Source: Candidatus Aenigmatarchaeota archaeon (lineage in GTDB: Archaea > Aenigmatarchaeota > Aenigmatarchaeia > JACPZZ01). Taken from it: a stretch of 64,000 bases of DNA. Each line of letters opens with the position of its first letter. Position 1 is the stretch's first letter. The notes under the pieces were generated by a model. It was not told the origin of the DNA. It ran no database searches and worked only from the letters and a program-made list of their open reading frames with translations. The position numbers and the translations under genes are program-made. The stretch is from NCBI GenBank assembly GCA_016180965.1, contig JACPAF010000001.1, positions 10,111-74,110 on the forward strand, written 5' to 3'. Positions 1 through 64,000 of this stretch are shown here, piece by piece.

Positions 1-137
1 TTGATCGATTTTTCCGAATCTCCTATGGATGGCGCGCTGTCAATAACTGCGTCCATAGATTTCATTGAATCTTTAACTATCTCACCGCGCCTGTTGTCAA
101 AGTTTGAAAACGTCAGATGGCAATGCGCGTCTATCAT
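1..137 (-). CDS. TatD-family metal-dependent hydrolase, N-terminal fragment (gene continues beyond window start)
   Basis: Minus-strand ATG at 137-135 translates to MIDAHCHLTFSNFDNRRGEIVKD..., the HxH N-terminus typical of TatD/amidohydrolase-fold proteins. The ATG overlaps the stop of the upstream methyltransferase (ATGA). Too short to appear in the ORF track. Confidence 0.55.
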   Translation of the reverse strand, partial: MIDAHCHLTFSNFDNRRGEIVKDSMKSMDAVIDSAPSIGDSEKSI

Positions 138-745
138 GCTGATAACCTCGAAACTATCACACGATAACCGCCGCTTTTTTTGACGTAATCCTGGTTACCG
201 AAAACTTCCTTCATCCGTTTCGCTATAGATTTTGCGCCTTGTTTTGTTTGCACGACCAGGTACAGATAACCACCGGGAATCAAATGATCGACGGCGCCTT
301 CGATAATTTTGTTAACCACAATCCTCCCTGCCCGTATTGGGGGGTTGCAGATTATCTTGTCAAATTTCCCTGCTTCCAGTCCATCGTACAAGTCGCATTG
401 TACAACTTCCACATTACGCAACCCGTTCAATTTTACGTTAATTTTCGCAAGCTCAACTGCACGTTCGTTTATGTCTGTCATCAATACGCTATTGGCGTGT
501 TTGGAAAAGGCAATCCCGATCACCCCGTAACCGCAGCCCAAGTCCAGAATTCTGTCACCTTTTGAAACGGCGATTGATTCTACTAAAAGCAATGTTCCTC
601 GGTCGACTTTATACTTGGAAAATACACCGCTTGCGGTTGTGAACCTGTAATTTGTCCCGTTGATCAGGGCTGTTATTATCTGTGTGTATTTTTTCGAACT
701 TGGCGATGCGCTGAAATAGTGTTCCACTCTAAAATTATCGTACAT
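134..745 (-). CDS. Class I SAM-dependent methyltransferase (RsmC/RlmG-like small-domain MTase)
   Basis: 203 aa. SAM motif I ILDLGCGYGVIG and catalytic CNPPIRAG (NPPx) motif, as in rRNA/tRNA m2G-type methyltransferases. Confidence 0.75.
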   Translation of the reverse strand: MYDNFRVEHYFSASPSSKKYTQIITALINGTNYRFTTASGVFSKYKVDRGTLLLVESIAVSKGDRILDLGCGYGVIGIAFSKHANSVLMTDINERAVELAKINVKLNGLRNVEVVQCDLYDGLEAGKFDKIICNPPIRAGRIVVNKIIEGAVDHLIPGGYLYLVVQTKQGAKSIAKRMKEVFGNQDYVKKSGGYRVIVSRLSA

Positions 746-769
746 ATTAATAGTTATCCTTGATTACTG

Positions 770-3700
770 ATGCATATGTCCGGCTGGTCCGCGGGAATTA
801 TTTCGTTCTTAATCATCCTTATTATAACCCCTGCACTGCTGTTGTCAAATGTGTCGGCCAACGAAAAAACCTCCAATGGAGAAAAAGAAAGCCAAAAGGG
901 CGTATTCGCTCCCGGTTCCGGTGTCACTGCGCGGATACTACCTATAAAATCTGAATATTCGACTGCTCCTTCAAATACACCCGGCAGAACACAAAAACCA
1001 GTTGTTTTGTCGCAACAGGCCGCATGGGACGAAAACGATGAATATCACCACAGGTCGCACGCGCAATCCGTAATAGAGGCGAACAAAAACCTTCTCGGAA
1101 TAGGCGAAGAGAATATACGGCTTGTCAGCGGCAATTACGATGGTCCTTCTTATGCGAACCACAATTCGGGCACTTCTTATGTATTTTACGAGCAGATGCA
1201 CAACGGCATTCCGATTTACGGCAGCTACATAGGCTTGATTTCGGTCAACGGCGAAGATGTGCTGATAAAATCCAACGTTTATCCCGGCATTTCCGTTGGA
1301 ACGGAACCATCGATAAACGCGGATGATGCTGTAAAACTTGCACAAACAAACCTAGGAACGGACTCCGATCCGCTAAATTATTCCCTGATGATATTCCCCG
1401 TAAATTATGAAAAAAACGACTATGTACTGGCGTGGAAGATCCAGTTTTCAACGCTACATCCGCCGGCCGCATGGGAAATTTTTGTCGACGCCCAAAAAAG
1501 AAAAGTTATTTTCAAGCAAAACAGGATATTGGACTTATCAGTGTCCGGCAATGTTATAGGTTTCGTCTACCCTGAAAATCCCTCAAGGCCAAAGGCCGTG
1601 GTAAACTTTTCCGGATTGAATGTAAGCGCTTTCCAAAACGGCAAAATTGTCGGGTCTTCAATAACAAATGCAAACGGGTCGTATAATATTACCGGCGTTT
1701 CAGGCGATGTATACGTAATTTCAGAATTGAACGGTCCGTTCGTAAACGTAATTAATGAGGACCAATCAAAGGCTAACCACAGCCTACTTGTAAGTACGCC
1801 TTCTGTCCATAACTGGAATTGGAGCGCCAATGACACGTCATACAAACAGGAAGAATCGAATGTTTTCTACCATGTCAACCGCATACACGATTTCATAACA
1901 AAAGGCAGCCCGTTCGACATATCCCAGATGAATTACCAGGTTCCCGCCAATGTCGAATACGGATCGTCTTCGTGCAACGCATTCGCAGATCCGAATGCGG
2001 GATCAATAAACTTTTTCGGCCCGGACGGGGGTTGCGAGGCGACTTCGCTGGGAAGCGACGTGATTTACCATGAATACACCCACTTGGTCATTGACAAAGT
2101 CATGAACATCTTAGACCCGTCTCCCGATGAGAACGGAGGATCGATCCACGAGGGTGTAGCGGATTATTTCTCGGCCACATTAAGAAATGATTCTGTGATA
2201 GGAAACGAAATTTTGCCAGAATCATCAATAAGATACCTTAACAACAGCCTGAAGATGCCGGAAGATTTCAGTGAGGAGGTCCATGACGACGGCAGGATAA
2301 TTGCCGGCGCTTTGTGGGATCTTAGAGGATTGTTAGGCAACAGCACAGCGGATAACCTTACAATACGGACAATGAAACTACGGGGGCAGACATTCACACA
2401 GTTCCTCGCCGACATGTTCATTGCCGACGACAACAATGGAAACCTTGCAGACGGAACTCCTCACACAAGCGAAATTTGCAGGGCTTTCTACGTCAACCAT
2501 GGAATATTCAATTCATACTGCCCCGTCACACCTATCTACGGAAAACCGGGAGACAAAATATATTTGCTGGAGAACAACACACCGACGATTATCAACGATT
2601 ATCCGCTACCGGGCAATTCCAGTTCCATAACCGTTCCAAACCAATTGTCCGGTAATGTTAGCAACATCTCAGTGTTCGTGGGAATAAATCACACATACAT
2701 AGGCGATTTGAAAATACAGCTCCAATCGCCTTCCGGAAAGTCCATATTTCTCCATTACCTCACAGGAGGCCCTACAAATAATTTGTTCACGTGGTACGGC
2801 AACGAAACGGTTCCAAAAACACCGGAGGGGTTGCATCAATTTCTTAACGAGCCTGCCAATGGAACTTGGCTGCTGAAAGTTGCAGATCACGCCGAAGTGG
2901 ATACGGGCACAATAACAAAATGGAAGCTATTAATTACGGTGAATATGCTCACACCGCGATGGTCTCTGAATAATTCCTACCTGCATGAAACTTATGAAGC
3001 AAAACAAAATTACAGTTTCAAGATCGCCTGGAACGATACGGAAGGCGACGGCCCGTCAGCAATATCGCAAGCGGTTTTCGAGCTCAACTCCATGAATTAT
3101 ACCAAATACACCTCGCCTGCCGTGGCCAACGATTCCCAGGGAATTTTTTGGATAAACTTGACTGACCTGTCCGCTGGTTTGTATTCGTACAAATGGTACG
3201 CCAACAACACTCTCGGTATGTGGAACTCCACAGCATCACTCCAGTTTTCGGTACACAAGCAGCCGACAAACACGACACTCTTGCTTAACAGCACACCAGG
3301 CGATTTCGCATACAACATTTCAACGTTTGCGAATTTCACAGCTTTTGTAAACGTGACCGGAAAAAACGTGACCCTGACCTCTGATATTCCGGGATGGCTG
3401 GACCAGAACGCCACCGACAAATTATACAACACTACACTGCTGGTTAAAAAAGGCGCATACAACATAACCGCATATTTTGCCGGCGACCAGAATTATTCCG
3501 AATCCTTACAAACCCATTTCGCCATAATAAAAAATACGCAAGCGCCGTTAATTTTGGGCAATTTCAGCCTGCCAGAAAGCGGCGCGGATTACAATCCAAC
3601 CAGAAATTATACGTTTAACGTGACCGCAGAAGATGATATTGGAATAGAAAACGTAATATTTCAATTCGACCTGTTGAATTACACGGCGTCCGTTTATTCA

Positions 3701-5335
3701 ACTGGGTCTGCGCCACCCTTGAAATCCGGAAACTGGTCGGTCACGCTGCACGGCTTGGGCGCCAATGAATCCGGCCACAAACTAATCTGGTACGTAAACG
3801 ATTCGTACGATAACTGGAACAGGACCGGAGAAATTAATTACGCGATAAAGAAAAACACTTCCGCGTACACAATAATAAGATTAAATAAAACTCCTTCCGA
3901 TGACAGCGAAACATTCGATTTCGAAGTCGGCGAACCTTTTTACATATACGTTTCAGCATCGGACCCGGCGATAACATTCAACATATATGAAAATTTATCC
4001 ACCCCGGACACGCCAGAACTTGCAATTTCCCAGAATGGGATCCTTGAAGCCGATACCTACATATCTTCCGCGGGCGGTTATCATGTTTGGATAAACTCTT
4101 CTGAAAATGAAAATTATACTGCAAACAACACGCTTTCGCACATCTTCATCAGGTCTAAAGACACCATTACTCCCAGATTAACAGAGTCGATAATAGCACC
4201 AAGATCCATCAAAAGAAATTCAAACGTGACTTTCATGACAATCTCGGAAGATTACAGCGACACAAACGCATCCGTCAACATATACAATAAAACCAACCCA
4301 AGCTCGATGCGTGTATACATGGGCCAAATAACTTGGAAAGGCAATACGCTAACAAACCTGATAACTTTCAATTCTTCAATACTAGAAACGGGCACATTTT
4401 ATGTAAACGTATCGCTTACGGACGCAAGCGGAAATTCTGCAAACTATTCCATCGGGAATATTACGGTATCAGATTCTGTGGGGTCAAACTATTACAGCAA
4501 CACGTACCTGCCAATCGAGGAAAAAATAGAACTCAATCTTTCTTCGGAGTTGAACATATCACTTAACATAAGTTCAAGTTCTTCAGGATCCACGGACTCT
4601 CTTGTCGTATCTTCTTACAATACAAATCCCTCCAATGATAACACAAATGGTGTTGCAATAAACAAGTTTTCGGAAATATCCGCGGGAGGTTTCCTATCAG
4701 ATGTGTTAAACTGGGTTGAGATGAGAATATTTTATTCCTCTTCTGATATACCGGCGGGCTATGACGAGAACAATTTAAGAATCTATTACAACCATCCCAA
4801 CGGAACTTGGCTGCCGTATGAAGGTTCCGGTTCGGGCGGTGTTAATACAACCGAAAAATATGTTTGGGCAAATTCCACGCATTTCAGTATTTACGGTGTT
4901 TTCGTGATGCCAACATGCAGCGACGGCATACAAAACCAAGACGAAAGCGGGGCAGATTGCGGCGGAACATGTTCGGCGTGCGCGTCTTCGGCTCCTCACA
5001 TAAGCGGCGGAGGGGGTGGCGGAGGCGGATCTTCTATAACCACGACGACAACTACGACCACATCAACAACCACAACTGCTGCGACTGTTTCGGTCAAAAA
5101 AAATAATGAAACCGCAATTCCAAACATTACACAACCCGATTCAAAGGCGACTAACTCCACAAAAAACCAGGCTAACCTGAACAACAGCATTACAGGTGCG
5201 GTTACATCCAGAACAAACAGCTATCTGGCCCCGATAGCAGTAATAGGATTGGCTTTAATCGCAATAATTGCATTCAAAAAATTAATCGGCCATAAAAAAC
5301 CAAAATCCGCTGGGAAAAAATTAAAATTTAAATAA
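770..5335 (+). CDS. Giant secreted, membrane-anchored zinc metalloprotease (thermolysin/fungalysin-like) with proprotein-convertase P-domain
   Basis: 1521 aa. N-terminal signal/TM. PepSY/FTP-like propeptide region. HEYTH zinc motif (nt 2069-2083) followed by GGSIHEGVADYF (gluzincin third ligand). P-domain-like INHTYIGDLKIQLQSPSG. Long NxS/T-rich region. Cys motif CSDGIQNQDESGADCGGTCSAC. Gly7 and Thr-rich linker. C-terminal TM plus basic tail. Confidence 0.8.
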   Translation: MHMSGWSAGIISFLIILIITPALLLSNVSANEKTSNGEKESQKGVFAPGSGVTARILPIKSEYSTAPSNTPGRTQKPVVLSQQAAWDENDEYHHRSHAQSVIEANKNLLGIGEENIRLVSGNYDGPSYANHNSGTSYVFYEQMHNGIPIYGSYIGLISVNGEDVLIKSNVYPGISVGTEPSINADDAVKLAQTNLGTDSDPLNYSLMIFPVNYEKNDYVLAWKIQFSTLHPPAAWEIFVDAQKRKVIFKQNRILDLSVSGNVIGFVYPENPSRPKAVVNFSGLNVSAFQNGKIVGSSITNANGSYNITGVSGDVYVISELNGPFVNVINEDQSKANHSLLVSTPSVHNWNWSANDTSYKQEESNVFYHVNRIHDFITKGSPFDISQMNYQVPANVEYGSSSCNAFADPNAGSINFFGPDGGCEATSLGSDVIYHEYTHLVIDKVMNILDPSPDENGGSIHEGVADYFSATLRNDSVIGNEILPESSIRYLNNSLKMPEDFSEEVHDDGRIIAGALWDLRGLLGNSTADNLTIRTMKLRGQTFTQFLADMFIADDNNGNLADGTPHTSEICRAFYVNHGIFNSYCPVTPIYGKPGDKIYLLENNTPTIINDYPLPGNSSSITVPNQLSGNVSNISVFVGINHTYIGDLKIQLQSPSGKSIFLHYLTGGPTNNLFTWYGNETVPKTPEGLHQFLNEPANGTWLLKVADHAEVDTGTITKWKLLITVNMLTPRWSLNNSYLHETYEAKQNYSFKIAWNDTEGDGPSAISQAVFELNSMNYTKYTSPAVANDSQGIFWINLTDLSAGLYSYKWYANNTLGMWNSTASLQFSVHKQPTNTTLLLNSTPGDFAYNISTFANFTAFVNVTGKNVTLTSDIPGWLDQNATDKLYNTTLLVKKGAYNITAYFAGDQNYSESLQTHFAIIKNTQAPLILGNFSLPESGADYNPTRNYTFNVTAEDDIGIENVIFQFDLLNYTASVYSTGSAPPLKSGNWSVTLHGLGANESGHKLIWYVNDSYDNWNRTGEINYAIKKNTSAYTIIRLNKTPSDDSETFDFEVGEPFYIYVSASDPAITFNIYENLSTPDTPELAISQNGILEADTYISSAGGYHVWINSSENENYTANNTLSHIFIRSKDTITPRLTESIIAPRSIKRNSNVTFMTISEDYSDTNASVNIYNKTNPSSMRVYMGQITWKGNTLTNLITFNSSILETGTFYVNVSLTDASGNSANYSIGNITVSDSVGSNYYSNTYLPIEEKIELNLSSELNISLNISSSSSGSTDSLVVSSYNTNPSNDNTNGVAINKFSEISAGGFLSDVLNWVEMRIFYSSSDIPAGYDENNLRIYYNHPNGTWLPYEGSGSGGVNTTEKYVWANSTHFSIYGVFVMPTCSDGIQNQDESGADCGGTCSACASSAPHISGGGGGGGGSSITTTTTTTTSTTTTAATVSVKKNNETAIPNITQPDSKATNSTKNQANLNNSITGAVTSRTNSYLAPIAVIGLALIAIIAFKKLIGHKKPKSAGKKLKFK

Positions 5336-5344
5336 AATTCTAAA

Positions 5345-5734
5345 TCACTTTTTCTGCTCGACCAGAACAGCATTCACGACACCGGAACGGCTTGGTCTCG
5401 ACGTAACACGCGCCTTTCCGGCTTCCGTGTTTACCGTAGAACCCCGAGTTATTATGTTTCTCCTAATGAAGTTCGGGTTCGAGGGGCTTTCAACAACTGT
5501 CAATATCCTGACTTTTTTTGTCTTTCCAGTGGACGGGTCTGTAACATTGGCCATGTTTGTTGACAATGTAACGTAACTAACAGCTCCGCCTATGGATCTT
5601 TTGGTCTTTCTAACGAGTTCGCCGAGCCTGGTGAACAACGGTTCCGGTCTTCGGTCGCTTCTTGTTTTCTTGCCTAACCGATTGAGTTTACCGCCGGTCG
5701 GTTTCCTGTGCGGCCTAAGGTTCCATTTCGTCAT
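5345..5734 (-). CDS. rps8e: 30S ribosomal protein S8e
   Basis: 129 aa, basic. N-terminus MTKWNLRPHRKPTGGK is typical of S8e. Confidence 0.9.
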   Translation of the reverse strand: MTKWNLRPHRKPTGGKLNRLGKKTRSDRRPEPLFTRLGELVRKTKRSIGGAVSYVTLSTNMANVTDPSTGKTKKVRILTVVESPSNPNFIRRNIITRGSTVNTEAGKARVTSRPSRSGVVNAVLVEQKK

Positions 5735-5829
5735 TCAGATCTCACCATAATTTAGAGTATGCATATTAATTACTTAGGAGAATAAGCAGATTTATAAGCA
5801 TCACTATTTTATATTACATGGGGAATTAA

Positions 5830-6066
5830 ATGGGCGACAATGATTCATCTAGCAGGCCGTTCAACGAGTTGGACCAGGCCAAAGGAAAACGAGTAATAAT
5901 CAAATTGAAGGGCGGCGAGGAAATCAACGGTATTTTGAAATCTTTCGACCAGCACCTGAACATATGGCTCGAGGACGCGGATGAAAATTCTGCGCAGAAG
6001 AGCAGAAAACTGGGCGATGTGCTGGTGCGCGGGGACAACATCATTTTGATATCGCCCTCCAAGTGA
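5830..6066 (+). CDS. Sm-like (LSm) archaeal protein
   Basis: 78 aa. Sm1/Sm2 motifs (VIIKLKGGEEINGILKSFDQHLNIWLED ... VLVRGDNIILISP). Classic archaeal Sm-L37e gene pair. Confidence 0.9.
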   Translation: MGDNDSSSRPFNELDQAKGKRVIIKLKGGEEINGILKSFDQHLNIWLEDADENSAQKSRKLGDVLVRGDNIILISPSK

Positions 6067-6092
6067 TGGGCTAGATTCTTTCGGTGAATTAA

Positions 6093-6278
6093 TTGACAAA
6101 AGGAACATCCTCTTTCGGGAAACATAATAAGAAAACGCACATGCGCTGCCGTCGCTGTGGCAGATACACATATCACTTGCAGAAAAGCAAATGCGCGGCA
6201 TGCGGTTTCGGGCGCTCTCCGAAATTACGAGATTACTCATGGCGCAGAAAAACCATCCAAAGGAAGAGAAAGCTTTAG
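6093..6278 (+). CDS. rpl37e: 50S ribosomal protein L37e (TTG start)
   Basis: 61 aa. [28 protein letters not shown] zinc ribbon. The initiation codon at 6093 is TTG. Confidence 0.9.
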
Positions 6279-6327
6279 ATTTTCTTTATTTTAATAGCTG
6301 TGTTTATTGTATAATTTTGTAGTAGCA

Positions 6328-6367
6328 AACTGAAACAGATGCATACCAATAGCATCTGTTTCTAGTT
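6328..6367. repeat. tRNA-linked bulged palindromic hairpin (family copy)
   Basis: AACTGAAACAGATGC-ATACCAATA-GCATCTGTTTCTAGTT. The 3' end lies 5 nt (GCGAC) before tRNA-Lys +1. Confidence 0.8.
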
Positions 6368-6372
6368 GCGAC

Positions 6373-6469
6373 GGGCCCATAGCTCAGCCTGGTAGAGCAC
6401 CTGACTCTTAATTGAACTTTTGTTCATCGAGATATCAGGGAGTCGCGAGTTCAAATCTCGCTGGGCCCA
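6373..6469 (+). tRNA. tRNA-Lys-CTT: tRNA-Lys(CTT) with canonical 37/38 intron (6411-6433, 23 nt)
   Basis: Acceptor GGGCCCA/TGGGCCC, D arm GCTC..GAGC, anticodon arm CCTGA-CTCTTA|intron|A-TCAGG, T arm GCGAG-TTCAAAT-CTCGC. BHB has 3 of 4 central pairs. Confidence 0.9.
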
Positions 6470-6486
6470 ATTAAAGATGTTTTACT

Positions 6487-7404
6487 ATGATCTCCATAAA
6501 CTACACGTTCCTGGGCGATGAATCAATTGTTAAGGAATGGGGCAAGAAAGGAACTTCATCGGATATAACGATCTACGACCGCAAAGACACGGGCATTGTT
6601 AAAACATGGACACTGCCTACCGGATTTCCGGACAAAATACAATCTTTATTCCAAGCCATACAGCTTGGCGAATATGTTATTTTTCATGTATCCAAATTGG
6701 ACAAGTTCACGGGCGAGCAAATAATCGCGCTTGATGCTTTGCGAAAGGAAAAAGGTTTGTTGTGCCATTCTTACGAAGTTGATAGAAGCCTGCTGTTAAC
6801 AATGATAAAAGGAACTGTTGTTGAGAATTACAAGCTGGTGGAACTTGAGAATTTGAAAACGGAAATGGATTCGCTGGCTGCTATTCAAAAAGAAGGCGAG
6901 GCTAAAGTTGTGATAGACCATTCGTTCGAAGTTAAAGGCGTTGGCGCTGTGCTTCTGGGTAAATTGGACCGCGGAAAAATAAAAACTTACGACAATATGA
7001 AATTGTTGCCCGCGGGTTCCGAAGTAATGATAAAATCAATACAAATGCACGACGATACCGTAACGGAAGCATCGTCTCCAGCGCGCATTGGGTTAGCGAT
7101 CAAAGGTGTTGATGCAAGCGCTGTACAGCGCGGCGACGTTTTATGCAATTCTGCAGATTCCAAAGTTTCACAAGAAATAATTTTGGATTACAAACAAAAC
7201 AAATATTTTAAAGAGGATGTTAAAGAAGGCCAAACTTTCGTAGTTAATGTCGGAATGCAAATGAAGACCGCGAAAATAATTTCATCGGCTCCCATGAGGT
7301 TACAATTCATGAAACCGGTTGTTTTTGAAATCGGCGAAATTGCCGTAATATTAAGGCCGGAATCGCAGGGCGTTAGGATTGTCGGAAGTGGAAAGATAAG
7401 TTAA
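6487..7404 (+). CDS. EF-Tu/EF-1A-like protein with degenerate G domain (domain II beta-barrel retained)
   Basis: 305 aa. Central KVVIDHSFEVKGVGAVLLGKLDRGKIK...MIKSIQMHDD...ARIGLAIKGV...RGDVL matches the EF-Tu domain 2 pattern. I see no GxxxxGK[ST] P-loop in the N-terminal region. Confidence 0.6.
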   Translation: MISINYTFLGDESIVKEWGKKGTSSDITIYDRKDTGIVKTWTLPTGFPDKIQSLFQAIQLGEYVIFHVSKLDKFTGEQIIALDALRKEKGLLCHSYEVDRSLLLTMIKGTVVENYKLVELENLKTEMDSLAAIQKEGEAKVVIDHSFEVKGVGAVLLGKLDRGKIKTYDNMKLLPAGSEVMIKSIQMHDDTVTEASSPARIGLAIKGVDASAVQRGDVLCNSADSKVSQEIILDYKQNKYFKEDVKEGQTFVVNVGMQMKTAKIISSAPMRLQFMKPVVFEIGEIAVILRPESQGVRIVGSGKIS

Positions 7405-7454
7405 AAGTTTTTGACCGGATGTTTTATATATTTATTTGAAGAATAGCTTTTTTC

Positions 7455-7715
7455 ATGGTAGACCCCTACGTAGATAAGTTCAAAGACTTAAGTGTACTGG
7501 ACATAGAAACTGGGAAATTCGGTTTGCGTATAGGCTATGTAAACGGGAGCGGAAGGGCATTCATAGAGACGGATGCGGGCGAAGAACGCGTGTCTTACGT
7601 TAACCTGGGCATGCCTTCCGGCGGCTTATCTGCAGCATATGTTCTCAGCAGCCAGCTTAAGCGAGATCCGGGACTTTACAACTTCGGCAGAAGAAAAGAA
7701 GAAACACACGCCTGA
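7455..7715 (+). CDS. Hypothetical small protein
   Basis: 86-aa ORF in an otherwise empty gap. No motif recognised. Confidence 0.35.
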   Translation: MVDPYVDKFKDLSVLDIETGKFGLRIGYVNGSGRAFIETDAGEERVSYVNLGMPSGGLSAAYVLSSQLKRDPGLYNFGRRKEETHA

Positions 7716-7749
7716 TTCAATATTTCTATTCCAGATTTCAATTACTACA

Positions 7750-8613
7750 ATGGCGCTTACTGAAGGATTGTTGCTAGCATTAGTTTCAATGTTTTGCTGG
7801 GGAATTGCGGATTTTATTGTCGTAGGGCCTGTAAGGAAAATAGGCAATATCAAAACTCTGGTAATCGGCCAGGCTGTAATATTTGCCGCAATGATCTCCT
7901 ATGTTTCTCTTTTTCCTAATAACATACATTTCACCCAGCAGGCTGTATTGCTTTCGTTCCCGCCTTCGGCGCTGATCATACTCGGTTTTCTTGCACTGTA
8001 CAGGGGAATACAGGTTGGAAAGGTTTCGATTGTTGTTCCGATAGTTTCAAGCTGGTCCCTTGTTGCCGTAATCATAGGCTTTCTGGTTTTACGCCAAACG
8101 CCCACCCCACACCAGATTGCAGGTGCTTTGCTCATAGTCTCCGGAATAATCTTAGTTTCATTAAAGCTGTCTGATCTCAGGTCGTCGATAAGAAAACATA
8201 AATTAAAAGGCGTTAAAGAAGCTTTGTTGTCAATGGTTTTTTTCGGCTCTGCGCTCGCGTTCAACAAATTTGTGATCGAATACGTCGGGTGGCTTTCAGC
8301 CAGTTTCCTGTTTTCGCTGTGGCAAACCTTAATTCTGGCTGCCCTGTTCTTCGTAAGCAAGCAGGGTAAAACAAAAACCGCGGGCAATTATTTGCTTATT
8401 GCGGCTGCTGCCGGACTTTTGAACTGGTTTGGGGGATTGTCTTATAATCTTGGCATAAGCGGCGAATATCTTTCCGTGGTTTCTCCCGTTGCGTCGGCGT
8501 CCGTTTTTGTCACAGTAATACTTTCATTCATACTGTTGAAGGAGAGATTAACAAAACCACAATACGTCGGCGTGTTTTCCGTGATATTGGGAATAATCGC
8601 GATTGCCGTCTAA
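7750..8613 (+). CDS. EamA/DMT-family transporter
   Basis: About 10 hydrophobic segments in two repeats. Start moved to the ATG at 7750 (MALTEGLLLALVSMFCWGIADF); the upstream part of the track ORF overlaps the previous ORF. Confidence 0.75.
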   Translation: MALTEGLLLALVSMFCWGIADFIVVGPVRKIGNIKTLVIGQAVIFAAMISYVSLFPNNIHFTQQAVLLSFPPSALIILGFLALYRGIQVGKVSIVVPIVSSWSLVAVIIGFLVLRQTPTPHQIAGALLIVSGIILVSLKLSDLRSSIRKHKLKGVKEALLSMVFFGSALAFNKFVIEYVGWLSASFLFSLWQTLILAALFFVSKQGKTKTAGNYLLIAAAAGLLNWFGGLSYNLGISGEYLSVVSPVASASVFVTVILSFILLKERLTKPQYVGVFSVILGIIAIAV

Positions 8614-8646
8614 TGGTTTAAATACTTTCTGCACATCTGATTACTG

Positions 8647-9657
8647 ATGGCAAAACGCATACAACCTGAATACGCAAAAGAATATTGGAATGTTTTGCAA
8701 AGAGGTTTATTTTTTGAAAGTTCCATGCCTGAGATATGGGAATTTGAAAATCTGCAGGAATCCAATGATTGGATGAAAAAACATCACGCGGTTAAAAAAC
8801 GTGTATCTCTGGGCTTTCTTAAGCCCGCGATAACTTTTCAGTATGAACCGATGCCGTCCGCAATACCGGGCGAATCCAGCTTCATGTTACCGGCAACGGA
8901 AAAAGAAGTCCTGATGGCCAGGGTTTTGTACCAAAACGGCAAATTATCAGAAGAGGCCATCATGCAAAGAAATTTTAAACACAAAGAAGTTTTTTCCGGC
9001 CAATTGATACTTATTCCCACAGACGGCGCAGAAACTGCTGTCAGACACCTGGAAAGCGGCGGTTACCATGTACCATCAACGGCGATGGGAAGGAAAATCG
9101 GAATAATACACGAACTGTGCGAGCATGCAGCAACTCACATGAATCCTTCTTACACATTTGTAGTAAACTCCAAACTTGAGCGGGCGCATGCGCTTTCGCA
9201 AAATCCCAACGCGGATCAGGATTATGCAATACTTGAAGGTGCGGCTGCGCATGCGGCACAAGGCCACAGGCATACGATGGTAAACATGATAGAGACGTGG
9301 GCGTTGGACCAGTTTGGCGAAGATGGTCGTAAAATTGTGCGGGCTCAAAACATGGGCGTTCTCAATATGTTTGCTGATATTTTTAAAAAATACAAAACCC
9401 CCGAAGACATCAAGAACAACTACGGAGTTTACGTGGGTGAAATGATGGCATTTATGTCGTCGTTCCACGAATACACACTATTAGGCCAGCTTCTAACTGA
9501 ACCTGCGTACAAAGGCGGCGTTAGGAATGCCGCTGATGAGCACATAAGAGGCGCTGTGTGGAGAATGTCGCATGAACAGCTCCAAGACTTACAGGCAAGA
9601 TCAACAAAATATATGGAAACCAGAGGTTTTAGAAATGTGACGCCCGGAAAAAATTGA
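8647..9657 (+). CDS. Hypothetical protein
   Basis: 336-aa ORF. No confident family assignment. Confidence 0.5.
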   Translation: MAKRIQPEYAKEYWNVLQRGLFFESSMPEIWEFENLQESNDWMKKHHAVKKRVSLGFLKPAITFQYEPMPSAIPGESSFMLPATEKEVLMARVLYQNGKLSEEAIMQRNFKHKEVFSGQLILIPTDGAETAVRHLESGGYHVPSTAMGRKIGIIHELCEHAATHMNPSYTFVVNSKLERAHALSQNPNADQDYAILEGAAAHAAQGHRHTMVNMIETWALDQFGEDGRKIVRAQNMGVLNMFADIFKKYKTPEDIKNNYGVYVGEMMAFMSSFHEYTLLGQLLTEPAYKGGVRNAADEHIRGAVWRMSHEQLQDLQARSTKYMETRGFRNVTPGKN

Positions 9658-11064
9658 TTATAATTTCTTTACCATGTACGCGCCTTCCAAGGCGTAGCCG
9701 AGTTTCCTATAATATTCCCGCGCTCCAACGCCTGAAATGACTGCGATCTTTTCCATGTTGTTTTCTTTTGAAATTTTTTCCGCCTCTTCCAATAATTTTT
9801 TACCGAAGCCGCGGTGTTGGAATTGGTCTGGATCGAAGCTGTTACCTATACCGGTTTCTTTTCCGAATACGTGGATCTCACGAACCAATGAAGTCGCAGG
9901 TGTTATCTCCGGCCTGAAAGGGCGGGACGGGAATCGCAGACGCAATAAACCCAATAATATGTCGTTCTTCGCGTCCTCGAAGCTCAAAAATATTTCATGC
10001 CCGCCAGATGCCTGATAGTCTGTTCTCGTCAATTTTATTTCATTTTCGTCGATATGCTTTCCGTGCAACAAATTGTAACCGACTTCACGGCACCTTGTGC
10101 ATACACATTTTTGATTGTCCTGTTTCATCCGGGCTTTAACTGCGTCGCGTAAGTGCGAATATTTCGTACCGCCTACCACATACTCGGCGGGTATGTCGCG
10201 CATCACACGGGATATTCTCGCATAGCGCGGAACTATAAGTTTCAATTTTGCCAGCAATTCTATCAACTCGTCATTGGTATAGGCGTAATGTTTATCCTCA
10301 TTAAACCATTGCTGCAATTCCGTATTTTCCAAAACAAGGCAAGGATAAATTTTCACACCGTCCGGCCGTAAATCCGGTTTTTCAAATAAAATTTTAAACA
10401 TTTCCAAGTCTTTTTTTAAATCGGACCCGGGCAGGTTGCACATGTAATGGTAATAGACTTTGAATCCAGAGTCTTTCAACAATTTCGTGGACTCTATTAC
10501 GTCCTTAACAGTGTGGCCGCGTTTGGTCAATTCGTAGTTTTCATCGTCTGGAATTTGCACGCCCAATTCAACTCGTGTGGCGCCGAAACTTAACATTTGG
10601 TTTATCTGGTATTCAAGCGCCCAATCGGGCCGCGTTTCGATGCACATCGCCACACAGCGATTGTCTGCGGTTTCATTGTAATTTTTCGCGTCTTCAAGCG
10701 ATGCAGAAACGAAGCCGTTCAACCCGTCGTAACAGCCTTTGATGAAATCGTGGCGGTAATTTATGGGAGTGGCCATGAACGTTCCGCCCATCACAATAAT
10801 TTCGACTTTGTCCGTTATGTGGCCCATCGATTTTAACGCATTTACACGCGACTCAACTTGCTTGTATGGGTCGTAAGCGTCACGCATTGCGCGCATTACG
10901 ACCGGAGATTTAGGCAAATAGCTTTTAGGCGTGGGTATCTCCTTGTCAACCCCGCCCGGACAATAAATGCATTTACCCGGGCATGGAAGCGGTTTCGTCA
11001 TTACAGCTACTATGCTCACGCCGGATATTGTGCGGACTTTCTTTTTAACATTCAACTCGATCAT
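9658..11064 (-). CDS. elp3: Elp3-type radical SAM/GNAT tRNA U34 (c)m5U-forming enzyme
   Basis: 468 aa. Radical-SAM cluster CPGKCIYCPGG. C-terminal GNAT (QHRGFGKKLLEEAE). Overall archaeal Elp3 architecture. Confidence 0.85.
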   Translation of the reverse strand: MIELNVKKKVRTISGVSIVAVMTKPLPCPGKCIYCPGGVDKEIPTPKSYLPKSPVVMRAMRDAYDPYKQVESRVNALKSMGHITDKVEIIVMGGTFMATPINYRHDFIKGCYDGLNGFVSASLEDAKNYNETADNRCVAMCIETRPDWALEYQINQMLSFGATRVELGVQIPDDENYELTKRGHTVKDVIESTKLLKDSGFKVYYHYMCNLPGSDLKKDLEMFKILFEKPDLRPDGVKIYPCLVLENTELQQWFNEDKHYAYTNDELIELLAKLKLIVPRYARISRVMRDIPAEYVVGGTKYSHLRDAVKARMKQDNQKCVCTRCREVGYNLLHGKHIDENEIKLTRTDYQASGGHEIFLSFEDAKNDILLGLLRLRFPSRPFRPEITPATSLVREIHVFGKETGIGNSFDPDQFQHRGFGKKLLEEAEKISKENNMEKIAVISGVGAREYYRKLGYALEGAYMVKKL

Positions 11065-11098
11065 GCGATTAAATACATTCCCAAAGCAAGATAAGCTT

Positions 11099-11767
11099 AT
11101 GCGATTAACAGACGAAAACGTGGAGAATGTTTACGATTCGATAGCGGAAGGCTGGTACCATGTACGACAGGACCCATTTTACATATTCAATCCCGAATAT
11201 TACGCATCGAAATGGGTGAAAGGCAAGATATTGGACATAGGTTGCGGAAATGCTATGCATTCCATCATTTTTGCAAAGCATGGTTTTGATTGCGTCGCAA
11301 CAGACGTGAGTAAACAAATGCTTTACTGGGCGAAGAAGAACTTGGAAAAGAATAAAGTTAACTTTCCATTAGTCAAGGCGAATTGCTTGGATCTGCCCTT
11401 TAGAGCTAACACGTTTGACTATGTAATTTCTGTCGCTGTTTTCCATCACCTTGACTCGGAAGAGAAGCGATTAAAAGCTTTCAAAGAGGTTTTCCGGATC
11501 CTTAAACCGAATGGGATTGCGCTAGTCACAGTTTGGAATAAAACACAACCACGCTTTATACTGGGCAAAAAAGACCAATACGTGGCCTGGAACCACAAAG
11601 GTGTGGTTCACCAAAGATATTACCATTTATTCACTTACAGAGAAATGGAAAAAATGGCCAAACTAGCTGGTTTAACTGCTATTAAATTGTTCCCAGAAGA
11701 CTCCTACAAACTGCCGGTCAAGATGTTTTCAAAGAACGTGTGCGCGCTGTTAAAGAAACGAATATAA
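11099..11767 (+). CDS. Class I SAM methyltransferase, Trm9/ALKBH8-MTase-like
   Basis: Start set at the ATG at 11099. VYDSIAEGWYHVRQ..., ILDIGCGNA, LKPNG, QRYYHLFTYREME resemble Trm9. Divergently adjacent to elp3. Confidence 0.6.
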   Translation: MRLTDENVENVYDSIAEGWYHVRQDPFYIFNPEYYASKWVKGKILDIGCGNAMHSIIFAKHGFDCVATDVSKQMLYWAKKNLEKNKVNFPLVKANCLDLPFRANTFDYVISVAVFHHLDSEEKRLKAFKEVFRILKPNGIALVTVWNKTQPRFILGKKDQYVAWNHKGVVHQRYYHLFTYREMEKMAKLAGLTAIKLFPEDSYKLPVKMFSKNVCALLKKRI

Positions 11768-11816
11768 ATAACCTTGTCTGTTTAAGAAAAGGTTAATCAA
11801 AATATATACAATCGGT

Positions 11817-11943
11817 GCCTGGGTGGCTCAGTGGTAGAGCGCCAGAAATTTGGCGAAACTCATAAGGCGATGTATGAGTGTTGAGCTTATGCTATGATAA
11901 CTAAGACATCTGGAAGTCGTGAGTTCGATCCTCACCCCAGGCA
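11817..11943 (+). tRNA. tRNA-Met-CAT: tRNA-Met/Ile2(CAT) with two predicted introns (30/31: 11846-11857; second approx 11866-11908)
   Basis: Acceptor GCCTGGG/CCCAGGC, D arm GCTC-AGTGGTA-GAGC, T arm GTGAG-TTCGATC-CTCAC. Removing both inserts gives CCAGA-CTCATAA-TCTGG. The first intron has a clean BHB core (CGCC/GGCG with 3-nt bulges). The second BHB is relaxed (3 of 4 pairs), so its exact junction is uncertain. Confidence 0.7.
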
Positions 11944-11987
11944 ATCCAAATAATTTAGTTTAATAAAAACCAAACTCAAGTGTTTTT

Positions 11988-13121
11988 ATGCCAGAATACG
12001 TTTTCAGATATGCCGATTCTTATTTGGATGTTGCCAACAGCAAAGACAGTTACATAATAGCGAAAAACGGGAGAAAGTATCTCGATTTCTTGATGGGCTG
12101 GTGCGTTGGGAACGCGGGCTGGAATAAAAAAGCTATTACGGATTCCATGAAAAAATTCAAGGGCCCGACCTACGTTAGTCCGACGTACAATTACGATGGA
12201 TGGGAAAGGCTCGGAGAGAAGCTTGTATCCATAACGGGCCTTGATGCAACATGTTTCCGCGCTACCGGCGGAACGGAAGCTGTAGAAATAGCGCTAAAAA
12301 TTTCCAAAGCTTACAACAGGAGAAAAAATTTCATAGCTTTCAAAAACGCTTATCACGGGCAATCTTTTGCATGCATGGCTTTGGTCGGGCTGCATGAAAA
12401 CAAATTCGGTCCATATCCGGACAATTATCTCAGGATAAACCCGCTTTCCATAGCCAACTGGGACAAATTGACAGAGTCTGTTGTGAATAACATAAAAAAG
12501 AAAAACATCTGCGCGTTCATATCCGAGCCGATAATATGCAACCTCGGCGTTGTCGTACCGCCGAAATCTTTTTTCCAGTCTGTGCGCGAGGCATGCGACA
12601 AAACAGATACTGTAATGATACTCGACGAAGTGACGAACGGATTCGGGCGCACAGGCGAATGGTTCGGGTTCCAAAATTATGGAATTAAACCGGACATTAT
12701 TACAATCGCAAAAGGTTTCAGTTCAGGCTATGCGCCTATTGGAGCGACGGTTGCAGATGCAAAAATAGCTGAGTCCATGCGGTTCGATTTCAGCAATTAT
12801 TCAACTTTCGGCTGGCAGCCGTTAGCCGTAGAGACTGCTATTGCAAACATAAACTACATAGAAAAGAACAAGCTCGTCGAACGGGCGAAAAAAAGCGGCG
12901 AATACCTGATGTCAAGGCTCACTGAATTTTCAAAGCCGTCTGGCAAGGGCTTGTGCATAGGCATGTGGGTAAAAAACACAAACGTCAAAAAGAAATGCCG
13001 CGATGAAGGGCTTCTTCTCGACGCGTTCCTTTTCCGGGCAGTTTTATTTCCTGCGTTGGATGTAACTAAACAAGAAATGGACACGGCTGTAGAAATAATA
13101 AGGAAAAATTCAAAATTCTGA
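11988..13121 (+). CDS. Class III PLP-dependent aminotransferase
   Basis: 377 aa. GTEAVE, ILDEVTNGFGRTG and TIAKGFSSGYAPIG (PLP lysine) motifs. Confidence 0.8.
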   Translation: MPEYVFRYADSYLDVANSKDSYIIAKNGRKYLDFLMGWCVGNAGWNKKAITDSMKKFKGPTYVSPTYNYDGWERLGEKLVSITGLDATCFRATGGTEAVEIALKISKAYNRRKNFIAFKNAYHGQSFACMALVGLHENKFGPYPDNYLRINPLSIANWDKLTESVVNNIKKKNICAFISEPIICNLGVVVPPKSFFQSVREACDKTDTVMILDEVTNGFGRTGEWFGFQNYGIKPDIITIAKGFSSGYAPIGATVADAKIAESMRFDFSNYSTFGWQPLAVETAIANINYIEKNKLVERAKKSGEYLMSRLTEFSKPSGKGLCIGMWVKNTNVKKKCRDEGLLLDAFLFRAVLFPALDVTKQEMDTAVEIIRKNSKF

Positions 13122-13131
13122 ACGTGATTCA

Positions 13132-13752
13132 ATGGCCGACAAAGAACAAATATTGGCAGAGATAGAAAAACTCGTCAAAGAGCGCTGCATTGATGACGCG
13201 ACGGGCCATGACTGGAATCACATAGATCGTGTGCGCAGAAACTCGCTGAAGATCGCGAAAAAAGAGGGTGGCGATGCTTTCATAATCGAATTGGCTGCTC
13301 TGCTTCACGACGTAGAGGACTGGAAGACGGAAAATTACAAAAGCGGAATTGTTGCCAAATGGTTGGATAATTATGGTACGAATAAAAACGACAAACAAAA
13401 AATAATGAACATAATAGAAAGAATTTCCTTCAAAGGCACAAACCACGATGATAATATGGACTCCATTGAGGGGAAAATAGTACAAGACGCAGACCGTTTG
13501 GATGCTATAGGCGCGATAGGTTTGGCCAGATGTATAGCTTTCGGCACGAGCAAAAATAGAACCTTATACGACCCGTCAATAGAACCGGACATGGGAATGA
13601 AACGCAACACAACCACGATAAACCATTTTTACGAGAAACTGCTTTTGTTGAAAGACAGGATGAACACGAAGACTGCCAAAGAACTTGCCAAAGAAAGACA
13701 CGAATTTATGGATATGTTTTTAAAACAATTCTTTAGGGAGTGGAACAAATGA
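13132..13752 (+). CDS. HD-domain phosphohydrolase
   Basis: 206 aa. HDWNHIDRV ... LLHDVED ... QDADRLDAIGA motifs. Confidence 0.8.
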   Translation: MADKEQILAEIEKLVKERCIDDATGHDWNHIDRVRRNSLKIAKKEGGDAFIIELAALLHDVEDWKTENYKSGIVAKWLDNYGTNKNDKQKIMNIIERISFKGTNHDDNMDSIEGKIVQDADRLDAIGAIGLARCIAFGTSKNRTLYDPSIEPDMGMKRNTTTINHFYEKLLLLKDRMNTKTAKELAKERHEFMDMFLKQFFREWNK

Positions 13753-14291
13753 AAATTATTTGCCTTGTGGGGATGCCCGGCTCCGGGAAGGGTGAAATAA
13801 ACAAGATACTCGAATCTGAAAATATACCGACCGTGGTCATGAGTTCAATTGTGCGTGATGAAGTCAAAAAACGCAATTTAGAGTTAAACATTAAAAACCT
13901 TGACAATGTTGCAGTTGATTTACGCGAGAAATTCGGCAAGGACGTGGTTGCGAAGCGTACTGCAGAAAAAGTCAAAAAAATAAAATCCGGCATTGTTTGC
14001 GTAGACGGTGTGCGCAACATTGAAGAAATACACGCGTTAAAAGATGCCGGCGATGTTTATATTATTTCTGTAACAGCCCCGGAAAAAATACGTTTTGAAA
14101 GGCTATTGAAGCGCAACGAACAGAGGGATCCGAAAAATATTGAAGAGTTTAAATGGCGCGAACAAAAACAAATCGATTTCGGCATTTCCAAGGTCATTGA
14201 GGCTGCGAATTATGGTATAACTAACGACGGCGACCTGCAAAGTTTGCGTGATAAGATAATTAAAATTTTAACAGATATACGTCATGTTTGA
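13749..14291 (+). CDS. P-loop nucleotide kinase (archaeal UPF0200/CoaE/adenylate-kinase-like)
   Basis: Start at the ATG at 13749 (ATGA overlap with the HD gene). MKIICLVGMPGSGKG Walker A. Confidence 0.65.
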   Translation: MKIICLVGMPGSGKGEINKILESENIPTVVMSSIVRDEVKKRNLELNIKNLDNVAVDLREKFGKDVVAKRTAEKVKKIKSGIVCVDGVRNIEEIHALKDAGDVYIISVTAPEKIRFERLLKRNEQRDPKNIEEFKWREQKQIDFGISKVIEAANYGITNDGDLQSLRDKIIKILTDIRHV

Positions 14292-14777
14292 AACCAGATC
14301 CCCGCTTATTCCGAATTTGTTTTTGAAACGTAAAGTCAACGCTGCCATGTCGCTTGGTCTGGAATCGATCTCGCGCAGCGCGTATCCGTCGGAGAAAAGC
14401 AGCTTTGCAGTGTACACGCCTTCTGTTATTGAATCTATTTTTGCGTAAATTAAATTGACCTTGAAAGCGCCTGAGGTTTCGAAAAACAGGTCATGGGTCA
14501 ATGGGCGCGCAAACCTTTCCTTGGTAAGGCCTTCCTCTATTGAGAATGCCTGGTCGTTTGTTATCCCCATTTTTATCCCGTCGCAACCTCTGGAGAAATA
14601 CAATACGGGGCCGGGTTCGTATCTCATGTCTATACCGTCCAATTCTACAGTGTTGTTTGAGAATTCGTGCACGATTTTGTTGGCTGTGTATGACTTTGCC
14701 AGAAATGCCGCCAACAAAACCAAAAACAATACAGCCAGGAACGCGTTTTTTGTGTTTCTCCTTTTCCGGGATGGCAT
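14268..14777 (-). CDS. Bifunctional-nuclease (DUF151/BFN) domain protein with N-terminal membrane anchor
   Basis: 169 aa. TM after MPSRKRRNTK. RPLTHDL and DSRPSDMAALTLRF motifs typical of BFN. Confidence 0.65.
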   Translation of the reverse strand: MPSRKRRNTKNAFLAVLFLVLLAAFLAKSYTANKIVHEFSNNTVELDGIDMRYEPGPVLYFSRGCDGIKMGITNDQAFSIEEGLTKERFARPLTHDLFFETSGAFKVNLIYAKIDSITEGVYTAKLLFSDGYALREIDSRPSDMAALTLRFKNKFGISGDLVSNMTYIC

Positions 14778-14844
14778 AACAATAAAATAGCCTCCGGAGA
14801 GATATTAATAAACTTTCCTTTAGAAAAGAAACAAATGACAGACC

Positions 14845-14881
14845 GAAACGGACGCATACACAATGACGTCCGTTTCTAGTT
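14845..14881. repeat. tRNA-linked bulged palindromic hairpin (family copy)
   Basis: GAAACGGACG-CATACACAATGA-CGTCCGTTTCTAGTT, ending 6 nt before tRNA-Thr +1. Confidence 0.75.
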
Positions 14882-14887
14882 AGGATC

Positions 14888-14961
14888 GCCTCCGTAGCTC
14901 AATTCGGCAGAGCGAGTGCTTTGTAAGCACTAGGTTGCGGGTTCAAATCCCACCGGAGGCT
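14888..14961 (+). tRNA. tRNA-Thr-TGT: tRNA-Thr(TGT), intronless
   Basis: Acceptor GCCTCCG/CGGAGGC, anticodon arm AGTGC-TTTGTAA-GCACT, T loop TTCAAAT. Confidence 0.9.
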
Positions 14962-15002
14962 TATTATTTAAATCCGCCTAATCCTATTATCGAGTGATTG
15001 AC

Positions 15003-15299
15003 ATGGACGCAGTTTATTTCATTCCAAAGGACAAGTTTCAGGACGTGGAAAACGCATTGCTTAAAGATGACGTTCTATCGCGACAATCGCTAACGTTCAG
15101 AAATGCAGCCATTTTCGGGTCCAAAGAGGACGCGGTGTGCGTTAAGATTTCAGGATCCGAAGAAGCAATGGACAAAGCAAAAGAGCTGATAGGCGATAAC
15201 GGCAAGCTTGTAGAAGGCAAAGAAAAGGAAAAGATTTTGAAACAGATAACCGAAGAAGAGGATGCTGTCGCACAGGGCTTCGGAAGCATTTTCGAGTGA
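15003..15299 (+). CDS. Hypothetical acidic protein
   Basis: About 98 aa from the ATG at 15003 (track ORF starts at a GTG at 14994). Its stop overlaps the next gene's start (GTGA). Confidence 0.45.
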   Translation: MDAVYFIPKDKFQDVENALLKDDVLSRQSLTFRNAAIFGSKEDAVCVKISGSEEAMDKAKELIGDNGKLVEGKEKEKILKQITEEEDAVAQGFGSIFE

Positions 15300-16303
15300 T
15301 TTTTTTGAGGCGTCTGAAAAGGCTGTGGGATATAATCAACGACAAAAATATCAAGATCGACTCGATTTATCTGCCAAATGTTCCTGACGAAAATTTTTAT
15401 TATTTAACCAACTTAGAAGGCCCGTTTGAAGGATGTTTCGCGATGGTCTCGGATGGCGGCATGGAAGTGGCTGTTTCGGAACTGGATTACGAAACTGCGA
15501 AAAAACAGGGAATAAAAAAACCCACATTAATAACGAAACGTTCTGAAAAAATTGAAATGATAAAAGGTCGCGCGCCCACGGGCAACGTTGGAATTGTTGC
15601 AAACAAACTCCCATATCTGACGGGTAAAAGGCTTGAATCTTTTGGATTGAAGTTAATTGATGTGTCCAAGTGTTTCGACGAATGCCGGATGACCAAGGAC
15701 AAAGACGAGATAAAATTGATGAAAACCGCGGTTAATACAAGCAAAAAGGCGCTCGAAGAGTCAACCAGCGGTATGGCGATTGAAAATGATCTCGCAGTGA
15801 AAATAGAAAACATCATCCGTTCAAAGGGGTGCGGCATTGCTTTCCCTACAATATGCGCTGCGGACAGGAATTCTGCACTGCCACATTACACGACCGGCTT
15901 TGCCAAGATCAATGATATGGTACTGGTCGATTTCGGCGCGCGTTACAAAGGATATTGCGCGGACATAACCAGGTGCGTTTTCAAAAGGAAAAATGACTGG
16001 TTTTTGAGAACAGAAAACAAGGTGATGGAAGCTTATGAGAAATGTTTATCCATAGCCAATAACAATGGAACGGGCGAAGAGATGCAGAAGGCCGCACAGT
16101 CCATTCTGGGCAAAGGGTTTATACATTCCATAGGGCATTTTCTCGGGCGCGACGTGCATGAAAATTCGTTGAGTAATTTTAAGCGACCTTTCGAAAAAGG
16201 CATGGTTTTCACAATAGAACCAGGCCTGTATGATGTAAAGCGGGGCGGGGTCAGGTTTGAAAACGATTTTTTAGTTACGAAAAACGGGGTCAAAGAGCTC
16301 TAA
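15296..16303 (+). CDS. M24-family metallopeptidase (Xaa-Pro aminopeptidase-like)
   Basis: 335 aa. VLVDFGARYKGYCADITR, HSIGHFLGRDVHE, FTIEPGLY, VRFEND metal-ligand motifs. Confidence 0.85.
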   Translation: MIFLRRLKRLWDIINDKNIKIDSIYLPNVPDENFYYLTNLEGPFEGCFAMVSDGGMEVAVSELDYETAKKQGIKKPTLITKRSEKIEMIKGRAPTGNVGIVANKLPYLTGKRLESFGLKLIDVSKCFDECRMTKDKDEIKLMKTAVNTSKKALEESTSGMAIENDLAVKIENIIRSKGCGIAFPTICAADRNSALPHYTTGFAKINDMVLVDFGARYKGYCADITRCVFKRKNDWFLRTENKVMEAYEKCLSIANNNGTGEEMQKAAQSILGKGFIHSIGHFLGRDVHENSLSNFKRPFEKGMVFTIEPGLYDVKRGGVRFENDFLVTKNGVKEL

Positions 16304-16872
16304 TCTTTTTGTAGTTTTTTCAGCCCATGCCACCAAGAAGTGGGATCAATATTTTCCAATTTGTTCGCTAATTCCTTGGCGCTTTTTGTTTTTAACGCGG
16401 CTTTGGAGTTTTTCATCCAATTGTCTACGGATTGGAACGCCCCTGATTCCCTGTACTCCTTTGCCTGGATAAAAACCTCGAGAATGTCCGCGTCCTTGGC
16501 AACTATGGCTTCCTTGGTTTTCTGGGCCTCTCGCTCGGAAAATATTTCCACAAATTCGCCCTCGAAAATTTCGGAAAAAATGTCGGCAAATGCTTTTGCC
16601 TCACCCTTGCTTTCTATGTAGCGGTCGTTAACGCGGTTTACATCGCCTGTTCGTGTTTCCGCGAAATCGTGAAGCAAACACATCTTCACGACCTTGTTTT
16701 CATCAACGTTTTCCATTTTTGCAAGGACAAGCCCTATCAAAGAAGCTCGCCAGGAGTGTTCGGCGACGCTTTCCGCGTTTTTTACGCCTGCCAAAGACCA
16801 TCCGCTGCGCGGCAACCGCTTCAGTTGCCCGGCCTCGAAAAACAGTTTTGATATGCGTTCGTTGTTATCCAT
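16300..16872 (-). CDS. HD-domain 5'-nucleotidase (YfbR-like)
   Basis: 190 aa. RSGWSLAGV..ESVAEHSWR...LLHDFAETRTGD motifs. Confidence 0.8.
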   Translation of the reverse strand: MDNNERISKLFFEAGQLKRLPRSGWSLAGVKNAESVAEHSWRASLIGLVLAKMENVDENKVVKMCLLHDFAETRTGDVNRVNDRYIESKGEAKAFADIFSEIFEGEFVEIFSEREAQKTKEAIVAKDADILEVFIQAKEYRESGAFQSVDNWMKNSKAALKTKSAKELANKLENIDPTSWWHGLKKLQKD

Positions 16873-16942
16873 TAATTTAAAACACTTTTCCGATTATTAA
16901 GCCTTACCCCGAACATTAAAATTTAACCTCCGAACTTAGTTC

Positions 16943-17566
16943 ATGAACGACTGGGAAAAAATGAACAGGATAAAGGCGATATTCTTCAATCTTTTCAGGG
17001 GCTGGTTGGAAGGTAGCCCGACAGAACTCAAAATTAACCATGGCAAATTGTTTGACATGCTTCACGAAGGCCTGGTCAGGAATTGGGTGAGCCTCGAGAA
17101 CCAGATGAGGCCGGGATTTATACCGATGGCGAGAGGAATTCTCTACGAAGTTCTTTTTTACTGCTCCTGCATGCGATTAAGAAGTTTTTTCATTTACAGG
17201 GGCATGAAATACAAGTTCGAGATATTCCCATTTTATGACCTGAGCCCGAAAAGCGTTGTTAATGACGTCACAGACATGAGTTACATAAAACCGGATTTTT
17301 TCCTGAAATACAAGGGAGAAGGATTCTTTCCCCCGATACTTGTGGACGTGAAATCTTATGAAAGGTCTGATGAACAACTAAAGAAACAGGCGAGCCTTTC
17401 GATGAAACACGGCTTTCTATACCAGATAGCGTACCCAAAAATTAAGTATCCGAAACATTTGGGCGATTGGAACATACGAAACGTATGCCCGCACTGCGGA
17501 AAGTTGAATGAATACACTTCTTGCGAAGGCTGCCACAATCAGATATTTTCCGATTTTGGCGGTTGA
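16943..17566 (+). CDS. Hypothetical protein with C-terminal zinc ribbon
   Basis: 207 aa. CPHCG...CEGCHN at the C-terminus. PDFF...ILVDVKSYE is weakly reminiscent of a PD-(D/E)xK motif. Confidence 0.5.
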   Translation: MNDWEKMNRIKAIFFNLFRGWLEGSPTELKINHGKLFDMLHEGLVRNWVSLENQMRPGFIPMARGILYEVLFYCSCMRLRSFFIYRGMKYKFEIFPFYDLSPKSVVNDVTDMSYIKPDFFLKYKGEGFFPPILVDVKSYERSDEQLKKQASLSMKHGFLYQIAYPKIKYPKHLGDWNIRNVCPHCGKLNEYTSCEGCHNQIFSDFGG

Positions 17567-17567
17567 A

Positions 17568-17671
17568 TGCGGTTACCGGGATTCGAACCCGGATTAAAAG
17601 CTGTCTCCGTTTTCCCCAAATTCAAGGAAAAGGCATGGGAAGCTTTTGTCCTGCCATTAGACCATAACCGC
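17568..17671 (-). tRNA. tRNA-Gly-CCC: tRNA-Gly(CCC) with canonical 37/38 intron (17603-17635, 33 nt)
   Basis: Reverse complement: GCGGTTA..AAAGC-TTCCCA|intron|A-GCTTT..CCGGG-TTCGAAT-CCCGG-TAACCGC-A. BHB central helix TTCC/GGAG with 3-nt bulges. Confidence 0.9.
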
Positions 17672-17897
17672 ACGGTTTTTATCAATGAATCGTTTAGATT
17701 AATATTGTTAGATATGGATTATCGAAAGATATTCTGCGCTGTCGGCATCCACAGCTGGGGAAGCAAAACCATACACCCGTCAATTGGTTCGAACGTAACG
17801 GATTATTCTCAGGCGTGCAAAGTGTGCGGAAAAACGAAAAGATGGGTTGAATGAGGGCCAAGACAAATTTATATTAGCCCAAACTAAATGTTATTAT

Positions 17898-18356
17898 ATG
17901 GTCTGGTTTGTAAGAAAGAAACTCGATGCGGCGCCAATTGAACCAAGCCTATCTATGGAAAGTGAACAGGCTTTGATGACGCCAGAACCGATGCCGAAGC
18001 CTGTGATTGAAACGCCCCCGATGCGAGAAGCTCCACTGTTTATTAAAGTCGACCGTTACAAGGAAATGCTTTCTTATTTTGGTGCTCTGAAGAACGACAT
18101 AGAGACGTTGCGGCAGTTAAGCTCGGTTTTAAACAGCACCCAGGAAATGTTCATGGAAACGAACAAAGCGATAAGTTCTACTCTGGAAAGAACGGATAAG
18201 ATCTTGGAATCGCTGGACTCGGAAATGGGTCGTCCTGCTGGCTTGAACATAAACATGGACGCAGAGGCCAAAAGGGCGGAAATGAAGGTTTCTTTAAACG
18301 AACTGAAAAACCAGCTGGAAAAGCTAAAAAGCGAAGTCAGGTCAATTTCATCCTAA
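17898..18356 (+). CDS. Hypothetical coiled-coil protein
   Basis: Start set at the ATG at 17898, about 25 nt downstream of a TATA-like AAATTTATATTA. Heptad-rich C-terminal half. Confidence 0.5.
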   Translation: MVWFVRKKLDAAPIEPSLSMESEQALMTPEPMPKPVIETPPMREAPLFIKVDRYKEMLSYFGALKNDIETLRQLSSVLNSTQEMFMETNKAISSTLERTDKILESLDSEMGRPAGLNINMDAEAKRAEMKVSLNELKNQLEKLKSEVRSISS

Positions 18357-18409
18357 CTTATTAATATTTCTGAAGCAAACAGATGCTAAGTAAACTGAAT
18401 CATCGGTGG

Positions 18410-18490
18410 CTAGAAACATACGCTTAACAGCTAGAAGCATACCGTATACTGTATCGGTATGCTTCAGTTTACGACGCGTATGTTTCAGTT
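18410..18490. repeat. Nested pair of family hairpins upstream of tRNA-Leu
   Basis: Outer CTAGAAACATACGC...GCGTATGTTTCAGTT encloses inner CTAGAAGCATACCGTATACTGTATCGGTATGCTTCAGTT (18431-18469). Confidence 0.8.
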
Positions 18491-18512
18491 TCTCGATGAT
18501 TCTAACTGTAAC

Positions 18513-18733
18513 GCGGGGGTAGCCAAGCCCGGTCAAACTTGAGTGATGAGGTTAAGAAAACTGGCGCAACAACAAACTGACACATACATAGTATGTGTCT
18601 GGTTGCAATGCGCCTGTCTGAACAACCAATGACTAGAGGCGTCAGACTCAAGTTGAACTTTAGAAAAAAGTTTGATAGAAGAGGGAAATCTGATCTCCTA
18701 GCGAGTTCGTCGGTTCAAATCCGGCCCCCCGCA
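18513..18733 (+). tRNA. tRNA-Leu-CAA: tRNA-Leu(CAA) with D-loop intron (approx 18538-18635/7) and 37/38 intron (18653-18687)
   Basis: Exons join to GCGGGGGTAGCCAAGCCCGGTCAAA(GA)GGCGTCAGACTCAAGATCTGATCTCCTAGCGAGTTCGTCGGTTCAAATCCGGCCCCCCGCA, a typical archaeal class II tRNA-Leu. The D-loop intron has BHB core GTCA(18532-35)/TGAC(18630-33) with 3-nt bulges. Confidence 0.8.
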
Positions 18734-18821
18734 CTTTCCTTTCACTGAAAAAGCCATATTTAAACCTTGCAGAAACTCATTATTCAGTGAAAACTCAGAT
18801 AGAGTTGCGGAATTGGTGTCC

Positions 18822-19904
18822 ATGAAAGCATACCTAGGCTATTCGGTTGTCGGCGTGTTTGCGTTTAACCCAGCCGGCGCGCTATTGGACAAGGAGTTTT
18901 TCAAGAAAGACGCGAAACAGATCTCCATCAAATTAAACAACGTAAAAAACGAATTCCTGGACGAAGAACTTGTATTACTTAGAAGACTTGCAAAGAAAGG
19001 CGTAAACGAATTTTTCGGTGCATATCCCAAATCAGGCGAGTTCCAAATTGACCGCGATCCCGAATCTTTGGGCGAAAACAAAGCCAAAGGCGTTTTTCGT
19101 GAAATTGCGCTCACGGATAAGTGGGTTGTTTCGCAGGCCGAATTAAATAAAATCCTGTCAAGCGTCGGATCTGAGAGTTCCAAAGAAGAACTGCGCAACG
19201 TAGAAAAGGATAAAATAGGCATGCGCGTTGTCGGAATGATAGACGAGTTCAGCAGGAACATAAATACGCTTTCAGAACATTTGCGCGAGTGGTACGGTCT
19301 TTACTTCCCGGAGATCAACGGGCTGCTGAAGGACAATGAAAAATTCGTAATTTTCGTGGCGGATAAGACATTGCGCGGAAATTTTGAGCGCGACGGCAAG
19401 AAGTTAGACATAGAAACCGCCGGCATGGAATTCGACGAGAATGATTTAGAAAGCGTGAAACAAGCCGGTTTGACATTAAAACAAATGTATGTTGAGCGCA
19501 GGAATTTGGAAAATTATCTTGAAATACTGGGCAAAAAAATAATGCCGAATATGTCTGCAGTCGCAGGCGCATTGTTAGCGTTCAGGCTAGTATCACAGGC
19601 GGGCGGGTTGGATAAGATTGTAAAACTACCGTCGTCCACAATACAATTGCTCGGTGCCGAGAAAGCTTTATTCAGGTTTTTAAAGAAGCAGGGCAAGGCT
19701 CCGAAACACGGCATAATTTTCTACCATCCTGCCGTAATTTCAGCGCCGATACCAATACGCGGAAAAATAGCGCGTATTGTTGCGTCGAAAATAACCATGG
19801 CGGCAAGGATTGATTTCTATTCCGGCAACGACAAAAGTGCGGCTATGAAAGAAGAGTTGAACCATCTGGTAAATAATGCTTTGGCGCATTTTAGGGAAAA
19901 GTAG
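18822..19904 (+). CDS. nop5: Nop5 (Nop56/58) C/D box sRNP protein
   Basis: About 360 aa. NOP domain (LLGAEKALFRFLK...PKHGIIFYHP). Immediately upstream of fibrillarin. ATG at 18822; the track ORF starts at a TTG at 18813. Confidence 0.9.
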   Translation: MKAYLGYSVVGVFAFNPAGALLDKEFFKKDAKQISIKLNNVKNEFLDEELVLLRRLAKKGVNEFFGAYPKSGEFQIDRDPESLGENKAKGVFREIALTDKWVVSQAELNKILSSVGSESSKEELRNVEKDKIGMRVVGMIDEFSRNINTLSEHLREWYGLYFPEINGLLKDNEKFVIFVADKTLRGNFERDGKKLDIETAGMEFDENDLESVKQAGLTLKQMYVERRNLENYLEILGKKIMPNMSAVAGALLAFRLVSQAGGLDKIVKLPSSTIQLLGAEKALFRFLKKQGKAPKHGIIFYHPAVISAPIPIRGKIARIVASKITMAARIDFYSGNDKSAAMKEELNHLVNNALAHFREK

Positions 19905-19912
19905 TTGGTCAG

Positions 19913-20569
19913 ATGAAGTTAAAGGAAATTTTTCCGGGAGTCTTCCGTATAGACGGCCAGCTGGCTACAAAAAACCTGGTTAATGGAAGATCGTATTCCG
20001 AAAAAATAATAAAAATCAACGGCGAAGAGTACAGGACCTGGAACCCTGAAAAATCCAAAGCTGCTGCAGCAATTGAACGCGGGATAAAAAATTTCCCGAT
20101 AAATAAAGGCTCAAAAATCCTATATCTCGGGATTGCACAAGGCCAGACGGCTTCTTATTTTTCCGACATAATAGGCAACGACGGAATAATTTACGGGGTC
20201 GAATTTTCGGCGCGCGCGGTTAGCGATCTTGTCATCGCGTGTGAAAAAAGGGGAAATATAGTCCCCATAAAAGCGGACGCACGCAAGCCCGAGGATTATT
20301 CCTGGGTCGAAAAGGTCGACGTAATCTACGAAGATGTCGCGGATTCGGAACAAGTCGCTATATTGCTAAGGAACGTTGAGGCGTTCCTGAAAAAGGGCGG
20401 TTATGCAATGATAGGCATAAAGTCGAGAAGCATAGACGTAACGAAAGACCCAAAAAAGATTTTCGAAGAATCCCTGTCTGCCATAAAGGAAAAGATGGAA
20501 ATACTTGACTATGTTACTCTCGATCCGTTTGAAGTCGATCACGCATTTATAGTATGCAAATTAAGTTGA
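19913..20569 (+). CDS. flpA: Fibrillarin-like rRNA/tRNA 2'-O-methyltransferase
   Basis: 218 aa. EYRTWNP..SKAAAAI, ILYLGIAQGQTASY, VYGVEFS motifs. Confidence 0.9.
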   Translation: MKLKEIFPGVFRIDGQLATKNLVNGRSYSEKIIKINGEEYRTWNPEKSKAAAAIERGIKNFPINKGSKILYLGIAQGQTASYFSDIIGNDGIIYGVEFSARAVSDLVIACEKRGNIVPIKADARKPEDYSWVEKVDVIYEDVADSEQVAILLRNVEAFLKKGGYAMIGIKSRSIDVTKDPKKIFEESLSAIKEKMEILDYVTLDPFEVDHAFIVCKLS

Positions 20570-20573
20570 TAAA

Positions 20574-21371
20574 ATGAAACTGCTCCCCATTTTGGCAGCG
20601 GGTCTTCTTTTAATTCCGTTTTCTTCCGCAAGCTATATCACCATTAATTCGCAGTTGCCTGAAATATTTACCAATGAAAATTCCACTCCCGTGAAGCTCA
20701 CGATTTCCAACACCGGGGACGAGGGCGCGTTCTCCGTGCAAACTTCATTCAAGACGCCGGATGGGATAAATTTCCCCACGTTATTTGAAGCAAAAATGGA
20801 TCCGGACAGCCGGGTTGATAATTTTTTCAATATGAACATGACAGCAGAGTTAAAGCCGGGCAAATACCCGATCGTCACAATAACGGAATATTCCGATGCG
20901 AACAATTACCCGTTTTCCGCTATCTCTTACACATTTCTTGTGTACAATCACAGGACTTCTTCGGATGTCAACGGGCTCATAGATGACGTGCAAATACCCA
21001 AGGGCGGCAAATCAGGAACCAAATTAAAAATTGTTAACAGCGGACCTTCCGAAAAGGACGTCAAAATAACTTTATTCCTTCCAAAGGAATTATTCACATC
21101 CTCTTACACTGAGAATGTAACTCTGCACCCAAGCGAACAAAAATCGATCGGGATAGAAATATCTTCACTGTCCGCACTCCCAGGCAGCGCTTACACCATA
21201 CTGGCGTCGATAGAATACGACGATTCGGGATTGCATTACTCGTCATTTGCGCGCGGGCTTGCCACAATTTCCAAGAATGACGGGCTGTTCTCGAATTCTA
21301 TAACCGCAGTTTCAATTTTCATACTATCAGCATTAATTCTTTTGAAAAACCGAAAACCTAAGAGAAAGTGA
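20574..21371 (+). CDS. Secreted/anchored hypothetical protein (CARDB-like beta-rich)
   Basis: 265 aa. N-terminal signal, C-terminal TM plus KNRKPKRK tail. Confidence 0.55.
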   Translation: MKLLPILAAGLLLIPFSSASYITINSQLPEIFTNENSTPVKLTISNTGDEGAFSVQTSFKTPDGINFPTLFEAKMDPDSRVDNFFNMNMTAELKPGKYPIVTITEYSDANNYPFSAISYTFLVYNHRTSSDVNGLIDDVQIPKGGKSGTKLKIVNSGPSEKDVKITLFLPKELFTSSYTENVTLHPSEQKSIGIEISSLSALPGSAYTILASIEYDDSGLHYSSFARGLATISKNDGLFSNSITAVSIFILSALILLKNRKPKRK

Positions 21372-21375
21372 TCCC

Positions 21376-23466
21376 ATGGGCAAGAATTTTTTCATCGGAA
21401 TAGCCTCATTTGCCATAATATTTTCTTTTTTGTTTACACATTTTAAACCTGACCTGGTTTTTTCGGATACGACCGTCACCGGAGGCGATACAGGATCGCA
21501 TAATTACCTTTTTTATTACATGAAAAACAGCCTGCTGACAAACCTAAAATTAACGGGCTGGAGTCCGGACTGGTATTTAGGATTCCCGGCTTTCCAGTTT
21601 TATTTTCCCATTCCATATGCGTTAGGTTCCATACTTTCTAATTTTACACACATCAACATTGCGGTGAAAATAATAACACTTCTGGGAACTTTTCTGCTGC
21701 CCTTGGCTGCGTATTTTGCGATGAAGGCCATGGACTTCGAGGAGCCTGCTCCCTGCATAGCTGCGTTCCTTTCACTGATATTCCTTTTCATCGAATCCAA
21801 TTCGGTCTGGGGAGGCAACATACCCAGCACGCTTTCAGGCGAGTTTGCGTACAGCATCAGCTTTGCGCTGACGTTTTTATTTATTCCATCCATGTACGGT
21901 TCGGTGTCTCGGGGAAAATACGAGGTAAAGAATTCCATACTATTTTCACTTATTGTTCTGACCCACATTTACACGGCAATATTCTCGGCAGCGGCTTCTT
22001 TCCTGATTCTAATTTGCAACAACAAAACCAAGATGAGGGACAAGTTTCTAGTTCTGACGAAAACGTATTTCGTGTCCGCTTTGCTGGCCAGTTTCTGGGC
22101 GCTTCCTCTCCTTAATGACATACATTTCAAAACAGATTTCGGTTACAGGTGGACCATAGAAAGCATGTCCACCATATTTCCGGCAATTTATCTCCCAATA
22201 ATTATATTTTCCATTTTAGGAATAAAAAATGGTGCTGCTAAAAAAGACGCAAGGGTCCTGTTCCTAATTCACATCATGCTGCTAGCGGCAATTCTATACC
22301 TGGCTTCGCAGCTCATCGGGCTTGTTGACGTAAGATTTTTGCCGTTCATGCAGTTCGCGGGCGTACTGTTGGGCGCTTACGGATTGTCGCAACTGGTTAA
22401 AAATATAAAACCCAAAATTGCGGCCGTGTTGATAATAGGACTCCTGACAATATTGTGGGTCAACAACAACATCTCCTACATAGATGGGTGGATAGACTGG
22501 AATTACAGCGGATCCGAATCAAAAACTTCGTGGGCACAATTCAGCGAAATAAACGGTTTTCTGAAAAATTTGCCTTACGGAAGGATGTTCCACGAATATT
22601 CGCCGTCACATTCAAAATTCGGCACACCGCGCGCGTTTGAACTGTTGCCTATGTTTACGGGCAAGCCCACTATAGAAGGATTGACAATAGAATCCGGCCT
22701 GCTGGCCCCTTTTACGTTCTATCTGCAGTCCGAGCTTTCTGAATCGCCAACTTGCCCCATTCCAGGGCTAAAATGCTCCTACTTCGACCCAATAAACGGC
22801 ACAGAGCACCTGGAATTGTTCAATGTAAAATATGTGATAGCCACGTCGAATAAATTAAAAAATTCGTTGGACAATATGACACAATACGAAAAATTAAAAT
22901 CTTTCGATGACATATCGGTGTACGAATTGAACGACGGCCGTTATGCGTCTGTACCAAAATATGAACCGGTGGCCGTGATAACCGACGACTGGCGCAACGT
23001 TTCAATGTCATGGTTTAAGGACAAGTATATGCTTGATGTGCCGTTAGTCTTCATTAAAGAAAAGGACGACAGGTTTTCACAGATAATTTACGATTACGAA
23101 CCAGAGAAAATAAAAAAGGTTTCTATGAGCGATTGCCCATTGAATGAGACTTTCATGAACGAGAGTATAAAAATAACTACATCTTGCATCGGAAAACCAG
23201 TGCTGGTAAAGATTCCGTATTTTCCTGACTGGTCTGTGGTTGGTGCGGATAAAATATACCTCACGTCGCCAGGTTTTATGATGGTTTTTCCTGACCAAAC
23301 GACGGTTGAATTAAAATACGGTTCAACTTCAAATGTTGTTGGAAATGCGCTCACAATGTCCGGATTGGTTTTTGTTGGAATATATTTATTTTCTACCGTA
23401 TTTAGAAAAGAGTTTCAACAGTACGGCAGCGGCAAGCATGTTAAAAAGCATAAGCGGAATATTTAG
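21376..23466 (+). CDS. Large polytopic membrane protein, putative GT-C-type glycosyltransferase
   Basis: 696 aa. More than 10 TM segments, then a soluble C-terminal domain. N-terminal TGGDTGSHNY...WSPDWYLGFPAFQFYFP resembles predicted integral-membrane glycosyltransferases (assignment tentative). Confidence 0.5.
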   Translation: MGKNFFIGIASFAIIFSFLFTHFKPDLVFSDTTVTGGDTGSHNYLFYYMKNSLLTNLKLTGWSPDWYLGFPAFQFYFPIPYALGSILSNFTHINIAVKIITLLGTFLLPLAAYFAMKAMDFEEPAPCIAAFLSLIFLFIESNSVWGGNIPSTLSGEFAYSISFALTFLFIPSMYGSVSRGKYEVKNSILFSLIVLTHIYTAIFSAAASFLILICNNKTKMRDKFLVLTKTYFVSALLASFWALPLLNDIHFKTDFGYRWTIESMSTIFPAIYLPIIIFSILGIKNGAAKKDARVLFLIHIMLLAAILYLASQLIGLVDVRFLPFMQFAGVLLGAYGLSQLVKNIKPKIAAVLIIGLLTILWVNNNISYIDGWIDWNYSGSESKTSWAQFSEINGFLKNLPYGRMFHEYSPSHSKFGTPRAFELLPMFTGKPTIEGLTIESGLLAPFTFYLQSELSESPTCPIPGLKCSYFDPINGTEHLELFNVKYVIATSNKLKNSLDNMTQYEKLKSFDDISVYELNDGRYASVPKYEPVAVITDDWRNVSMSWFKDKYMLDVPLVFIKEKDDRFSQIIYDYEPEKIKKVSMSDCPLNETFMNESIKITTSCIGKPVLVKIPYFPDWSVVGADKIYLTSPGFMMVFPDQTTVELKYGSTSNVVGNALTMSGLVFVGIYLFSTVFRKEFQQYGSGKHVKKHKRNI

Positions 23467-24087
23467 GTAACTAAAGCTGGATTTTTTAATGTGTTTGGGC
23501 CGTACAAAAACTTCCTTTATACTCATTCCGCCCTTTTTCATCCTGTACAATATTTCTGCGTCAAATTCGAAACCCTTCCCAAAAATACGCCCGATTTTTT
23601 TTATCGCGCCCGATCGAAACAGTTTCAAGCCCGCTTGCGTGTCGTCGAATTCCAATCCCAATAGGAGTCTTGATATCGTGTTCCATAAACGCCCGAAAAT
23701 TTTCTTTGGAAAGCTTCCATCGACCTCACCGAATTTTTTTCCTTTCCATTTGGATGCGATCACGCAATCATAACCGTTTAATTCGCGTACCAGTCTGGAC
23801 AGGTCCGCAGGCCCGAACGCGCCGTCGGCGTCGGCGAATGCCACTAATTTTTTGGTCGCGTGTCTGACGCCTTCCATTACGGCGGCGCCTTTCCCTGATT
23901 TTTTTGGAAGGCGGATAACTTTTATTTTTTTGCTGCCCATTGATTTGGATATTCCATAAGTTTCGTCTTCCGAACCGTCGTCAACAACAATTATTTCAGC
24001 TTTCGGAAAGCTACGGGAAAATTCCAAGATTGTTTTTTTAATCACATCCGCTTCGTTGCGGGCGGGTATGATTATAGAAATTTCCAT
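23386..24087 (-). CDS. GT2-family glycosyltransferase (dolichyl-phosphate sugar synthase-like)
   Basis: 233 aa. IIIPARNE...VVDDGSEDET...DADG motifs. Its 3' end overlaps the convergent gene by 81 nt. Confidence 0.8.
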   Translation of the reverse strand: MEISIIIPARNEADVIKKTILEFSRSFPKAEIIVVDDGSEDETYGISKSMGSKKIKVIRLPKKSGKGAAVMEGVRHATKKLVAFADADGAFGPADLSRLVRELNGYDCVIASKWKGKKFGEVDGSFPKKIFGRLWNTISRLLLGLEFDDTQAGLKLFRSGAIKKIGRIFGKGFEFDAEILYRMKKGGMSIKEVFVRPKHIKKSSFSYLNIPLMLFNMLAAAVLLKLFSKYGRK

Positions 24088-24091
24088 GCGC

Positions 24092-25231
24092 TCACTTCTT
24101 TAACGGGGCAGGATACCTGGTGTTATTGTTTATCAACGCGTTCTTGAAAGCGACCCAGTCGCTTTTGCGTATCGAAGCTGCCGCGGCCTGGGGATGCCCG
24201 CCTCCGCGCGCGTCTTTCAAACCTGCAATACTTGCCTTTACCAAGCCGCCCAGCTCGGCTGTGCGCTGGTTCCTTAAACTACATCCTATGCGGTCTTCGG
24301 ATTCGCGACAAACAACTATTGTCATGCGCTGGAATTTGTCGGATATTATCGACGCAACTACGGATTCAATCCGCCGGTCCGTTTTTATAGTGTAGATTGC
24401 TATGTTTGCATTCGGGTTTAGCTCGGAATCTTTTTCGAAGTTTTGCACGAAGCGGCCGATAATTGCCTGCATTTCCGTGTGCCATTCTTTCAGTGTTTGC
24501 GCGGACAAGAACGCGTCAACATTGATTGCGCGGTCCATCACAATTCTCGCGGTTTCTATCCCATCTTCGTCCGAAGCTTTAGCAGACATGATATATTCGG
24601 AAGCTTTACCGTACTTTGTTTGCGAAAAATCTTTCTGGGTAGATGCTATTCTCCCGTAAATTGATGAGAAATCTTTCACTAAATCCTGGCAATTGTCGAT
24701 TCCATGATCGCCTATGGTTCCTATTAAAGAAACCCACGAATAATCTTTCGCAAGTTCTGCGCTTATTTTTCCGGCTATCTTGTGCATGATGTACGATGCC
24801 GGCAAGTACGCCGTCGCGTCCGCGAAGCGGGTGTTTATGTGGGTTATGTCCAGCATATTCAAATCCATGGATGCGGGGTGGTGGTCTATCACGATAATTT
24901 TCGTACCATATTTTTGTCTTATCATAACCAGCGGGTTTGCGTCTTGGTCGACGGCCATGTCAACGAATATCAAATAATCGGGCTGCAGTTCGGACAACGA
25001 ACGCATCAACGGAGGCGTGATTGCCGGAGTTCCGGGGTCGCATGGGATAATTTTAACTGACCCGCAACCAAGATGTTTCAATATCTTCGACGCCATTACA
25101 GCGGAACAAACGCCGTCAGAATCACGATGGTATACAACTACGGTCAAAGCGTTTTTCCTTATTTGCTTTAACCAGTTAGCAGCTTCCGTGTACAACGAAT
25201 CGAGGGTTTTCACAATTGCCACATACTCCAT
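24092..25231 (-). CDS. DHH/DHHA1 phosphoesterase (archaeal RecJ-like)
   Basis: 379 aa. HRDSDGVCS, VIDHHP, GGGHPQAAAA motifs. Confidence 0.75.
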   Translation of the reverse strand: MEYVAIVKTLDSLYTEAANWLKQIRKNALTVVVYHRDSDGVCSAVMASKILKHLGCGSVKIIPCDPGTPAITPPLMRSLSELQPDYLIFVDMAVDQDANPLVMIRQKYGTKIIVIDHHPASMDLNMLDITHINTRFADATAYLPASYIMHKIAGKISAELAKDYSWVSLIGTIGDHGIDNCQDLVKDFSSIYGRIASTQKDFSQTKYGKASEYIMSAKASDEDGIETARIVMDRAINVDAFLSAQTLKEWHTEMQAIIGRFVQNFEKDSELNPNANIAIYTIKTDRRIESVVASIISDKFQRMTIVVCRESEDRIGCSLRNQRTAELGGLVKASIAGLKDARGGGHPQAAAASIRKSDWVAFKNALINNNTRYPAPLKK

Positions 25232-25260
25232 TAGGAAAATTTGTTAATATATTCTTTTTT

Positions 25261-28113
25261 TTACGGTTTTACCAGATCAAACCCGAGGAAAATCTTCACG
25301 CCTTCAAACTCCAATGTATCCGAATTACCGTGTTCGCCGTATTCTATTTTCGCTGCGCCAACTGACTTCATTATTGTTTCTTCCCATTTTCTCAATGACC
25401 GCTCGGTTTTTGGATCGGAACGGATGAACAGCAAGATCGATTCGCCCACTTCCAGTTTTTTATCCTTTCTCATTGTTTGCACCTTGCGGACCAATTCCAT
25501 TACCATGCTTTCCTCGATAAGTTCGGCGTCCATGCGTACGTCCAGGAATATTTCCGTACCGCCCGCGGATTTTGATGCCATGTCCTTCTGCGGGTGAGGA
25601 GAAAATAACAATTCTTTTACGTTTCCGGAGTTCTTTATCACATTCACCGCGCCTTCGGATATGCTGTTCTTTTGCACAGAATCGTTTTCTTGTATAACCG
25701 CCTTTCTAAGGGGCCAGCGCAACCTGACGCTGTTCTCCTGCCGCAGCGCGTTTATGGATTCCACGGCCGAACGGACAAATTCCATTTCATCCTCTATATT
25801 GGAACTCGCGCCCCCATTGGATTCGGGCCAATCCTCAAGATGCACCGATTCCTTTTTGCCTGAAACCGATTGGTAGATTATTTCAGAGATGAACGGGCAT
25901 ATTGGAGCTAATACCAACACGAGCTTGCCAAAAACGTAATACATAGTGTAGAACGCAGCGTTTTTATCCGCGCCCTCGTATGTAGGCCACGCACGGTCTC
26001 GGATTAAACGAATGTACCATCTGCTGAAATCTTTCAATACGAAATCCCGAATTAACCGGACGGATTCCGATGCATTGTACGATTCGTTGCTTTTTTTGCA
26101 CGCCGCGACGACATTGTTTATCCTGGATATTATCCATTCGTCTTCAAAATTCAATTTATCGGGTTTGGGGACTTTTTTGCAGTACGACTCCATGAATGAG
26201 AAACTGTTCCACAATGTGTTCATGATATTCATGGATTCTTTTACCGATTCCATGTTAAACGCGAAATCTTCGCCCGTCGGCAGGCCCAAAAGGTACAGCC
26301 TCAAAGCATCTCTACCGTATTTTTCTATGACCTCCTCGGGCGTTATTACATTTCCCTTTGACTTGGACATTTTCGCGCCCTTCAAATCCAAAACCTTGCC
26401 GTGCAGGAGGACATTCTTGAAAGGCGTTTTGCCGAACGTAATCATGCTTGTTATTATCTGGGAATTCCACCAGCCTCGGAATTGGTCGGGCCCTTCTATG
26501 TTCAAATCCGCGGGCCATTTTTCCTTGAATGTTTTTTCGTCTTTCGGAAACCCTATCGAAGCCCATGACGCGACTCCGGAGTCGAACCATACATCAAGCA
26601 CGTCGGGTATGCGTTTCATTTTATTTCCGCACGTGCACTTGAAAAAAACTTCATCGATGTAAGGCCTGTGCAAATCCTCGATTTCGACATTGAGCTCTTT
26701 GGACGAGCCTATGACACGAACGCTGCCGCATTTTTCGCATTCCCATATCGGAAGCGGTATACCCCAATATCTCTGCCGGGATATGGGCCAGTCGCTCAGC
26801 GTGTTTAACCAACTGTCAAAATTATTCGATGCGAATTGCGGATACCAATTGACTTTCTTATTTTCTTCGATAAGTTTTTCACGTATCGCGCTCACGCGAA
26901 AAAACCATTGCGGAACCGCGATAAATAACAATGAAGAATCACAGCGCCAGCATTTCGGGTATTCGTGCGTCGTCGGCTCGACAGCGAACAACGCATTCTT
27001 TTCCCTGAGTTTTTCTATAATTTCCTTGTCAGCGTCTTTTGCGAACATGCCTTCCAACCAACCGGCCTCCGATTTAAATTTACCTCCCATAGTCAGCGGG
27101 GATAAAACGGGTAGGCTGTGTTTCATGCCTACGAGAAAATCTTCCTTTCCGTGTCCGGGAGCCATGTGAACCAGGCCCGTGCCTTCTTCCAATGTAACGT
27201 GCTGGTCAGACGGTACGACACGACCGACGATATTTTTCTGCAACGGCAAATCGTTTAACGGGTTATCATACTCCATCCCTACTAATTGGCTGCCTTTAAT
27301 GGTTCCGATAATTTCGAAATATTCTGTTTTGCCAACGAGAACTTTCTCGGCAAGCTCTTTTGCCAGGATTAATACATCCTTGCCGGACTTTGCGCGAACG
27401 TAATCGTAATTCGGGTTGACCATGATTCCCGTGTTTGACGGCAGAGTCCACGGAGTTGTTGTCCATATTAACAGGCTGTCGTTGCTGTTTTTCACCCTGA
27501 ATTTCACATAAACCGAGTTGTCGCGTACTTCTTTGTGTTCTATTTCGTTGAACGCCACAGCGGTTTCACAATGAGGGCATACATGGACCGGATAAGAACC
27601 TTTGTAGAGCAACCCGTTTTCGAAACCTTTCTTGAACGTGAACCAAGCGCCTTCTATATAACTTTTGCTCAATGTCAAATACGGATTATCCCAATCCATC
27701 CACACGCCCAAATTTTTAAATTGGTCGTTCATTATACCCATGAATTTTGTCGCGAATTTTTTGCATTCTTCATTGAATTTCCCTATCCCGAATTTTTCGA
27801 TGTCCGACTTCGTCCTAAAGTTAAGCTCTTTTTCGATTTTATTTTCTATCGGCAATCCGTGCGTATCGTAGCCCGGTTGCATCGAAACTTCATAGCCTAA
27901 CATGCTGAAAAACCGTATGAAAAAATCCTTCAGCGTTTTGTTCATGGCTGTTCCGAGATGTATGGAACCTGTTGCGTAGGGCGGGCCGTCGAGGAAATAG
28001 TATTTTTTTGCGCCTTTCCTATTTGAAGCGTACTTCCGAAAAATATCGGATTTTTTCCATGAATCCATTGTCTGCTTTTCCAGTTCCAGCGGATTGTAGG
28101 GCCCTCTTTTCAT
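25261..28113 (-). CDS. ileS: Isoleucyl-tRNA synthetase
   Basis: 950 aa. PPYATGSIHLGTAMNK (HIGH), DWPISRQRYWGIPLP, KMSKSKGN. Confidence 0.9.
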   Translation of the reverse strand: MKRGPYNPLELEKQTMDSWKKSDIFRKYASNRKGAKKYYFLDGPPYATGSIHLGTAMNKTLKDFFIRFFSMLGYEVSMQPGYDTHGLPIENKIEKELNFRTKSDIEKFGIGKFNEECKKFATKFMGIMNDQFKNLGVWMDWDNPYLTLSKSYIEGAWFTFKKGFENGLLYKGSYPVHVCPHCETAVAFNEIEHKEVRDNSVYVKFRVKNSNDSLLIWTTTPWTLPSNTGIMVNPNYDYVRAKSGKDVLILAKELAEKVLVGKTEYFEIIGTIKGSQLVGMEYDNPLNDLPLQKNIVGRVVPSDQHVTLEEGTGLVHMAPGHGKEDFLVGMKHSLPVLSPLTMGGKFKSEAGWLEGMFAKDADKEIIEKLREKNALFAVEPTTHEYPKCWRCDSSLLFIAVPQWFFRVSAIREKLIEENKKVNWYPQFASNNFDSWLNTLSDWPISRQRYWGIPLPIWECEKCGSVRVIGSSKELNVEIEDLHRPYIDEVFFKCTCGNKMKRIPDVLDVWFDSGVASWASIGFPKDEKTFKEKWPADLNIEGPDQFRGWWNSQIITSMITFGKTPFKNVLLHGKVLDLKGAKMSKSKGNVITPEEVIEKYGRDALRLYLLGLPTGEDFAFNMESVKESMNIMNTLWNSFSFMESYCKKVPKPDKLNFEDEWIISRINNVVAACKKSNESYNASESVRLIRDFVLKDFSRWYIRLIRDRAWPTYEGADKNAAFYTMYYVFGKLVLVLAPICPFISEIIYQSVSGKKESVHLEDWPESNGGASSNIEDEMEFVRSAVESINALRQENSVRLRWPLRKAVIQENDSVQKNSISEGAVNVIKNSGNVKELLFSPHPQKDMASKSAGGTEIFLDVRMDAELIEESMVMELVRKVQTMRKDKKLEVGESILLFIRSDPKTERSLRKWEETIMKSVGAAKIEYGEHGNSDTLEFEGVKIFLGFDLVKP

Positions 28114-28194
28114 AGGTGGTCACCGAACGAATAAAATAAATGGGATGAGTTTAGATTAATCTTTGACAATTCGACTAAAAAACTGGATTTGCCG

Positions 28195-28280
28195 ACTGAA
28201 GCATACCGTATACTGAATAGGAAACCTTGGTTTCCTATTTGAGAAAACCGTAGGTTTTCTCAATATCGGCATGCTTCTGG
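28195..28280. repeat. Free-standing composite hairpin element (family arms enclosing two extra hairpins)
   Basis: ACTGAAGCATACCGTATAC...ATATCGGCATGCTTCTGG arms enclose ATAGGAAACC-TTGG-TTTCCTAT and GAGAAAACC-GTAG-GTTTTCTC. Lies between divergent ileS and the PilT-like ATPase, with no tRNA nearby. Confidence 0.7.
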
Positions 28281-28355
28281 CTGCGCATCATCCGAATCAA
28301 GATGATTTGGCTTATAAAATATAAATATAGCGAAAAACATCACTTCTCAGATACA

Positions 28356-30155
28356 ATGAAAAAATGGGTGCCGGATACTTCTGTTCTGATTAATGGAAAA
28401 CTGGCTAATCTTGTTGAGACGAACCAGGTTGAGGGAGAGATTATTATTCCCGTCACTGTGATCGATGAATTGCAGGCGCAGGCCTCGCGAGGCAAGGATA
28501 TAGGTTTCCAGGGGCTGGAGCAGTTAAAATCCGTGCGCGTGATGGCCGAAAGCGGAAAAAAGATAAAATTAATATACACGGGACGCAGGCCGACCATGGA
28601 AGAAATAATGATGGCCAAGAAAGGGCGATTAGATGCGTTAATACGCGATGTCGCAAAAGAAAACGCAGCCACGCTGATAACCGCGGATTATGTGCAAGCG
28701 CTCGTGGCGGAAGCAGAGGGCGTTTCAGTCATGTACATACAGAACGTGCGCTCGACAAGCCCGATTAAACTGGAAGACTTTTTCGATGAAAACACTTCCT
28801 CCGTCCACTTAAAGGTTGATGTTTTGCCGATGGCGAAAAAAGGGAAACCCGGACAGGTTAAACTGCTAAAAATACGCGACACGCCCATGAAAGAGGAGGA
28901 GATAGAATCGATCGTAAAGGAAATATTGGACCGTGTAAGGCACGAAAAAAACGCGTTCATCGAAATGGGTTCTGCGGGCGCGATGGTAATACAATTTGAC
29001 AAGTACAGGATTGCCGTGGCGCGCCGGCCTTTCAGCGACGGGTTAGAGCTGACTGCTGTCAGGCCGATAACCAAGCTCGTGCTTTCTGATTACAAACTTT
29101 CCGAAAAATTAATGGACCGCTTAAAAGAGCGTGCGGAAGGCGTAATTATCTGCGGGCCGCCGGGTTCCGGAAAATCCACGTTCGCCGCTTCAATCGCGGA
29201 ATATTACCTGTCTCTTGACAAGATCGTAAAGACCATTGAAAACCCAAGGGATTTGCAGGTACCTCCTGAAATAACTCAGTACGGCGCGCTGGACGGGAGT
29301 ATGGAGAAAACAGCTGACATACTGCTGTTGGTAAGGCCGGATTACACGATTTATGATGAAGTGCGAAAAACCAAGGATTTCGAATTGTTCGCTGACATGC
29401 GCATGGCGGGCGTTGGAATGGTTGGCGTGGTTCATGCGTCGAATGCGATCGATTCCGTGCAAAGGTTCATAGGCAGGATAGAAATGGGCATGATAACGAG
29501 TGTTCTGGACACGATAATATTCCTTAAGGGCGGGGAGATTAAAAAAGTTTACGAATTGCAGCTGCTTGTGCGGGTGCCGACGGGCATGATGGAAGCGGAT
29601 TTGGCCCGACCGCTGATAGAAGTGCGCGATTTTGAGACCGGCAGATGCGAGTATGAAATATACACGTACGGCGAGGAGAACGTGGTTGTTCCTGTCAATG
29701 AGACTAGCAAAGAACAGCCTGTCAGGAAATTGGCCAAAGAAAGGATATTGCAGGAGATTAGAAAGTTTGATCCGCAGGCCGAAGCTGAGGTCGTGAGCGA
29801 CAATAAAGTGATAGTCCGCGTGGATAATGAAATGGTTCCGCATATCATCGGCAAAGAGGGTAAAACCGTGATGGAGCTTGAGAAGAAGCTTGGCATATCC
29901 ATTGATATTGAGCCTTTAGCGAAGAACATGGGAAAACTTGTTTCACACAACATATCCGAATCAGGCGCATACTTGAATATTGGGTTTGATACAAGGTTAT
30001 CAGGCAAGGTTGTTTCCGTTTATGTGGACGACGAATTTTTATTATCCGCCACGGTCGGCTCGAAGGACGTAATAAAAGTTTCCAAGGACTCCGATATAGG
30101 ATCAGCTTTGATGCGGGCCGCCGTAAACAAGAAAAAAATAAAATGTTACATGTAA
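28356..30155 (+). CDS. PIN-domain / PilT-type ATPase / KH-domain protein
   Basis: Start at the ATG at 28356. N-terminal PIN-like (VPDTSVLING). Walker A GPPGSGKST. C-terminal KH-like IIGKEGKTVMELEKKLG. Confidence 0.8.
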   Translation: MKKWVPDTSVLINGKLANLVETNQVEGEIIIPVTVIDELQAQASRGKDIGFQGLEQLKSVRVMAESGKKIKLIYTGRRPTMEEIMMAKKGRLDALIRDVAKENAATLITADYVQALVAEAEGVSVMYIQNVRSTSPIKLEDFFDENTSSVHLKVDVLPMAKKGKPGQVKLLKIRDTPMKEEEIESIVKEILDRVRHEKNAFIEMGSAGAMVIQFDKYRIAVARRPFSDGLELTAVRPITKLVLSDYKLSEKLMDRLKERAEGVIICGPPGSGKSTFAASIAEYYLSLDKIVKTIENPRDLQVPPEITQYGALDGSMEKTADILLLVRPDYTIYDEVRKTKDFELFADMRMAGVGMVGVVHASNAIDSVQRFIGRIEMGMITSVLDTIIFLKGGEIKKVYELQLLVRVPTGMMEADLARPLIEVRDFETGRCEYEIYTYGEENVVVPVNETSKEQPVRKLAKERILQEIRKFDPQAEAEVVSDNKVIVRVDNEMVPHIIGKEGKTVMELEKKLGISIDIEPLAKNMGKLVSHNISESGAYLNIGFDTRLSGKVVSVYVDDEFLLSATVGSKDVIKVSKDSDIGSALMRAAVNKKKIKCYM

Positions 30156-30211
30156 TTTTATCCCGCACTCCGAAACTGTCATTTTATTAGGGTTTCCGAC
30201 GAAATAATATC

Positions 30212-30736
30212 ATGATAGAAGACTTGGGCAAAAAACAATTTATCCCGGTTTCCAGGCTAGTCGTTATTGCTGCAATGGTTGCCATGGTCATCCTGGTCGG
30301 CAACGGCGTAACCGGATTTACAACTTCTTTGATAAAACTTCAGGAGGCCGCGGCAAACTCAACCCATACGACTGCCGTGCTACAAGACCTGCAAAAGCAG
30401 GCTGGGGAATGCACGAACACGCTTAACTCAACGTCCCAGTTGTTTAATTCCTGCAGAATAGAACTGGAGGATAAAAAATCCGAGAACTCCAGGCTTTCAA
30501 CCGAGACTTCCGTGCAGGAAAAAAACATAACAATTTACGTGAACACGATAACGACGCTGCAGCGCGAATTACAAAGACTAACGAGCCTGTCGGACAGCAT
30601 GGCAGTCAGCATCTGCTGCCTCAGGCGGTATGTGCTGGAGGATGATTCCCTGAGATACTATTATATCCAGGACAACAAAACGTTCTGCGTAAGCCAACCG
30701 GAAGATATTCTAGCCACGAAAGAATTCTCCTGCTGA
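30212..30736 (+). CDS. Membrane-anchored coiled-coil hypothetical protein
   Basis: 174 aa. One TM, then heptad-rich and Cys-containing C-terminal part. Confidence 0.5.
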   Translation: MIEDLGKKQFIPVSRLVVIAAMVAMVILVGNGVTGFTTSLIKLQEAAANSTHTTAVLQDLQKQAGECTNTLNSTSQLFNSCRIELEDKKSENSRLSTETSVQEKNITIYVNTITTLQRELQRLTSLSDSMAVSICCLRRYVLEDDSLRYYYIQDNKTFCVSQPEDILATKEFSC

Positions 30737-30770
30737 GGAAAAAATTAGTATTTAACCGCACGCGATCTAG

Positions 30771-30928
30771 CTAGAAATATGTGTTGACAGTAGCACATAT
30801 TTCAGTTAGTAGCTGAAAACAGTCACATACAAGATGTGACTGTTTTAGTTGTAGCTAGAAACATATGAATACCAATTGCATATGTTTCAGTTAGTTACAG
30901 CTAGACTCATACTTCGTATGAGTCAGTT
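30771..30928. repeat. Tandem array of four family hairpins directly upstream of tRNA-Arg
   Basis: H1 30771-30807, H2 30813-30850 (opposite bulge polarity), H3 30855-30892, H4 30901-30928. Flanks AG|CTAGA / CAGTT are conserved, stems differ but stay complementary. H4 ends 7 nt before tRNA +1. Confidence 0.85.
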
Positions 30929-30935
30929 TACAACA

Positions 30936-31051
30936 GGATCCGTAGCTCAGCCTGGACAGAGCAGCAGCCTCCTAACGAGCTTTTCCAAAAAGCTCGACCA
31001 AAAGAGAATGGAGATAGTTGAAGGTCGCGGGTTCAAATCCCGTCGGATCCG
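30936..31051 (+). tRNA. tRNA-Arg-CCT: tRNA-Arg(CCT) with canonical 37/38 intron (30975-31015, 41 nt)
   Basis: GGATCCG..GCAGC-CTCCTA|intron|A-GTTGA..GCGGG-TTCAAAT-CCCGT-CGGATCC-G. BHB core CTCC/GGAG. Confidence 0.85.
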
Positions 31052-31126
31052 TTGATAAAAGCGCATGTTCTGGTTTTGGCGGGCTACAATATATTATATA
31101 TCGCAAAAACGGCAAATCTTAAACCA

Positions 31127-34100
31127 ATGAGTATCATTAAAAGGCTGCCGCCTTACTTGGTTTTTGTTTTGTCGGTTTCCGGCCTGGTTTTGTACGCCGG
31201 CGGTTATGTGTGGAGTTCTTCGATTTTAGAGTTCAACGTAACTTCCGAAGCCTATTACGCCAATTGGACACAATCAGACTGGGTTGACCCGTACGCTTTC
31301 AATGTCAGCGTCGGATACCTTTACATCAACACGCCTGGAGTGGCTTGGATTTTGTTAAATGCGACGAACAGCAGTTTTATCCGTACTTCGGCCTCGGATT
31401 TTGCGGACATGATACTGGTCAACAATACTCTTTTATCCAACCAGGTAAACGTAAGCAACAATTCTTATGCAAATTTCACAATACGCTTCAACGCCTCGCT
31501 ATTGAAACCGGGGCGTTATACTGGAAACTTGTCATTGGCCAATGCGACCAACGCGAACGCGGCGATTAACAACATTACAATAAGGCTGGACATACCGCTT
31601 ACTACGAACCAGACTTTTGCGCACTCGAACAATTTCTTCGGAAATTTAAGCGTATTAAACAGCTTCGATGTTTTCTATTTCAATTCCACATCGACGAGCG
31701 GGTTTTACGCCAACGTAAACAGCAGCTTAATCGACCTTTTACTTTTTGATGCGAACGACAACCTAGTCGGCTTAAACAACACGAACTCAACGTCGGGCAA
31801 TAAAACTTTGCTCTACGCTTTCCCTTCATACAACAGTTTCTACCAGCTGAAAGTCTTTTACAACACATCGAACGCGTCTAAATACATACCCTACAACGGG
31901 ATAATCGAATTTTCTTACATCAACTCCAGCTTGAGTTTCCTCAATTTCCTAGTTAATGCGACTCCGGATGCGGCGACCGGGACAGGCATAACGCTCAATT
32001 TAAACAACACCGGCCAGGTTAACTATTCGACATTAATCGAAACGGAGCAGGTCTATAAACTAGATCTGTATGTGAACCTGCAAAATTCTACGAATATAAC
32101 GATACCAATTGCCGGTCACTATGTTTCGATTGACACAACAATAGAGTGGAACAACGCGTCAGCGGACTTCAATTTGACTATTTATAATTCTTCCACAATT
32201 TCCGTAGCGAACCAAAGCAAAAGGACTGATATGTTTAACATAACGGGGCTGGGCTTCAACAGGATATTTTCACGGTCCACGGCGGGCGTGAACGAATTCA
32301 ACAAAAGCTGGGCCGTGTCCGTAGTAGGGGATAAATTAGTTTACTACAATCTCACGATAAAAATAAATATCGACAACACATGGTTGAACAGCTCGTTTGG
32401 AAATTATACAAGGCAATATGTGTTAAACGCAACCCAGAACGGCACATCAATAAATTTCAATGTGACTGTTCCAGCGCTATCTACGGACGGGATTTACAAC
32501 GGCACGATAACTTTCTTCGAGAATGGAGGCCATTATATGGCCGTGCCTTTCGGAATAAACGTGACCGAGCCCATGCTGGTTGTAAACAACACTTTGTCAG
32601 GATTGTTGTTGTACGTAACGGACAACGTCGGGACGAACAAAACGCTTGATTACACACTTACAATAAACAACACCGGAACTTTTTCGCTTTTGTTAAACGA
32701 CTACAATTCCACGTCCTTGAATAGTTCAGGCGGGAATTTCGAATATTTCAATTACTCATTTGAAAATCCTGTGACTGCCAGAAATTCAACGCTGCTTAAA
32801 ATCAGGATCAACCAAACCACGCTGACATCCGCGACGGGAGAATCAATTTATTTGGGCTGGATAAAATTAAACTCAACCAGCGCGCATCCGTACAAGGATT
32901 TCCTTGTAAACATAACTTTCAACCTTACCGACAAATTGAATGTTTTGGTCAGTAATGTTGCGAACCAGACTGACAGGGGCCTGTGGATAAACCCGATAAA
33001 CAAGACCGAAAATTATTCGACGATCCCCAGCAGCAATCCAGTGTTTATCAACGTCACTGTAAACGTGACTTACCAGAACGGGACTTTTGTAAGCGTGTTG
33101 AACGCGACCAACTTTACAGTTTGGCTGCAAAACGAATTTCCGTATGAAGGCTCCAATTACACAATCAATTTCACCACCGCAGGCGTGGCGAATGTGATAC
33201 GCGCCAATCCCTCGTTGAATAATTACGTGCTCAACGTGTCGGTGCCGTCGAACATTTCCGGAGGCAACTATTCAGTGTATGCGACTGCGTACGATTCTTC
33301 TAACGGGCCGAGGAACGGCGGCACTGCGAAATTTAATTATCTCTATGTGAACAGCAGCGCACTGGCCATCGACGTGTACAATGGCACGCATGATAACGAC
33401 GATTTCACTAACATCGGATCGAGGAGCATATTTGTCAACGTAACCAATGTCGGCGGGGGCGCCATTTTCAACGCCTCACTGTCGTTAAGCTTGTCCGGAT
33501 CCTGTTCGGCCGTGACCAGCGGATATACGGCAGATTACGACATCGGAAACATTTCCGGATTCAGCAGTTACACAAACAGTTCGGCCACGTGGAAAATAGA
33601 AATATCTTCCAATTCAACATGCACGGCAACTATCGTGGGTAAAGGCCCGTCTGGCGTTTGGGTATTAAACGACACGCTGGTTTTCATTTACACCGGCACT
33701 GTGATATCATCGGGCAACAACCCTTCGAATACAGGAGGAAGCGGGCCGGGCAACGCGCTAGCATTGACAATCGTGACCGGCGATTCGGTATATTTCAAGG
33801 GCAAGCCCGTCTCGTTTAATTTCAGCGTATCATCGGGCGGGTCGGCTGTGAACAGCGCAAATGTAAAATATAATATAACAAACTCTGCAGGCGCCAAAGT
33901 TGCGGAAGGATCTTGTTCAACGGGCTCGGGCAAATGCGACGGATCCTACAATTCAGACCCGAATGCGATAGGAACTTTCACCATATCCGCAACCGCAACA
34001 AAGGACGGCTACACATCCGACAATAAGAAAAAAACATTCGAGATCCAGGGGTACAACGCCACCATACCGACATACACAAAAACAATTTACATATTGCAGG

Positions 34101-34909
34101 GAAGCGCAAACTCAACAACTGCGACGATTAAAAACAGCGGGATCTTTGACGGTGCAATGTCGCTCTCGATAAAAGATATCGACGCATCGTGGTGGAAAAT
34201 AAATCCCGACAACGCAACGTTAAGCGCAGGACAAACTGCCAGTTTCGGCGTGAATTTCAGCGTACCCGCGGGCGCAGTAGTCAAAAATTATACGGCAAAA
34301 TATTCCGTGACCGCAGACACGGAAATACAAAACGAATATTTCTACCTGGTTGTCACGCCCACTGAAAAAACCAAGTCTGAAATAAACGCGACCGTGCTGA
34401 ATTACACGGAACTGCTGAACGGGCTGATGGCAAGGCTAAATGTAACCACATTCCCGGCTTTCAACAGCACGGAACTGAAAATAGCTTCGGACAAGCTTAA
34501 CCTCGCTTACTCGCTTCTTTCACAGGCAAATGACTCGATATACAAAGGCGATTACGTGAAGGCCAACGAATTCGCGATACAATCTAAAGCCCTTCTGGAT
34601 TCTGCGGAAACTTTAATAAGAGCCGCGGAAGCCGGGCAAGGCAACAAAAAATTTGAAAACGTTCTCGTTGTCGCCGGAGTTGTGGCCGGTGTAATATTCG
34701 CCGGCCTGCTCGTCTACACCATGCTGCCTGAGCCGGGATATTCTTCGTCAAAAGGGTATACGGTACCCGAACAGGCCGGGTCTGCGGGTGCGGTGAAACA
34801 AAAATTCAAAAAAATAGAGAACATTGTCCAGGAAATTGTTGACAAGCTCAAGGAACTTGTTAAAAAGATCTCGGGAAAGAAAGAAGAAGAATTCAAGGTC
34901 GTTAACTAG
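31127..34909 (+). CDS. Giant sequon-rich surface protein (S-layer/adhesin-like), C-terminally anchored
   Basis: About 1260 aa from the ATG at 31127 (TATA-like ATATTATATAT about 30 nt upstream). Signal/TM at the N-terminus. Dozens of NxS/T sequons. C-terminal TM VLVVAGVVAGVIFAGLLVY plus charged tail. Confidence 0.75.
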   Translation: MSIIKRLPPYLVFVLSVSGLVLYAGGYVWSSSILEFNVTSEAYYANWTQSDWVDPYAFNVSVGYLYINTPGVAWILLNATNSSFIRTSASDFADMILVNNTLLSNQVNVSNNSYANFTIRFNASLLKPGRYTGNLSLANATNANAAINNITIRLDIPLTTNQTFAHSNNFFGNLSVLNSFDVFYFNSTSTSGFYANVNSSLIDLLLFDANDNLVGLNNTNSTSGNKTLLYAFPSYNSFYQLKVFYNTSNASKYIPYNGIIEFSYINSSLSFLNFLVNATPDAATGTGITLNLNNTGQVNYSTLIETEQVYKLDLYVNLQNSTNITIPIAGHYVSIDTTIEWNNASADFNLTIYNSSTISVANQSKRTDMFNITGLGFNRIFSRSTAGVNEFNKSWAVSVVGDKLVYYNLTIKINIDNTWLNSSFGNYTRQYVLNATQNGTSINFNVTVPALSTDGIYNGTITFFENGGHYMAVPFGINVTEPMLVVNNTLSGLLLYVTDNVGTNKTLDYTLTINNTGTFSLLLNDYNSTSLNSSGGNFEYFNYSFENPVTARNSTLLKIRINQTTLTSATGESIYLGWIKLNSTSAHPYKDFLVNITFNLTDKLNVLVSNVANQTDRGLWINPINKTENYSTIPSSNPVFINVTVNVTYQNGTFVSVLNATNFTVWLQNEFPYEGSNYTINFTTAGVANVIRANPSLNNYVLNVSVPSNISGGNYSVYATAYDSSNGPRNGGTAKFNYLYVNSSALAIDVYNGTHDNDDFTNIGSRSIFVNVTNVGGGAIFNASLSLSLSGSCSAVTSGYTADYDIGNISGFSSYTNSSATWKIEISSNSTCTATIVGKGPSGVWVLNDTLVFIYTGTVISSGNNPSNTGGSGPGNALALTIVTGDSVYFKGKPVSFNFSVSSGGSAVNSANVKYNITNSAGAKVAEGSCSTGSGKCDGSYNSDPNAIGTFTISATATKDGYTSDNKKKTFEIQGYNATIPTYTKTIYILQGSANSTTATIKNSGIFDGAMSLSIKDIDASWWKINPDNATLSAGQTASFGVNFSVPAGAVVKNYTAKYSVTADTEIQNEYFYLVVTPTEKTKSEINATVLNYTELLNGLMARLNVTTFPAFNSTELKIASDKLNLAYSLLSQANDSIYKGDYVKANEFAIQSKALLDSAETLIRAAEAGQGNKKFENVLVVAGVVAGVIFAGLLVYTMLPEPGYSSSKGYTVPEQAGSAGAVKQKFKKIENIVQEIVDKLKELVKKISGKKEEEFKVVN

Positions 34910-34972
34910 AAGCCTTCAGGTCAGAAAGGGGAAAACTACATTAATCCAAAAGGATAATTCTTAGCGGTCAAG

Positions 34973-35323
34973 ATGGCAAAGAAATCTTATTTTGTGTATA
35001 AGGACAGCCTGACGGGAAAAATAAAGAGGACCTTGGACGACCAGATACCGCAAAAGGCTATCCTGGAAAAAATAAAGAACATGCACGTAGAAAACCTGAT
35101 CAAAGGGCCGGCCAGCGAGGCCAAGAGGCAAATGCTGACTTTTGTGACTACGGCATTCTCGCTGACCGCGGCGTTGTTCTGGAACGACGCAATCAAGGCC
35201 ATGATAACCAACTACATACCAAAAGAGGGCGGATGGCCTTATCTCATGCTGGCTGCGGCCATTGTGACAGTAATAGCGGTCACAATCACATGGTTAATTT
35301 CCACGACCATGGAAAAAAGATAG
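34973..35323 (+). CDS. Small membrane protein (DUF5654-like)
   Basis: 116 aa. FSLTAALFWNDAIKAMI motif and two hydrophobic helices. Confidence 0.5.
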   Translation: MAKKSYFVYKDSLTGKIKRTLDDQIPQKAILEKIKNMHVENLIKGPASEAKRQMLTFVTTAFSLTAALFWNDAIKAMITNYIPKEGGWPYLMLAAAIVTVIAVTITWLISTTMEKR

Positions 35324-35343
35324 TTCCTTCCAAAAATAAAAAA

Positions 35344-35805
35344 TTAAGTTACCGTGTGCACGCCAAGCCTTTTCTCGATGTATTTCAACGGCCTTAAGAT
35401 GAAAAGTATCACTGCTGCTGATAATATTGCTACTTCGTAGTCTCCCATCCCGACCAATACGCCGACGGCTGCAACGCTCCAAACGTCCGCGGCTGTGGTG
35501 AGTCCGCGCTTCTCCCCTTTTTTCGACTGGAATATTATACCGCCTCCGATAAATCCGATGCCGGTAATTATGCCTGGCAGCACGCGGGAGAAATCTGCGA
35601 AACTGCCAGAGCTAAGGCCGATGATTGTGAATAGGCACGCGCCCAGAGAAACCAATGCCTGGGTCCTTGTTCCAGCCGGGCTGTTGCTTAAACTTCTTTC
35701 CAGCCCGATTAAAATTCCCAGCAAAGCGGACAGCATGATCTTGATTACAATTGTGTAATCCACCATTACCATGATTAATTTTTGGGTTAAGTCCGTTAAA
35801 TACAC
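35344..35805 (-). CDS. MgtC/SapB-family membrane protein
   Basis: 153 aa. LLGILIGLERSLSNSPAGTRTQALVSLGACLF signature. Confidence 0.8.
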   Translation of the reverse strand: MYLTDLTQKLIMVMVDYTIVIKIMLSALLGILIGLERSLSNSPAGTRTQALVSLGACLFTIIGLSSGSFADFSRVLPGIITGIGFIGGGIIFQSKKGEKRGLTTAADVWSVAAVGVLVGMGDYEVAILSAAVILFILRPLKYIEKRLGVHTVT

Positions 35806-35848
35806 TTAGACTGCTGATATTATATTAAAAATAATGTAAATGGCAAGG

Positions 35849-37705
35849 TCACATCTTTTCAAGTGCGTCAACGCCTATCAGGCTTAAACTTTTTTCAAGT
35901 ACGCTGACGAAAGCGCGAACCAAATTCAAACGGAAAGTTTTAATCGGTTCTTCAGCGTGAAGCACGGGAGAATCCTGGTAAAACTTGTTGAACAGCGAAC
36001 AAAGATTAAAAGCATAGCGGCAAATTTCCTGGGGCGATAAAGTAACTACAGACTTATCCACGATTGACGGGAAGTCCATCATGCTCTTGATTATTTCAGA
36101 TTCCGTGTCCGTGACGGATTTGACAGGCTTCAACTTCGGGATTTTACCGGCCTTTTCCAGTATTTTCAGCGACCTTGCGTATGCGTATTGCAGGTAAGGA
36201 GAAGTGTTTCCGTCGAGGCGCAACGATTCTTCGGTATCGAAAGTTATAATGTTCTCGCGGCCGACCTTGACCATTTCGTACCTTAATGCAGAGCGGGCGA
36301 TTTTGCGGGCGGTCCCGATTAACCATTTCTCTGTTGCGCTGTTATTGCGCTTCTTGGTTTCTTCATAAGCCTTCTTTTCCAGTATGTTTAACACGTCATC
36401 AACGTTGATGAAAAGGCCTTTGCGCCCGGACATGTTCGTCGCTGAATCGGCGTCGAAGCCGAGCTGTTGCGCCGCGTTTTTGCTCAATGTGACGACGCCG
36501 TAATCGTAATGGTTGTAATCTACTTTTTTACCAGCTAGCATTTCCAGTGCCGCAGCTACAACGTCCTGCGCATACGACTGGCGCACGTCGACTATTGCTA
36601 TGGTTTTATCGGCGTTGCCGAATTTTTTGGCCGGTTTTCCTTTGCCTGAAGTAATCCATGTCCTGCTTCCGCTTGAAAATAATTTGTAGTTGAATTTGTC
36701 TTTGACCATCCCATGTTTCCACATCGCGTACGCAATGTCCTTGCCCGTGTATAACACTGTACCGTCGGAACGCGAGAGTATTTTATCGCCGCTCTCTAGG
36801 CCGGAGAATTCCGGCCTATCAGATAATTTTAACAGCCAGCAACCTTTGTTTTTCCCGTCGGTTGCGTTGTAAACCAAACCCGCCTTTTTTAACGCGCCGA
36901 AAGCCTCGTTCCACATGTCGGAGCGCAATACTGCCGTCTCCGAAACTAAAAGGTCAAAACTTATCCCCATGCGCGCCAAAGTTTCAAGCTGGGCGCGCAA
37001 TATTTTTTCAACAACACTGTCCGCAATTTCCGATGTGGCATTGTTGCCCTTTTCTATCTCGCGTATGATTTCCCCGCGCTTCAACTGAAGCTCCGGGTTT
37101 GTCTCATAAATTTTGTTGACGCGCACGTAAACCTCGTTGCCGCAGTACTGGTCAAATTTCAGTTTTGTTTCCATGGGCATGTTTAAAAATTTAAAACCTA
37201 CGATAATATCCGCAAGCTGCGAACCGCTGTCGTCGATGTAATTTATTTCCTGGACCTCATTGCCGGCAAATTTTAACATCCTAACAAGCGCGTCGCCGAG
37301 ACACGAATTTCTTATGTGGCCAACGTGAAGCGCTTTATTGGGATTCACGGACGTGTGTTCGACTATGACATGCCTGCCCTTTCCCGGGGTTTTACCGTAA
37401 TTTTTTTTCACAGTTTCACGAATTACGATGTCGGCCAGTTTAGCCCGGTTAAAGAAAAAATTTATGTAGCCCGCTTTCGCTTCGACGCGCTCTATTATGG
37501 AATTTTTCGGGATTTTGACTGAAGCAACTAACTGTTCCGCGATCTTCATCGGCGGCATTCTCCGCTCGCGGGCGAGGTTGAAGCATATCGTGGATGCAAT
37601 GTCGCCAAAAGAAGGGTCTCGCGGCGCCTCAAGCGTGTTTTCTATGTTTTCCAGCCGAATCAATTTCCGTATCTCGGAGTAAATTTTAAGCATGTTGCGC
37701 ACCAC
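35849..37705 (-). CDS. argS: Arginyl-tRNA synthetase
   Basis: 618 aa. VEHTSVNPNKALHVGHIRN (HIGH region). C-terminal anticodon-binding domain pattern. Confidence 0.9.
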   Translation of the reverse strand: MVRNMLKIYSEIRKLIRLENIENTLEAPRDPSFGDIASTICFNLARERRMPPMKIAEQLVASVKIPKNSIIERVEAKAGYINFFFNRAKLADIVIRETVKKNYGKTPGKGRHVIVEHTSVNPNKALHVGHIRNSCLGDALVRMLKFAGNEVQEINYIDDSGSQLADIIVGFKFLNMPMETKLKFDQYCGNEVYVRVNKIYETNPELQLKRGEIIREIEKGNNATSEIADSVVEKILRAQLETLARMGISFDLLVSETAVLRSDMWNEAFGALKKAGLVYNATDGKNKGCWLLKLSDRPEFSGLESGDKILSRSDGTVLYTGKDIAYAMWKHGMVKDKFNYKLFSSGSRTWITSGKGKPAKKFGNADKTIAIVDVRQSYAQDVVAAALEMLAGKKVDYNHYDYGVVTLSKNAAQQLGFDADSATNMSGRKGLFINVDDVLNILEKKAYEETKKRNNSATEKWLIGTARKIARSALRYEMVKVGRENIITFDTEESLRLDGNTSPYLQYAYARSLKILEKAGKIPKLKPVKSVTDTESEIIKSMMDFPSIVDKSVVTLSPQEICRYAFNLCSLFNKFYQDSPVLHAEEPIKTFRLNLVRAFVSVLEKSLSLIGVDALEKM

Positions 37706-37757
37706 TAGAGTAAATTAACTGTGTTGACTGTTAAATTTAGCTTTAGAATGAGTTAAG

Positions 37758-38183
37758 CTATTTCGGGAACTTGCGCCCGCGGATAACCTCGTTCCTTTCC
37801 ACTTCTTTTATGCCGAAAGCGCTTGACAAAAATGCTATCGCCTTGTCAGAATCGAAGTGGTTGCACGAATAAACGTCGGCTGTTAAATATCCTTTCTCCG
37901 GGTATGTGTGTATGCTTATGTGCGATTCGGCTATCATTACGAAACCGCTAACGCCCCAGTCTTCGGGTTTTTTGTCCCCGTCATAAGGTATCACGTAAGG
38001 CGTTGTTATTTTTTTCATGCCTATTACTGAAGGAAGCTTATCCAGAACTCTGAAAACAGTTGCTACATCGCCCAACCTGGTACTGTCACAGCCGTAGCCG
38101 TCAAGCGTTAAATGCAAACCGTAAGCGCTTTGCACCGCCAGCTTTGAGGTTTTCCCAACGAGTGGAACATTTTTTTGATTCAT
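37758..38183 (-). CDS. speH: Pyruvoyl-dependent S-adenosylmethionine decarboxylase proenzyme (SpeH-type)
   Basis: 141 aa. LDGYGC ... AESHISIHTYPE self-cleavage motif. Confidence 0.8.
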   Translation of the reverse strand: MNQKNVPLVGKTSKLAVQSAYGLHLTLDGYGCDSTRLGDVATVFRVLDKLPSVIGMKKITTPYVIPYDGDKKPEDWGVSGFVMIAESHISIHTYPEKGYLTADVYSCNHFDSDKAIAFLSSAFGIKEVERNEVIRGRKFPK

Positions 38184-38256
38184 TTTCTTTTCTGCTCTAC
38201 CAATTATGTAATACTAATTTAAATATTATTATTGCGTCGCTTCCTTTTAAGTTTTT

Positions 38257-39246
38257 TTATTTTACAAGCTCGGTTTCCAGAGTTTCTTGGGGCGCCAAAT
38301 TAACGTCCAGTTTGTCCAGCAACTCGCAAACTTTACAAATTTCGCCGGAACATGGCTCTCCGCAGGTTTCGCATTCGGTTATTTCCGGCAACCCGCTTCT
38401 TGTTGCGGTCTCGCGTAAAACGGGCAGCATGGCGTCAAATGTGCGCAGGAAAGAGAATTTTGTGCCGGAGTGTTTTGCCTCAACGTCGTTTAGGAAATCG
38501 CGGACCTCGAACCGGATTCCGGAAACGTACGGGCATTCGCCCCAATAATTGCCGGCTTTCGTTATGAGTGCGTACAGGGCGACTTCTTTTTCCGGGATGT
38601 CGCGCAGCGGCTTGATGCGCGGGATAAATTTGGCATTTTTTACCATGGCAGGGCTCGGTCCCATGCGCGCAAGCCGTTTCAAATCGCCTTTTAGATAATT
38701 TATTAAAACCGCCTGCGCCTCGTCGTCCATGTTGTGGCCTGTGCAGACCTTTGTTGCGCCCAGCTCACGGGAGGCGCGGTTCAGCAAATAACGGCGGAAA
38801 ACCCCGCAAAACGTGCAAGAATTCAGGTTCTTGTTCTCGCCTCTGGCTCTTGCGGCCATTACGTCGTCGATGCTTTTTCCCAGATTGGTTTTAAAACTAA
38901 CAATGTAATGGTCGACGCCCAGCTTTCGCGTGAGCGATTTTGTCACTTCAAGGCTTTTGTCGCGGTAATGTTCAATGCCTTCGTCGATGCTAACCGCGAT
39001 TATCCTGATGTCTGGCCGTTCGCCGAATATCTTTTTCATCAGCGCCAAAGAGACAGAGGAGTCTTTGCCGCCGCTCAAACCGACGACGATAACTTCGTTT
39101 TTTCCCACCAAACTGTGCTCCCTGATAGTCCGTTTAACGCGCTTTTCGAACTGGTCTTTGAAACACGACGCACAATAAGAATTGCCTTCATACTTGCGGG
39201 TGTAAATCGCTCGCGCGCCACATGAACAGTTATCCACCGGAAACAA
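38257..39246 (-). CDS. ncsA: tRNA 2-thiolation PP-loop ATPase (NcsA/Ncs6/TtuA family)
   Basis: 329 aa. N- and C-terminal CxxC zinc fingers, SGGKDS PP-loop, CTFCGVFRR, GHNMDDEAQ. Confidence 0.85.
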   Translation of the reverse strand: MFPVDNCSCGARAIYTRKYEGNSYCASCFKDQFEKRVKRTIREHSLVGKNEVIVVGLSGGKDSSVSLALMKKIFGERPDIRIIAVSIDEGIEHYRDKSLEVTKSLTRKLGVDHYIVSFKTNLGKSIDDVMAARARGENKNLNSCTFCGVFRRYLLNRASRELGATKVCTGHNMDDEAQAVLINYLKGDLKRLARMGPSPAMVKNAKFIPRIKPLRDIPEKEVALYALITKAGNYWGECPYVSGIRFEVRDFLNDVEAKHSGTKFSFLRTFDAMLPVLRETATRSGLPEITECETCGEPCSGEICKVCELLDKLDVNLAPQETLETELVK

Positions 39247-39427
39247 CCTTCAGAATTTCAACATAATCGTTTTCTTTTATCGGCGAGTCGTCGGGCACTA
39301 TTTCGTTGTTTACGGAAACTAAAACAATTTCGGGGTTTATTTTTAACTCTTTTAATATTCCCAAGACTGTCTTGGAGCTTGTTTCCATCTCCTTGGCCTC
39401 TTCCAACCAGGCGATCTTGATCTTCAT
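39230..39427 (-). CDS. Ubiquitin-like sulfur carrier (ThiS/MoaD/SAMP-type) ending in Gly-Gly
   Basis: 65 aa. C-terminus ...EILKVVSGG. Overlaps the start of ncsA by 17 nt. Confidence 0.75.
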   Translation of the reverse strand: MKIKIAWLEEAKEMETSSKTVLGILKELKINPEIVLVSVNNEIVPDDSPIKENDYVEILKVVSGG

Positions 39428-39526
39428 GGCGTCACTAATAAGATAGTCAGATTTAAATAAAACTTCCGATACTTATCGGAACTTTACAGCCGAAAAGGAT
39501 GATGTATTACAAGTCCATATTGGTTT

Positions 39527-40162
39527 GTGTGCCCGAATAATTCTATCAAACTTGATCCCAACAAGGACGTACTAAAAGCTAGATTGTGCGGTTTTTTGGC
39601 TGCCGACGGCAGCGTTTTCATAAGAAAGGAGACCAGAACAGGAAAAATTCACCACTCTATGAGATTTTACCCTGACAACTTAGTACTAGCTCAACTTTTC
39701 AATGACGTGCTAAAAGGCGTTTACGGCAGAGAGGCGGCGATAAAGAGTATGGGAAATTATTACGCTCTATCTTTAACTAGCAAACAAGCTGTCACAGATC
39801 TTTTATCGATAGCCAGTTTCACGTCCAAAGGTTGGACATTTCCTGAAACCATTGTTACCAAAGATGCAAAAATCGAGTGGCTAAGAGCTTATTTTGATTG
39901 TGATGGTTATGTTGGTAAAAAATACATCCAGCTGCAATCGGTCAATGAAAACGGTATAAAAGTGATACAAAAACTGTTAGAAGATTTCGGAATAGAGTCC
40001 AAAATATACGATTATACGAGAAAGAACAAGTCCTGGAACATAAATTATCTGCTGAACATAAACAAGAGGGAAATGCGTATTAAATTTTTGAGAGAAATAG
40101 GGTTCAATCACCCATTAAAAAGGAAGAAATTGGAAAGTTTAATCAATGCCGAGGTCGCATAA
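39527..40162 (+). CDS. Free-standing double-motif LAGLIDADG homing endonuclease-like protein
   Basis: 211 aa, GTG start. Two LAGLIDADG motifs (LCGFLAADGSVF, LRAYFDCDGYVG). The last 15 nt overlap the 5' end of tRNA-Ser. Confidence 0.75.
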   Translation: MCPNNSIKLDPNKDVLKARLCGFLAADGSVFIRKETRTGKIHHSMRFYPDNLVLAQLFNDVLKGVYGREAAIKSMGNYYALSLTSKQAVTDLLSIASFTSKGWTFPETIVTKDAKIEWLRAYFDCDGYVGKKYIQLQSVNENGIKVIQKLLEDFGIESKIYDYTRKNKSWNINYLLNINKREMRIKFLREIGFNHPLKRKKLESLINAEVA

Positions 40163-40320
40163 CCAGGTCAGTGCACCAGATTAAAAAAGGTGATTCTCGA
40201 AAACTGGCGGGCGCAAACAGCTAGAAGCAACAGTAAACCGAAACATGTCATAGACATGTTTCAGTCTGAACCTGCTTCAGTTGGCGATTGCCCATGAGGG
40301 TTCAAATCCCTCCCTCGGCG
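40148..40320 (+). tRNA. tRNA-Ser-CGA: tRNA-Ser(CGA) with 30/31 mini-intron (40180-40194) and 73-nt hairpin insertion in the variable arm (40214-40286)
   Basis: GCCGAGG-TC-GCAT..GTGC-A-CCAG|15 nt|T-CTCGAAA-ACTGG-CGGGCG|73 nt|ATTGCCCAT-GAGGG-TTCAAAT-CCCTC-CCTCGGC-G. Discriminator G. The mini-intron has BHB core CACC/GGTG. Confidence 0.7.
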
Positions 40321-40527
40321 CTTTTAATTTTATTCGACCATTGGTTCGATAATTTGAACCGCCAATCGGTCTTACATCCTCCTGAGTGATCGCCTGCACC
40401 CGAGGGCCAATGCGCGTGTATTTTGCCATCTTCTTGTCGAATTGAACGCCACCACGCTGTTTTGAGAAGCCCGCTGTTCAAAAAACTTAAAAACCGCATT
40501 TTTACCAATAATCTATTAGGTGTTTCC

Positions 40528-40911
40528 ATGATAGCTGTTGTCGGCATTGTAGAGAATAACGGCAGGATACTGGTCGGAAAAAAGGTTTCCGGAAACAGTT
40601 TTCTTGCAGGCAAGTGGCACATACCAGGAGGCAAAGTTTTGCCCGGCGAAACGGATGAAATTGCGTTAAAGCGCGAGATGAAAGAGGAATGCGGAATAGA
40701 TGTTTCCGTAGGACGTTTTCTGGACGAATTTTACGAACCTGTCGCAGATATGCGTGCGAAATGGTTTTTGTGCTCTTGCGATGATGACAAATTAAAACCC
40801 GGCGGTGATTTGGCTGATGCCAAATGGGTTGATAAAAAAGACGCAATGGAAATCTGCGATAAAGACGCAATCGCGCGCTGGCCACGCAAAATCAAACGGT
40901 TTTTTGGTTAA
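40528..40911 (+). CDS. NUDIX hydrolase
   Basis: Start at the ATG at 40528. Nudix box GGKVLPGETDEIALKREMKEECG. Confidence 0.85.
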   Translation: MIAVVGIVENNGRILVGKKVSGNSFLAGKWHIPGGKVLPGETDEIALKREMKEECGIDVSVGRFLDEFYEPVADMRAKWFLCSCDDDKLKPGGDLADAKWVDKKDAMEICDKDAIARWPRKIKRFFG

Positions 40912-40988
40912 GCTTTTTATCAAAAAGGTTATTTTGGTTAAGCTTTTCAGGAAAAAGGTTATTTGGTTAAGCTTTTTATTAAAAAATT
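40904..40988 (+). repeat. Tandem direct repeat, about 30 nt x 2.8
   Basis: TTGGTTAAGCTTTTTATCAAAAAGGTTATT / TTGGTTAAGCTTTTCAGGAAAAAGGTTAT / TTGGTTAAGCTTTTTATTAAAAAATT. Each unit has a CTTTTT..AAAAAG hairpin. Lies between convergent genes. Confidence 0.8.
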
Positions 40989-40990
40989 CT

Positions 40991-41824
40991 TCATTCCCAA
41001 AATTCCTTGATTATTTCCTCGGATATCCGCGTTATGACGCGCTCAGGCACGAAAATTTCCATTGAAATGGTCTTGCCGTATTTTATTTTTTTCAATTCTT
41101 TCACGGTCCTGCGGAAATCTATTGACGCGATCCCGACCGGCAGGTGCTCGTCCATTTTCCCGTGGTTGTCGTGCATGTGTATGTGCTGGATGCGTTTACC
41201 GAATTTTTTGATGTGGTTCGAAATAGATTTCATGCCTCCGCCTATGAACGCATGGCCGATGTCAAGATTCACAGCGAGCCCGTCGACTTTTGAAATTATT
41301 TTTTGGAAGTCCTTTATCGATGACATTTCTGTGGTGTTTTCCAACATCACGACCATCGAATCACCGGCGTAATCCACCAGCTTCTTCATGTTCTCGATGT
41401 AGTTTGATATAACCTCTTTCAGCGTGCCGCGATCCGATAGCATCATGCTCTGCGAATGTGCGTGGAAAGTTATTTTTTCTATATTTATCCTCTTTCCCGC
41501 GTCTATGACCTTTTTACATTCTTCTAACCACGCGTCGCGCACTATTTCGTGCGGGCTGCCAAGATCTATCCACCACGCCGCGTGCCCGAGCGCGAACATC
41601 CTATGTTTTTTGATTATCCTGTTTATTTTGCCCGCCCTATTCGCGATTATTTTCGGCGACCCTTCCGGCTCCTCAATCCCGATTTCTACGAAATCAAAAT
41701 TAAGCGCCGCGATTTCACGTATTTCCTGCATCAAGTCCAATGAGGGATTTGTAGTTGTGCCGAACTTTGGCAGGCCTGGTTGATTGAAACGCATCTTGGA
41801 TGCGTTTCTGTCTGTCTCTACCAT
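40991..41824 (-). CDS. Sugar phosphate isomerase/epimerase (xylose-isomerase-like TIM barrel)
   Basis: 277 aa. FVEIGIEEPE, ITFHAH, LENT, NLDIGHAF, IHMHDNHG metal-site pattern. Confidence 0.7.
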   Translation of the reverse strand: MVETDRNASKMRFNQPGLPKFGTTTNPSLDLMQEIREIAALNFDFVEIGIEEPEGSPKIIANRAGKINRIIKKHRMFALGHAAWWIDLGSPHEIVRDAWLEECKKVIDAGKRINIEKITFHAHSQSMMLSDRGTLKEVISNYIENMKKLVDYAGDSMVVMLENTTEMSSIKDFQKIISKVDGLAVNLDIGHAFIGGGMKSISNHIKKFGKRIQHIHMHDNHGKMDEHLPVGIASIDFRRTVKELKKIKYGKTISMEIFVPERVITRISEEIIKEFWE

Positions 41825-41888
41825 GGAATTAGTTCTCCTAAAGCCAATTTAAATAGAAGCCTACAAAACGGTTTGTTCGGTATGTTGC

Positions 41889-41978
41889 AACAGACGCTTG
41901 GAGTATGCGTCTGTTTCGGTCAACCGCTGAATCATATGCATTTGGGAACTAGACTCGTATGATAGTATGAGTCTTGTT
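41889..41978. repeat. Two family hairpins upstream of tRNA-Val(CAC)
   Basis: AACAGACGC-TTGGAGTAT-GCGTCTGTT (41889-41915) and CTAGACTCGTATGA-TAG-TATGAGTCTTGTT (41949-41978). The latter ends 5 nt (ACGAC) before tRNA +1. Confidence 0.75.
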
Positions 41979-41983
41979 ACGAC

Positions 41984-42056
41984 GGGTCCATGGTCTAGTG
42001 GTTAGGACGTCGCGTTCACATCGCGGAGATCGCCGGTTCGAATCCGGCTGGACCCA
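41984..42056 (+). tRNA. tRNA-Val-CAC: tRNA-Val(CAC), intronless
   Basis: GGGTCCA..TCGCG-TTCACAT-CGCGG..GCCGG-TTCGAAT-CCGGC-TGGACCC-A. Confidence 0.9.
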
Positions 42057-42066
42057 ATAGTCGATT

Positions 42067-42102
42067 GAAGCATACCGATACAATCATAGGCATGTTTCTA
42101 GT
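42067..42102. repeat. Family hairpin (imperfect) downstream of tRNA-Val(CAC)
   Basis: GAAGCATACCGATA-CAATC-ATAGGCATGTTTCTAGTT. A further CTGAAACTTTCTT-CA-AAGAAAGTTTGTT hairpin lies at 42109-42136. Confidence 0.65.
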
Positions 42103-42134
42103 TACTGACTGAAACTTTCTTCAAAGAAAGTTTG

Positions 42135-42626
42135 TTATAATTTGCTCGAAAGGCTCATCTTCGACGATGCTATTTCCTCGCCAGTTTCCGCGTCAATTAC
42201 GGTAGAGATCACGTTAAAGTTTTTCAGGAATATGTTGACCTGCCACGTTGGCCCAGTTTCGGCGTTAGCGTTAGTCGATGTTCGTAAAACTGAAACCACG
42301 CGCGAAATGGATTCTTTTGGGGCTTTTGCCAGGCATTTTTTCATGGCTTCCTCCGGATCCATTTTGGCTTTGTCAATTTCCAGGGGCATTATTTCAGTCT
42401 CTTTCATAGGCGGCGATAAACCGGAAAATTCCATCCCGTTTTCCGTCGCGTTGAACGATGCTATTTCATTTTTCTCCCGATTGTAGAAATTTACGAGCGC
42501 AGAATTGGCTTTTGACTCAAGAGCGCTCGTGACCAACATAACTGACGAAAAGAAATAGTTTTGCTTATTCAGCTCTGAGACCCTTTTATTGGTTTCGACA
42601 AGGCTTTTAATCTTTTGTATATCCAT
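42135..42626 (-). CDS. Hypothetical protein (possible PepSY-like C-terminal region)
   Basis: 163 aa. C-terminal ...VIDAETGEEIA pattern is reminiscent of PepSY. Weak. Confidence 0.45.
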   Translation of the reverse strand: MDIQKIKSLVETNKRVSELNKQNYFFSSVMLVTSALESKANSALVNFYNREKNEIASFNATENGMEFSGLSPPMKETEIMPLEIDKAKMDPEEAMKKCLAKAPKESISRVVSVLRTSTNANAETGPTWQVNIFLKNFNVISTVIDAETGEEIASSKMSLSSKL

Positions 42627-42686
42627 TTAGACCTACGAACTAATAATTCAAGCGTAGAAGATAAATAAGTTAAAGTCGACTGAAAC

Positions 42687-42759
42687 GGGCCTATGGTCTA
42701 GTGGTTAGGACGTCGCGTTTACACCGCGAAGACCGCCGGTTCGAATCCGGCTGGGCCCA
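42687..42759 (+). tRNA. tRNA-Val-TAC: tRNA-Val(TAC), intronless
   Basis: GGGCCTA..TCGCG-TTTACAC-CGCGA..GCCGG-TTCGAAT-CCGGC-TGGGCCC-A. Confidence 0.9.
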
Positions 42760-42971
42760 CTGGCAGACTGATGCATATCTCGGATATGCGTCTGATCGTA
42801 ACCGCCCTTTTGTGATCAAAAGCGCTGGCGGAAAAAAATAATTATACGAATGCGTGTAAACAGGAAACGTTAGGCTGTGGGAAAGCAAGTTTTGTAATAC
42901 AAAACTGCTGCAGTTTATCTGAAGATAAACTTGCAAACCTCAGGTTTTCGTGGTCGACTGACGCAGAGGTA

Positions 42972-43012
42972 AACTGAAGCATATCGATAGTGCATACGGT
43001 ATGCTTCCAGTT
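42972..43012. repeat. tRNA-linked bulged palindromic hairpin (family copy)
   Basis: AACTGAAGCATATCG-ATAGTGCATA-CGGTATGCTTCCAGTT, ending 5 nt (GTGAC) before tRNA-Ala +1. Confidence 0.8.
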
Positions 43013-43017
43013 GTGAC

Positions 43018-43106
43018 GGGCCGGTAGATCAACGGTAGATCGCCACATTGGCATTGGAAAGAGACCAAAATTGTGGAGGCTTCGGGTTCGAATCCCGACC
43101 GGTCCA
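43018..43106 (+). tRNA. tRNA-Ala-GGC: tRNA-Ala(GGC) with canonical 37/38 intron (43054-43070, 17 nt)
   Basis: GGGCCGG/CCGGTCC with G3:U70. CCACA-TTGGCA|intron|T-TGTGG. BHB core TTGG/CCAA. Confidence 0.9.
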
Positions 43107-43309
43107 AATAACCTTTTAAAAAAAGGTTAATCAAAACTTAAGCTTGACCAAAATTCGTAAGACCCAAGCAAAGCTCATAAAACTGCTGCAACAATTCTAA
43201 TTTGCCCGATGAAGACACCCAATGGGCGGACTGAGGGCGCTATTTTTGCGTACCAGACACAAAACATGTTTTATTAAGAGTTTTGGATAAAAGTTAATCA
43301 GGGAGCCTT

Positions 43310-44494
43310 ATGGAAAGTTTTGCTGTTTTGCTTATAGCTTCGGTATTGTTCCTAGGATTCCTGTTTTTAGGAACTTACGCAATGGACGCCCAATATAACA
43401 GCGCCAGCGGCGGGTTCTGGGGCGGGCTATTTGGGCCTGCTCCTAAAAAAACATCGCTGATGAGGATCGATTTAACCTCGTTCCCGCAGTTCTTTATCGG
43501 ATTTACCAAGGAAGACAAAGCACGCACAGTCAGTTATGAGGATTTTTCCCTGGGCTCAGAATCGTCGATGAACATCAAGAATATTTTGTCACAAGACATA
43601 TCGAACGGGCTGTTTTCTAACGACGAATTATCACTGGATGTAAAGCTCGAACAGGCTACAGTTAGCGAGGCGACTGGAGCGACACTGGTGTTTGAAGTTG
43701 TGGATACTAACAATTACGGCAATCTTGTAGCCTCGTGGAACGGTAAAGAATATTTCAACGGCAAACCTCCCACGGGCAAGATTTCGTTAAAGCTTCCCAA
43801 AGAGTCGCTGAAGAGTGAGAATAAACTTGAAATAAAATCCACGGGCCCCGGCGCAAGGTTCTGGGCCAACTCCGTGTATTCACTGAAAAACATCAAACTG
43901 GATTTGCTGACAGTTTCCAAGAGGACCCTTTTCTTCGAGGTGTTCCCGGAAGAAATGTCGTCGTGGAGTTCTGGCGTACTCAATTTTAAGCGCGCGGATT
44001 ATTCTTCACAGAACGGAGTGATAAAAGCCTACGTGAATGGAAAACTTGTTTACAACAGATTTCCGAATGAGGGGGATAAAATAGAAATCGGACCCAATGA
44101 CATAAGGTCCGGAAGCAACCTGATAAGCTTGGAATCTTCAGCCGGGACTTTCAACCTAAAAAATATTTTCTTAAACGTGTTTTTGTGGAAAAACAGGACA
44201 TCTGGCATAACCAACTCGTTTGTCTTGGATGAAAGCGATGCAATGCTGTTAAACAAAACCGGATATACAGGAGTCATAGATATAACGATGGGCGAGATCC
44301 TGAAAGCCGCTCCGCTGGAAATAAGATTTTCCGAGAACAAGACGGTCAAATCTATATTCATTACGGAATTGAAAGACCGCGTTGTCGCAACTTTCGACGA
44401 GGACCAGGTTGTGGCTGGAAACAACACGATGACATTCGCAACTGACGGTTCCATGAGGATAGCTTCTGTTGACGTTTTCATCCAGGGTCGATAA
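43310..44494 (+). CDS. Secreted/anchored hypothetical protein
   Basis: 394 aa. N-terminal TM/signal, beta-rich remainder. First gene of a same-strand cluster. Confidence 0.55.
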   Translation: MESFAVLLIASVLFLGFLFLGTYAMDAQYNSASGGFWGGLFGPAPKKTSLMRIDLTSFPQFFIGFTKEDKARTVSYEDFSLGSESSMNIKNILSQDISNGLFSNDELSLDVKLEQATVSEATGATLVFEVVDTNNYGNLVASWNGKEYFNGKPPTGKISLKLPKESLKSENKLEIKSTGPGARFWANSVYSLKNIKLDLLTVSKRTLFFEVFPEEMSSWSSGVLNFKRADYSSQNGVIKAYVNGKLVYNRFPNEGDKIEIGPNDIRSGSNLISLESSAGTFNLKNIFLNVFLWKNRTSGITNSFVLDESDAMLLNKTGYTGVIDITMGEILKAAPLEIRFSENKTVKSIFITELKDRVVATFDEDQVVAGNNTMTFATDGSMRIASVDVFIQGR

Positions 44495-44496
44495 AA

Positions 44497-45822
44497 TTGG
44501 TCACGAAAGAAGAGCTGATAGAAAGATTCCGAGCGAAACAAAACCCTGAGAACCGCGAGGAACCTGCGCCCGCGGAGAGCCCATGGAAAAAAATTTTATT
44601 CCATTTTATTCTGGCTCTCGTTTATTTCATAACAATTTCCTGGTTCAAGTTCTGGACATTCGGGCTTTTCTGGATAATAATTTTCGTGCTAATCGGGCTG
44701 TGGGTATTTTCGATAAATGTTCCGAGTGTTTCGGAATTGATTATGTGGTCCATCATGATTGTTGTTGTGGTTGGCGGGATATTATGGCTATTCACATTAA
44801 GCCCGTGGCGGCCTGCGATAAACACCCAAGTCAACGCATTCATGACAGGTTTTAATAAAATTTCGGATACTATCGAAGAATACAAAGCCGGGCTTGATTG
44901 CATATTCAACCCGGGGCTGGAAAGATGCTTAAAAACTCCGGAAGCCGGCACGAAGCAAAGCTCGAGGAAAGGACTGGAAATAACAACGTTATCTTCCGAG
45001 TCTTCGGTGAGCGTCGGCAAGACAGCAAGATTATTCGCAGCCGTAAGAAACGACGGCGAGTCCGACGCGATTGTGAGATCGGCGCGAATGTACGGCGGGG
45101 AAGGCAGAACGTTCATGATGGCCGGCGCTCCGGAATGCACAGGCTGTGCGATAGGCATAACAAACGAAAAAATAATTCCAAATTCCAGGCGCGATTTGAC
45201 AGCAGACTTGATTGTGCCATGTGAAAAAACGTCCTCATTCCCATTTAGTTTGAACGTGGAATACGGATACAAAGTTACCGCGTCCATGCCTGTCGATGTA
45301 CTAAATTCAAAAGATTACGATGATAAGACCGCTGCCAAAGAAGCTTTCCTTTCCCAGCCTTCGGCAAGCTCGTCGAGCGGGCCTGTCATAGCAAGCATAG
45401 TCATAGGAGTGGAAGGCTACCAGCCGATAAAGGGCGGGACGAAAAACATACTGTTTGCCAAGTTAACGAACCTTGGACCGGGCACGTTCAAGTTGGAGAA
45501 TGCGAAAGTTTCCGTACAACCGGAAACTCAATTCATTGTTAGCAACTGCAAAATCAACGGCGCACCTGTTGGAAAAGACATAACAAACCTCGTTGACCCG
45601 TCAGATAGATCTTACTCTACAGAGAAATTTATTTCGCTGAGCTGTGACATGGACGTCAAAGATGTGGACGGGCAAAAAAGATTTATCGCGACAATTGACG
45701 CCAATTACTTTTACAACACAACAAGATCGTCGGAAATGGGCGTGGATCCGGCTGGCTATGACGAATGCAGCGCATCATCAAAAACTTCCACAATTGATAC
45801 GACCGAACCGCCAACTCCGTAA
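44497..45822 (+). CDS. Membrane protein with extracellular CARDB-like domains
   Basis: 441 aa, TTG start 2 nt after the upstream stop. Three or four TM helices, then beta-rich domains (LEITTLSSESSVSVGKTARLFAAVRNDGES). Confidence 0.55.
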   Translation: MVTKEELIERFRAKQNPENREEPAPAESPWKKILFHFILALVYFITISWFKFWTFGLFWIIIFVLIGLWVFSINVPSVSELIMWSIMIVVVVGGILWLFTLSPWRPAINTQVNAFMTGFNKISDTIEEYKAGLDCIFNPGLERCLKTPEAGTKQSSRKGLEITTLSSESSVSVGKTARLFAAVRNDGESDAIVRSARMYGGEGRTFMMAGAPECTGCAIGITNEKIIPNSRRDLTADLIVPCEKTSSFPFSLNVEYGYKVTASMPVDVLNSKDYDDKTAAKEAFLSQPSASSSSGPVIASIVIGVEGYQPIKGGTKNILFAKLTNLGPGTFKLENAKVSVQPETQFIVSNCKINGAPVGKDITNLVDPSDRSYSTEKFISLSCDMDVKDVDGQKRFIATIDANYFYNTTRSSEMGVDPAGYDECSASSKTSTIDTTEPPTP

Positions 45823-45857
45823 CGCATAGCAGCCAGAAGCATATCGCAATCTTCCAG

Positions 45858-46658
45858 TTAAGTTAACACGGATAACCTTAAAGTGTCGCGCAAACCCGGA
45901 GCGAGGCCCAGCATCAAAACTATTATTTTGAAAAATGAACGGGCCTGCTTGTCTTTTATCTCCCTGTCGAAAGAATAAAGCACGAATCCTATTACCAATA
46001 GTTTTAGCGGATACATCACGATCGGCCCGAAAATTCCCATCAAAAAAGTCGGGAGGAAATGCTGTTCCCTGTAGCCGAAAAATGCTATCGAAACAAAAGT
46101 TGACGAAGCATCGAGCATGTGAGCGGCCAAAATGTAAAAATTTTCTTTTGTTATTAATTTCGGCAGCTTCTTGTGAAGCATGTATACCAGATACGACGAT
46201 GCCGCGAACGATGCGGCTACATAAAAAACGCCGATAAGATTTTGGGCGCGCGAAAAAATAAAATATGTTATGATGAATGCGGGTATAAGCGCTATCGCGG
46301 AAAAGGTTTTCCAATATTCCACCTTGGCGTATTTCTTAACGAACATTGAAAATGCGAAGGATGCGAGGAACAAAGACAATAACAAAACATAACGAAGCGG
46401 CGTTTCCAGTATTGTAATATTGATCGATCCCATGTCCTGCAATACCCGCACAGCCGCGGAAAGGAACATGAATGAAGATAATGCAAACGCGAGCTTCCGG
46501 TCTATCCCCACATATTTCCTGAACACAACGTACAAAACATACGCAACGGAAATTATCAACAATGTGTGCACAAATGTTACGGACGGGCTGAAAGAATAGG
46601 TCGGTGCTGTCAGCGGATTCACTATGTAATTATCAATTAAATCTACCAAAACGGGCAT
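45858..46658 (-). CDS. Polytopic membrane protein (DUF63-like)
   Basis: 266 aa, about 7 TM. Overall resemblance to archaeal DUF63 proteins (tentative). Confidence 0.5.
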   Translation of the reverse strand: MPVLVDLIDNYIVNPLTAPTYSFSPSVTFVHTLLIISVAYVLYVVFRKYVGIDRKLAFALSSFMFLSAAVRVLQDMGSINITILETPLRYVLLLSLFLASFAFSMFVKKYAKVEYWKTFSAIALIPAFIITYFIFSRAQNLIGVFYVAASFAASSYLVYMLHKKLPKLITKENFYILAAHMLDASSTFVSIAFFGYREQHFLPTFLMGIFGPIVMYPLKLLVIGFVLYSFDREIKDKQARSFFKIIVLMLGLAPGLRDTLRLSVLT

Positions 46659-46690
46659 GGTTTAATATTTGGGCGCGGACTTATAATATC

Positions 46691-47557
46691 ATGAAATTTT
46701 ATTCGGTGACCGCGATTTTGCTGGTTATTTCCACTATCATGGTTTCCGGCTGCACGGACACAAACGATGGAACTCCAGCGGTAAAAAACAATGAAATTGT
46801 AATACTGGAAAATGTCGAGGCTGTGCCCAACGAAATAAAACCGGATAGGAACTTCGCGGTCAGCGGGTTTGTTACCAACAAAGCCGCGGCAAAAACCAGC
46901 AACGTGCAAATTTCGCTTGCGGATTATTGTTCTTCGGTTTTTGACGTCAGCAAGACGTCGTGTGCGTTGACGCAGTCAAACGGATATTCTGCGTGTTTTT
47001 TTGACCTCAACCTGGACGCGAGTAAAAAATTCCAGTGGGATTTCAAGGCGCCTCCGGCAAGCCGCACAGCCGGCCAGGATTTCGATTGCAACATAATTGT
47101 TAAAACAAATTACTCCTATACAAGCCACGGTTCTGTTGGAGTCGTTCTAGCCAACGACGCGGAGATAGCTGCGCGCGAAAACGGGCCCGCGCCTGTAACG
47201 GGCGACGGGCCGGTTAAAATTCATATCACGGTGGATTCGGCGCAACCGATCGGGAAGGATGAAACGTTCGACGTCAAAATAATACTCAAAAACGAAGGCG
47301 AAGGCGAACTTGAAGGCTCGATATCAGAAGGAAATTTCAAGTACACGGCGCCGCCGGACTTTACCGGAAGCTGCGACACACCAGCGGAAATAATCATATC
47401 GGACGCTTCCAAAGAGTCCGATCCTTTCTATTGCACTTTCACGACGCCGAACTTGCTCCCTCCGCGGGTTACGAAATTTATAACGGCCGATGTAGTATAT
47501 TCGTACAAATTCACAACCATGCTGCCTGTGAAGCTGAAGGTAACTAAGCAATCTTAA
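46691..47557 (+). CDS. Putative lipoprotein, CARDB-like
   Basis: Start at the ATG at 46691. MKFYSVTAILLVISTIMVSGC lipobox-like signal. KIILKNEGEGELEG CARDB-like strand pattern. Confidence 0.6.
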   Translation: MKFYSVTAILLVISTIMVSGCTDTNDGTPAVKNNEIVILENVEAVPNEIKPDRNFAVSGFVTNKAAAKTSNVQISLADYCSSVFDVSKTSCALTQSNGYSACFFDLNLDASKKFQWDFKAPPASRTAGQDFDCNIIVKTNYSYTSHGSVGVVLANDAEIAARENGPAPVTGDGPVKIHITVDSAQPIGKDETFDVKIILKNEGEGELEGSISEGNFKYTAPPDFTGSCDTPAEIIISDASKESDPFYCTFTTPNLLPPRVTKFITADVVYSYKFTTMLPVKLKVTKQS

Positions 47558-47611
47558 GGTTTAAATAAGTGTGAATTAAATCATTATAATACGGATTATT
47601 TGGTGCGATAA

Positions 47612-49063
47612 ATGAAATTGGCTCTATTTGGTATCATTTTGGCTGTGATAGTTTCTGGTTGTACGGGTACAGGTGATTCAGGCAACACAGGAACAGGCGG
47701 ATCGGTTATCATAAAATCATTTTCTGCCGACGAAACAAATTTACAAGGCAACGACAGGACAACGCTTTCAACTGAAATTATCAACACAGGAGACTCAAAA
47801 GCCACCGCTGTTAAAATACAATTATTAGATTTGGATACGGCTTGCGCGCAACCTTCATGCGATTCGACGGAAACACAGTGGGGGTTGTCCAGCGGAAAGA
47901 CGAGCGATGTACTCACCGATTTGAGGATAAACACGCCGGGTGAAGAGGCCATAGCAAAACAATACAACTGGCGCGTGCAATCGCCAAAATTGCCGGCTAA
48001 TTTGCCACAGACCTACGATGCCAAAGCGAGAGTTTCATTCGGATATTCGACCACAGCTATCAAACAAATAAAAATTGTCACCCTATCTGAATACCAGAGG
48101 TTAAAAACGAACGGACAGACGTTGCCTGTTACTACAGCACAGCCGTCTAACGGGCCTTTAAAGATCGACGTAAGAGTGGCAGAGCCCGTCAGGATTGAAG
48201 AGGGTTCCACTACGTTCTTGCTTGTCATTGAAGTTACTAACCTGATTGGCGGAACCACGTTCCTGGCCGATAACCCGAACGACGTGTCAAAATGGAACCT
48301 GGCCAATTTGAAATTAACGCTTCCTTCAGGGCTTGCGATGGCAGAAACGAGCGGGGATTGCGCAGCCATCACAAGCAGCGTCACCATCGAGCTTTCAAAG
48401 GGCAAAAGTTACAAAACGCAATGCGAAGTCAAGACCACAACAAACATCCCGGTTTCGGTGGACAAGACCGTCAACGTTAAAGCTGATTACGGGTACTTTG
48501 TCGAATCCAAACTGTCCGTGCCTATATCGGTTATAGGAAAATCCAATTATGTCCCGCCTTCGGGCGGCGGTGCACCAGGACAGGCCGGAACAGGCACAGT
48601 AACACCTCCCGCGTCCGGCGGCTCAACTGCACCGGATACCGAACCGCCTAACACGGTTAGAAATATACAAGTCCAAAAATTCGCAGGACAACCCGGAACA
48701 GCGAGCGCGGGCAAGTGGCAATACACAATAAGTTTCCTCGAGCCATCCGACAATGTGGGCGTTGCGGGTTTTGAAATATATGTAGGCACAATCCAGCCAG
48801 CCACAGGAACTTGGAATACTGCTACTCTGGATGCCAGCAATGAAGTTAAGAAACAAGGCCTTGCATCCAATATACCGCTCGGTTCGAGAACACCTCAAGG
48901 AGGAACTGTGGAATCATTCCCACCCAACGGCGTGGCTAGATTGCTTTTAGATCCGAATACATCATATTGGATAGGCATTCTTGCTGTGGATGCCAGTGGA
49001 AACAGGGGAGACTTGTCAACATCCGCGGGTTCTGTAATCCAAATACAAACAGGTTCTTTCTAG
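47612..49063 (+). CDS. Putative lipoprotein with CARDB-like domains, Pro/Gly linker and FN3-like C-terminal domain
   Basis: 483 aa. MKLALFGIILAVIVSGC signal. STEIINTGDSKATAVKIQLLD. Linker PPSGGGAPGQAGTGTVTPPASGG. C-terminal VRNIQVQ...FEIYVG...YWIGILAVDASGNRG. Confidence 0.6.
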   Translation: MKLALFGIILAVIVSGCTGTGDSGNTGTGGSVIIKSFSADETNLQGNDRTTLSTEIINTGDSKATAVKIQLLDLDTACAQPSCDSTETQWGLSSGKTSDVLTDLRINTPGEEAIAKQYNWRVQSPKLPANLPQTYDAKARVSFGYSTTAIKQIKIVTLSEYQRLKTNGQTLPVTTAQPSNGPLKIDVRVAEPVRIEEGSTTFLLVIEVTNLIGGTTFLADNPNDVSKWNLANLKLTLPSGLAMAETSGDCAAITSSVTIELSKGKSYKTQCEVKTTTNIPVSVDKTVNVKADYGYFVESKLSVPISVIGKSNYVPPSGGGAPGQAGTGTVTPPASGGSTAPDTEPPNTVRNIQVQKFAGQPGTASAGKWQYTISFLEPSDNVGVAGFEIYVGTIQPATGTWNTATLDASNEVKKQGLASNIPLGSRTPQGGTVESFPPNGVARLLLDPNTSYWIGILAVDASGNRGDLSTSAGSVIQIQTGSF

Positions 49064-50337
49064 AATTTTTGTTTTGCGAATTCGCCCAGGCCTTTCTGCC
49101 CTGATTTTTGCATCTCAAACGAGCCTTCGAACAACGGAACTCCGTAGACGCCGTCGTAGCCCGGCTTAAATTTTAGCTCCCCATTACGCGATTTTATTAT
49201 TGCGTTTGCGATTTTTTCGTGCGTGATCTTTTTTAACTCGTTTTCAGGGACGTTCATCAACACGTTTAACTCTGTGCCAAATTGCGAGATTATTTTATCG
49301 TGTTCTTCGGTGACTTTTTTAGAGTATAATGCGTTGACACCGGTGACGTGCGATATTATCTCATACAACGGCAATAATGTTTTGAATGGTATCGCGTTTT
49401 TAGGAACAAAACCAACAGGACGGTCGGCTAATTGTTCAACACGACTGAGAACGCCTATTGTTAATCCCCGTTTGCAGCGCGGGCAAATACCATTTAATTT
49501 TTTTGTTTCAGACGGCTCTAAAGAAACGTTACAGTCTTTGTGGCCATCTAAATGGTATTTTCCATAATTCGGGTCGCACTCAATTGTATATAAAAACTTT
49601 TCCTTGTCCTTGTTTTTTATTGCATCGAAGATTTTGTTGTATGTGGGGTTTTCAATATCAAATACGTTCGCCTCTCTTCCTAACCTCCAAGGCCATGGTG
49701 AATGTGCGTCGGAATTTGAGATTAATGCAAACTTGTCCAAACTTGAAATGTTCCAGCACATCGCGGGATCCGCTGATAGGCCTGTTTCGATCGCGAAAAT
49801 GTTTTTTGTCTGATCCTGAAAACATTCTTCCACTGAGTTAAAACCGGATTTCGAACCGAAAATTGAAAACCATGGCGTAAACGAATGGGCTGGTATGATA
49901 AATGCATCTTTAGATATTGACACCACCAGTTCTGTAAATTCCGGACAGGTTATGTTTGTTAATATCGGACGTCCGTCTGCGGAAAGGTTTCCGTATCTGC
50001 TTAATTTTTCATTAATTTGGTCTACGATTTCGAAACTTGGAGCGAAAATCATGTTGTGGACTTTTTTGCTCACGCCGTTGACATAGTAAATCAGCGAAAC
50101 TTCCGATGTCAGCATAAAAGCTGTTTTCGTTTTGTTGTCCGTGAACAATCCCGTGCCATTAATTTCCTTCAATGAAGATTTCAAATCTTCCAAATGTTTC
50201 GGGTGTGTGAAATCGCCTGTTCCGAGAATGTCCAAGCCTTTCGTTTCTGCGAATTTTCCAAGCGTGTGTATGTTCATCTGGGGTGATGTGGCGCGGCTGT
50301 ATTTCGAATGTATCTGGAGGTCTGCGATAATTTTCAT
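49060..50337 (-). CDS. endoQ: Endonuclease Q-like PHP-domain nuclease with zinc ribbon
   Basis: Start moved to the ATG at 50337 (MKIIADLQIHSKYSRATSPQM...GTGDFTHP). CPRCKRGLTIGVLSRVEQL zinc ribbon. The 37 extra N-terminal codons in the track ORF overlap tRNA-Ile. Confidence 0.7.
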   Translation of the reverse strand: MKIIADLQIHSKYSRATSPQMNIHTLGKFAETKGLDILGTGDFTHPKHLEDLKSSLKEINGTGLFTDNKTKTAFMLTSEVSLIYYVNGVSKKVHNMIFAPSFEIVDQINEKLSRYGNLSADGRPILTNITCPEFTELVVSISKDAFIIPAHSFTPWFSIFGSKSGFNSVEECFQDQTKNIFAIETGLSADPAMCWNISSLDKFALISNSDAHSPWPWRLGREANVFDIENPTYNKIFDAIKNKDKEKFLYTIECDPNYGKYHLDGHKDCNVSLEPSETKKLNGICPRCKRGLTIGVLSRVEQLADRPVGFVPKNAIPFKTLLPLYEIISHVTGVNALYSKKVTEEHDKIISQFGTELNVLMNVPENELKKITHEKIANAIIKSRNGELKFKPGYDGVYGVPLFEGSFEMQKSGQKGLGEFAKQKF

Positions 50338-50372
50338 AGAGAATATTCCTTTGCCAGATGTAAAAATAGAAG

Positions 50373-50574
50373 TGGGCCCGACCGGATGATCGGCTGACAC
50401 ATCGCAGCTAGGCACACACAAGATGTGTGCCGATTTGCCGTGTGTCAAGCTTTCGAACCGGCGACCATGCCGTTGCTATCCATTGCAATTACGGCGTCTA
50501 CGCAGCTTAGTTTCGCAAGCAAATGCTTGCGGGCCTTATAAGACCGTCGCTCTACCAAGCTGAGCTACAGGCCC
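50373..50574 (-). tRNA. tRNA-Ile-TAT: tRNA-Ile(TAT) with three predicted introns (38/39: 50496-50535; variable loop: 50467-50489; T-loop 59/60: 50387-50451)
   Basis: Reverse complement gives GGGCCTG-TA-GCTC-AGCTTGGTA-GAGC-G-ACGGT-CTTATAA|40 nt|GCCGT-A|23 nt|GGTC-GCCGG-TTCGAA|65 nt|T-CCGGT-CGGGCCC-A. BHB cores: TTAT/GTAG (two G.U), GCCG/CGGC (perfect), TTCG/CGAT (3 of 4). Confidence 0.7.
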
Positions 50575-50586
50575 ACTTTGTCGACC

Positions 50587-50622
50587 GAAGCATACCGATA
50601 CAGTATACGGTATGCTTCTAGT
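50587..50622. repeat. Family hairpin just 5' of tRNA-Ile (minus-strand sense)
   Basis: GAAGCATACCGATACAGTATACGGTATGCTTCTAGTT. The reverse complement of 50588-50622 is identical over 35 nt to 18431-18465. An additional ACTGGCG..CGCCAGT hairpin lies at 50633-50657. Confidence 0.85.
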
Positions 50623-50731
50623 TGTAACTAAAACTGGCGATTTTTGAATGCGCCAGTTTCTATTTACCACGCTTTAATCATTTTTTACGCAAGCTTAAAA
50701 AGATAAAAGCACGCCGTCTCATTGTAAATGT

Positions 50732-51622
50732 ATGAAACAGGACGTTTTGGATTCGGTTGAAGCTGAATTTGAAAATGCTGATTACAGAATCGCGGAAACA
50801 AAGGGGCTTTTCGACATGGTTGCCGCGGGCGAAAATTCTATTGTTGTTAAAATATTGAACAACATAGATTCTGCAACAAAAAGCGAAGCACTTCGATTGT
50901 CTGCGGCCGCCTCATCGTTAGATGCGATGCCGGTTTTTGTAGGCGCGAAAACAAGGAAAGGCCCAATAGAAAACCGCGTTTACCGCAGGTTTGGAGTTCC
51001 TTCTGTTTCATTGCAAGGTTTGGGCGGAATCATACACGATAAGATGTTAAATTATGTTTCGAAAGGCGGCTCGGTTGTTTACGTCGACGGCGAGAAAATG
51101 AGGCAGCGAAGAGAACGTTTAGGTTTATCATTGGGCGCAATTTCACGCAGCGTGGGGGTTTCGCGCAAATCCATAGCAGAATACGAGAACGGCGGGCGGG
51201 CAAGGCCGGAGATTGCAGAAAAAATGGAAAACGTTTTGGGCACCAAGATAACTAAAAATGATTTGCGCGCCATGACAATAGAAAATGACAAATTCAGGGC
51301 GCGCGGACTTGAGGCATTCGTAAATAAAAAATTAAAAACCTTCGGGTTCGATACAACAATAATCTCAAAATCCATTTTTAACCTGGCAGCGAGGCACGGC
51401 GAAGTTATTATTGCGAACGTTTCCGAGAATACCAGGAATTTGCATAAAAAGGCTGCGATGCTCCATGATATTTCCGAGGTTACCAACAAGCGGGCAGTTT
51501 TGGTTTACAAAAGGTTCCGCAAGAATAACGTCGAAGGCGTGCCGGTGATAACCAAAGACGATTTAAACTGTATGGGCGGGCTGGAAGACTTTGAGCAAAT
51601 GGTCGGGAAAAAGGGCCGATGA
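50732..51622 (+). CDS. HTH (XRE/Cro-C1-type) transcriptional regulator, archaeal two-domain type
   Basis: 296 aa. Central LRQRRERLGLSLGAISRSVGVSRKSIAEYENG helix-turn-helix. Confidence 0.7.
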   Translation: MKQDVLDSVEAEFENADYRIAETKGLFDMVAAGENSIVVKILNNIDSATKSEALRLSAAASSLDAMPVFVGAKTRKGPIENRVYRRFGVPSVSLQGLGGIIHDKMLNYVSKGGSVVYVDGEKMRQRRERLGLSLGAISRSVGVSRKSIAEYENGGRARPEIAEKMENVLGTKITKNDLRAMTIENDKFRARGLEAFVNKKLKTFGFDTTIISKSIFNLAARHGEVIIANVSENTRNLHKKAAMLHDISEVTNKRAVLVYKRFRKNNVEGVPVITKDDLNCMGGLEDFEQMVGKKGR

Positions 51623-51637
51623 TAGATGCGCGCTTTT

Positions 51638-51790
51638 ATGAAAGGTCAAATGGAATCAGCACTCCTTGTTGCGATAGCGCTTTGTTTGATACTATTCGCT
51701 TACGGGGTTTTCACAAACACACCGTCTTTCAAAATACTCGGCGCAGTTCTTGCGGGCATTCTTGCAATCGCTTTTGCCACAGGCAAATAG
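51638..51790 (+). CDS. Small two-TM membrane peptide (50 aa)
   Basis: MKGQMESALLVAIALCLILFAYGVFTNTPSFKILGAVLAGILAIAFATGK. More plausible than the overlapping 82-aa track ORF, which is in another frame. Below the track length cutoff. Confidence 0.4.
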   Translation: MKGQMESALLVAIALCLILFAYGVFTNTPSFKILGAVLAGILAIAFATGK

Positions 51791-51863
51791 GTCGAAAAAC
51801 GGGTTCTGTCTTAAATACGGTTGTTTTGGCTAAAACTGCGGTTATGTCAGGAACGGTTGCTAA

Positions 51864-52166
51864 TTAAATGACGCCGTTCAATTTAAGGAAAAACACTACG
51901 TTGACTATTGACAACACACCGTTAAACACGGCGAACCCCATCATTGTCGAGTTATAGGTTTTCACTGTTTTTTGAAACTCTTTGTCCATTTCCAAACGCT
52001 CTATGCTTGTAGCCGCTTGCACGTCTTTCGTCATAGTTCCTCTAATTTCGGCATCCATTATGGGTACAGTGTTGTGTATATGGATAAGTTTCTTTTTCCA
52101 GTGTTCTTTCTCTTCCTTCCACTCCGCAGCTTCTTCGGGTGTGGGATTCGGATATTCGTCTACCAT
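51864..52166 (-). CDS. Tail-anchored hypothetical protein
   Basis: 100 aa. Acidic N-terminus, single C-terminal TM. Confidence 0.45.
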   Translation of the reverse strand: MVDEYPNPTPEEAAEWKEEKEHWKKKLIHIHNTVPIMDAEIRGTMTKDVQAATSIERLEMDKEFQKTVKTYNSTMMGFAVFNGVLSIVNVVFFLKLNGVI

Positions 52167-52667
52167 AATTCATTAATTATGCTGCCGACGATAAAAATAC
52201 TTGCTACATGGTTATGGTAAAACTTTATTAGCGTATGGGATAAATTAATCTTGAATCAGCTTGGAGAGTTTTTCTGATTTCACGATCGAAATACCTCTCC
52301 AAGCTGGCTATTTTTCGCAGGCATAAATTTAAAAGCAAAGAATTGCATAGATTATAAGTTCGGTCGTGAAAGTTGGTGCGTATACACCAGCTAAGGATTG
52401 TCAGAAACAAGCGTGACAAGAGCCATAAAAGGTAGTCGTCATGTTCATTGGTTTCCCAGATCTTGAATATTCGTAAAACTGATCAGTTCTGGTTAACTCC
52501 GATGAAAAAATAGGTTTCCTCCCGGACTCCTATGCAGGATGGCTACCTGTGGCCACTCAAACCCGATTGGATTAAAGTGGGTTTAATCTGATAATACTAA
52601 GTATTAATTGAAATTCTATTTAAAGTTTTAGTTAAAGTTAAACTTTAATTCTTAGTTTAAATTCAAT
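52167..52667. other. About 500 nt non-coding, hairpin-rich gap (candidate structured ncRNA or degraded mobile DNA)
   Basis: No credible ORF in six frames. 12-bp stem CAGCTTGGAGAG...CTCTCCAAGCTG (about 52258-52306). TTGGTG-CGTATA-CACCAG, TCCT-ATGC-AGGA and AAACCC...GGGTTT hairpins. Confidence 0.35.
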
Positions 52668-53860
52668 TTAAATTCGTTTTTGCTTCAACAACCCCATCCA
52701 TCGATTCGTACCGAGTCTTAGATCTATACCCGACGCCGCCGCCGGTGTCATCCCTAACGCCATGTGCGGACGGATGAAGTTGTAGTAGTTGCGGAAACCA
52801 ACCGAGAAGACCGCCTCACCGCCCTTGAACCCACGCATAACCTTATCTCGCTCTCGGAACGTGCCGTGAAACCGCTCTACGAGGTTGTTGTCAGGCTTCT
52901 TGCGGATGCTCTCCAGCCTGATATGCTGAACCCTATCGGGGTGTCGTCCGTGAGCATGATATTCGTCCTTTAGGGCTTGGTAGTAGCTTTGCAGACCATC
53001 CGTAACTACGAACTTTGGTAGTGTGCCAGCCGTCTCTTTGGCTAGCCTTAAAATCTGGCTCGCCTCACCTATTGTCCGTCCGTTGGTTACGTTGTTGGCT
53101 ATCAAAAATCGTGTCTTCTCGTCAACCATGTTCCAGACCCATCTCTCCCTGCCTTCGGACTTGATAGCCTGCTCATCCAGATGCCATGCTTCGCTTAATC
53201 TCGGTTTTAGGTCTTTGGTGTAGTCGTTGATCTTCTCTGTGAACTTGGTTATCCATTGCCTTACGGTTTCGTGGCTGACGACCACACCGTAGAACTGCTT
53301 TAGCGTGTCCGAGATCTCACGCAATGACAAACCCTTGTAATACAAATCCATAGCCAGCATTGCTATTTTGCTGTCAACGCTAAGGCGAGCGAAAACGCTG
53401 TCTTTGATAAACGTCTTTTTGCAGTCGAGGCATTGAAACCTCTGCTTAACACCATTGGTTGTTTTCCTGTTTCCGTTTTTCTTAATGTTGGTTGATTTGC
53501 AGTATTCGCATTTCGTTTTATCCTCGTCCGCAAACGGTATTGTGCTGTCGTCAACTTTCGCCCTCATTTTCAATAAAAACTCAACAGCATGGATGTGTTT
53601 GCATTTTTCTTTCCTATGAATAAAGTCGGGACATTCACACAGCCAACGCTTCTTTAGGACTACTTTATATTTCCTGTCCGAGTTCTGCGAAGGGACTAAA
53701 AACGTCTCCTTGTCAATAATCCTTGGCGTGTCGCCTTTGGCTATAATAGCGTAGCCCCTGATCTTTCTTGGGTCATCTTTAGGTTGTCTATTTGTTAACA
53801 TCATGTTAACTATTATGTAGGCTTAACTATTTAAACCTATGTTAACAAGACTTTAACATG
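52580..53860 (-). mobile_element. Insertion sequence (boundaries approximate)
   Basis: Single transposase gene. Weak candidate terminal repeats GGTTTAAT.. (52580) versus the reverse complement of ..ATTTAAACC (53838). 9-nt direct repeat CTATTTAAA at 52616 and 53827. Ends not resolved. Confidence 0.45.
52668..53804 (-). CDS. IS6-family-like DDE transposase with N-terminal SWIM and zinc-ribbon fingers
   Basis: 378 aa. CECPDF..CKHIH (SWIM-like), CEYC..CLDC ribbon. DDE core WHLDEQ..., FVVTDGLQSY, NNLVERFHGTFRERDKVMRGFK. Confidence 0.8.
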   Translation of the reverse strand: MMLTNRQPKDDPRKIRGYAIIAKGDTPRIIDKETFLVPSQNSDRKYKVVLKKRWLCECPDFIHRKEKCKHIHAVEFLLKMRAKVDDSTIPFADEDKTKCEYCKSTNIKKNGNRKTTNGVKQRFQCLDCKKTFIKDSVFARLSVDSKIAMLAMDLYYKGLSLREISDTLKQFYGVVVSHETVRQWITKFTEKINDYTKDLKPRLSEAWHLDEQAIKSEGRERWVWNMVDEKTRFLIANNVTNGRTIGEASQILRLAKETAGTLPKFVVTDGLQSYYQALKDEYHAHGRHPDRVQHIRLESIRKKPDNNLVERFHGTFRERDKVMRGFKGGEAVFSVGFRNYYNFIRPHMALGMTPAAASGIDLRLGTNRWMGLLKQKRI

Positions 53861-54110
53861 GAAACGAGCGACACGATTGAGAAAGGGATAACGGTAACAA
53901 TAAGAGACAGAGTTAAGAACAGATCAAAGTCGTTTACGGTTTATTCGGACGATCTGAACAAGGTATATAAGATTTTGAAGGATGCCGCGGAGAAGGCGGA
54001 ATAATCTTATTTTTCCAGGAAAAATTTAGCGAACAATACTATCAACACACCTATGATTATCATTACAAAATATGGATCCCTGAATAACAACATTACTAAA
54101 TCAACAATGG

Positions 54111-54602
54111 TCATTTTTTACTTCTCCTAAGAGCTTGTATAATTCTGATATCCGTTCTGATTTTATTCAATGCTTCATTATAAGTTGACAATATCATCAA
54201 TAAAGTTGTTATGAAAATGAAAAACAAAAAAGGCAAGCCAAATCCTGTGTTGCTTATTGATTGATTGTTTCCTAAAAAAATTGTCATACCAGCAAACGCG
54301 GAAAAACTGCCTGCTAGTAATACCCTAAATATTTCGATGGTTTCCTTGTGCTTCATTTCTCGTTCTTTTTCCGAAAAAAATAATCGCCTATTACAGTTCT
54401 CACATTTAAGATCTGTAAATCCGATGATTTCTCCATATAATTTTTTGGACAACCATGGAAACTTTTTTATGGTGATTATCATGGGTTCACCACCGCAGAA
54501 AGGACATTTATAAGAAATATTTGTTTTTTGCCTATACTCTTCAGAGAAGAAACATTTAATGTTGTCCCATGCAGGCAATTTAAAACAACCTTTGAAAACC
54601 AT
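54111..54602 (-). CDS. Zinc-ribbon membrane protein, hypothetical
   Basis: 163 aa. CPFCGG...CENCNRRL, then two TM helices. A 35-aa hydrophobic ORF (54007-54114, minus strand) follows with an ATGA overlap. Confidence 0.5.
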   Translation of the reverse strand: MVFKGCFKLPAWDNIKCFFSEEYRQKTNISYKCPFCGGEPMIITIKKFPWLSKKLYGEIIGFTDLKCENCNRRLFFSEKEREMKHKETIEIFRVLLAGSFSAFAGMTIFLGNNQSISNTGFGLPFLFFIFITTLLMILSTYNEALNKIRTDIRIIQALRRSKK

Positions 54603-54789
54603 AATTTAATCTTAGAGTATATCATAAAAAACAACCGCTCTTGACAGTCTCCGTAGCAACCGCCGACTGGACAATACCGAAAAACGATAACTATTTATAT
54701 ACGCGCATTTACATAGATTTAGTGATTTGATAATTGAGGCTGATAAAGTCAGCTTCTGGATAATTACAACTTTTGGAGGTTGAATTTGT

Positions 54790-56436
54790 ATGGTAAATGC
54801 AACAATGGGACAGATTGGCGGACAGCCTGTATTGATATTGCCCGAAGGCGCGCTGCGCTCGACTGGAAAAGATGCACAGCGCAATAATATTGCTGCTGCG
54901 AAAGCTGTCGGTGATGCTATACGAACTACGCTAGGCCCGCGAGGAATGGATAAGATGCTTGTTGACTCATTAGGCGATGTCGTTATCAGCAACGACGGCG
55001 CCACGATTTTGAGCGAGATGGAAATTGAACATCCCGCTGCAAAAATGATGGTTGAAATTTCAAAGACGCAAGACGAAGAAGTCGGCGACGGCACTACAAC
55101 TGTTGTAGTTTTAGCTGGCACAATGTTAAAGAAGGCTGAAGAACTTCTAGACCAAGATGTCCATCCTACTGTCATAACGAAAGGTTACCGCACAGCAAAG
55201 GAAAGGGCGTTGGAAGTTGTGAGAAACATTTCGAAATCTATCTCGATCAACGACGAAGAGAAGCTTGTGCAAATCGCAACAACAGCGATGAACAGCAAGG
55301 CTGTCGGAGAAAACACGGACAAATTGGCGCGGGTGATTGTCAAAGCTGTCAAAGAAATTTCCGAAACAACTGATGGAAAAACTTTGATCGACGTTGAAAA
55401 TGTAAAGCTTGAAAAGAGGCAGGGCGGCGGGATCGTAGACACGGAATTGATAAAAGGAATTGTCATCGACAAAGATGTGGTCCATCCGTCGATGCCGAAA
55501 AAATCCGAGAATGCAAAAATAGCATTATTGGACGTTGCGCTTGAAGTCAAGGAGTTGGAAACTGACGCCGAGATAAGGATAACGTCGCCGGAGCAGATGC
55601 AATCATTCCTTGCAGAGGAAGAGAGAATGCTAAAGGATATGGTTGAGAAAATCGCCGCTACCGGAGCGAATGTTGTTTTCTCCCAGAAAGGTATCGATGA
55701 TGCTGCGCAACATTACATGGCGAAGAAAGGTATTTTGGCCTCGAGGCGGGTTAAAAAGTCTGACATGGACAAATTGGCGCGCGCCACTGGAGCGAAAGTT
55801 ACGTCAAGCATAAATGACCTGAGCTCAAGCGACCTGGGTTTCGCAGGAATTGTCGAAGAGAAAAAAGTTTCCGGCGAGCAGATGGTTTTCGTGCAGAAAT
55901 GCAAGGATCCTAAAGCGGTTACGATTTTGATACGCGGCGGTTCTGAGCATATCGTTGACGAAGTCGAGCGTGCGGTTAACGATGCTATCAAAGGCGTTGC
56001 TGCGGCTGTTGAGATGGGCAAATATGTTGCTGGGGGCGGGGCGCCCGAAGCTGAAATCGCGAGACAATTGAGAAAATTAGCAGAAAGTTTCCCTGGGCGT
56101 GAGCAGTTGGCGATAAACGCGTTCGCCGATGCCATGGAAGTAATTCCGCGCACGCTTGCAGAGAACGCGGGTTTGGATACGATCGACATGTTAGTTAAGT
56201 TGCGCGCAGAGCATGACGCAGGAAATGCGTCGGCTGGTGTGGATGTTTTGAACGGCAGGATAAGCGACATGGAAAAATTAAATGTCATTGACCCGCTGAA
56301 GACAAAGATACAGGCCATAAATTCCGCTTCGGAAGCTGCGGAAATGATATTGAGGATAGATGATGTCATTTCGGCGAGCAAGTTAAACAAGGGCGGAGGC
56401 ATGCCTGCTGGCATGCCGGACATGGGCGGGGAATAG
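54790..56436 (+). CDS. ths: Thermosome subunit (group II chaperonin)
   Basis: 548 aa. [30 protein letters not shown] motifs. GGAGG about 10 nt upstream of the ATG. Confidence 0.95.
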
Positions 56437-56563
56437 AAAACCGAAGGATTTCTATTTGAGAAAATCCAAAGATTTTCTCAAAAATGTAGTATAATTTTTA
56501 GTAATTTCCTCGTTACCCGGCGATTAATAAAGTATATATTGGTAGAAAGCAAAATCTACATTA

Positions 56564-57058
56564 ATGAGCGAAACATCTGATTCTGACGAATATGAAATTG
56601 TGGCGATGACCCCTCTAAGACGTTTGGAGAGGCGGTTAGACCAGATAGAAGGCGGAACTTCTGCGAAGGAAATAAACAAACTAGTCGACGAAATGATAGA
56701 ACTGATAAAAGCCAACCAGCAGATTGTCGATGATTTGGTCCGCGCTAATCTAGATTTACGCAATGAAATTTCACGATTACCCGGAAAAATGGACGAATTG
56801 ATGGGGACGTTAAACGAATTCGTTTCTCTATTGAAGGCTGCGTCACAGGAAGAGGTTTCCGGCAATTCCAGCGAAGCCATGAGACCGCTTGCGGAAGGCA
56901 TCGGGCAATTGGTCGAATACGGCAAAAAGACCGTTGAATCAAACCAAGCGATAATAGGATCATTGGATGAAATTGACAAGAGGTTAAAGAGGTTGTATGT
57001 GGTGCCTCCGAGGCCCACAATTGGCACGACAACGAGTACACCTTTAATAAGGAGATAA
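56564..57058 (+). CDS. Coiled-coil hypothetical protein upstream of pilin genes
   Basis: 164 aa, acidic N-terminus, heptad repeats. Confidence 0.5.
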   Translation: MSETSDSDEYEIVAMTPLRRLERRLDQIEGGTSAKEINKLVDEMIELIKANQQIVDDLVRANLDLRNEISRLPGKMDELMGTLNEFVSLLKAASQEEVSGNSSEAMRPLAEGIGQLVEYGKKTVESNQAIIGSLDEIDKRLKRLYVVPPRPTIGTTTSTPLIRR

Positions 57059-57067
57059 AATAAATTA

Positions 57068-57325
57068 TTGAAAAGGATTTTTATGGCTAAGCCCGCAACG
57101 CTGAAAGAAAATGTTTTCGTCGATGTTTTTGTTGTGGTTATTTGCGCCATATTGGTTATCACTGGTTATCTGGTCATGGTTTTGATGACTACACTACAAC
57201 AAGATAACACCGCGAGGGGCGTTTTGTTGCTTGCCTTATTGGTCATCGTTTCGAGCATGATACAACTGGCTTCGTTGGCAATGCTTGGCAAGATCAGGCA
57301 GAATTTAAAGGGTGGTTCAAGATGA
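57068..57325 (+). CDS. Small two-TM protein, pilin-coupled (paralog A)
   Basis: 85 aa. Its stop overlaps the pilin ATG (ATGA). Paralogous to 57827-58048. Confidence 0.55.
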   Translation: MKRIFMAKPATLKENVFVDVFVVVICAILVITGYLVMVLMTTLQQDNTARGVLLLALLVIVSSMIQLASLAMLGKIRQNLKGGSR

Positions 57326-57816
57326 AGGGAATTACACCTGTGATCGCTTTAGTCATGTTAATGTTAATCACAGTCGGCATGGTTGGCATCGCTTATTCAT
57401 GGTTTTCCGGTTTATTGTCCACACAGACGGAAAAAGGCATTTCGATCCCGCCGGGCGGATCGTATTGCGTGGCTGGCCTGATAAGCGTTTTGATACAGAA
57501 CAATGGCGCGTCAAGTGATATTAGTAAAAATGATTTGATCATCGTACAAGTCGATGGGACTGATGTTCCATATGTTGCGGACACATTACCAGCCAATGGC
57601 GTGCTAGCTGGGGATGGCAAAACCCTGTTGGGCGACGGCTCGGATTATCCATTAATAACTTCGGGCAGCGGCGGAGTTTTCGTAAGGAATTATGACTGTA
57701 ATATAGCAGTCGCAGGCAACCCGTCAGCTCCGACAACGACTTGTGCTTCTGGTTCACACTCAGTCCGCGTCGGCACGCGTACAGGTGTGGTTGAATCCAC
57801 GGCATACTGCAAGTAA
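57322..57816 (+). CDS. Archaeal type IV pilin (class III signal peptide, Pilin_N type)
   Basis: MKG|ITPVIALVMLMLITVGMVGIAYSWFSG. 164 aa. Confidence 0.8.
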   Translation: MKGITPVIALVMLMLITVGMVGIAYSWFSGLLSTQTEKGISIPPGGSYCVAGLISVLIQNNGASSDISKNDLIIVQVDGTDVPYVADTLPANGVLAGDGKTLLGDGSDYPLITSGSGGVFVRNYDCNIAVAGNPSAPTTTCASGSHSVRVGTRTGVVESTAYCK

Positions 57817-57826
57817 GGGGAATTAA

Positions 57827-58048
57827 ATGATTAAACCGCATGAACGAAGGACCATAACCAATTCATTTGTCACGGCCGTCGGTGTTTTGTTAGTGGTTGG
57901 CGGTTACCTGCTCATAGGCGTGATGAGCGTGCTTCCGCAGGGCGACAATGTTACAAAGGCGCTGATAATGCTGGCCGTCCTAATTATAATATCATGCATC
58001 ACACAATTGGCGATGTTTTCAATGATGTCCGTGGAAAAGGGAAGATAA
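57827..58048 (+). CDS. Small two-TM protein, pilin-coupled (paralog B)
   Basis: 73 aa. Ends immediately before the next pilin ATG. Confidence 0.55.
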   Translation: MIKPHERRTITNSFVTAVGVLLVVGGYLLIGVMSVLPQGDNVTKALIMLAVLIIISCITQLAMFSMMSVEKGR

Positions 58049-58519
58049 ATGGGATATAAAAAAGGCATTACACCGGTAATCGCTTTAGTCATGTTAATGT
58101 TAATCACAGTCGGCATTGTAGGATTAGCTTACACCTGGTTTTCCGGGCTTGTATCTACGCAGACGGAAAAAGGCATTTCGATCCCGCCGGGCGGGGCTAG
58201 ATGCTACAAACAAGGCGCAAACAATTATGTTTCTGTTGTTATCCAGAACAATGGGGCTACCGCAGCTGTATCAAGAAGTGATATTATTCTTGCAACAATA
58301 AACGGCGTGGATTGTACTGCTGGAACGTCTTGGACCACTGGAACTTCTGGGGAATATTTCCCGTCCGCGGGTATAGGGCCGGGATCAGGAAGCACAATAA
58401 TGTCTGGAAGGGGAAGCTCCGCAAGCTGCGCCAACGGAACAGGCTTCGCTGCAGGAACATACCCTGTTGCCGTAGGCACACGGACCAATGTTGCACAGAC
58501 ACAGGTTATCTGCACGTAA
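58049..58519 (+). CDS. Archaeal type IV pilin (paralog)
   Basis: MGYKKG|ITPVIALVMLMLITVGIVGLAYTWFSG. The N-terminal coding part shares 38-nt and 35-nt exact blocks with 57322-57816. The C-terminal domain is divergent. Confidence 0.8.
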   Translation: MGYKKGITPVIALVMLMLITVGIVGLAYTWFSGLVSTQTEKGISIPPGGARCYKQGANNYVSVVIQNNGATAAVSRSDIILATINGVDCTAGTSWTTGTSGEYFPSAGIGPGSGSTIMSGRGSSASCANGTGFAAGTYPVAVGTRTNVAQTQVICT

Positions 58520-58620
58520 GTTCGCCGGAAGAAATTTTTTGGACGCATACGAACTAAGCTAGGGCTGTCAAAATTTTCTTCGTTATATATTTAATTTACC
58601 CGACGCGAATACTATTACTA

Positions 58621-59280
58621 ATGGCAATTAACAAAGGTCAAAGCGAAGTCGTCACTTTCGTCATGCTGGGCGGCGTGGTCGTTGCGTTAGTGGGCGCAGC
58701 TTACATGTGGGGAGCGCCGCTGACTGAGAAAAGGAGCTCATTGGCCGAGTCGGAAAGCACAGTTGCATTTTTTAACGCATTGGATTCCAGGATACAACAA
58801 ATCGCGCAGACATGCACTGGAACGTGCATCGAATCTATAGATATTTCGCCGAAAGGCGTTTTCAGCTCGTTCAATTACGAACAGTATTACAAAGGCCTCG
58901 GCGCGGGCATGGCCAACGAACTTAACAACAGCATAGTGTTAAACGTGACTGCGGCGCGCAATGTTTACGCTTTAGACAGGTGGATAGGTATTAACACCGG
59001 CAACCTGCAATGGTATGCTAACTTTGGCGAGAAGGAAGGAGTCACGATGGTCAGGATGATCAAGACGCCGAGAAGCGAATATGAGGCTGTCTACAAGTTG
59101 TGGTACAGGGAAGTTGATACGCCGAACAAGGGCTTTCTCATCGAGTTAGAAACCGGCCCTGTAAAAAGCGCGACTTCCGGAAGAATAACCATAACTTACA
59201 CGGGCCGTTTTGTGATTACCAGCGGCGCGGCCAATGGCAAGGATTTGGAAATAAGCAGGTTAAGAGTAGATTTCACATAA
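58621..59280 (+). CDS. Pilin-like protein (class III signal peptide)
   Basis: MAINKGQSEVVTFVMLGGVVVALVGAAY. 219 aa. Confidence 0.65.
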   Translation: MAINKGQSEVVTFVMLGGVVVALVGAAYMWGAPLTEKRSSLAESESTVAFFNALDSRIQQIAQTCTGTCIESIDISPKGVFSSFNYEQYYKGLGAGMANELNNSIVLNVTAARNVYALDRWIGINTGNLQWYANFGEKEGVTMVRMIKTPRSEYEAVYKLWYREVDTPNKGFLIELETGPVKSATSGRITITYTGRFVITSGAANGKDLEISRLRVDFT

Positions 59281-59314
59281 TTCTGTTTATCTTTTTCCCG
59301 ATAGAAGATATTCT

Positions 59315-59761
59315 ATGGTCAAATTTTTGCGCGGCCAATACCAAGTACTCGAACAGGTCGTGCTGTTCGGCATAGGCCTGATAATATTAACAAGCGTCTT
59401 TTCGATATTCAGCCTGCTCGGCAACAGGATAGACCTTGTCGCGGGGCATGACAGTTTCCAGGAAACGAACATGTTTTTGGTTTCAAACGCGATAGAGGCG
59501 TACGGCCAGGGGAGGTTTTTTTACAACGTGAGCATAACATTACCCGCGCCGCGCGTAATCGGCGGCAACACATATCAGATCAGTTTAAACAAGAACGGGA
59601 TACACATCAGCGCCATCGGTTCCAGCGCGTACAACACTTCTTCGGGCGTGTACAACGCAAATAACACGGCTGTAAATATGAACGGGGTTGAATTGAGCGC
59701 ACAGTCCCCATTAAAAATGATTTTTTACAACAACACGAGGGAATTTTTCCTGCGAAGATAA
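59315..59761 (+). CDS. Pilin-like protein (class III signal peptide)
   Basis: MVKFLRGQYQVLEQVVLFGIGLIILTSVF. 148 aa. Confidence 0.6.
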   Translation: MVKFLRGQYQVLEQVVLFGIGLIILTSVFSIFSLLGNRIDLVAGHDSFQETNMFLVSNAIEAYGQGRFFYNVSITLPAPRVIGGNTYQISLNKNGIHISAIGSSAYNTSSGVYNANNTAVNMNGVELSAQSPLKMIFYNNTREFFLRR

Positions 59762-59828
59762 ACAAAAAACAGTTAAGCCGGGAAACACAATAAAAATATG
59801 GGATAATTTGATCAAACTAAACTCTTTG

Positions 59829-62800
59829 ATGAGAAAAGCCGCGGCAAAAAAGCAGTCGATGCAGGAAATAACCGAAACTGTTGAAAAAAACGAGGACGCT
59901 TCGAAAGCTGTGGGAAAAATTGTTTCTAGGGCGCTTGCTGTGAAACCGGAAAAGGGGTTCGTCGTTCCGAAATCAAAAGTTCGGCTGGTTGTTAGGAAAC
60001 TCATAGGCGCATCAGGTTACAAACAGGAACGCCGGGAAAATCCGATAGAAGAAATAATTAACAACCCGCAAAAACTGAAAAAAATCGCGGAGAAATATGG
60101 CGTTTCCGAATCTTCCATAGAGGATATTTACCACAGGCTGACAAGGCTGGAAGACCGCTCACGGCCAGGCATGTCGCCCGAAGACATGTTATCTTTGCGC
60201 AACGATTTGGCATCGGTCAAATCCGCGCCGGATTTTGGAAGATTAAACGACATAGATGAAATACGCCAAAGCCTTTCCGGAATTGAAGAACGCCTTGAGA
60301 ATGGAACTTCGAGCGCGGAGGACAAATTGCGCGAGGCTGAAATAGAAAGAGACAGCCTGGTTAAATCAAAGGACGAGGTCGAACGCAAATATTACAAACG
60401 GGAAATAGACGAACAAACTTTCAAAAAAATGATTTCGGATTACGAACAACAATTGATAAAAACCGAGGAAAAAATAAAAAGTTACCGGGCGCAAGGAACT
60501 AAACTGGGAATACCGAGGCCGGGCATAAAAATGGATCGCGTGTTCGAAAAATATGCCAAAGGCTTCAAAGCGGTTTATTTTCCAGTCTACGGCCAGGCCA
60601 TGCAACAGCAGATGATGCAGCCCGTGCAAGCTGTACAGCAAAACACAGAATCTCTGCGCCCTATTATAGCGATTGAAAGCAAAAACGTGATATCAAAAAG
60701 CGTTATCGACGGGATAGAAATACCGGACATGTCCAAGAAGGCCGAGCCGATTGACGCGGAACAAATTGAAAACATAATGAACATAAATGTAGTTTATCCG
60801 CTGATTCCGAGGGCGCCCGCAAAAGGCGAGACAGTTTATTCGTACACCAACATCAAATGGGACCAGCCGGACAACGCATTAGTTTACAACGTATTCGAGC
60901 CCGGGCTGACAGCTGAGGAAAAACACATACTTTCCAAGAGCAAAGAACTTCTTGAAGAGCGGTTAAACATAGACCTTCGAAAACTCCGAAAAGCCGAGGC
61001 GGTCAGCTATCTGATGAGACAAACGGATGACGTTTTTTCATTGATGGGCATCAAATTGGACCAGAAAAGGGTCGATGTGCTAAAATATTACATCAAAAGG
61101 GACTTTGTCGGACTGGAAAGGATAGACCCGATGATGAATGACCCGAACATAGAAGACATAAGCTGCGACGGCACGAACATACCGATTTACATATTTCACA
61201 GAAACCCGCTGATAGGTTCGATAAGGACAAACGTGAAATTCACCGACCAGAGAACACTGGACAATTTTGCGGTCAGGCTTGCGCAACGCGCGGGCAAAAA
61301 TATATCCGTTGCTAATCCCCTGTTGGACGGCACACTAACAGACGGCTCGCGAGTGCAAGCGACTCTAGGAACTGATATAGCGAGGCGCGGGTCGAATTTC
61401 ACAATAAGAAAATTTACCGATATACCATTAACTCCGATTGACATGCTGAATTACGGGACGATGAATGCGACAGCGCTTGCCTACCTTTGGATGGCTGTGG
61501 AAAACGGCAAATCTGTTTTAATCGGCGGATCAACCGCATCCGGTAAAACGACTTTGTTGAACGTGTTGTCCCTTTTCATAAAGCCCAACAAGAAAATAAT
61601 TTCGATTGAAGACAGCGTGACGGGAGACTCCGAAATACTGGTTAACAGGAACGGGTCGTTTGAAAAATTGCCGATTGAAAAATTGGTTGACGGACAGATA
61701 GAGAAGTACGGCAACGAAAAAGACGTCTTCGGCACGGAGTACTGCCAAACGAATCCGGAGGGCGTGCAAACTTTTTCAATGGATACAGAAGGAAAAATAA
61801 AACTCTGCCCGGTCAGGTCCTTTGTCAGGCACCGTGTAAACAAAGACGTTCTTGAGGTCACAACAAGGGCTGGCAGGAGAATCAAAGTTACGGGTGACCA
61901 TTCACTTTTTTCCTTGGACACGAATGGGAAAATAATTCCGGTAGAAGCGAGGAGCCTGCTAAAGGGAAGTTTTATAGCGACGCCAAGAACCTTACCGCAC
62001 GATACTAGAAAGCTGGAAAGCATCAACCTGCTTTCCGAAGCAAAATATTTGGAAGGCGTGTTCGTGGAAGGGGACGGATTGAAACACATACCAATACCGG
62101 AGTTGGTGAGGGCGGGCGCGAATGGGCGTCAAAAAAATAAATGTATTACGGACGGCCTGATTCCGGTGGAAATTTTCAACAGACTTAACAACGCTGAAGA
62201 ATTTATCGACGCACCAGGCGGGCTTTCGATAAAAGCCGGGCGGGGAGGCAAGGCTGTGAAAGCCGTTCTCAAACTGACTGACGAATTTTTAACATTGGTC
62301 GGCCTTTGGCTTGCAGACGGATGTTATGACAAAAATTCCGTTTTGATATCCGCTGCGAATGACGCTGAATGTAAATACTCCATAGAGCAGGCGGCATCCC
62401 AATTGGGGCTGGACTGCAAATACCACAGCGACGGGATAACGTACATGATAAACTCAACCGTACTCAAAAAGGTGATGGAAAATATTCTCGGGATTCGCGG
62501 GGACGCGTATACGAAAAGGGTTCCCGACTGGGTTTATAATCTAGGGATCGAGCAGATTTCCTGCCTGCTAAAAGGTTATTTCAGCGGGGACGGTTCGGTT
62601 TCAAAGGATGAGATAGAGGCAAGTTCTTCGTCCATCGGACTGATTAAAGACGTACACACCATGATGCTAAGGTTGGGAATAATGTCAAGGTTCACCACAA
62701 AGATCAAGGAGCGCGACAAAACCTATAGGATCCGGATAAGCGGATCTGAAAACCTGAAGATGTTCTGCAAAAAAATCGGCTTTTTACAAAAATACAAACA

Positions 62801-63794
62801 GGAAAAATTGGCTAATCGGTCGTTGATATTTGCAAACCATACAATTACCGATGTTATTCCTGTTACGAAAGAATTTTTGAGTGCATTGGCCGAGGAGGGC
62901 GCAATTTTTAACAGCAATTCATATTGGTACGGCAGCAAAATAGGCAGGAATGCCATGGGTAAAGCTGTTTTGCAAGGCGAAGGTAAATTCTTGTCCAAAG
63001 CCGCGCAGCTTGCAAATTCGGATCTTCTTTGGGACGAGATACTGGAAATACGAAACCTGGGCAAAACAGAACTTTATGTTTATGACCTCAGCGTCCCGAA
63101 TTTCGAAAATTTTGTGTGCGAAAATGTTATAGCGCACAATACGCCTGAATTACGTTTACCGCACCCTCACTGGGTGCCCGAGGTTGCGAGGACCGCAATA
63201 TCGGACACCGAAGGCAGGAAGATGGGAGAGGTAGACATGTTTGACCTGCTAAAAGAAAGTTTAAGACAACGGCCGGATTACATAATAGTCGGCGAAGTGC
63301 GAGGCAAAGAGGCGTACGTTTTATTCCAGCAAATGGCGTCGGGCCATCCTGGCATGTCCACGATACACGCCGACAGCATATCCAAACTTGTTGACAGATT
63401 AACAACGCCGCCGATAAGCCTGCCGGGCAACCTGATACAAAACCTTGACGTCCTGATATTCAGCGACACAACCAGCTTCAAGAGCAAGAACGTCAGGAAG
63501 ATAGACACGATAATGGAAATTGTCGGATATGAAAACGGCGCGCCGGTAGGCAATGTCGTTTTCAAATGGGATCCTGTGAAGAATTACCTGCGGGTTGTCG
63601 GGAAAAGCGCGCTTCTCAAAAAAATCGCGTACAGCAACAACATGTCGGAAAAAAACGTACGCGAGGAAATTTCTAACCGTGTGAAAGTTTTGGAGTGGAT
63701 GCAGGACAAGGGGATAAACGGTTTTTCATCGGTCGCTAAAATGTTCAACTTGTACACATCGGACCCGGAAAAAGCCCTTGCCATGGTCGATTAA
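59829..63794 (+). CDS. FlaI/PilB/VirB11-type secretion ATPase (type IV pilus assembly), intein-containing, with long N-terminal coiled-coil extension
   Basis: ATG at 59829 (upstream in-frame TTG at 59808). IEDISCDG, Walker A GGSTASGKTT, split Asp box IISIED|...|TPEL, IIVGEVRGKEA, His box SGHPGMSTIHA. Confidence 0.85.
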   Translation: MRKAAAKKQSMQEITETVEKNEDASKAVGKIVSRALAVKPEKGFVVPKSKVRLVVRKLIGASGYKQERRENPIEEIINNPQKLKKIAEKYGVSESSIEDIYHRLTRLEDRSRPGMSPEDMLSLRNDLASVKSAPDFGRLNDIDEIRQSLSGIEERLENGTSSAEDKLREAEIERDSLVKSKDEVERKYYKREIDEQTFKKMISDYEQQLIKTEEKIKSYRAQGTKLGIPRPGIKMDRVFEKYAKGFKAVYFPVYGQAMQQQMMQPVQAVQQNTESLRPIIAIESKNVISKSVIDGIEIPDMSKKAEPIDAEQIENIMNINVVYPLIPRAPAKGETVYSYTNIKWDQPDNALVYNVFEPGLTAEEKHILSKSKELLEERLNIDLRKLRKAEAVSYLMRQTDDVFSLMGIKLDQKRVDVLKYYIKRDFVGLERIDPMMNDPNIEDISCDGTNIPIYIFHRNPLIGSIRTNVKFTDQRTLDNFAVRLAQRAGKNISVANPLLDGTLTDGSRVQATLGTDIARRGSNFTIRKFTDIPLTPIDMLNYGTMNATALAYLWMAVENGKSVLIGGSTASGKTTLLNVLSLFIKPNKKIISIEDSVTGDSEILVNRNGSFEKLPIEKLVDGQIEKYGNEKDVFGTEYCQTNPEGVQTFSMDTEGKIKLCPVRSFVRHRVNKDVLEVTTRAGRRIKVTGDHSLFSLDTNGKIIPVEARSLLKGSFIATPRTLPHDTRKLESINLLSEAKYLEGVFVEGDGLKHIPIPELVRAGANGRQKNKCITDGLIPVEIFNRLNNAEEFIDAPGGLSIKAGRGGKAVKAVLKLTDEFLTLVGLWLADGCYDKNSVLISAANDAECKYSIEQAASQLGLDCKYHSDGITYMINSTVLKKVMENILGIRGDAYTKRVPDWVYNLGIEQISCLLKGYFSGDGSVSKDEIEASSSSIGLIKDVHTMMLRLGIMSRFTTKIKERDKTYRIRISGSENLKMFCKKIGFLQKYKQEKLANRSLIFANHTITDVIPVTKEFLSALAEEGAIFNSNSYWYGSKIGRNAMGKAVLQGEGKFLSKAAQLANSDLLWDEILEIRNLGKTELYVYDLSVPNFENFVCENVIAHNTPELRLPHPHWVPEVARTAISDTEGRKMGEVDMFDLLKESLRQRPDYIIVGEVRGKEAYVLFQQMASGHPGMSTIHADSISKLVDRLTTPPISLPGNLIQNLDVLIFSDTTSFKSKNVRKIDTIMEIVGYENGAPVGNVVFKWDPVKNYLRVVGKSALLKKIAYSNNMSEKNVREEISNRVKVLEWMQDKGINGFSSVAKMFNLYTSDPEKALAMVD
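61614..63140 (+). mobile_element. Intein (509 aa) with LAGLIDADG homing-endonuclease domain
   Basis: Starts SVTGDSEIL (Ser1), block B VTGDHSLF, DOD motifs LVGLWLADGCYD and LLKGYFSGDGSV, ends VIAHN followed by Thr+1. Splicing it out restores the canonical IISIED-TPEL. Confidence 0.85.
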
Positions 63795-63887
63795 AAGCAA
63801 CGCTTATACGGCATTAAACACAACACTCTATGGCCGGCTGGTGTATGTTTATTATTAGAAAATACCAACTCGTTTTGCGGGGATGTC

Positions 63888-64000
63888 ATGCTGAATAAAA
63901 TTGCATTCAAGTATTTTGGAGACATAGTCAAACCCTACCTAAAACATTTCGACCCGCTGAAAGAAAGTCTGGTAAAAGCTGATATACGCGTCTCGATACA
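63888..64000 (+). CDS. FlaJ/TadC/PilC-like membrane platform protein, N-terminal fragment (runs off window end)
   Basis: MLNKIAFKYFGDIVKPYLKHFDPLKESLVKADIRVSI. Position directly after the ATPase matches the usual ATPase-platform gene pair. Only 37 aa are visible. Confidence 0.45.
   Translation, partial: MLNKIAFKYFGDIVKPYLKHFDPLKESLVKADIRVSI

Follow-up and report, generated by a model that had tools for sequence, protein, structure and literature searches.

Introduction

The closest described counterpart of the locus considered here is the intron of euryarchaeal pre-tRNA-Trp, known from Haloferax volcanii and, as sR50, from Pyrococcus, which contains box C/D-type motifs and is antisense to C34 of its own tRNA (PMC4090602, PMC7994747). 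The guide fold and the splice fold of this precursor are alternatives, and action of the intron, either in trans or ahead of splicing, has been demonstrated (PMC4090602, PMC7994747). One review cites it as a 'unique example' of a modification guide being encoded by an intron (PMC4090602). Nucleotide 34 is, in addition, targeted by Pyrococcus box C/D sRNAs in four tRNAs, Leu(CAA), Leu(UAA), Met and Trp, the guides to the first three being free-standing RNAs (PMC7994747, PMC7668247), and in P. furiosus fibrillarin is predicted to act on C34 of tRNA-Leu(CAA) (PMC7668247). Finally, the elongator tRNA-Met of Nanoarchaeum equitans, which also belongs to the DPANN archaea, contains a 66-nt intron that gives a stable box C/D-like RNA and thus represents a non-Trp tRNA intron of this type (PMC3491384).

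A separate group of introns is found outside the anticodon loop. In Thermoproteales, Nanoarchaeota and ARMAN such introns (positions 20/21 and 22/23 are known) are bounded by relaxed bulge-helix-bulge motifs, may occur several to a gene and are missed by standard finders (PMC4090602, PMC3239211). They are usually treated as functionless. What, then, keeps an intron of very variable length in the D-loop of a leucine tRNA, and why should that intron be complementary to the anticodon loop of the same molecule? In the searchable literature no description was found of (i) a guide in tRNA-Leu(CAA), (ii) a guide in a D-loop intron that is remote from its target, or (iii) a single-kink-turn guide overlapping with the splice helix. 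The locus described below is a candidate for all three.

The tRNA-Leu(CAA) gene and its D-loop intron

The window, which is the whole stretch of 64,000 nucleotides that was analysed (C2:10111-74110), comes from an assembly of Candidatus Aenigmatarchaeota, a DPANN lineage (G000), of 0.73 Mb in 7 contigs, with 44% G+C and a completeness of 81%; the genomes of its relatives all measure 0.5-1.3 Mb. In a search of sequencing runs the locus was present in groundwater metagenome DNA runs only, with no match among RNA runs. The genus is represented by seven species, G000 to G006, with an orthologous tRNA-Leu(CAA) gene in each of the six species other than G000.

Within the window the tRNA-Leu(CAA) gene occupies positions 18513-18733 (221 nt; forward strand, as for the other features of the gene unless stated), beginning with GCGGGGGTAGCCAAGCCCGGTCAA and ending with GTCGGTTCAAATCCGGCCCCCCGCA. 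It is the sole Leu(CAA) gene of the assembly. From the raw gene neither ARAGORN nor Rfam reports a tRNA. With 18537-18636 and 18653-18687 removed, leaving exons at 18513-18536, 18637-18652 and 18688-18733 that give a spliced cloverleaf, ARAGORN returns a perfect 86-nt class II tRNA-Leu(CAA) with its D stem GCC/GGC intact and the D-loop AAGCCCGGTCAAA. The same D-loop is found in the Leu(CAG) gene of this genome, where its 13 nt are uninterrupted (AAGCCCGGTTAAA). The shorter insert (18653-18687, 35 nt) is a second intron at the canonical 37/38 position; it contains no guide module and is missing from the genes of G005 and G001.

The larger insert is the D-loop intron, 100 nt at 18537-18636 between tRNA positions 21 and 22, delimited by the alignment of the orthologs and by the uninterrupted Leu(CAG) D-loop. 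Exon 1 ends ...GCCAAGCCCGGTCAA(A) and exon 2 starts (A)GGCGTCAGACTCAAG, so that, because of the run of A, removal of 18537-18636 or of 18538-18637 gives an identical product. The seven orthologs agree through GGTCAA, differ at the next base (A, G, C, A, C, T, A) and agree again from AGGCG, which is preceded by AG, AG, AA, AA, AA, AA and TA. An intron at the same site was found in 7/7 genomes of the genus, with lengths of 38 nt (G001, G004, G006), 68 nt (G005), 100 nt (G003, G000) and 141 nt (G002), a recurrence that on this comparison is not due to chance. The insert of about 100 nt reported in the first-pass annotation is thus borne out both by the restored cloverleaf and by the relatives, and is almost certainly a real intron whose removal gives the tRNA-Leu(CAA) described.

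The junctions have the form of a bulge-helix-bulge, as had been proposed, with two 3-nt bulges and a 4-bp helix that are kept among the orthologs. On the 5' side (18531-18537) the helix strand GGTC (18531-34) is followed by the bulge AAA (18535-37), with a cut after 18536; its partner is GACT (18631-34), followed by the bulge AGA (18635-18637), with a cut after 18636. Of the latter bulge the first two bases vary (AG, AA, TA), whereas the third is A throughout, A18637 being tRNA position 22. In the fitted helix each bulge is cut after its second base, which places the intron at 21/22, and this register yields a canonical D-loop in every ortholog. About 95-96% of the cells of the GGTC/GACT helix are paired across the seven orthologs, the changes being G-C/G-U exchanges on one side only. 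An alternative register, one base away, with GTCA/TGAC as the helix and AAC and TAG as the bulges, had been put forward earlier; it is present in the sequence but would add GA to the D-loop and disrupt the D stem, so that of the earlier proposal the type of splice helix stands and its register does not.

The motif is of the relaxed form, in that the outer helix is just 2 bp (CC/GG) and the inner helix, which follows one mismatch, is 3 bp (TTG/CAA). Relaxed motifs of this kind are cut by broad-specificity endonucleases (PMC4090602, PMC3239211), and a splicing endonuclease is encoded in the genome (PF01974 match, 94 bits, C2:88182-88454). The splice helix is not found in the minimum-energy folds of the D arm together with its intron. 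From these features the insert is predicted to be a protein-spliced, bulge-helix-bulge intron.

The conserved core of the intron

The only intron columns that are invariant in the seven species are CTTGAGTG (18538-45), GA-G (18548-50), C18627 and ATGA (18629-32). The first of these is a candidate antisense guide. CTTGAGT (18538-44) is, as noted in the first-pass annotation, exactly complementary to ACTCAAG (18646-52), the anticodon-loop bases A31-G37 of the same gene, with G18541 opposite C34 (18649), and the 7/7 pairs form in 7/7 sequences. The guide CTTGAGT(G), at 18538-18545, is unchanged in all seven orthologs, with variable intron bases next to it. As the splice helix of a D-loop intron does not involve the anticodon, this complementarity is not a by-product of the splice motif, which it could be for introns at 37/38.

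In box C/D RNAs methylation is directed to the nucleotide that pairs with the guide base five positions upstream of box D or D'. Here a box D'-like ATGA (18546-18549) follows the guide directly, and begins exactly 5 nt 3' of the base that pairs with C34 (G18541). The C34-paired base is thus the fifth upstream of the box, and it is C34 that fibrillarin would methylate. The guide duplex is short, at 7 bp, or 9 bp if in the G000 precursor it continues into the second intron. The same 2-bp extension can be drawn for G000, G003 and G004, with A-T, C-G and T-A as the tenth pair; the chance of this is about 0.1 and it is a hint only.

The remaining invariant bases fit a kink-turn. Kink-turns of the box C/D and Kt-7 kind have GA on both strands, a 3-nt bulge and a canonical stem. 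In the intron the elements are, from 5' to 3', a first GA, a stem with G-C as its closing pair, a tip that varies, the second strand of the stem, a bulge of 3 nt whose last base is U, and a second GA. The GA of the D'-like box (18548-49) is the non-bulged strand and is invariant, with the two bases before it varying (AT, AG, CA); the 5' strand of the canonical stem, GGTT (18550-18553), pairs with AACC (18624-27); and the 3' side of the motif with its C'-like box AAUGACU (18624-18634) consists of this AACC, the bulge AAT (18628-30), GA (18631-32) and CT, C18627 and ATGA (18629-32) being the invariant part. NNGA accordingly stands where box D' would be expected, and AAUGAYN where box C' would be. 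The stem shows compensatory changes in 3/4 of its pairs within the genus (GGTT/AACC, GGCG/CGCC, GTTT/AAAC) and 96% of its cells are paired. Its covariation score and its number of double-changed cells were each reached by 0/500 shuffles; the number of stem pairs with a double change is unexceptional, being matched in 107/500 shuffles.

GACT (18631-34) is at once the 3' side of the kink-turn and the 3' strand of the splice helix. Since the splice helix alone would conserve the 3' GA, independent support for a kink-turn comes from the 5' GA, the G-C closing pair and the covariation of the stem. Archaeal box C/D particles normally use two box pairs, a terminal C/D and an internal C'/D'. The intron has one conserved kink-turn (NNGA/NNUGA), and the candidate terminal pair GTGATGA/CTGA is not conserved. 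Moreover, the D'-like box is ATGA, AGGA or CAGA instead of CUGA, the 3b-3n pair is C-U in G000, and no box C/D family of Rfam is matched at the locus. With these departures from the consensus, the conserved core is probably, on balance, a single-kink-turn or 'half' box C/D-type guide aimed at C34 of its own tRNA, with Cm34 as the predicted product.

Proteins and genomic neighbourhood

The genes for the three proteins of a box C/D particle are all present, two of them next to the tRNA. The nop5 gene (18813-19904, forward strand; Nop domain, PF01798, E = 3.6e-49) starts 79 nt downstream of the tRNA, and is followed by the gene for fibrillarin, the 2'-O-methyltransferase of box C/D particles (19913-20569, forward strand; PF01269, E = 1.8e-79). 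L7Ae is encoded elsewhere in the genome (C5:40295-40570). The order tRNA-nop5-fibrillarin is found in 7/7 genomes of the genus and in family f2 (G029, G035), where tRNA-Leu(CAA) is situated about 0.5 kb upstream of nop5; in families f5, f9, f14 and f17 the tRNA-nop5 order is not kept.

The same module in other tRNA genes

A table compiled over the class comprises 22 modules from 14 genomes, in tRNA-Leu(CAA), Leu(UAA), Met(CAU), Trp(CCA) and Lys(UUU). The first four of these hosts are precisely the tRNAs in which nucleotide 34 is the target of Pyrococcus box C/D sRNAs (PMC7994747). In 22/22 the distance from the base opposite nucleotide 34 to the start of the NNGA box, on its 3' side, is exactly 5 nt, and the box is followed by a stem, an NNU bulge and GA; the box reads xTGA in 18/22, and the stem is likewise closed by G-C in 18/22. 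Apart from the Leu(CAA) set of the window genus, the modules are in introns on the anticodon side. For Leu(CAA) these are introns at 31/32 in G024, G236, G048 and G022, and at 37/38 in G029 and G035. Leu(UAA) has the module in G035, and a guide with a D'-like box but no clear C' box in G011; Met(CAU) has it in G000 (window 11817-11943), G006, G005, G037, G009 and G027, Trp(CCA) in G014 and Lys(UUU) in G000 (C3:71170). In the window genome 3/30 tRNA genes, Leu(CAA), Met and Lys(UUU), have a module directed at nucleotide 34. By our own estimate about 0.02 cases of a 6-nt complement with a correctly placed GA would be expected by chance in some 1.5 kb of intron sequence. No tRNA-Trp gene was found in the 81%-complete G000 assembly. 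The 22 modules probably share descent, and so are not 22 independent events.

In these genomes the guide module is absent from Leu(UAG) and Leu(CAG), although both genes contain introns. When the pattern CTTGAGTGNNGA was searched in 301 genomes of the class, matches outside tRNA-Leu stood at chance level, as in a control with the reversed pattern. A generic detector for guide plus kink-turn gave 512 matches over the whole genome against 231 in the reversed control; it is not specific, and the informative analysis is the one restricted to tRNA genes.

The distribution of the module also bears on the history of the intron. Leu(CAA) of G029 and G035 and Leu(UAA) of G035 and G011 also have an intron in the D-loop, likewise placed after GGTCAA, but devoid of a guide. 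In family f2 it is the 37/38 intron of Leu(CAA) that contains the guide, whereas in the window genus the guide is in the D-loop intron and any 37/38 intron is guide-less. Most simply, this can be read as an old D-loop intron into which the guide module would have moved within the window genus.

The variable hairpin insert

The tip of the kink-turn stem is occupied by an insert of variable length (18554-18623), of just 4 nt in the species with 38-nt introns (G001, G004, G006) but of 41 nt in G005 and 68-70 nt in G003, G000 and G002. In the window it is formed by an outer hairpin, GGCGCA (18563-68) with TGCGCC (18609-14), that encloses an inner one (18575-18604) with the stem GACACATAC (18579-87) and GTATGTGTC (18591-99). 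These nested stems, which had been pointed out in the first-pass annotation, lie around GACACATAC-ATA-GTATGTGTC (18579-99) and are part of the minimum-energy fold (z = -4.8).

Its further suggestion that the inner hairpin belongs to a family agrees with the presence of similar copies elsewhere in the genome. The hairpin and its flanks show 88-96% identity over 20-32 nt to 6 other genome loci, and a regular-expression search gave 9 loci. The copies located by BLAST and regular expression (C2:2877, 98447, 126447 and 227902; C5:7405 and 40195; C3:42270; C7:14279) occur in both orientations and nested, with matching flanks and related stems. One copy of the same repeat family is situated in inverted orientation in the leader of the tRNA itself (18431-18465, reverse strand), and the ACTGGCG..CGCCAGT hairpin that had been pointed out at 50633-57 also exists. 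The hairpin is, then, very probably an inserted repeat.

The relatives give some idea of how such an insert might have grown. The tip of G005 contains a single hairpin, CTGACGCATAC-ATGG-TATGCGTCTG. In G003, G000 and G002 a second unit, GACACATAC..GTATGTGTC with the flanks AAACTGA and TCTGG, is placed inside the loop of the first, and in G002 the stretch that separates exon 1 from the guide contains a third hairpin unit in inverted orientation. The identity of Nop5 to that of G000 is 72-77% in the species with 38-nt introns, 79% with 68 nt, 82% with 100 nt and 90% with 141 nt, and as the length series 38, 68, 100 and 141 nt tracks this identity, a stepwise gain is suggested. The comparison thus suggests that a palindromic repeat was inserted stepwise, and nested, at the tip of this stem, a site that accommodates additional sequence. 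As the family hairpin is missing from 3/7 orthologs, those with 38-nt introns, it is not part of the functional core and is a passenger in the intron.

Proposed mechanism and alternative explanations

In the mechanism that is proposed for the precursor, GA at 18548-49 and GA at 18631-32 would form the tandem sheared pairs of a kink-turn, closed by the GGTT/AACC stem and with AAU as its bulge. L7Ae would bind to this kink-turn and recruit Nop5 and fibrillarin, CUUGAGU upstream of the box would pair with anticodon-loop bases 31-37, and fibrillarin would 2'-O-methylate the wobble cytidine to Cm34. The guide particle and the splice substrate would represent alternative folds, with methylation taking place either before splicing or in trans by the excised intron, and the splicing endonuclease would cut after 18536 and 18636, the exons then being ligated. 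Fundamental to this is the sharing of bases. G18631-A18632 are required by both the kink-turn and the splice helix, and C18627-A18629 by the kink-turn stem and bulge as well as by the inner splice helix, so that on one molecule the guide particle and the endonuclease substrate should be mutually exclusive. In G035 the C' GA again falls within the 3' strand of the splice helix, TGAG, and the overlap between guide and splice strand seems to be part of the design.

Taken as a whole, the following account is tentative, with a little under an even chance of being right. A methylation guide with one kink-turn in a D-loop intron would act on the anticodon of the same precursor, with one strand of the splice helix as its C'-like box; binding of L7Ae would exclude splicing, so that methylation gates splicing. 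In the class the guides for the wobble ribose, of Leu(CAA), Leu(UAA), Met, Trp and Lys(UUU), would appear to be built into the introns of their targets, and in the window genus the Leu(CAA) module would have moved from an anticodon-side intron to the older D-loop intron.

How else might the conserved bases be explained? One alternative is an ordinary non-canonical intron that merely contains passenger repeats, in which the match to the anticodon loop and the GA motifs are leftovers of an intron that moved from there to the D-loop, or aids to the splice fold, and no methylation occurs. Transposition of introns between positions is documented in Thermoproteales (PMC4090602), the guide of family f2 is in the 37/38 intron of the same gene, and the splice helix requires the 3' TGA in any case; the guide also pairs imperfectly with the 3' end of its own intron in the minimum-energy folds of G001 and G006. 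A relic would decay, yet 8 + 3 + 1 + 4 bases are invariant at 72-90% Nop5 identity with the rest of the intron rewritten, and the stem of the kink-turn covaries. The pairing with the intron 3' end, moreover, is variable (4-7/7), whereas that with the anticodon loop is 7/7 in all. A plain intron is on this evidence unlikely. Less likely again is a folding chaperone or checkpoint, in which an L7Ae-bound kink-turn and the masking of the anticodon would keep the anticodon arm open, or block premature use or splicing, without guiding methylation. A single kink-turn is sufficient for binding of L7Ae and is atypical for a methylation particle, and the mutual exclusion of kink-turn and splice folds would suit such a role. 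Masking, however, does not need the exact N+5 spacing that is seen in 22/22 modules, nor a restriction to tRNAs whose nucleotide 34 is ribose-methylated elsewhere (PMC7994747).

Two explanations remain. GTGATGA (18543-49) fits the consensus of box C perfectly, and together with CTGA (18618-21), present in G000, G002 and G005, would turn the long-form introns into full box C/D sRNAs directed at other targets such as rRNA. This candidate was rejected, as G003 has CTGC in place of the supposed box D and the short introns have neither box, the consensus box C as well as the box D candidate being absent in G001 and G004. There is also no flanking stem, no Rfam match, and the guides upstream of CTGA vary freely between species; for the 12 nt upstream of CTGA no conserved complementarity to rRNA was seen across all long-form species. 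A complete sRNA is accordingly very improbable. The most improbable of the explanations is the one that goes back to the first-pass annotation, namely that pairing between the anticodon loop and the start of the D-loop intron couples the folding or removal of both introns. The 2-bp extension of the duplex into the second intron in G000, G003 and G004, with its three different Watson-Crick pairs at the tenth position, speaks for such coupling, at a chance of about 0.1. CTTGAGTG is nonetheless invariant in G005 and G001, both of which lack the anticodon intron, and a box D'-type antisense guide to C34 accounts better for the complementarity.

Implications and comparison with known systems

If the guide is real, it would give a selective reason for the retention of a type of intron that is usually held to have no role, and it would mean that a guide need not adjoin its target in the precursor, the wobble base being some 100 nt away. 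It would also offer a natural box C/D substrate with a single kink-turn (a half-mer) in which the need for two box pairs could be tested. Very small genomes could, by placing guides inside their targets, drop separate sRNA genes. The series of 38, 68, 100 and 141 nt would represent, in its turn, a palindromic repeat building up in a functional RNA at one tolerant site.

The repeat itself resembles the REP/REPIN-like sequences in being a short imperfect palindrome with conserved flanks (AAACTGA...TCTAG) and many copies, in both orientations, that nest in their own loops. It differs from them in that it is archaeal and concentrated in the discarded parts of tRNA transcripts, with no transposase identified. 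The intron that contains it shares with those of Thermoproteales, Nanoarchaeota and ARMAN its place outside the anticodon loop, its relaxed bulge-helix-bulge, its company of a second intron in the gene and its having escaped the standard finders; those introns, however, are usually 12-25 nt long with no assigned function, whereas here there is a conserved core that looks functional.

With regard to the guides, the free-standing Pyrococcus sRNAs have the same predicted target, C34, and the same enzyme system, but are separate genes that act in trans and have two box pairs, where the present guide is located inside the precursor of its target. The intron of N. equitans tRNA-Met is at the canonical position and its target is undefined, in contrast to the D-loop intron described here; the tRNA-Met intron of the window genome has the same module as the latter. 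The nearest relative in kind remains the pre-tRNA-Trp intron, likewise a tRNA intron with box C/D-type motifs that is antisense to its own C34, and with guide and splice folds that are alternatives, a property that for tRNA-Leu(CAA) is read from the sequence. The two differ in host (Leu(CAA) against Trp) and in position, the present intron being at 21/22, separated from its target in the gene by about 100 nt, as against 37/38. They differ, too, in architecture, since the pre-tRNA-Trp intron is a complete C/D plus C'/D' RNA with guides to C34 and U39, so that its combination of a Trp host, a 37/38 site and two guides is not that of the present locus, which instead has one guide and one C'/D'-type kink-turn.

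Guide-like modules in other tRNA introns

The arrangement proposed for the D-loop intron of tRNA-Leu(CAA), in which an antisense guide, a D'-like box and a C'-like element form a single-kink-turn module, has counterparts in other tRNA genes. The tRNA-Met(CAT) gene (window 11817-11943, + strand) contains two introns, the larger of which carries TATGAGT-G-TTGA-GCTTATGC-TAT-GA, a sequence in which guide, D' and C' elements are arranged as in the D-loop intron and C34 is the predicted target. This module is kept in two other species of the genus (G005 and G006) and in three further genomes of the class (G009, G027 and G037). Outside the window, the intron of tRNA-Lys(UUU) (source genome, C3:71170-71346) holds a guide-like module, CTTAAAAG-AG-CTGA ... 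TAT-GA, where U34 pairs with the base five positions upstream of the canonical CTGA box. Across the whole source genome, a loose guide-plus-kink-turn detector gave 512 matches against 231 in a reversed-sequence control, a twofold excess for which base composition or the hairpin repeats may be responsible.

Hairpin repeats and intron variation

In the source genome, copies of the hairpin family represented in the D-loop intron are found directly upstream of the L7Ae gene (copy C5:40195-40221; gene C5:40295-40570) and, several together, crowding a candidate tRNA gene of about 329 nt (C5:47955-48283, - strand; acceptor GCCGAGG...CCTCGGC). Within the window, a family hairpin, GAAGCATACCG..CGGTATGCTTC, followed by an ACTGGCG..CGCCAGT hairpin, adjoins the end of a minus-strand tRNA (50585-50660), and the heptamer ACTGGCG occurs 10 times against 5 expected. 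In the tRNA-Leu(CAA) ortholog of G002, an inverted 41-nt copy (G002:C2:8318-8358) is inserted precisely where the 5' splice site falls and separates exon 1 from the guide, so the splice bulge must tolerate it. The G006 ortholog seems to possess a third intron, within the T-loop (G006:C7, about 17560-17620, reverse strand; GGTTCGAA|AACTAGCC...), and this candidate begins with a hairpin-family copy.

Splicing endonuclease

The sole splicing endonuclease match in the source genome (C2:87813-88481) encodes a protein of about 200 aa. Between its RVYE and HTKW motifs this protein carries a lysine-rich stretch of 14 residues, RGVKIKRGPKEAHE, which may correspond to the loop associated with a broad range of substrates.

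Follow-up and report, generated by a model that had tools for sequence, protein, structure and literature searches.

Nested mobile palindromic repeats probably account for a three-hairpin composite between divergent genes of an Aenigmatarchaeota archaeon

The three-hairpin composite between the divergent ileS and PIN-PilT ATPase genes of a Candidatus Aenigmatarchaeota archaeon probably consists of small, non-coding mobile palindromic DNA repeats nested in one another, with an element that we call B seated in the apical loop of a palindrome of family A. As a whole it looks like selfish DNA, not like a dedicated RNA gene or promoter element. Judging from genome searches, each module is a multi-copy repeat in its own right, restricted to a single genus or family of Aenigmatarchaeota. 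Comparison of filled with empty sites shows insertions into the loops of hairpins, at the ends of genes and even within an ORF. The window analysed here is a stretch of 64,000 nucleotides (G000:C2:10111-74110) of one genome, G000 (731 kb, 7 contigs, 44% G+C, 81% complete), whose closest public relatives are groundwater Candidatus Aenigmatarchaeota MAGs. Six congeners are referred to below as G001 to G006. The genomes compared are MAGs, 65-91% complete, and several composites lie at contig ends, so that all copy numbers given are lower bounds.

The region 28195-28280 of the window reads ACT-GAAGCATACCG-TATACTG-(AATAGGAAACC TT GGTTTCCTATT)(TGAGAAAACC GTA GGTTTTCTCA)A-TAT-CGGCATGCTTC-TGG, with the two inner hairpins in parentheses. 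Its parts are as follows.

28198-28277, no strand assigned: whole composite, 80 nt; family-A palindrome with element B in its apical loop, predicted to form a three-way junction
28198-28215, no strand assigned: family-A 5' half, arm GAAGCATACCG (28198-28208) plus loop remnant TATACTG
28216-28263, plus strand: element B, 48 nt, 5'-AATAG...CTCAA-3', with a terminal A after hairpin 2
28216-28239: hairpin 1 of B, AATAGGAAACC-TT-GGTTTCCTATT, perfect stem
28240-28262: hairpin 2 of B, TGAGAAAACC-GTA-GGTTTTCTCA, perfect stem
28264-28277, no strand assigned: family-A 3' half, loop remnant TAT plus arm CGGCATGCTTC (28267-28277)

The boundaries of B were set from empty sites in relatives. A sequence-only reading of this DNA had described the three-hairpin composite, and both the sequence and its folding (z -5 to -10) agree with that description. 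Every fold, whether as RNA or as DNA, is a three-way junction, and 0 of 200 shuffles are as good. As RNA the composite folds at -41.2 kcal/mol (z -5.2) on the plus strand and -46.2 kcal/mol (z -7.8) on the minus strand; as single-stranded DNA the z values are -9.1 and -10.1. The arms GAAGCATACCG and CGGCATGCTTC have a single mismatch, an A.C on the plus strand that reads G.U on the minus strand. The element-B covariance model scores 70.4 bits at 28216-28263. That no tRNA lies near the composite, as the same reading had said, also holds: the nearest Rfam tRNA (30936-31051) is 2.7 kb off. ARAGORN and Rfam found no tRNA and no other family at 28195-28280, and a tRNA or tRNA-like gene there is rejected. 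On the composite Rfam gave nothing at the gathering threshold, the best sub-threshold matches being generic hairpins of 16-20 bits against cut-offs of 48-100. Two motifs were rejected by eye: a BHB splice motif at the base of the A stem, where the unpaired bases form a facing internal loop and not staggered 3-nt bulges, and a K-turn or C/D box, the CUGA beside the arms having no partner C box.

The outer arms belong to family A. Four copies of the arm 16-mer are present in the window, where 0.27 would be expected, and the 11-mer GAAGCATACCG occurs 28 times in the 731-kb genome against about 0.35 calculated by chance. G000 holds 21 canonical 32-nt copies of the palindrome, in which the arm and its complement stand exactly 21 nt apart (GAAGCATACCG-N10-CGGTATGCTTC), and there are arms with compensatory variants, for example GAAACATACCG/CGGTATGTTTC and GAATCATACCG/CGGTATGATTC. 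Copies are found against tRNA genes, within tRNA introns and stacked in one another. Three hairpins of the family in the window may serve as a reference.

18434-18465, no strand assigned: uninterrupted family-A reference hairpin GAAGCATACCGTATACTGTATCGGTATGCTTC, nested in an outer stem upstream of a tRNA
42976-43007, no strand assigned: family-A hairpin, 10 nt upstream of the tRNA at 43018
50587-50618, no strand assigned: uninterrupted family-A hairpin, adjoining a tRNA gene on the minus strand

The window also contains a tRNA-like gene at 18513-18735 (5' end GCGGGGGTAGCCAAGCCCGG, 3' end GGTTCAAATCCGGCCCCCCGCA) that ARAGORN and Rfam do not call at gathering threshold because of a long insertion. 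At G000:C2:236590-236680, about 100 nt upstream of the sole TnpB gene of G000, lies a hairpin GCGGGC...GCCCGC-CAGATGAATTGC. This left-end hairpin of the TnpB element has a loop occupied by a family-A mini-hairpin (GAAGCATATCAAAGGTATGCTTC); the copy beside the IS of G005 is intact (GCGGGC-TTCA-GCCCGC). The mini-hairpin is apparently a further case of loop targeting.

Element B, the inner hairpin pair, is an independent repeat of 48-52 nt with two hairpins, 5'-A[AT]TAG...CTCAA-3', found naked or inside A loops. Searching the genome for each module returned further copies of both, and the earlier proposal that the composite is built from two separately repeated modules stands, the outer arms being those of the 32-nt palindrome family. 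We count about 7 copies of B in G000 and 2 to about 14 strong loci per genome in the genus. An arm-to-arm spacing of 69-71 nt is seen at exactly three loci of G000 (28198-28277 of the window, C6:1377-1457 and C7:29001-29082). These are the composites, and they have common junctions, GAAGCATACCGTATACTG^AATAG...CTCAA^TATCGGTATGCTTC, where ^ marks a junction. The following copies in G000 lie outside them.

56432-56481 of the window, plus strand: naked B, without family-A arms, at the thermosome stop; 64.6 bits with the covariance model
C2:228132-228182: naked B upstream of ftsZ
C5:15952-15999: B variant between two tRNA genes
C5:24978-25032: truncated B, still attached to one family-A arm

The covariance model of B was built from 26 aligned copies, and the composite was also run by BLAST. 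The model detects B in all seven genomes of the genus (G000 and the six congeners), gives one weak match in the sister genus and has none at E <= 0.001 in the 53 further genomes of the class that were searched. B copies are most numerous in G005, 3-4 of them being identical; this genome also has 20 TnpB. In G004 no composite was detected by BLAST. In five genomes hairpin 2 is confined to B and hairpin 1 very nearly so, and a reversed control pattern gave 0 matches. Since the two hairpins occur essentially only together, B appears to be the whole unit and not the two ends of a longer element; a longer autonomous parent with hairpins 1 and 2 at opposite ends was not found. Exact-pattern scans of IMG/VR for A and B gave chance matches only, none with a partner arm or hairpin, and a viral vector is rejected on this basis. 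One composite of 81 nt is identical, loops included, in G000 (C6:1377-1457) and G006 (C7:5037-5121), at non-orthologous loci whose flanks are 67-76% identical. This suggests either recent exchange between co-occurring populations or strong constraint. The stems of the elements are far more conserved than the loops, and stem conservation together with the identical composite may reflect functional constraint as well as recent exchange. A full-text literature search found no published description of A or B repeats in Aenigmatarchaeota.

Filled and empty sites can be paired at the thermosome, tnpA and ftsZ genes and in A loops, and in all of these settings the insertions of B are seamless and without target-site duplication. 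First, at the thermosome 3' end G000 reads GGGG^AATAG..CTCAA^AAATGTAG, while G002 and G006 read GGGGAAATGTAG/TAA with no element. The recurrence of the inner module at this gene had been noticed before, although as a copy of the second hairpin alone, and it covers both (56432-56481). Nor does it lie just downstream of the stop, as had been claimed: the AATAG of the B copy itself supplies the TAG (56434-56436), which falls in the last thermosome codons and ends the protein one residue early. The old end of the gene is still present.

56484-56489, plus strand: relic ATGTAG, the old last codon and stop of the thermosome gene, pushed downstream by B

A decayed hairpin occupies the same GGGG^ point in G003, which is not the sister of G000, and this hints at an insertion hot spot. 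At the other end of the gene, the thermosome promoter and leader (TTTATATACGCGCATTTACATAGATTTAGTGATT; window 54700-54790) are conserved and are followed by a species-specific small hairpin in the 5' leader: GCTGA-TAAAG-TCAGC in G000, CAAACTTC-ACC-GAAGTTTG in G006 and GGCGGGC-AAC-GCCCG in G005. The leader of G002 has a full element B and then a scaffold gap. The 5' leader may be either a "hairpin slot" or an insertion hot spot.

Second, the Y1 tnpA gene of G006 reads GTGCA^B^CCAC within its N-terminal codons, and B (C5:95321-95368) brings a TGA; the intact Y1 gene of G005, on the minus strand, has the empty site GTACACCAC (MEEFVHSAHAIGNNVHHIEWCTKYRY...). This junction is unambiguous and fixes B as ATTAG...CTCAA, 48 nt. 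The transposase gene of G006 is evidently disabled by a non-autonomous repeat. Third, the site upstream of ftsZ is filled in G004 and G006 and empty in G005 and G001 (AACAGT^TGGAC, with 1-nt ambiguity), and G000 and G002 have an independent B copy in unrelated sequence upstream of ftsZ. The same upstream region contains repeated TCTGGACAAC-like boxes, conserved across both genera (G004-G007), which may be regulator sites, and several single hairpins, AGGAAAC..GTTTCCT, similar to hairpin 1 of B. The ftsZ ORF is called at 312 aa in G000 and at about 384-421 in relatives.

Fourth, A loops have been entered at CTG^B^TAT in G000, G001, G002, G003 and G006, at CGTA^B^TACTG in G005, G003 and the truncated copy of G000, and in a third context in G002:C3. 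Complete composites have empty counterparts as well. In G002:C35 an A+B composite with ACTG.../...CTAGTTA feet lies in the loop of a hairpin that is simple in G000 (C2:97477), and in G002:C30 a three-level nest stands 2 nt past a stop codon where the G000 site (C2:69393) is empty. A further composite of G000 lies 15 nt past the 3' end of the 23S rRNA; the trailers of G006, G001 and G005 lack it although they can otherwise be aligned. These pairs indicate that A and B also travel together, as one composite. Target preference is weak: G^T is found at 3 of the 5 resolved junctions, and in 9 of 15 copies the TTGAG end is preceded by CA. The 23S rRNA 3' trailer of G000 (C6, 1363-1700) is crowded with nested family-A hairpins in addition to the composite. 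The trailer blocks GAACTCGGTCCTAAAA.. and GCCTGCCTGTGATTTTATTTTTATTT are common to G000, G006, G001 and G005, each of which has different hairpin insertions.

The composite at 28198-28277 lies between ileS (ORF 25261-28113, minus strand, start at 28113) and the PIN-PilT ATPase gene, upstream of both putative TATA-like boxes.

28130-28141, minus strand: putative TATA-like box of ileS, conserved in most congeners, outside the composite
28312-28329, plus strand: putative TATA-like box of the PIN-PilT ATPase gene, AAAATATAAATAT block, in six of six congeners, outside the composite

The presumed promoter role of these boxes follows from their AT-rich conservation and spacing. The PIN-PilT ATPase ORF is called from the ATG at 28302. 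Its orthologues align from residue 1 at the ATG at 28356, about 27-44 nt after the conserved TATA-like block, and this second ATG is the more likely start, of a leaderless or short-leader transcript. G004:C23 has a different small hairpin (AAAACCTGA-AGCG-TCAGGTTTT) within the conserved TATA-like block of its PilT promoter.

The spacer is syntenic in all six congeners (PilT 82-96% identical), and the composite is complete in G000 only. It is absent from the spacer of G001 and of G003 to G006. The closest relative, G002, retains a solo 5' arm: its spacer reads CGGCTGAAGCGTACCG (5' foot and arm, including CTGAAGCGTACCG) and then has a deletion that also took about 30 nt of native sequence retained by G000 and the others. 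The solo arm and the loss of these native nucleotides indicate that the insertion is older than the split of G000 and G002 and is decaying in G002. The sequence-only reading had offered a locus-specific three-way-junction RNA or a promoter-embedded element. The conservation expected of a cis-regulatory element specific to the ileS-PilT locus is not seen among G001-G006, and this part of the reading finds no support. The effect of the composite here is probably limited to a wider promoter spacer: counted on the alignment, the two TATA-like boxes stand about 170 nt apart in G000 and about 98 nt apart in G006.

The pairing pattern bears on whether the hairpins are held at the level of DNA or of RNA. 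In the 26 B copies 97.3% of cells are paired, and double changes occur at 14 of 21 pairs; none of 500 shuffles does as well, and slid controls reach 32-57%. Twelve composites from five genomes have 98.6% of cells paired over three helices. The three-way-junction fold that had been predicted at 28195-28280 is to this extent supported. The pairing is also strict, with 528 of 546 pairs Watson-Crick and 3 G.T against 3 A.C, and no tolerance of wobble on either strand. Such strictness is suggestive of a palindrome held at the DNA level, as a single-strand hairpin, a cruciform or through arm-to-arm copying, and a Watson-Crick-only pattern seems atypical of a diverging RNA family. Because the copies are young, the argument for DNA is suggestive and not decisive.

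One rival is a gene for a small structured RNA without coding function, a three-way-junction RNA of which each genome would have a few copies, its hairpins being kept for an RNA function such as protein binding or processing; we consider it improbable. Several observations are consistent with such a gene, among them the very stable fold on both strands, the three helices kept across the 12 composites with compensatory changes in each, the conserved stems with variable loops and the identical 81-nt copy in two species. In addition, the copy past the 23S rRNA 3' end lies close enough to be probably transcribed, and the only mismatch of the arms is a G.U on the minus strand. However, positional conservation is wanting, since both the ileS-PilT copy and the rRNA-trailer copy, the latter in three relatives, are missing, and G004 has no detected composite at all. 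The inner unit also sits in a transposase ORF and in the last thermosome codons. The counts of G.T and A.C show no wobble enrichment and no strand bias, the copy at 28198-28277 lies upstream of both flanking TATA boxes without a conserved promoter of its own, and there is no Rfam match. The same observations give no support to an RNA specific to this locus.

Alternatively, the hairpins could have been adopted by the host as cis signals, namely bidirectional terminators, stabilisers of mRNA ends or an insulator between divergent promoters. We give this a similarly small chance as a general account. Each hairpin has TTTT(C)T on both strands, and the stop codons of B are TAG on one strand and TGA on the other. 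B or related hairpins lie right at the thermosome stop in G000 and G003, three other hairpins lie past the stop in G004, and some hairpin is present in the thermosome 5' leader of every species. B has also come to stand upstream of ftsZ in two lineages by independent insertions. For bacterial REPs, roles of this kind in transcription termination and mRNA stabilisation are described (PMC3733652), which counts in favour of this possibility. On the other hand, five of six relatives dispense with the ileS-PilT element, the T runs are only four long and lie within stems, B occurs in both orientations relative to genes, and in G006 it destroys tnpA. Individual copies, such as those at the thermosome end and in the ftsZ leader, may serve the host in one of these ways, as terminator, stabiliser or insulator; at ileS-PilT this is unsupported. 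Finally, the palindromes could be bound by a dimeric protein, a regulator or a nucleoid protein, the composite being an operator cluster in a divergent promoter. This would suit the perfect dyad symmetry of the half-sites, the position between two promoters and the many intergenic copies. It is nevertheless very improbable given that compensatory changes keep the pairing while altering the bases that such a protein would recognise (in hairpin 1 AAAACC to TTTGCT, in the A arms G to A/T), that copies lie in tRNA introns, the rRNA trailer and coding ends, and that orthologous promoters show no conservation.

For the nested mobile repeats that we prefer, the following course may be proposed. The 48-nt B would have entered the loop of a 32-nt A, and the joined A+B would then have reached several loci together. 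The copy at 28198-28277 would have entered in the common ancestor of G000 and its nearest relative and later have been mostly deleted in that relative. The elements may move as folded single-stranded DNA, in a manner like the "peel and paste" of HUH/Y1 enzymes, or by copying between palindromes. Their preferred targets would be DNA that is often single-stranded, that is, hairpin loops and the borders of highly transcribed tRNA, rRNA and thermosome genes. Properties in common with HUH/Y1- and REP-like elements are the seamless junctions, the hairpin ends, the occurrence in both orientations and the location in loops and at the borders of heavily transcribed genes. Granted mobile hairpin repeats, a single-strand HUH-like route is the mode that we tentatively put first, at somewhat less than an even chance, with copying between palindromes as the alternative.

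No cognate mobilising enzyme for A or B was found in the family genomes. PF01797 (Y1) has no match in G000, a genome 81% complete, and matches in 2 of 8 family genomes (G005 and G006). The Y1 IS copies carry end hairpins unrelated to B, and one of these copies is broken by B. TnpB matches come from 6 of 7 congeners and from the sister genus, and none of them adjoins B. A copy in G006 abuts the Y1 gene, and B was considered as the left end of an IS200/IS605 element; this is rejected, B lying inside the tnpA frame and G005 showing the empty site. B as the upstream end of a TnpB gene was likewise rejected, as the 405-421-aa genes past naked B are ftsZ and no B copy adjoins a TnpB match. Reverse transcriptase genes are found in 2 of 8 genomes, not in G000. 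RNA-mediated spread is considered unlikely, reverse transcriptase being rare and the copy being upstream of both promoters.

Comparison with known systems may help to place A and B. Bacterial REP, BIME and REPIN sequences, which go with RAYT (TnpA-REP) proteins, are, like A and B, short multi-copy non-coding palindromes, mostly in intergenic regions and at gene ends (PMC2817692, PMC3333891, PMC3116915, PMC3733652). They also resemble A and B in forming single, dimer and composite mosaics, in compensatory changes within families and in occasional intragenic copies. Family A is, as REPs are, a palindrome of 20-40 bp in many mainly extragenic copies, while B has about 7 copies, some of them overlapping coding ends. 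REPs have a conserved unpaired GTAG or CGTC tetranucleotide at one end (PMC3733652); A starts with GAAGC and B with A[AT]TAG/TGAG, and both starts are paired in stems. A RAYT system would have its cognate Y1 HUH gene in the genome, usually with REPs on either side, whereas G000 has none and those of 2 of 8 family genomes are IS200-type with unrelated hairpins. A and B belong to a DPANN archaeon, whereas REP systems are bacterial, and they nest in each other's loops, whereas BIMEs are tandem rows of alternating units. B consists of two AT-rich hairpins joined head to tail, and the low copy numbers (about 21 A and about 7 B) are unlike those of REPs.

B shares with IS200/IS605 elements and their miniature derivatives (PATEs) the absence of target-site duplication and of classical terminal inverted repeats, the hairpin ends and the occurrence in both orientations, and IS200/IS605 genes are present in its lineage: Y1 TnpA in G005 and G006, TnpB in 6 of 7 congeners and the sister genus. 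A PATE would have the end hairpins of an autonomous IS of the lineage, but the hairpins of the resident IS (GCCCTATCA.., CCCCGCAC.. and GCGGGC..) are unrelated. Unlike IS200/IS605, B is only 48-52 nt long, consists of nothing but two hairpins and appears to have a weak CA^ or G^T preference in place of a conserved 4-5-nt target. One Y1 gene is its victim, not its partner. A classical MITE would have terminal inverted repeats and target-site duplications; none of the resolved B junctions has a duplication. The REP-targeting IS (IS1397, ISKpn1, ISPpu9/10) are mobile elements that insert specifically into palindromic repeats and likewise yield nested composites (PMC1525189, PMC12288879); they are full-length and have their own transposase, whereas B is 48 nt and non-coding, and whole A+B composites also invade A loops. 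B also differs from a further kind of small repeat in what it does to reading frames, ending a frame with its own stop (thermosome) or breaking the gene (tnpA). The Rickettsia palindromic elements are small palindromic repeats of 100-150 bp tolerated in protein genes, where they are read through in frame.

What looked like a novel three-way-junction RNA is thus a documented case of repeat-in-repeat nesting, and such stable folds should not be annotated as ncRNA genes. B would be a second mobile hairpin element in Aenigmatarchaeota, defined with exact empty sites, and it is among the smallest mobile elements with mapped junctions: 48 nt, seamless and with its own stop codons. Its presence is tolerated in the last codons of a gene for an essential chaperonin, and it inactivates a transposase gene. 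It is conceivable, if at present speculative and rather unlikely, that A and B represent a class of ultra-small (32-50 nt) hairpin transposons of DPANN archaea that insert seamlessly into single-stranded loops (each other's, those of IS ends and those of tRNA genes) with the help of a trans-acting enzyme beyond current transposase profiles. If this is true, the same process would give rise to non-canonical introns in archaeal tRNAs and to portable stop-codon and 3'-end modules. In genomes of about 0.7-1 Mb, in which spare DNA is scarce, A and B appear to alter UTRs, promoters, the flanks of rRNA and tRNA genes, and gene ends from one close species to the next. The two elements offer a concrete substrate for asking how archaeal tRNA genes gain introns and which enzyme recognises folded DNA loops.

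Follow-up and report, generated by a model that had tools for sequence, protein, structure and literature searches.

Genomic context of the tRNA-Arg locus

The window, by which we mean the whole stretch of 64,000 nucleotides analysed here, is chromosomal DNA of a DPANN archaeon from groundwater, Candidatus Aenigmatarchaeota, and its proteins form an ordinary housekeeping set (aaRSs, Nop5, fibrillarin, the thermosome and others), with an endonuclease Q gene at 49060-50337. It contains at least 11 tRNA genes, most of them with introns. Among these is a 116-nt tRNA-Arg(CCT) gene on the + strand (30936-31051), found by Rfam (47.8 bits) and by ARAGORN run with introns, whose canonical 41-nt BHB intron (30975-31015) was also recovered by our BHB scanner. 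A TATA-like box, TAGTATTTAAC (30745-30756, +), putatively assigned from the sequence, lies immediately 3' of the stop codon of the upstream ORF, and the transcription start predicted from it falls near the start of an array of hairpins that precedes the tRNA. The PIN-ATPase-KH gene neighbouring the array has matches in Aenigmatarchaeota MAGs at 95% and at 82-87% identity. Rfam 15 returned only tRNA matches in the window, at the gathering threshold as well as at E<=1, and the hairpins were left uncovered.

Four tandem hairpins upstream of tRNA-Arg

The array consists of four units, H1 to H4, all on the + strand and all in one orientation. H1 (30769-30807) reads AGCT-A-GAAATATGTG, loop ttgacagtag, CACATATTTC-AGTT, and its perfect Watson-Crick stem (30774-30803) has 10 bp and a loop of 10 nt. 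H2 (30811-30850), with the anatomy AGCT-G-AAAACAGTCACAT / acaag / ATGTGACTGTTTT-AGTT, has a perfect stem of 13 bp closed by a 5-nt loop (30816-30846). In H3 (30848-30901) a 10-bp lower stem (GTTGTAGCTA / TAGTTACAGC) and a 3-nt 3' bulge lie below the apical stem GAAACATATG / CATATGTTTC, which is perfect over 10 bp with a loop of 11 nt (30858-30888), and H4 (30899-30928), AGCT-A-GACTCATAC / ttc / GTATGAGTC-AGTT, has a perfect 9-bp stem and a 3-nt loop (30904-30924). The unpaired spacer TACAACA (30929-30935, +) follows, so that the last unit, counted from AGCT to AGTT, ends 7 nt before tRNA +1 at 30936, as the preliminary description of this stretch had it, and the last stem ends 11 nt before it.

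That description had proposed four tandem hairpins sharing junction sequences, and both points were borne out. Folding of the 176-nt stretch 30760-30935 gave -75.6 kcal/mol against -36.1 +/- 3.5 for dinucleotide shuffles (z = -11.5), a value that 0 of 200 shuffles matched, and the pattern AGCTRGA-N16-46-YCAGTT occurs four times in the window against 0.11 expected. An identical array is present in an independent Logan assembly (L052), which rules out an assembly artefact. The junctions pair together, AGCU with AGUU, one G.U pair included, and the stems of H1 and H3 differ at two positions, with compensation at both. Two details had to be corrected. The gaps between units, given earlier as 4-8 nt, are 2-6 nt for units counted from AGCT to AGTT or 11-15 nt between perfect stems, and the opposite bulge polarity ascribed to H2 was not found: the minimum-energy fold gives H1 an A bulge on the 5' side and H3 an AGU bulge on the 3' side, over its 10-bp lower stem, and leaves H2, like H4, without a lower stem.

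The four units have different relatives. H2 is identical in the relative L001, and its 13-mer is confined to the array of the window and its orthologs. Copies related to H4 occur in a tRNA-Val leader (41947-41978) and, in degenerate form, in the Arg leader of L005. We considered that H3-H4 might be a tandem duplicate of the H1-H2 pair; as H4 is unrelated to H2 and has its relatives elsewhere, independent units fit better.

A hairpin family concentrated at tRNA genes

The anatomy of the Arg units recurs throughout the window, where we count about 23 copies of a family with the consensus of a lower stem (GT)AGCT/AGTT(AC), a 1-nt bulge and an apical stem GAAAC-N5-8 / N5-8-GTTTC. Units are about 30-50 bp long, the apical stem starts with GAAAC (or GAAGC, GACNC) and ends with GTTTC, and the loop measures 3-12 nt. 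A count of perfect hairpins of >=9 bp gave 22 in the window, most with the anatomy of H1-H4, where about 3 would be expected by chance (an estimate from 64,000 positions x 12 loop lengths / 4^9). Units stand singly, in tandem or nested in one another's loops, in leaders, introns and trailers, and they are found in 8 of 9 tRNA-containing intergenic segments compared with 1 of 21 others (Fisher p = 1.3e-5). The idea that the array is an elaborate leader device of tRNA-Arg did not hold up, since units of this family lie ahead of or within most of the window's tRNA genes; three tRNAs of the genome, at 11817, 17568 and 42687, have no units.

Single family hairpins on the + strand precede tRNA-Lys(CTT) (6332-6362, 10 nt before +1), tRNA-Thr(TGT) (14845-14876, 11 nt before +1) and the tRNA at 43018 (42976-43007, 10 nt before +1), and three lie upstream of tRNA-Val(CAC) (41786-41978, +, with hairpins at 41786-41808, 41889-41915 and 41947-41978). 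Trailers hold a degenerate family hairpin after tRNA-Val(CAC) (42067-42098, +) and a family hairpin after tRNA-Val(TAC) (42768-42794, +). The leader of tRNA-Leu(CAA) is filled by a three-level nest (18397-18502, +; fold z = -7.6) with AATCATCG as its outer, GAAACATACGC as its middle and GAAGCATACCG as its inner hairpin, and that of tRNA-Ile(TAT) by two tandem hairpins at 50587 and 50631 (50587-50659, - strand). Two-level nests lie in the D-loop intron of tRNA-Leu(CAA) (18558-18620, +; absent from the short intron of L020) and in an intron of a 173-nt tRNA at 40148-40320 (40219-40282, +), where an outer AGCTA-GAAGCA / TGCTTC-AGTT encloses GAAACATGTC. Two nested hairpins of family type make up the T-loop BHB intron of tRNA-Ile(TAT) (50396-50457, -), and a tRNA-free intergenic region holds a GAAGCATACCG hairpin with a 'twin hairpin' in its loop (28198-28277, +).

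Across leaders the distance from the last stem to tRNA +1 is usually 9-13 nt, the exceptions being 6 nt in the tRNA-Leu leader of L001 and 26 nt, measured after the last GTTTC stem, in the tRNA-Leu leader of the window. The flank types AGCT-A-GAAAC..GTTTC-AGTT and AACT-GAAAC..GTTTC-T-AGTT are reverse complements of each other and both occur in leaders, which means that units are found in either orientation relative to the tRNA. Reading the flanks as a K-turn or C/D box is not tenable, as no G.A/A.G pairs follow the bulge and the CTGA in AACTGAAAC belongs to the flank consensus.

Turnover at orthologous leaders

At the Arg locus the end of the upstream ORF, the TATA-like box after its stop codon and the tRNA are conserved among relatives, and what lies between them varies. 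The box (TAGTATTTAAC / TATATTTTAAAC / TTAATATTTTAAT / CTAATTTTTAAG) follows the stop codon in the window and in L001, L002, L003, L005 and L006 regardless of the number of hairpins behind it. The preliminary description had suggested comparing orthologous tRNA-Arg loci for copy-number variation, and such variation is extensive: the Arg leader has no hairpin in L004, a 3' half unit in L002, one unit in L006, two in L001, four in the window and a nest of three to four levels in L003, and L005 retains a decayed H4-like remnant. In L002 the leader is only 5-8 nt long, as estimated from the TATA position. The array is therefore dispensable and changes fast.

The comparison with L001, at 95% protein identity, isolates one such change: H3 and H4 together make up a clean indel of 78 nt, with AGTT at each border. 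L001 probably lost the H3-H4 block, given that an H4-like arm is also found in the more distant L005. The first unit of L001 is a chimera, with an H3-like 5' arm and loop and the 3' arm of H1, and its two mismatches place it among the decayed copies, along with the half unit of L002 and the degenerate copies in L005 and at 42067 in the window.

Other leaders behave in the same way. For tRNA-Leu, L001 has one hairpin, the outer one, in whose loop the window holds two more, and L020 has a different three-level nest. The tRNA-Ile leader ranges from one hairpin in L057 to five in three tandem units in L060, behind a conserved TTTTTAAG box. Such differences among relatives at the Arg, Leu and Ile leaders indicate that arrays of this kind are common and unstable in the clade. 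The comparisons show insertion beside AGTT ends as well as within hairpin loops, loss of units and decay in some copies.

Copies at unrelated sites and in other genomes

An identical 32-nt unit, GAAGCATACCG-tatactgtat-CGGTATGCTTC, occurs at 18434-18465 within the tRNA-Leu leader nest and, oppositely oriented, at 50587 as the proximal hairpin of the tRNA-Ile leader. The composite at 28198-28277, in which a twin hairpin occupies the loop of a GAAGCATACCG hairpin, recurs in the Arg leader of L003, one sub-variant with the same C.A imperfection is shared by the L058 leader and an L060 intron, and AAACTGGCGC arms are found in the Leu intron and the Ile leader of the window. A search of public metagenomes for the exact stem yielded 35 contigs, and in about 16 of them it is clearly this element, to judge by shared flanks and by loops that are identical or differ little. 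These metagenomic copies of the GAAGCATACCG element often form three-level nests in which the flank type alternates, and they lie in part in tRNA leaders, trailers and introns and in part between housekeeping genes, some of them convergent; no transposase was seen nearby. Relatives contain 9-17 perfect hairpins of >=9 bp per ~20 kb where about 1 is expected, which fall into two or more families, each more abundant in some lineages than in others. Identical copies elsewhere and differing abundance are hallmarks of copied selfish or neutral repeats rather than of a conserved functional leader. A viral origin of the hairpins was discarded, as the three IMG/VR matches all represent one unrelated palindrome of 61% GC.

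Family modules in tRNA introns

In archaea, a BHB intron is defined by two 3-nt bulges separated by a 4-bp helix, with flanking helices (hBHBh'), at the element boundaries. Non-canonical BHB introns with family modules at their cores differ from one close relative to another. The T-loop intron of tRNA-Ile is absent from L058 and L059, contains one hairpin in L056 and the two-level nest in the window, and is replaced in L057 and L060 by an unrelated intron of ~130 nt. The BHB motif is present with one mismatch in the T-loop introns of the window and L056, where helix h' is supplied by the lower stem of the element, GCT/AGC, and the mismatch lies in H. A 60-nt intron at position 29/30 is found in L060 alone; it is built around a typical family hairpin, and its ends pair into a strict hBHBh' by which the anticodon stem is restored. 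In tRNA-Leu the D-loop intron measures ~40 nt in L020 and, through its two-level nest, ~100 nt in the window, and in L001 it is longer again by a 41-nt module, gained or lost at its 5' edge between genomes whose PIN-ATPase-KH proteins are 95% identical. Excision of the leader hairpins themselves by BHB splicing was dismissed, since scanning of the Arg leader gave 2 strict matches against a shuffle expectation of 1.6, with none bracketing a single unit.

A probable palindromic repeat in RNA thought to be discarded: the preferred reading

We regard the array as somewhat more probably than otherwise a local pile-up of a clade-specific family of palindromic repeats in a discarded tRNA leader, and not a device of tRNA-Arg. 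With similar, guarded confidence we take its four units for copies of a lineage-specific, non-autonomous REP/MITE-like repeat that accumulates where RNA processing removes it. Units would be copied at the DNA level; new copies that adjoin the AGTT end of an existing unit would produce tandem arrays, those that enter its loop would produce nests, and deletion between short AGTT repeats would account for the loss of copies. In a compact DPANN genome such copies may survive mainly in RNA that is thrown away, namely pre-tRNA 5' leaders, introns and 3' trailers, where insertions are presumably tolerated because that RNA is discarded, and insertion between the promoter and the start codon of the (probably leaderless) mRNAs would be harmful. 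The earlier suggestion of repeated insertion at one hot spot can be kept as far as insertion is concerned, in view of the zero to four and nested copies, the 78-nt indel bounded by AGTT and the identical units elsewhere; the single hot spot has to be given up, as the family is spread genome-wide, with copies in almost every tRNA leader and in several introns and trailers.

The position of the promoters points to transcription of the leader copies. TATA-like boxes are conserved upstream of the units, with predicted starts 0-13 nt before the first unit, so units downstream of them would be transcribed and then removed with the leader by RNase P. Judged from its promoter position, the Arg array is most likely transcribed as a leader of ~160 nt with four independent hairpins and a short single-stranded spacer, at the end of which RNase P would cut and so remove the hairpins. 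Because the hairpins fold on themselves, they would not interfere with folding of the tRNA. We also considered a leaderless tRNA, on the model of Nanoarchaeum, which is free of RNase P, with a hairpin loop centred ~26 nt before +1 as the TATA box, and rejected it in view of the conserved TATA-like boxes found upstream of the hairpins in every ortholog and the poor TATA matches of the loops.

As to the source of the copying activity, neither a Y1/HUH transposase nor TnpB was found among ~45 proteins of the window and 10 neighbours of metagenomic copies. The window has one IS, an IS6/IS240-like element (52668-53804), whose AT-rich ends are unrelated to GAAAC/GTTTC, so the family does not consist of MITEs of this resident IS. 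Regarding target-site duplications, AGTT flanks the H3-H4 block on both sides, but AGTT is the element's own end; none was found at the 41-nt module in the tRNA-Leu gene of L001, and no unambiguous one was seen at the insertions compared. If the proposal is right, even streamlined, very small DPANN genomes carry proliferating miniature palindromic repeats, and the near confinement of these repeats to sequence discarded by RNA processing would be a clear case of a compact genome offering selfish DNA a 'safe haven'.

Function, termination and intron mobility as alternatives

A function for the hairpins within the pre-tRNA leader, in protecting or timing 5' processing, in binding a processing factor or as a small-RNA precursor, seems unlikely to us, even though several observations speak for it. 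The hairpins are stable and perfect, stems vary between copies and pairing stays perfect, differences are compensated, and strong enrichment at tRNA genes goes together with the usual 9-13 nt between the last hairpin and +1. In leaders the sense strand is usually the better folder (-75.4 vs -57.0 kcal/mol for Arg, -33.9 vs -24.5 for Val and -53.2 vs -47.7 for Leu), introns and trailers are without such a bias, and over all 19 regions tested there are 37 G.U pairs in the sense and 19 in the antisense strand. Perfect pairing despite varied stems, together with the sense and G.U biases, suggests some constraint at the RNA level or a bias in orientation for which a purely selfish DNA element has no need. 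The single orientation of all four Arg units likewise speaks against the repeat reading. A simple explanation of the sense-strand bias may be that leaders unable to fold on themselves are selected against, and a true function may also be involved. Against such a function, orthologous leaders differ in how many units they hold (zero to four, plus nests), in what order and with what sequence; three tRNAs of the same genome have none; and units occur in both orientations, as decayed copies and away from tRNAs. Their stems match nothing else in the window and no Rfam family. The more specific proposal of a multi-hairpin precursor RNA with discrete products fares no better, as the identity of units is not conserved either, the L002 leader would offer only its few nucleotides, L004 has no leader hairpin and no other sequence of the window offers the stems a target. 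A guide/target role was also dropped, since the stem arms match only themselves or other members of the family.

We give still less weight to the possibility that the hairpins are transcription terminators or insulators against read-through from upstream into the tRNA, which we consider very improbable. Units do end in T-rich sequence (GTTTC/GTTTT-AGTT(T)) and some metagenomic copies lie between convergent genes, but the T-runs do not exceed 4, copies in introns cannot terminate, and a different type of hairpin, NNNNCTTTT-nnn-AAAAGNNNN, occupies the 3' ends of genes and tRNAs. At the Arg, Ile, Lys, Thr and Leu loci a conserved TATA-like box lies upstream of the hairpins, which would place them after the tRNA promoter, and their position suggests that they are not intrinsic terminators. 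The reading of the array as a degenerate mini-CRISPR-like array, with GTTTCAGTT..AGCTAGAAAC as the repeat and palindromic 'spacers', deserves next to no credence. The junctions start with GTTTC and end with GAAAC like many CRISPR repeats and alternate with variable segments; however, these 'repeats' are 21-25 nt long, unequal and degenerate, the 'spacers' of ~20 nt are self-complementary, units also occur singly and nested, and no cas genes are present in the window. The anatomy of the array effectively refutes it.

A more serious competitor, although in our estimate still an improbable one, holds that the modules derive from, or are, mobile cores of BHB introns, which would enter tRNA bodies and persist there as non-canonical introns wherever the flanks allow a BHB, and that the leader copies are harmless by-products. 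Family hairpins at the core of polymorphic introns (the Ile T-loop, position 29/30 in L060), sub-variants shared identically by leaders and introns, the gain or loss of the 41-nt module in the tRNA-Leu D-loop intron, and the tRNA intron 'transposition' inferred in Thermoproteales (PMC4090602) are all in its favour. It is weakened by BHB motifs at leader hairpins that do not exceed the shuffle expectation, and by the many copies between protein genes, far from any tRNA. The BHB-forming tails of the introns complement their own exons and lie outside the family consensus, so the modules may simply have entered the loops of pre-existing mini-introns. In a related proposal, to which we lean only a little more, the modules would be mobile and would themselves give rise to non-canonical BHB introns, and enlarge them, in the tRNA genes of this DPANN lineage, and the leader arrays would be their 'exhaust'. 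A module copied into a tRNA body would survive if its base and tail formed a BHB with the exon, and a copy in a leader or trailer would be free of that requirement. If this is true, the gain of archaeal tRNA introns could be traced stepwise in close relatives set apart by single modules. As module-bearing introns come and go between its members, the clade offers a natural series for the gain, enlargement and loss of tRNA introns.

Comparison with known systems

Under the repeat reading that we prefer, the nearest systems in behaviour would be the bacterial REP/REPIN elements and the small dispersed repeats, likewise nested, of cyanobacteria. Cyanobacterial small dispersed repeats (SDR), reportedly described by Elhai and colleagues in 2008, are said to be very small hairpin-forming mobile repeats that nest and are tolerated in structured or processed RNA, and we know of no transposase associated with them. 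The resemblance would lie in tiny hairpin repeats that insert within one another, whereas the domain of life and the sequence differ, and only the archaeal family is linked to tRNA leaders and BHB introns.

REPs and REPINs are repetitive extragenic palindromes of bacteria that are mobilised by RAYT tyrosine transposases (PMC3733652, PMC3116915). They are marked by a conserved GTAG (or CGTC) tetranucleotide at one end of the palindrome, and the RAYT gene, for a Y1 HUH transposase of IS200/IS605 type, typically has repeats on its flanks. The family shares with them short length (20-40 bp), an imperfect palindromic form, high copy number and an intergenic location, with copies single, tandem or clustered; in both, abundance varies between strains, and REPs are often transcribed as RNA hairpins, as the leader copies would be. 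As in REPs (PMC3733652), several family copies have GTAG 5' of the stem (GTAGCTA-GAAAC in H2, H3, L006 and L060, and GTAG also in the Lys leader), whereas others have CTAG, ACAG or ATAG, an inconsistent tag, and a prokaryote-wide survey placed GTAG repeats only in bacterial groups (PMC3733652). The family differs further in being archaeal, in units that nest in loops, in hypervariable apical stems on a conserved base and in its concentration in pre-tRNA leaders and introns, and no RAYT was found in the 64-kb window or beside the metagenomic copies. With MITEs, archaeal examples included, it shares a non-autonomous nature, short length, terminal inverted symmetry and lineage-specific bursts; unlike MITEs it has no related autonomous IS in the window and no clear target-site duplication, and its units are far smaller.

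Intron transposition in Thermoproteales (Fujishima et al. 2010, via PMC4090602) is similar, as far as that secondary account goes, in that near-identical short sequences occur in different tRNA genes and positions, are gained and lost among close relatives, and are presumed to move at the DNA level by a mechanism that PMC4090602 calls unknown. The DPANN modules differ in being abundant also outside tRNA bodies, in leaders, trailers and intergenic regions, and in having leader copies without a BHB. In the literature consulted, nothing of this kind is described for DPANN archaea, an absence that is not proof of novelty. Added interest comes from their near-exclusive residence in tRNA sequence that is processed away and from their link to polymorphic tRNA introns.

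tRNA genes obscured by hairpin modules

Several tRNA genes of the window were difficult to annotate. Both tRNA-Leu(CAA) (18513-18733), with two introns, and tRNA-Ile(TAT) (50352-50578, - strand), with three, were missed by Rfam and by ARAGORN, and in-silico splicing supports both of them. ARAGORN and Rfam disagree on the 173-nt tRNA, from which no clean exon map was derived, and ARAGORN read the tRNA at 43018 as Pro(TGG) without an intron search and, when introns were allowed, as Ala(GGC) interrupted by 17 nt of intron. Standard tRNA finders are defeated by hairpin-packed leaders of 100-200 nt and by tRNA genes whose two or three introns are filled with modules.

Intron variation in multi-intron and single-intron tRNA genes

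The canonical intron of tRNA-Arg(CCT) (30975-31015) keeps its position and its 3′ end, GGAGA(T/A)A|GTTGA, in the window and in the relatives' orthologous loci (L001-L006). Its length, which ranges from 38 to 105 nt as taken from Rfam gene lengths, and its interior vary in every relative, and the gains and losses across these loci are of whole small hairpins.

Two further genes, tRNA-Leu(CAA) (18513-18733, plus strand), with introns in the D-loop and the anticodon-loop, and tRNA-Ile(TAT) (50352-50578, minus strand), with introns in the anticodon-loop, variable-loop, and T-loop, were detected by neither Rfam nor ARAGORN in the window because they carry multiple introns; their identities are the commonest ARAGORN calls after in silico splicing. 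Among the tRNA-Ile(TAT) orthologs (L056-L060, at ~9500-10000), the variable-loop intron is found in the window, L056, L058, and L059 and is missing from L057 and L060, which have a large T-loop intron in common. Intron content is mosaic when set against the similarity of the neighboring endonuclease Q gene (endoQ, 49060-50337 in the window), suggesting that tRNA alleles have recombined or that introns have been gained and lost repeatedly.

In tRNA-Leu, the D-loop intron (18536-18625) has a conserved, C-box-like GTGATGA at its 5′ end and CTGA/ATGA motifs close to its 3′ end, and the nop5-fibrillarin operon (18813-20569) lies directly downstream of the gene. It is uncertain that this intron is a C/D-box sRNA, as the flank AACTGA of the hairpin family accounts for part of the apparent D′/D boxes.

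Calls for two other tRNAs on the plus strand were conflicting. The 173-nt gene at 40148-40320 has a good acceptor and T arm; ARAGORN read it as Phe(AAA) interrupted by a 77-nt intron, Rfam placed an insertion of ~80 nt in the anticodon loop and another of 23 nt, and visual inspection suggests a class II tRNA whose variable arm holds an intron. For the 89-nt gene at 43018-43106, ARAGORN returned Pro(TGG) without intron search and, when introns were allowed, Ala(GGC) split by a 17-nt intron.

Additional hairpin types

A second hairpin repeat family, which we call the twin hairpin, consists of AATAGGAAAC..GTTTCCTATT followed by TGAGAAAAYC..GRTTTTCTCAA, with the variants CATAGGAAATC and ACGAAAAYC. 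It occurs at 28214-28263 and 56431-56484 in the window, at L003:12487-12535, and at many sites in L057-L060, and it outnumbers the main GAAAC family of palindromic repeats in L057-L059. We found it alone 3′ of the thermosome gene, as a loop insert of a GAAGCATACCG hairpin, and within large tRNA introns of relatives.

A third type has the form NNNNCTTTT-nnn-AAAAGNNNN, as in TAACCTTTTaaaAAAAGGTTA, and ATCAAAA frequently comes directly after it. Located mainly at gene and tRNA 3′ ends, it is a candidate terminator-like element of this lineage. Its sites are 11769-11795, 40900-40977 (three copies), and 43107-43131 in the window and L006:263-283, L056:12685-12732, and L060:12717-12737 in relatives. 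The tRNA-Arg intron contains a hairpin of this form as well, CGAGCTTTTccaAAAAGCTCG.

LAGLIDADG_3 ORFs and an IS element

Homing-endonuclease-like LAGLIDADG_3 ORFs adjoin tRNA genes, and their place varies among relatives (L058:18484-19335; L060:9086-9976; L061:207-1097). The ORF in the window (39527-40162, plus strand) crosses the start of the tRNA gene at 40148-40320 and stops 15 nt within it, and in both L060 and L061 such an ORF separates tRNA-Ile from endoQ. Some homologs of endoQ are ~785 aa long and have LAGLIDADG_3 (PF14528) matches, with a further PF14890 match in P0059 and P0067, suggesting that they contain inteins. An IS6/IS240-like DDE transposase gene (52668-53804, minus strand) has AT-rich palindromic stretches on both sides (52559-52676 and 53792-53861), and IS6/IS240-like fragments or copies occur at the syntenic place in relatives (L056:7091-7528 and L060:4754-5758).
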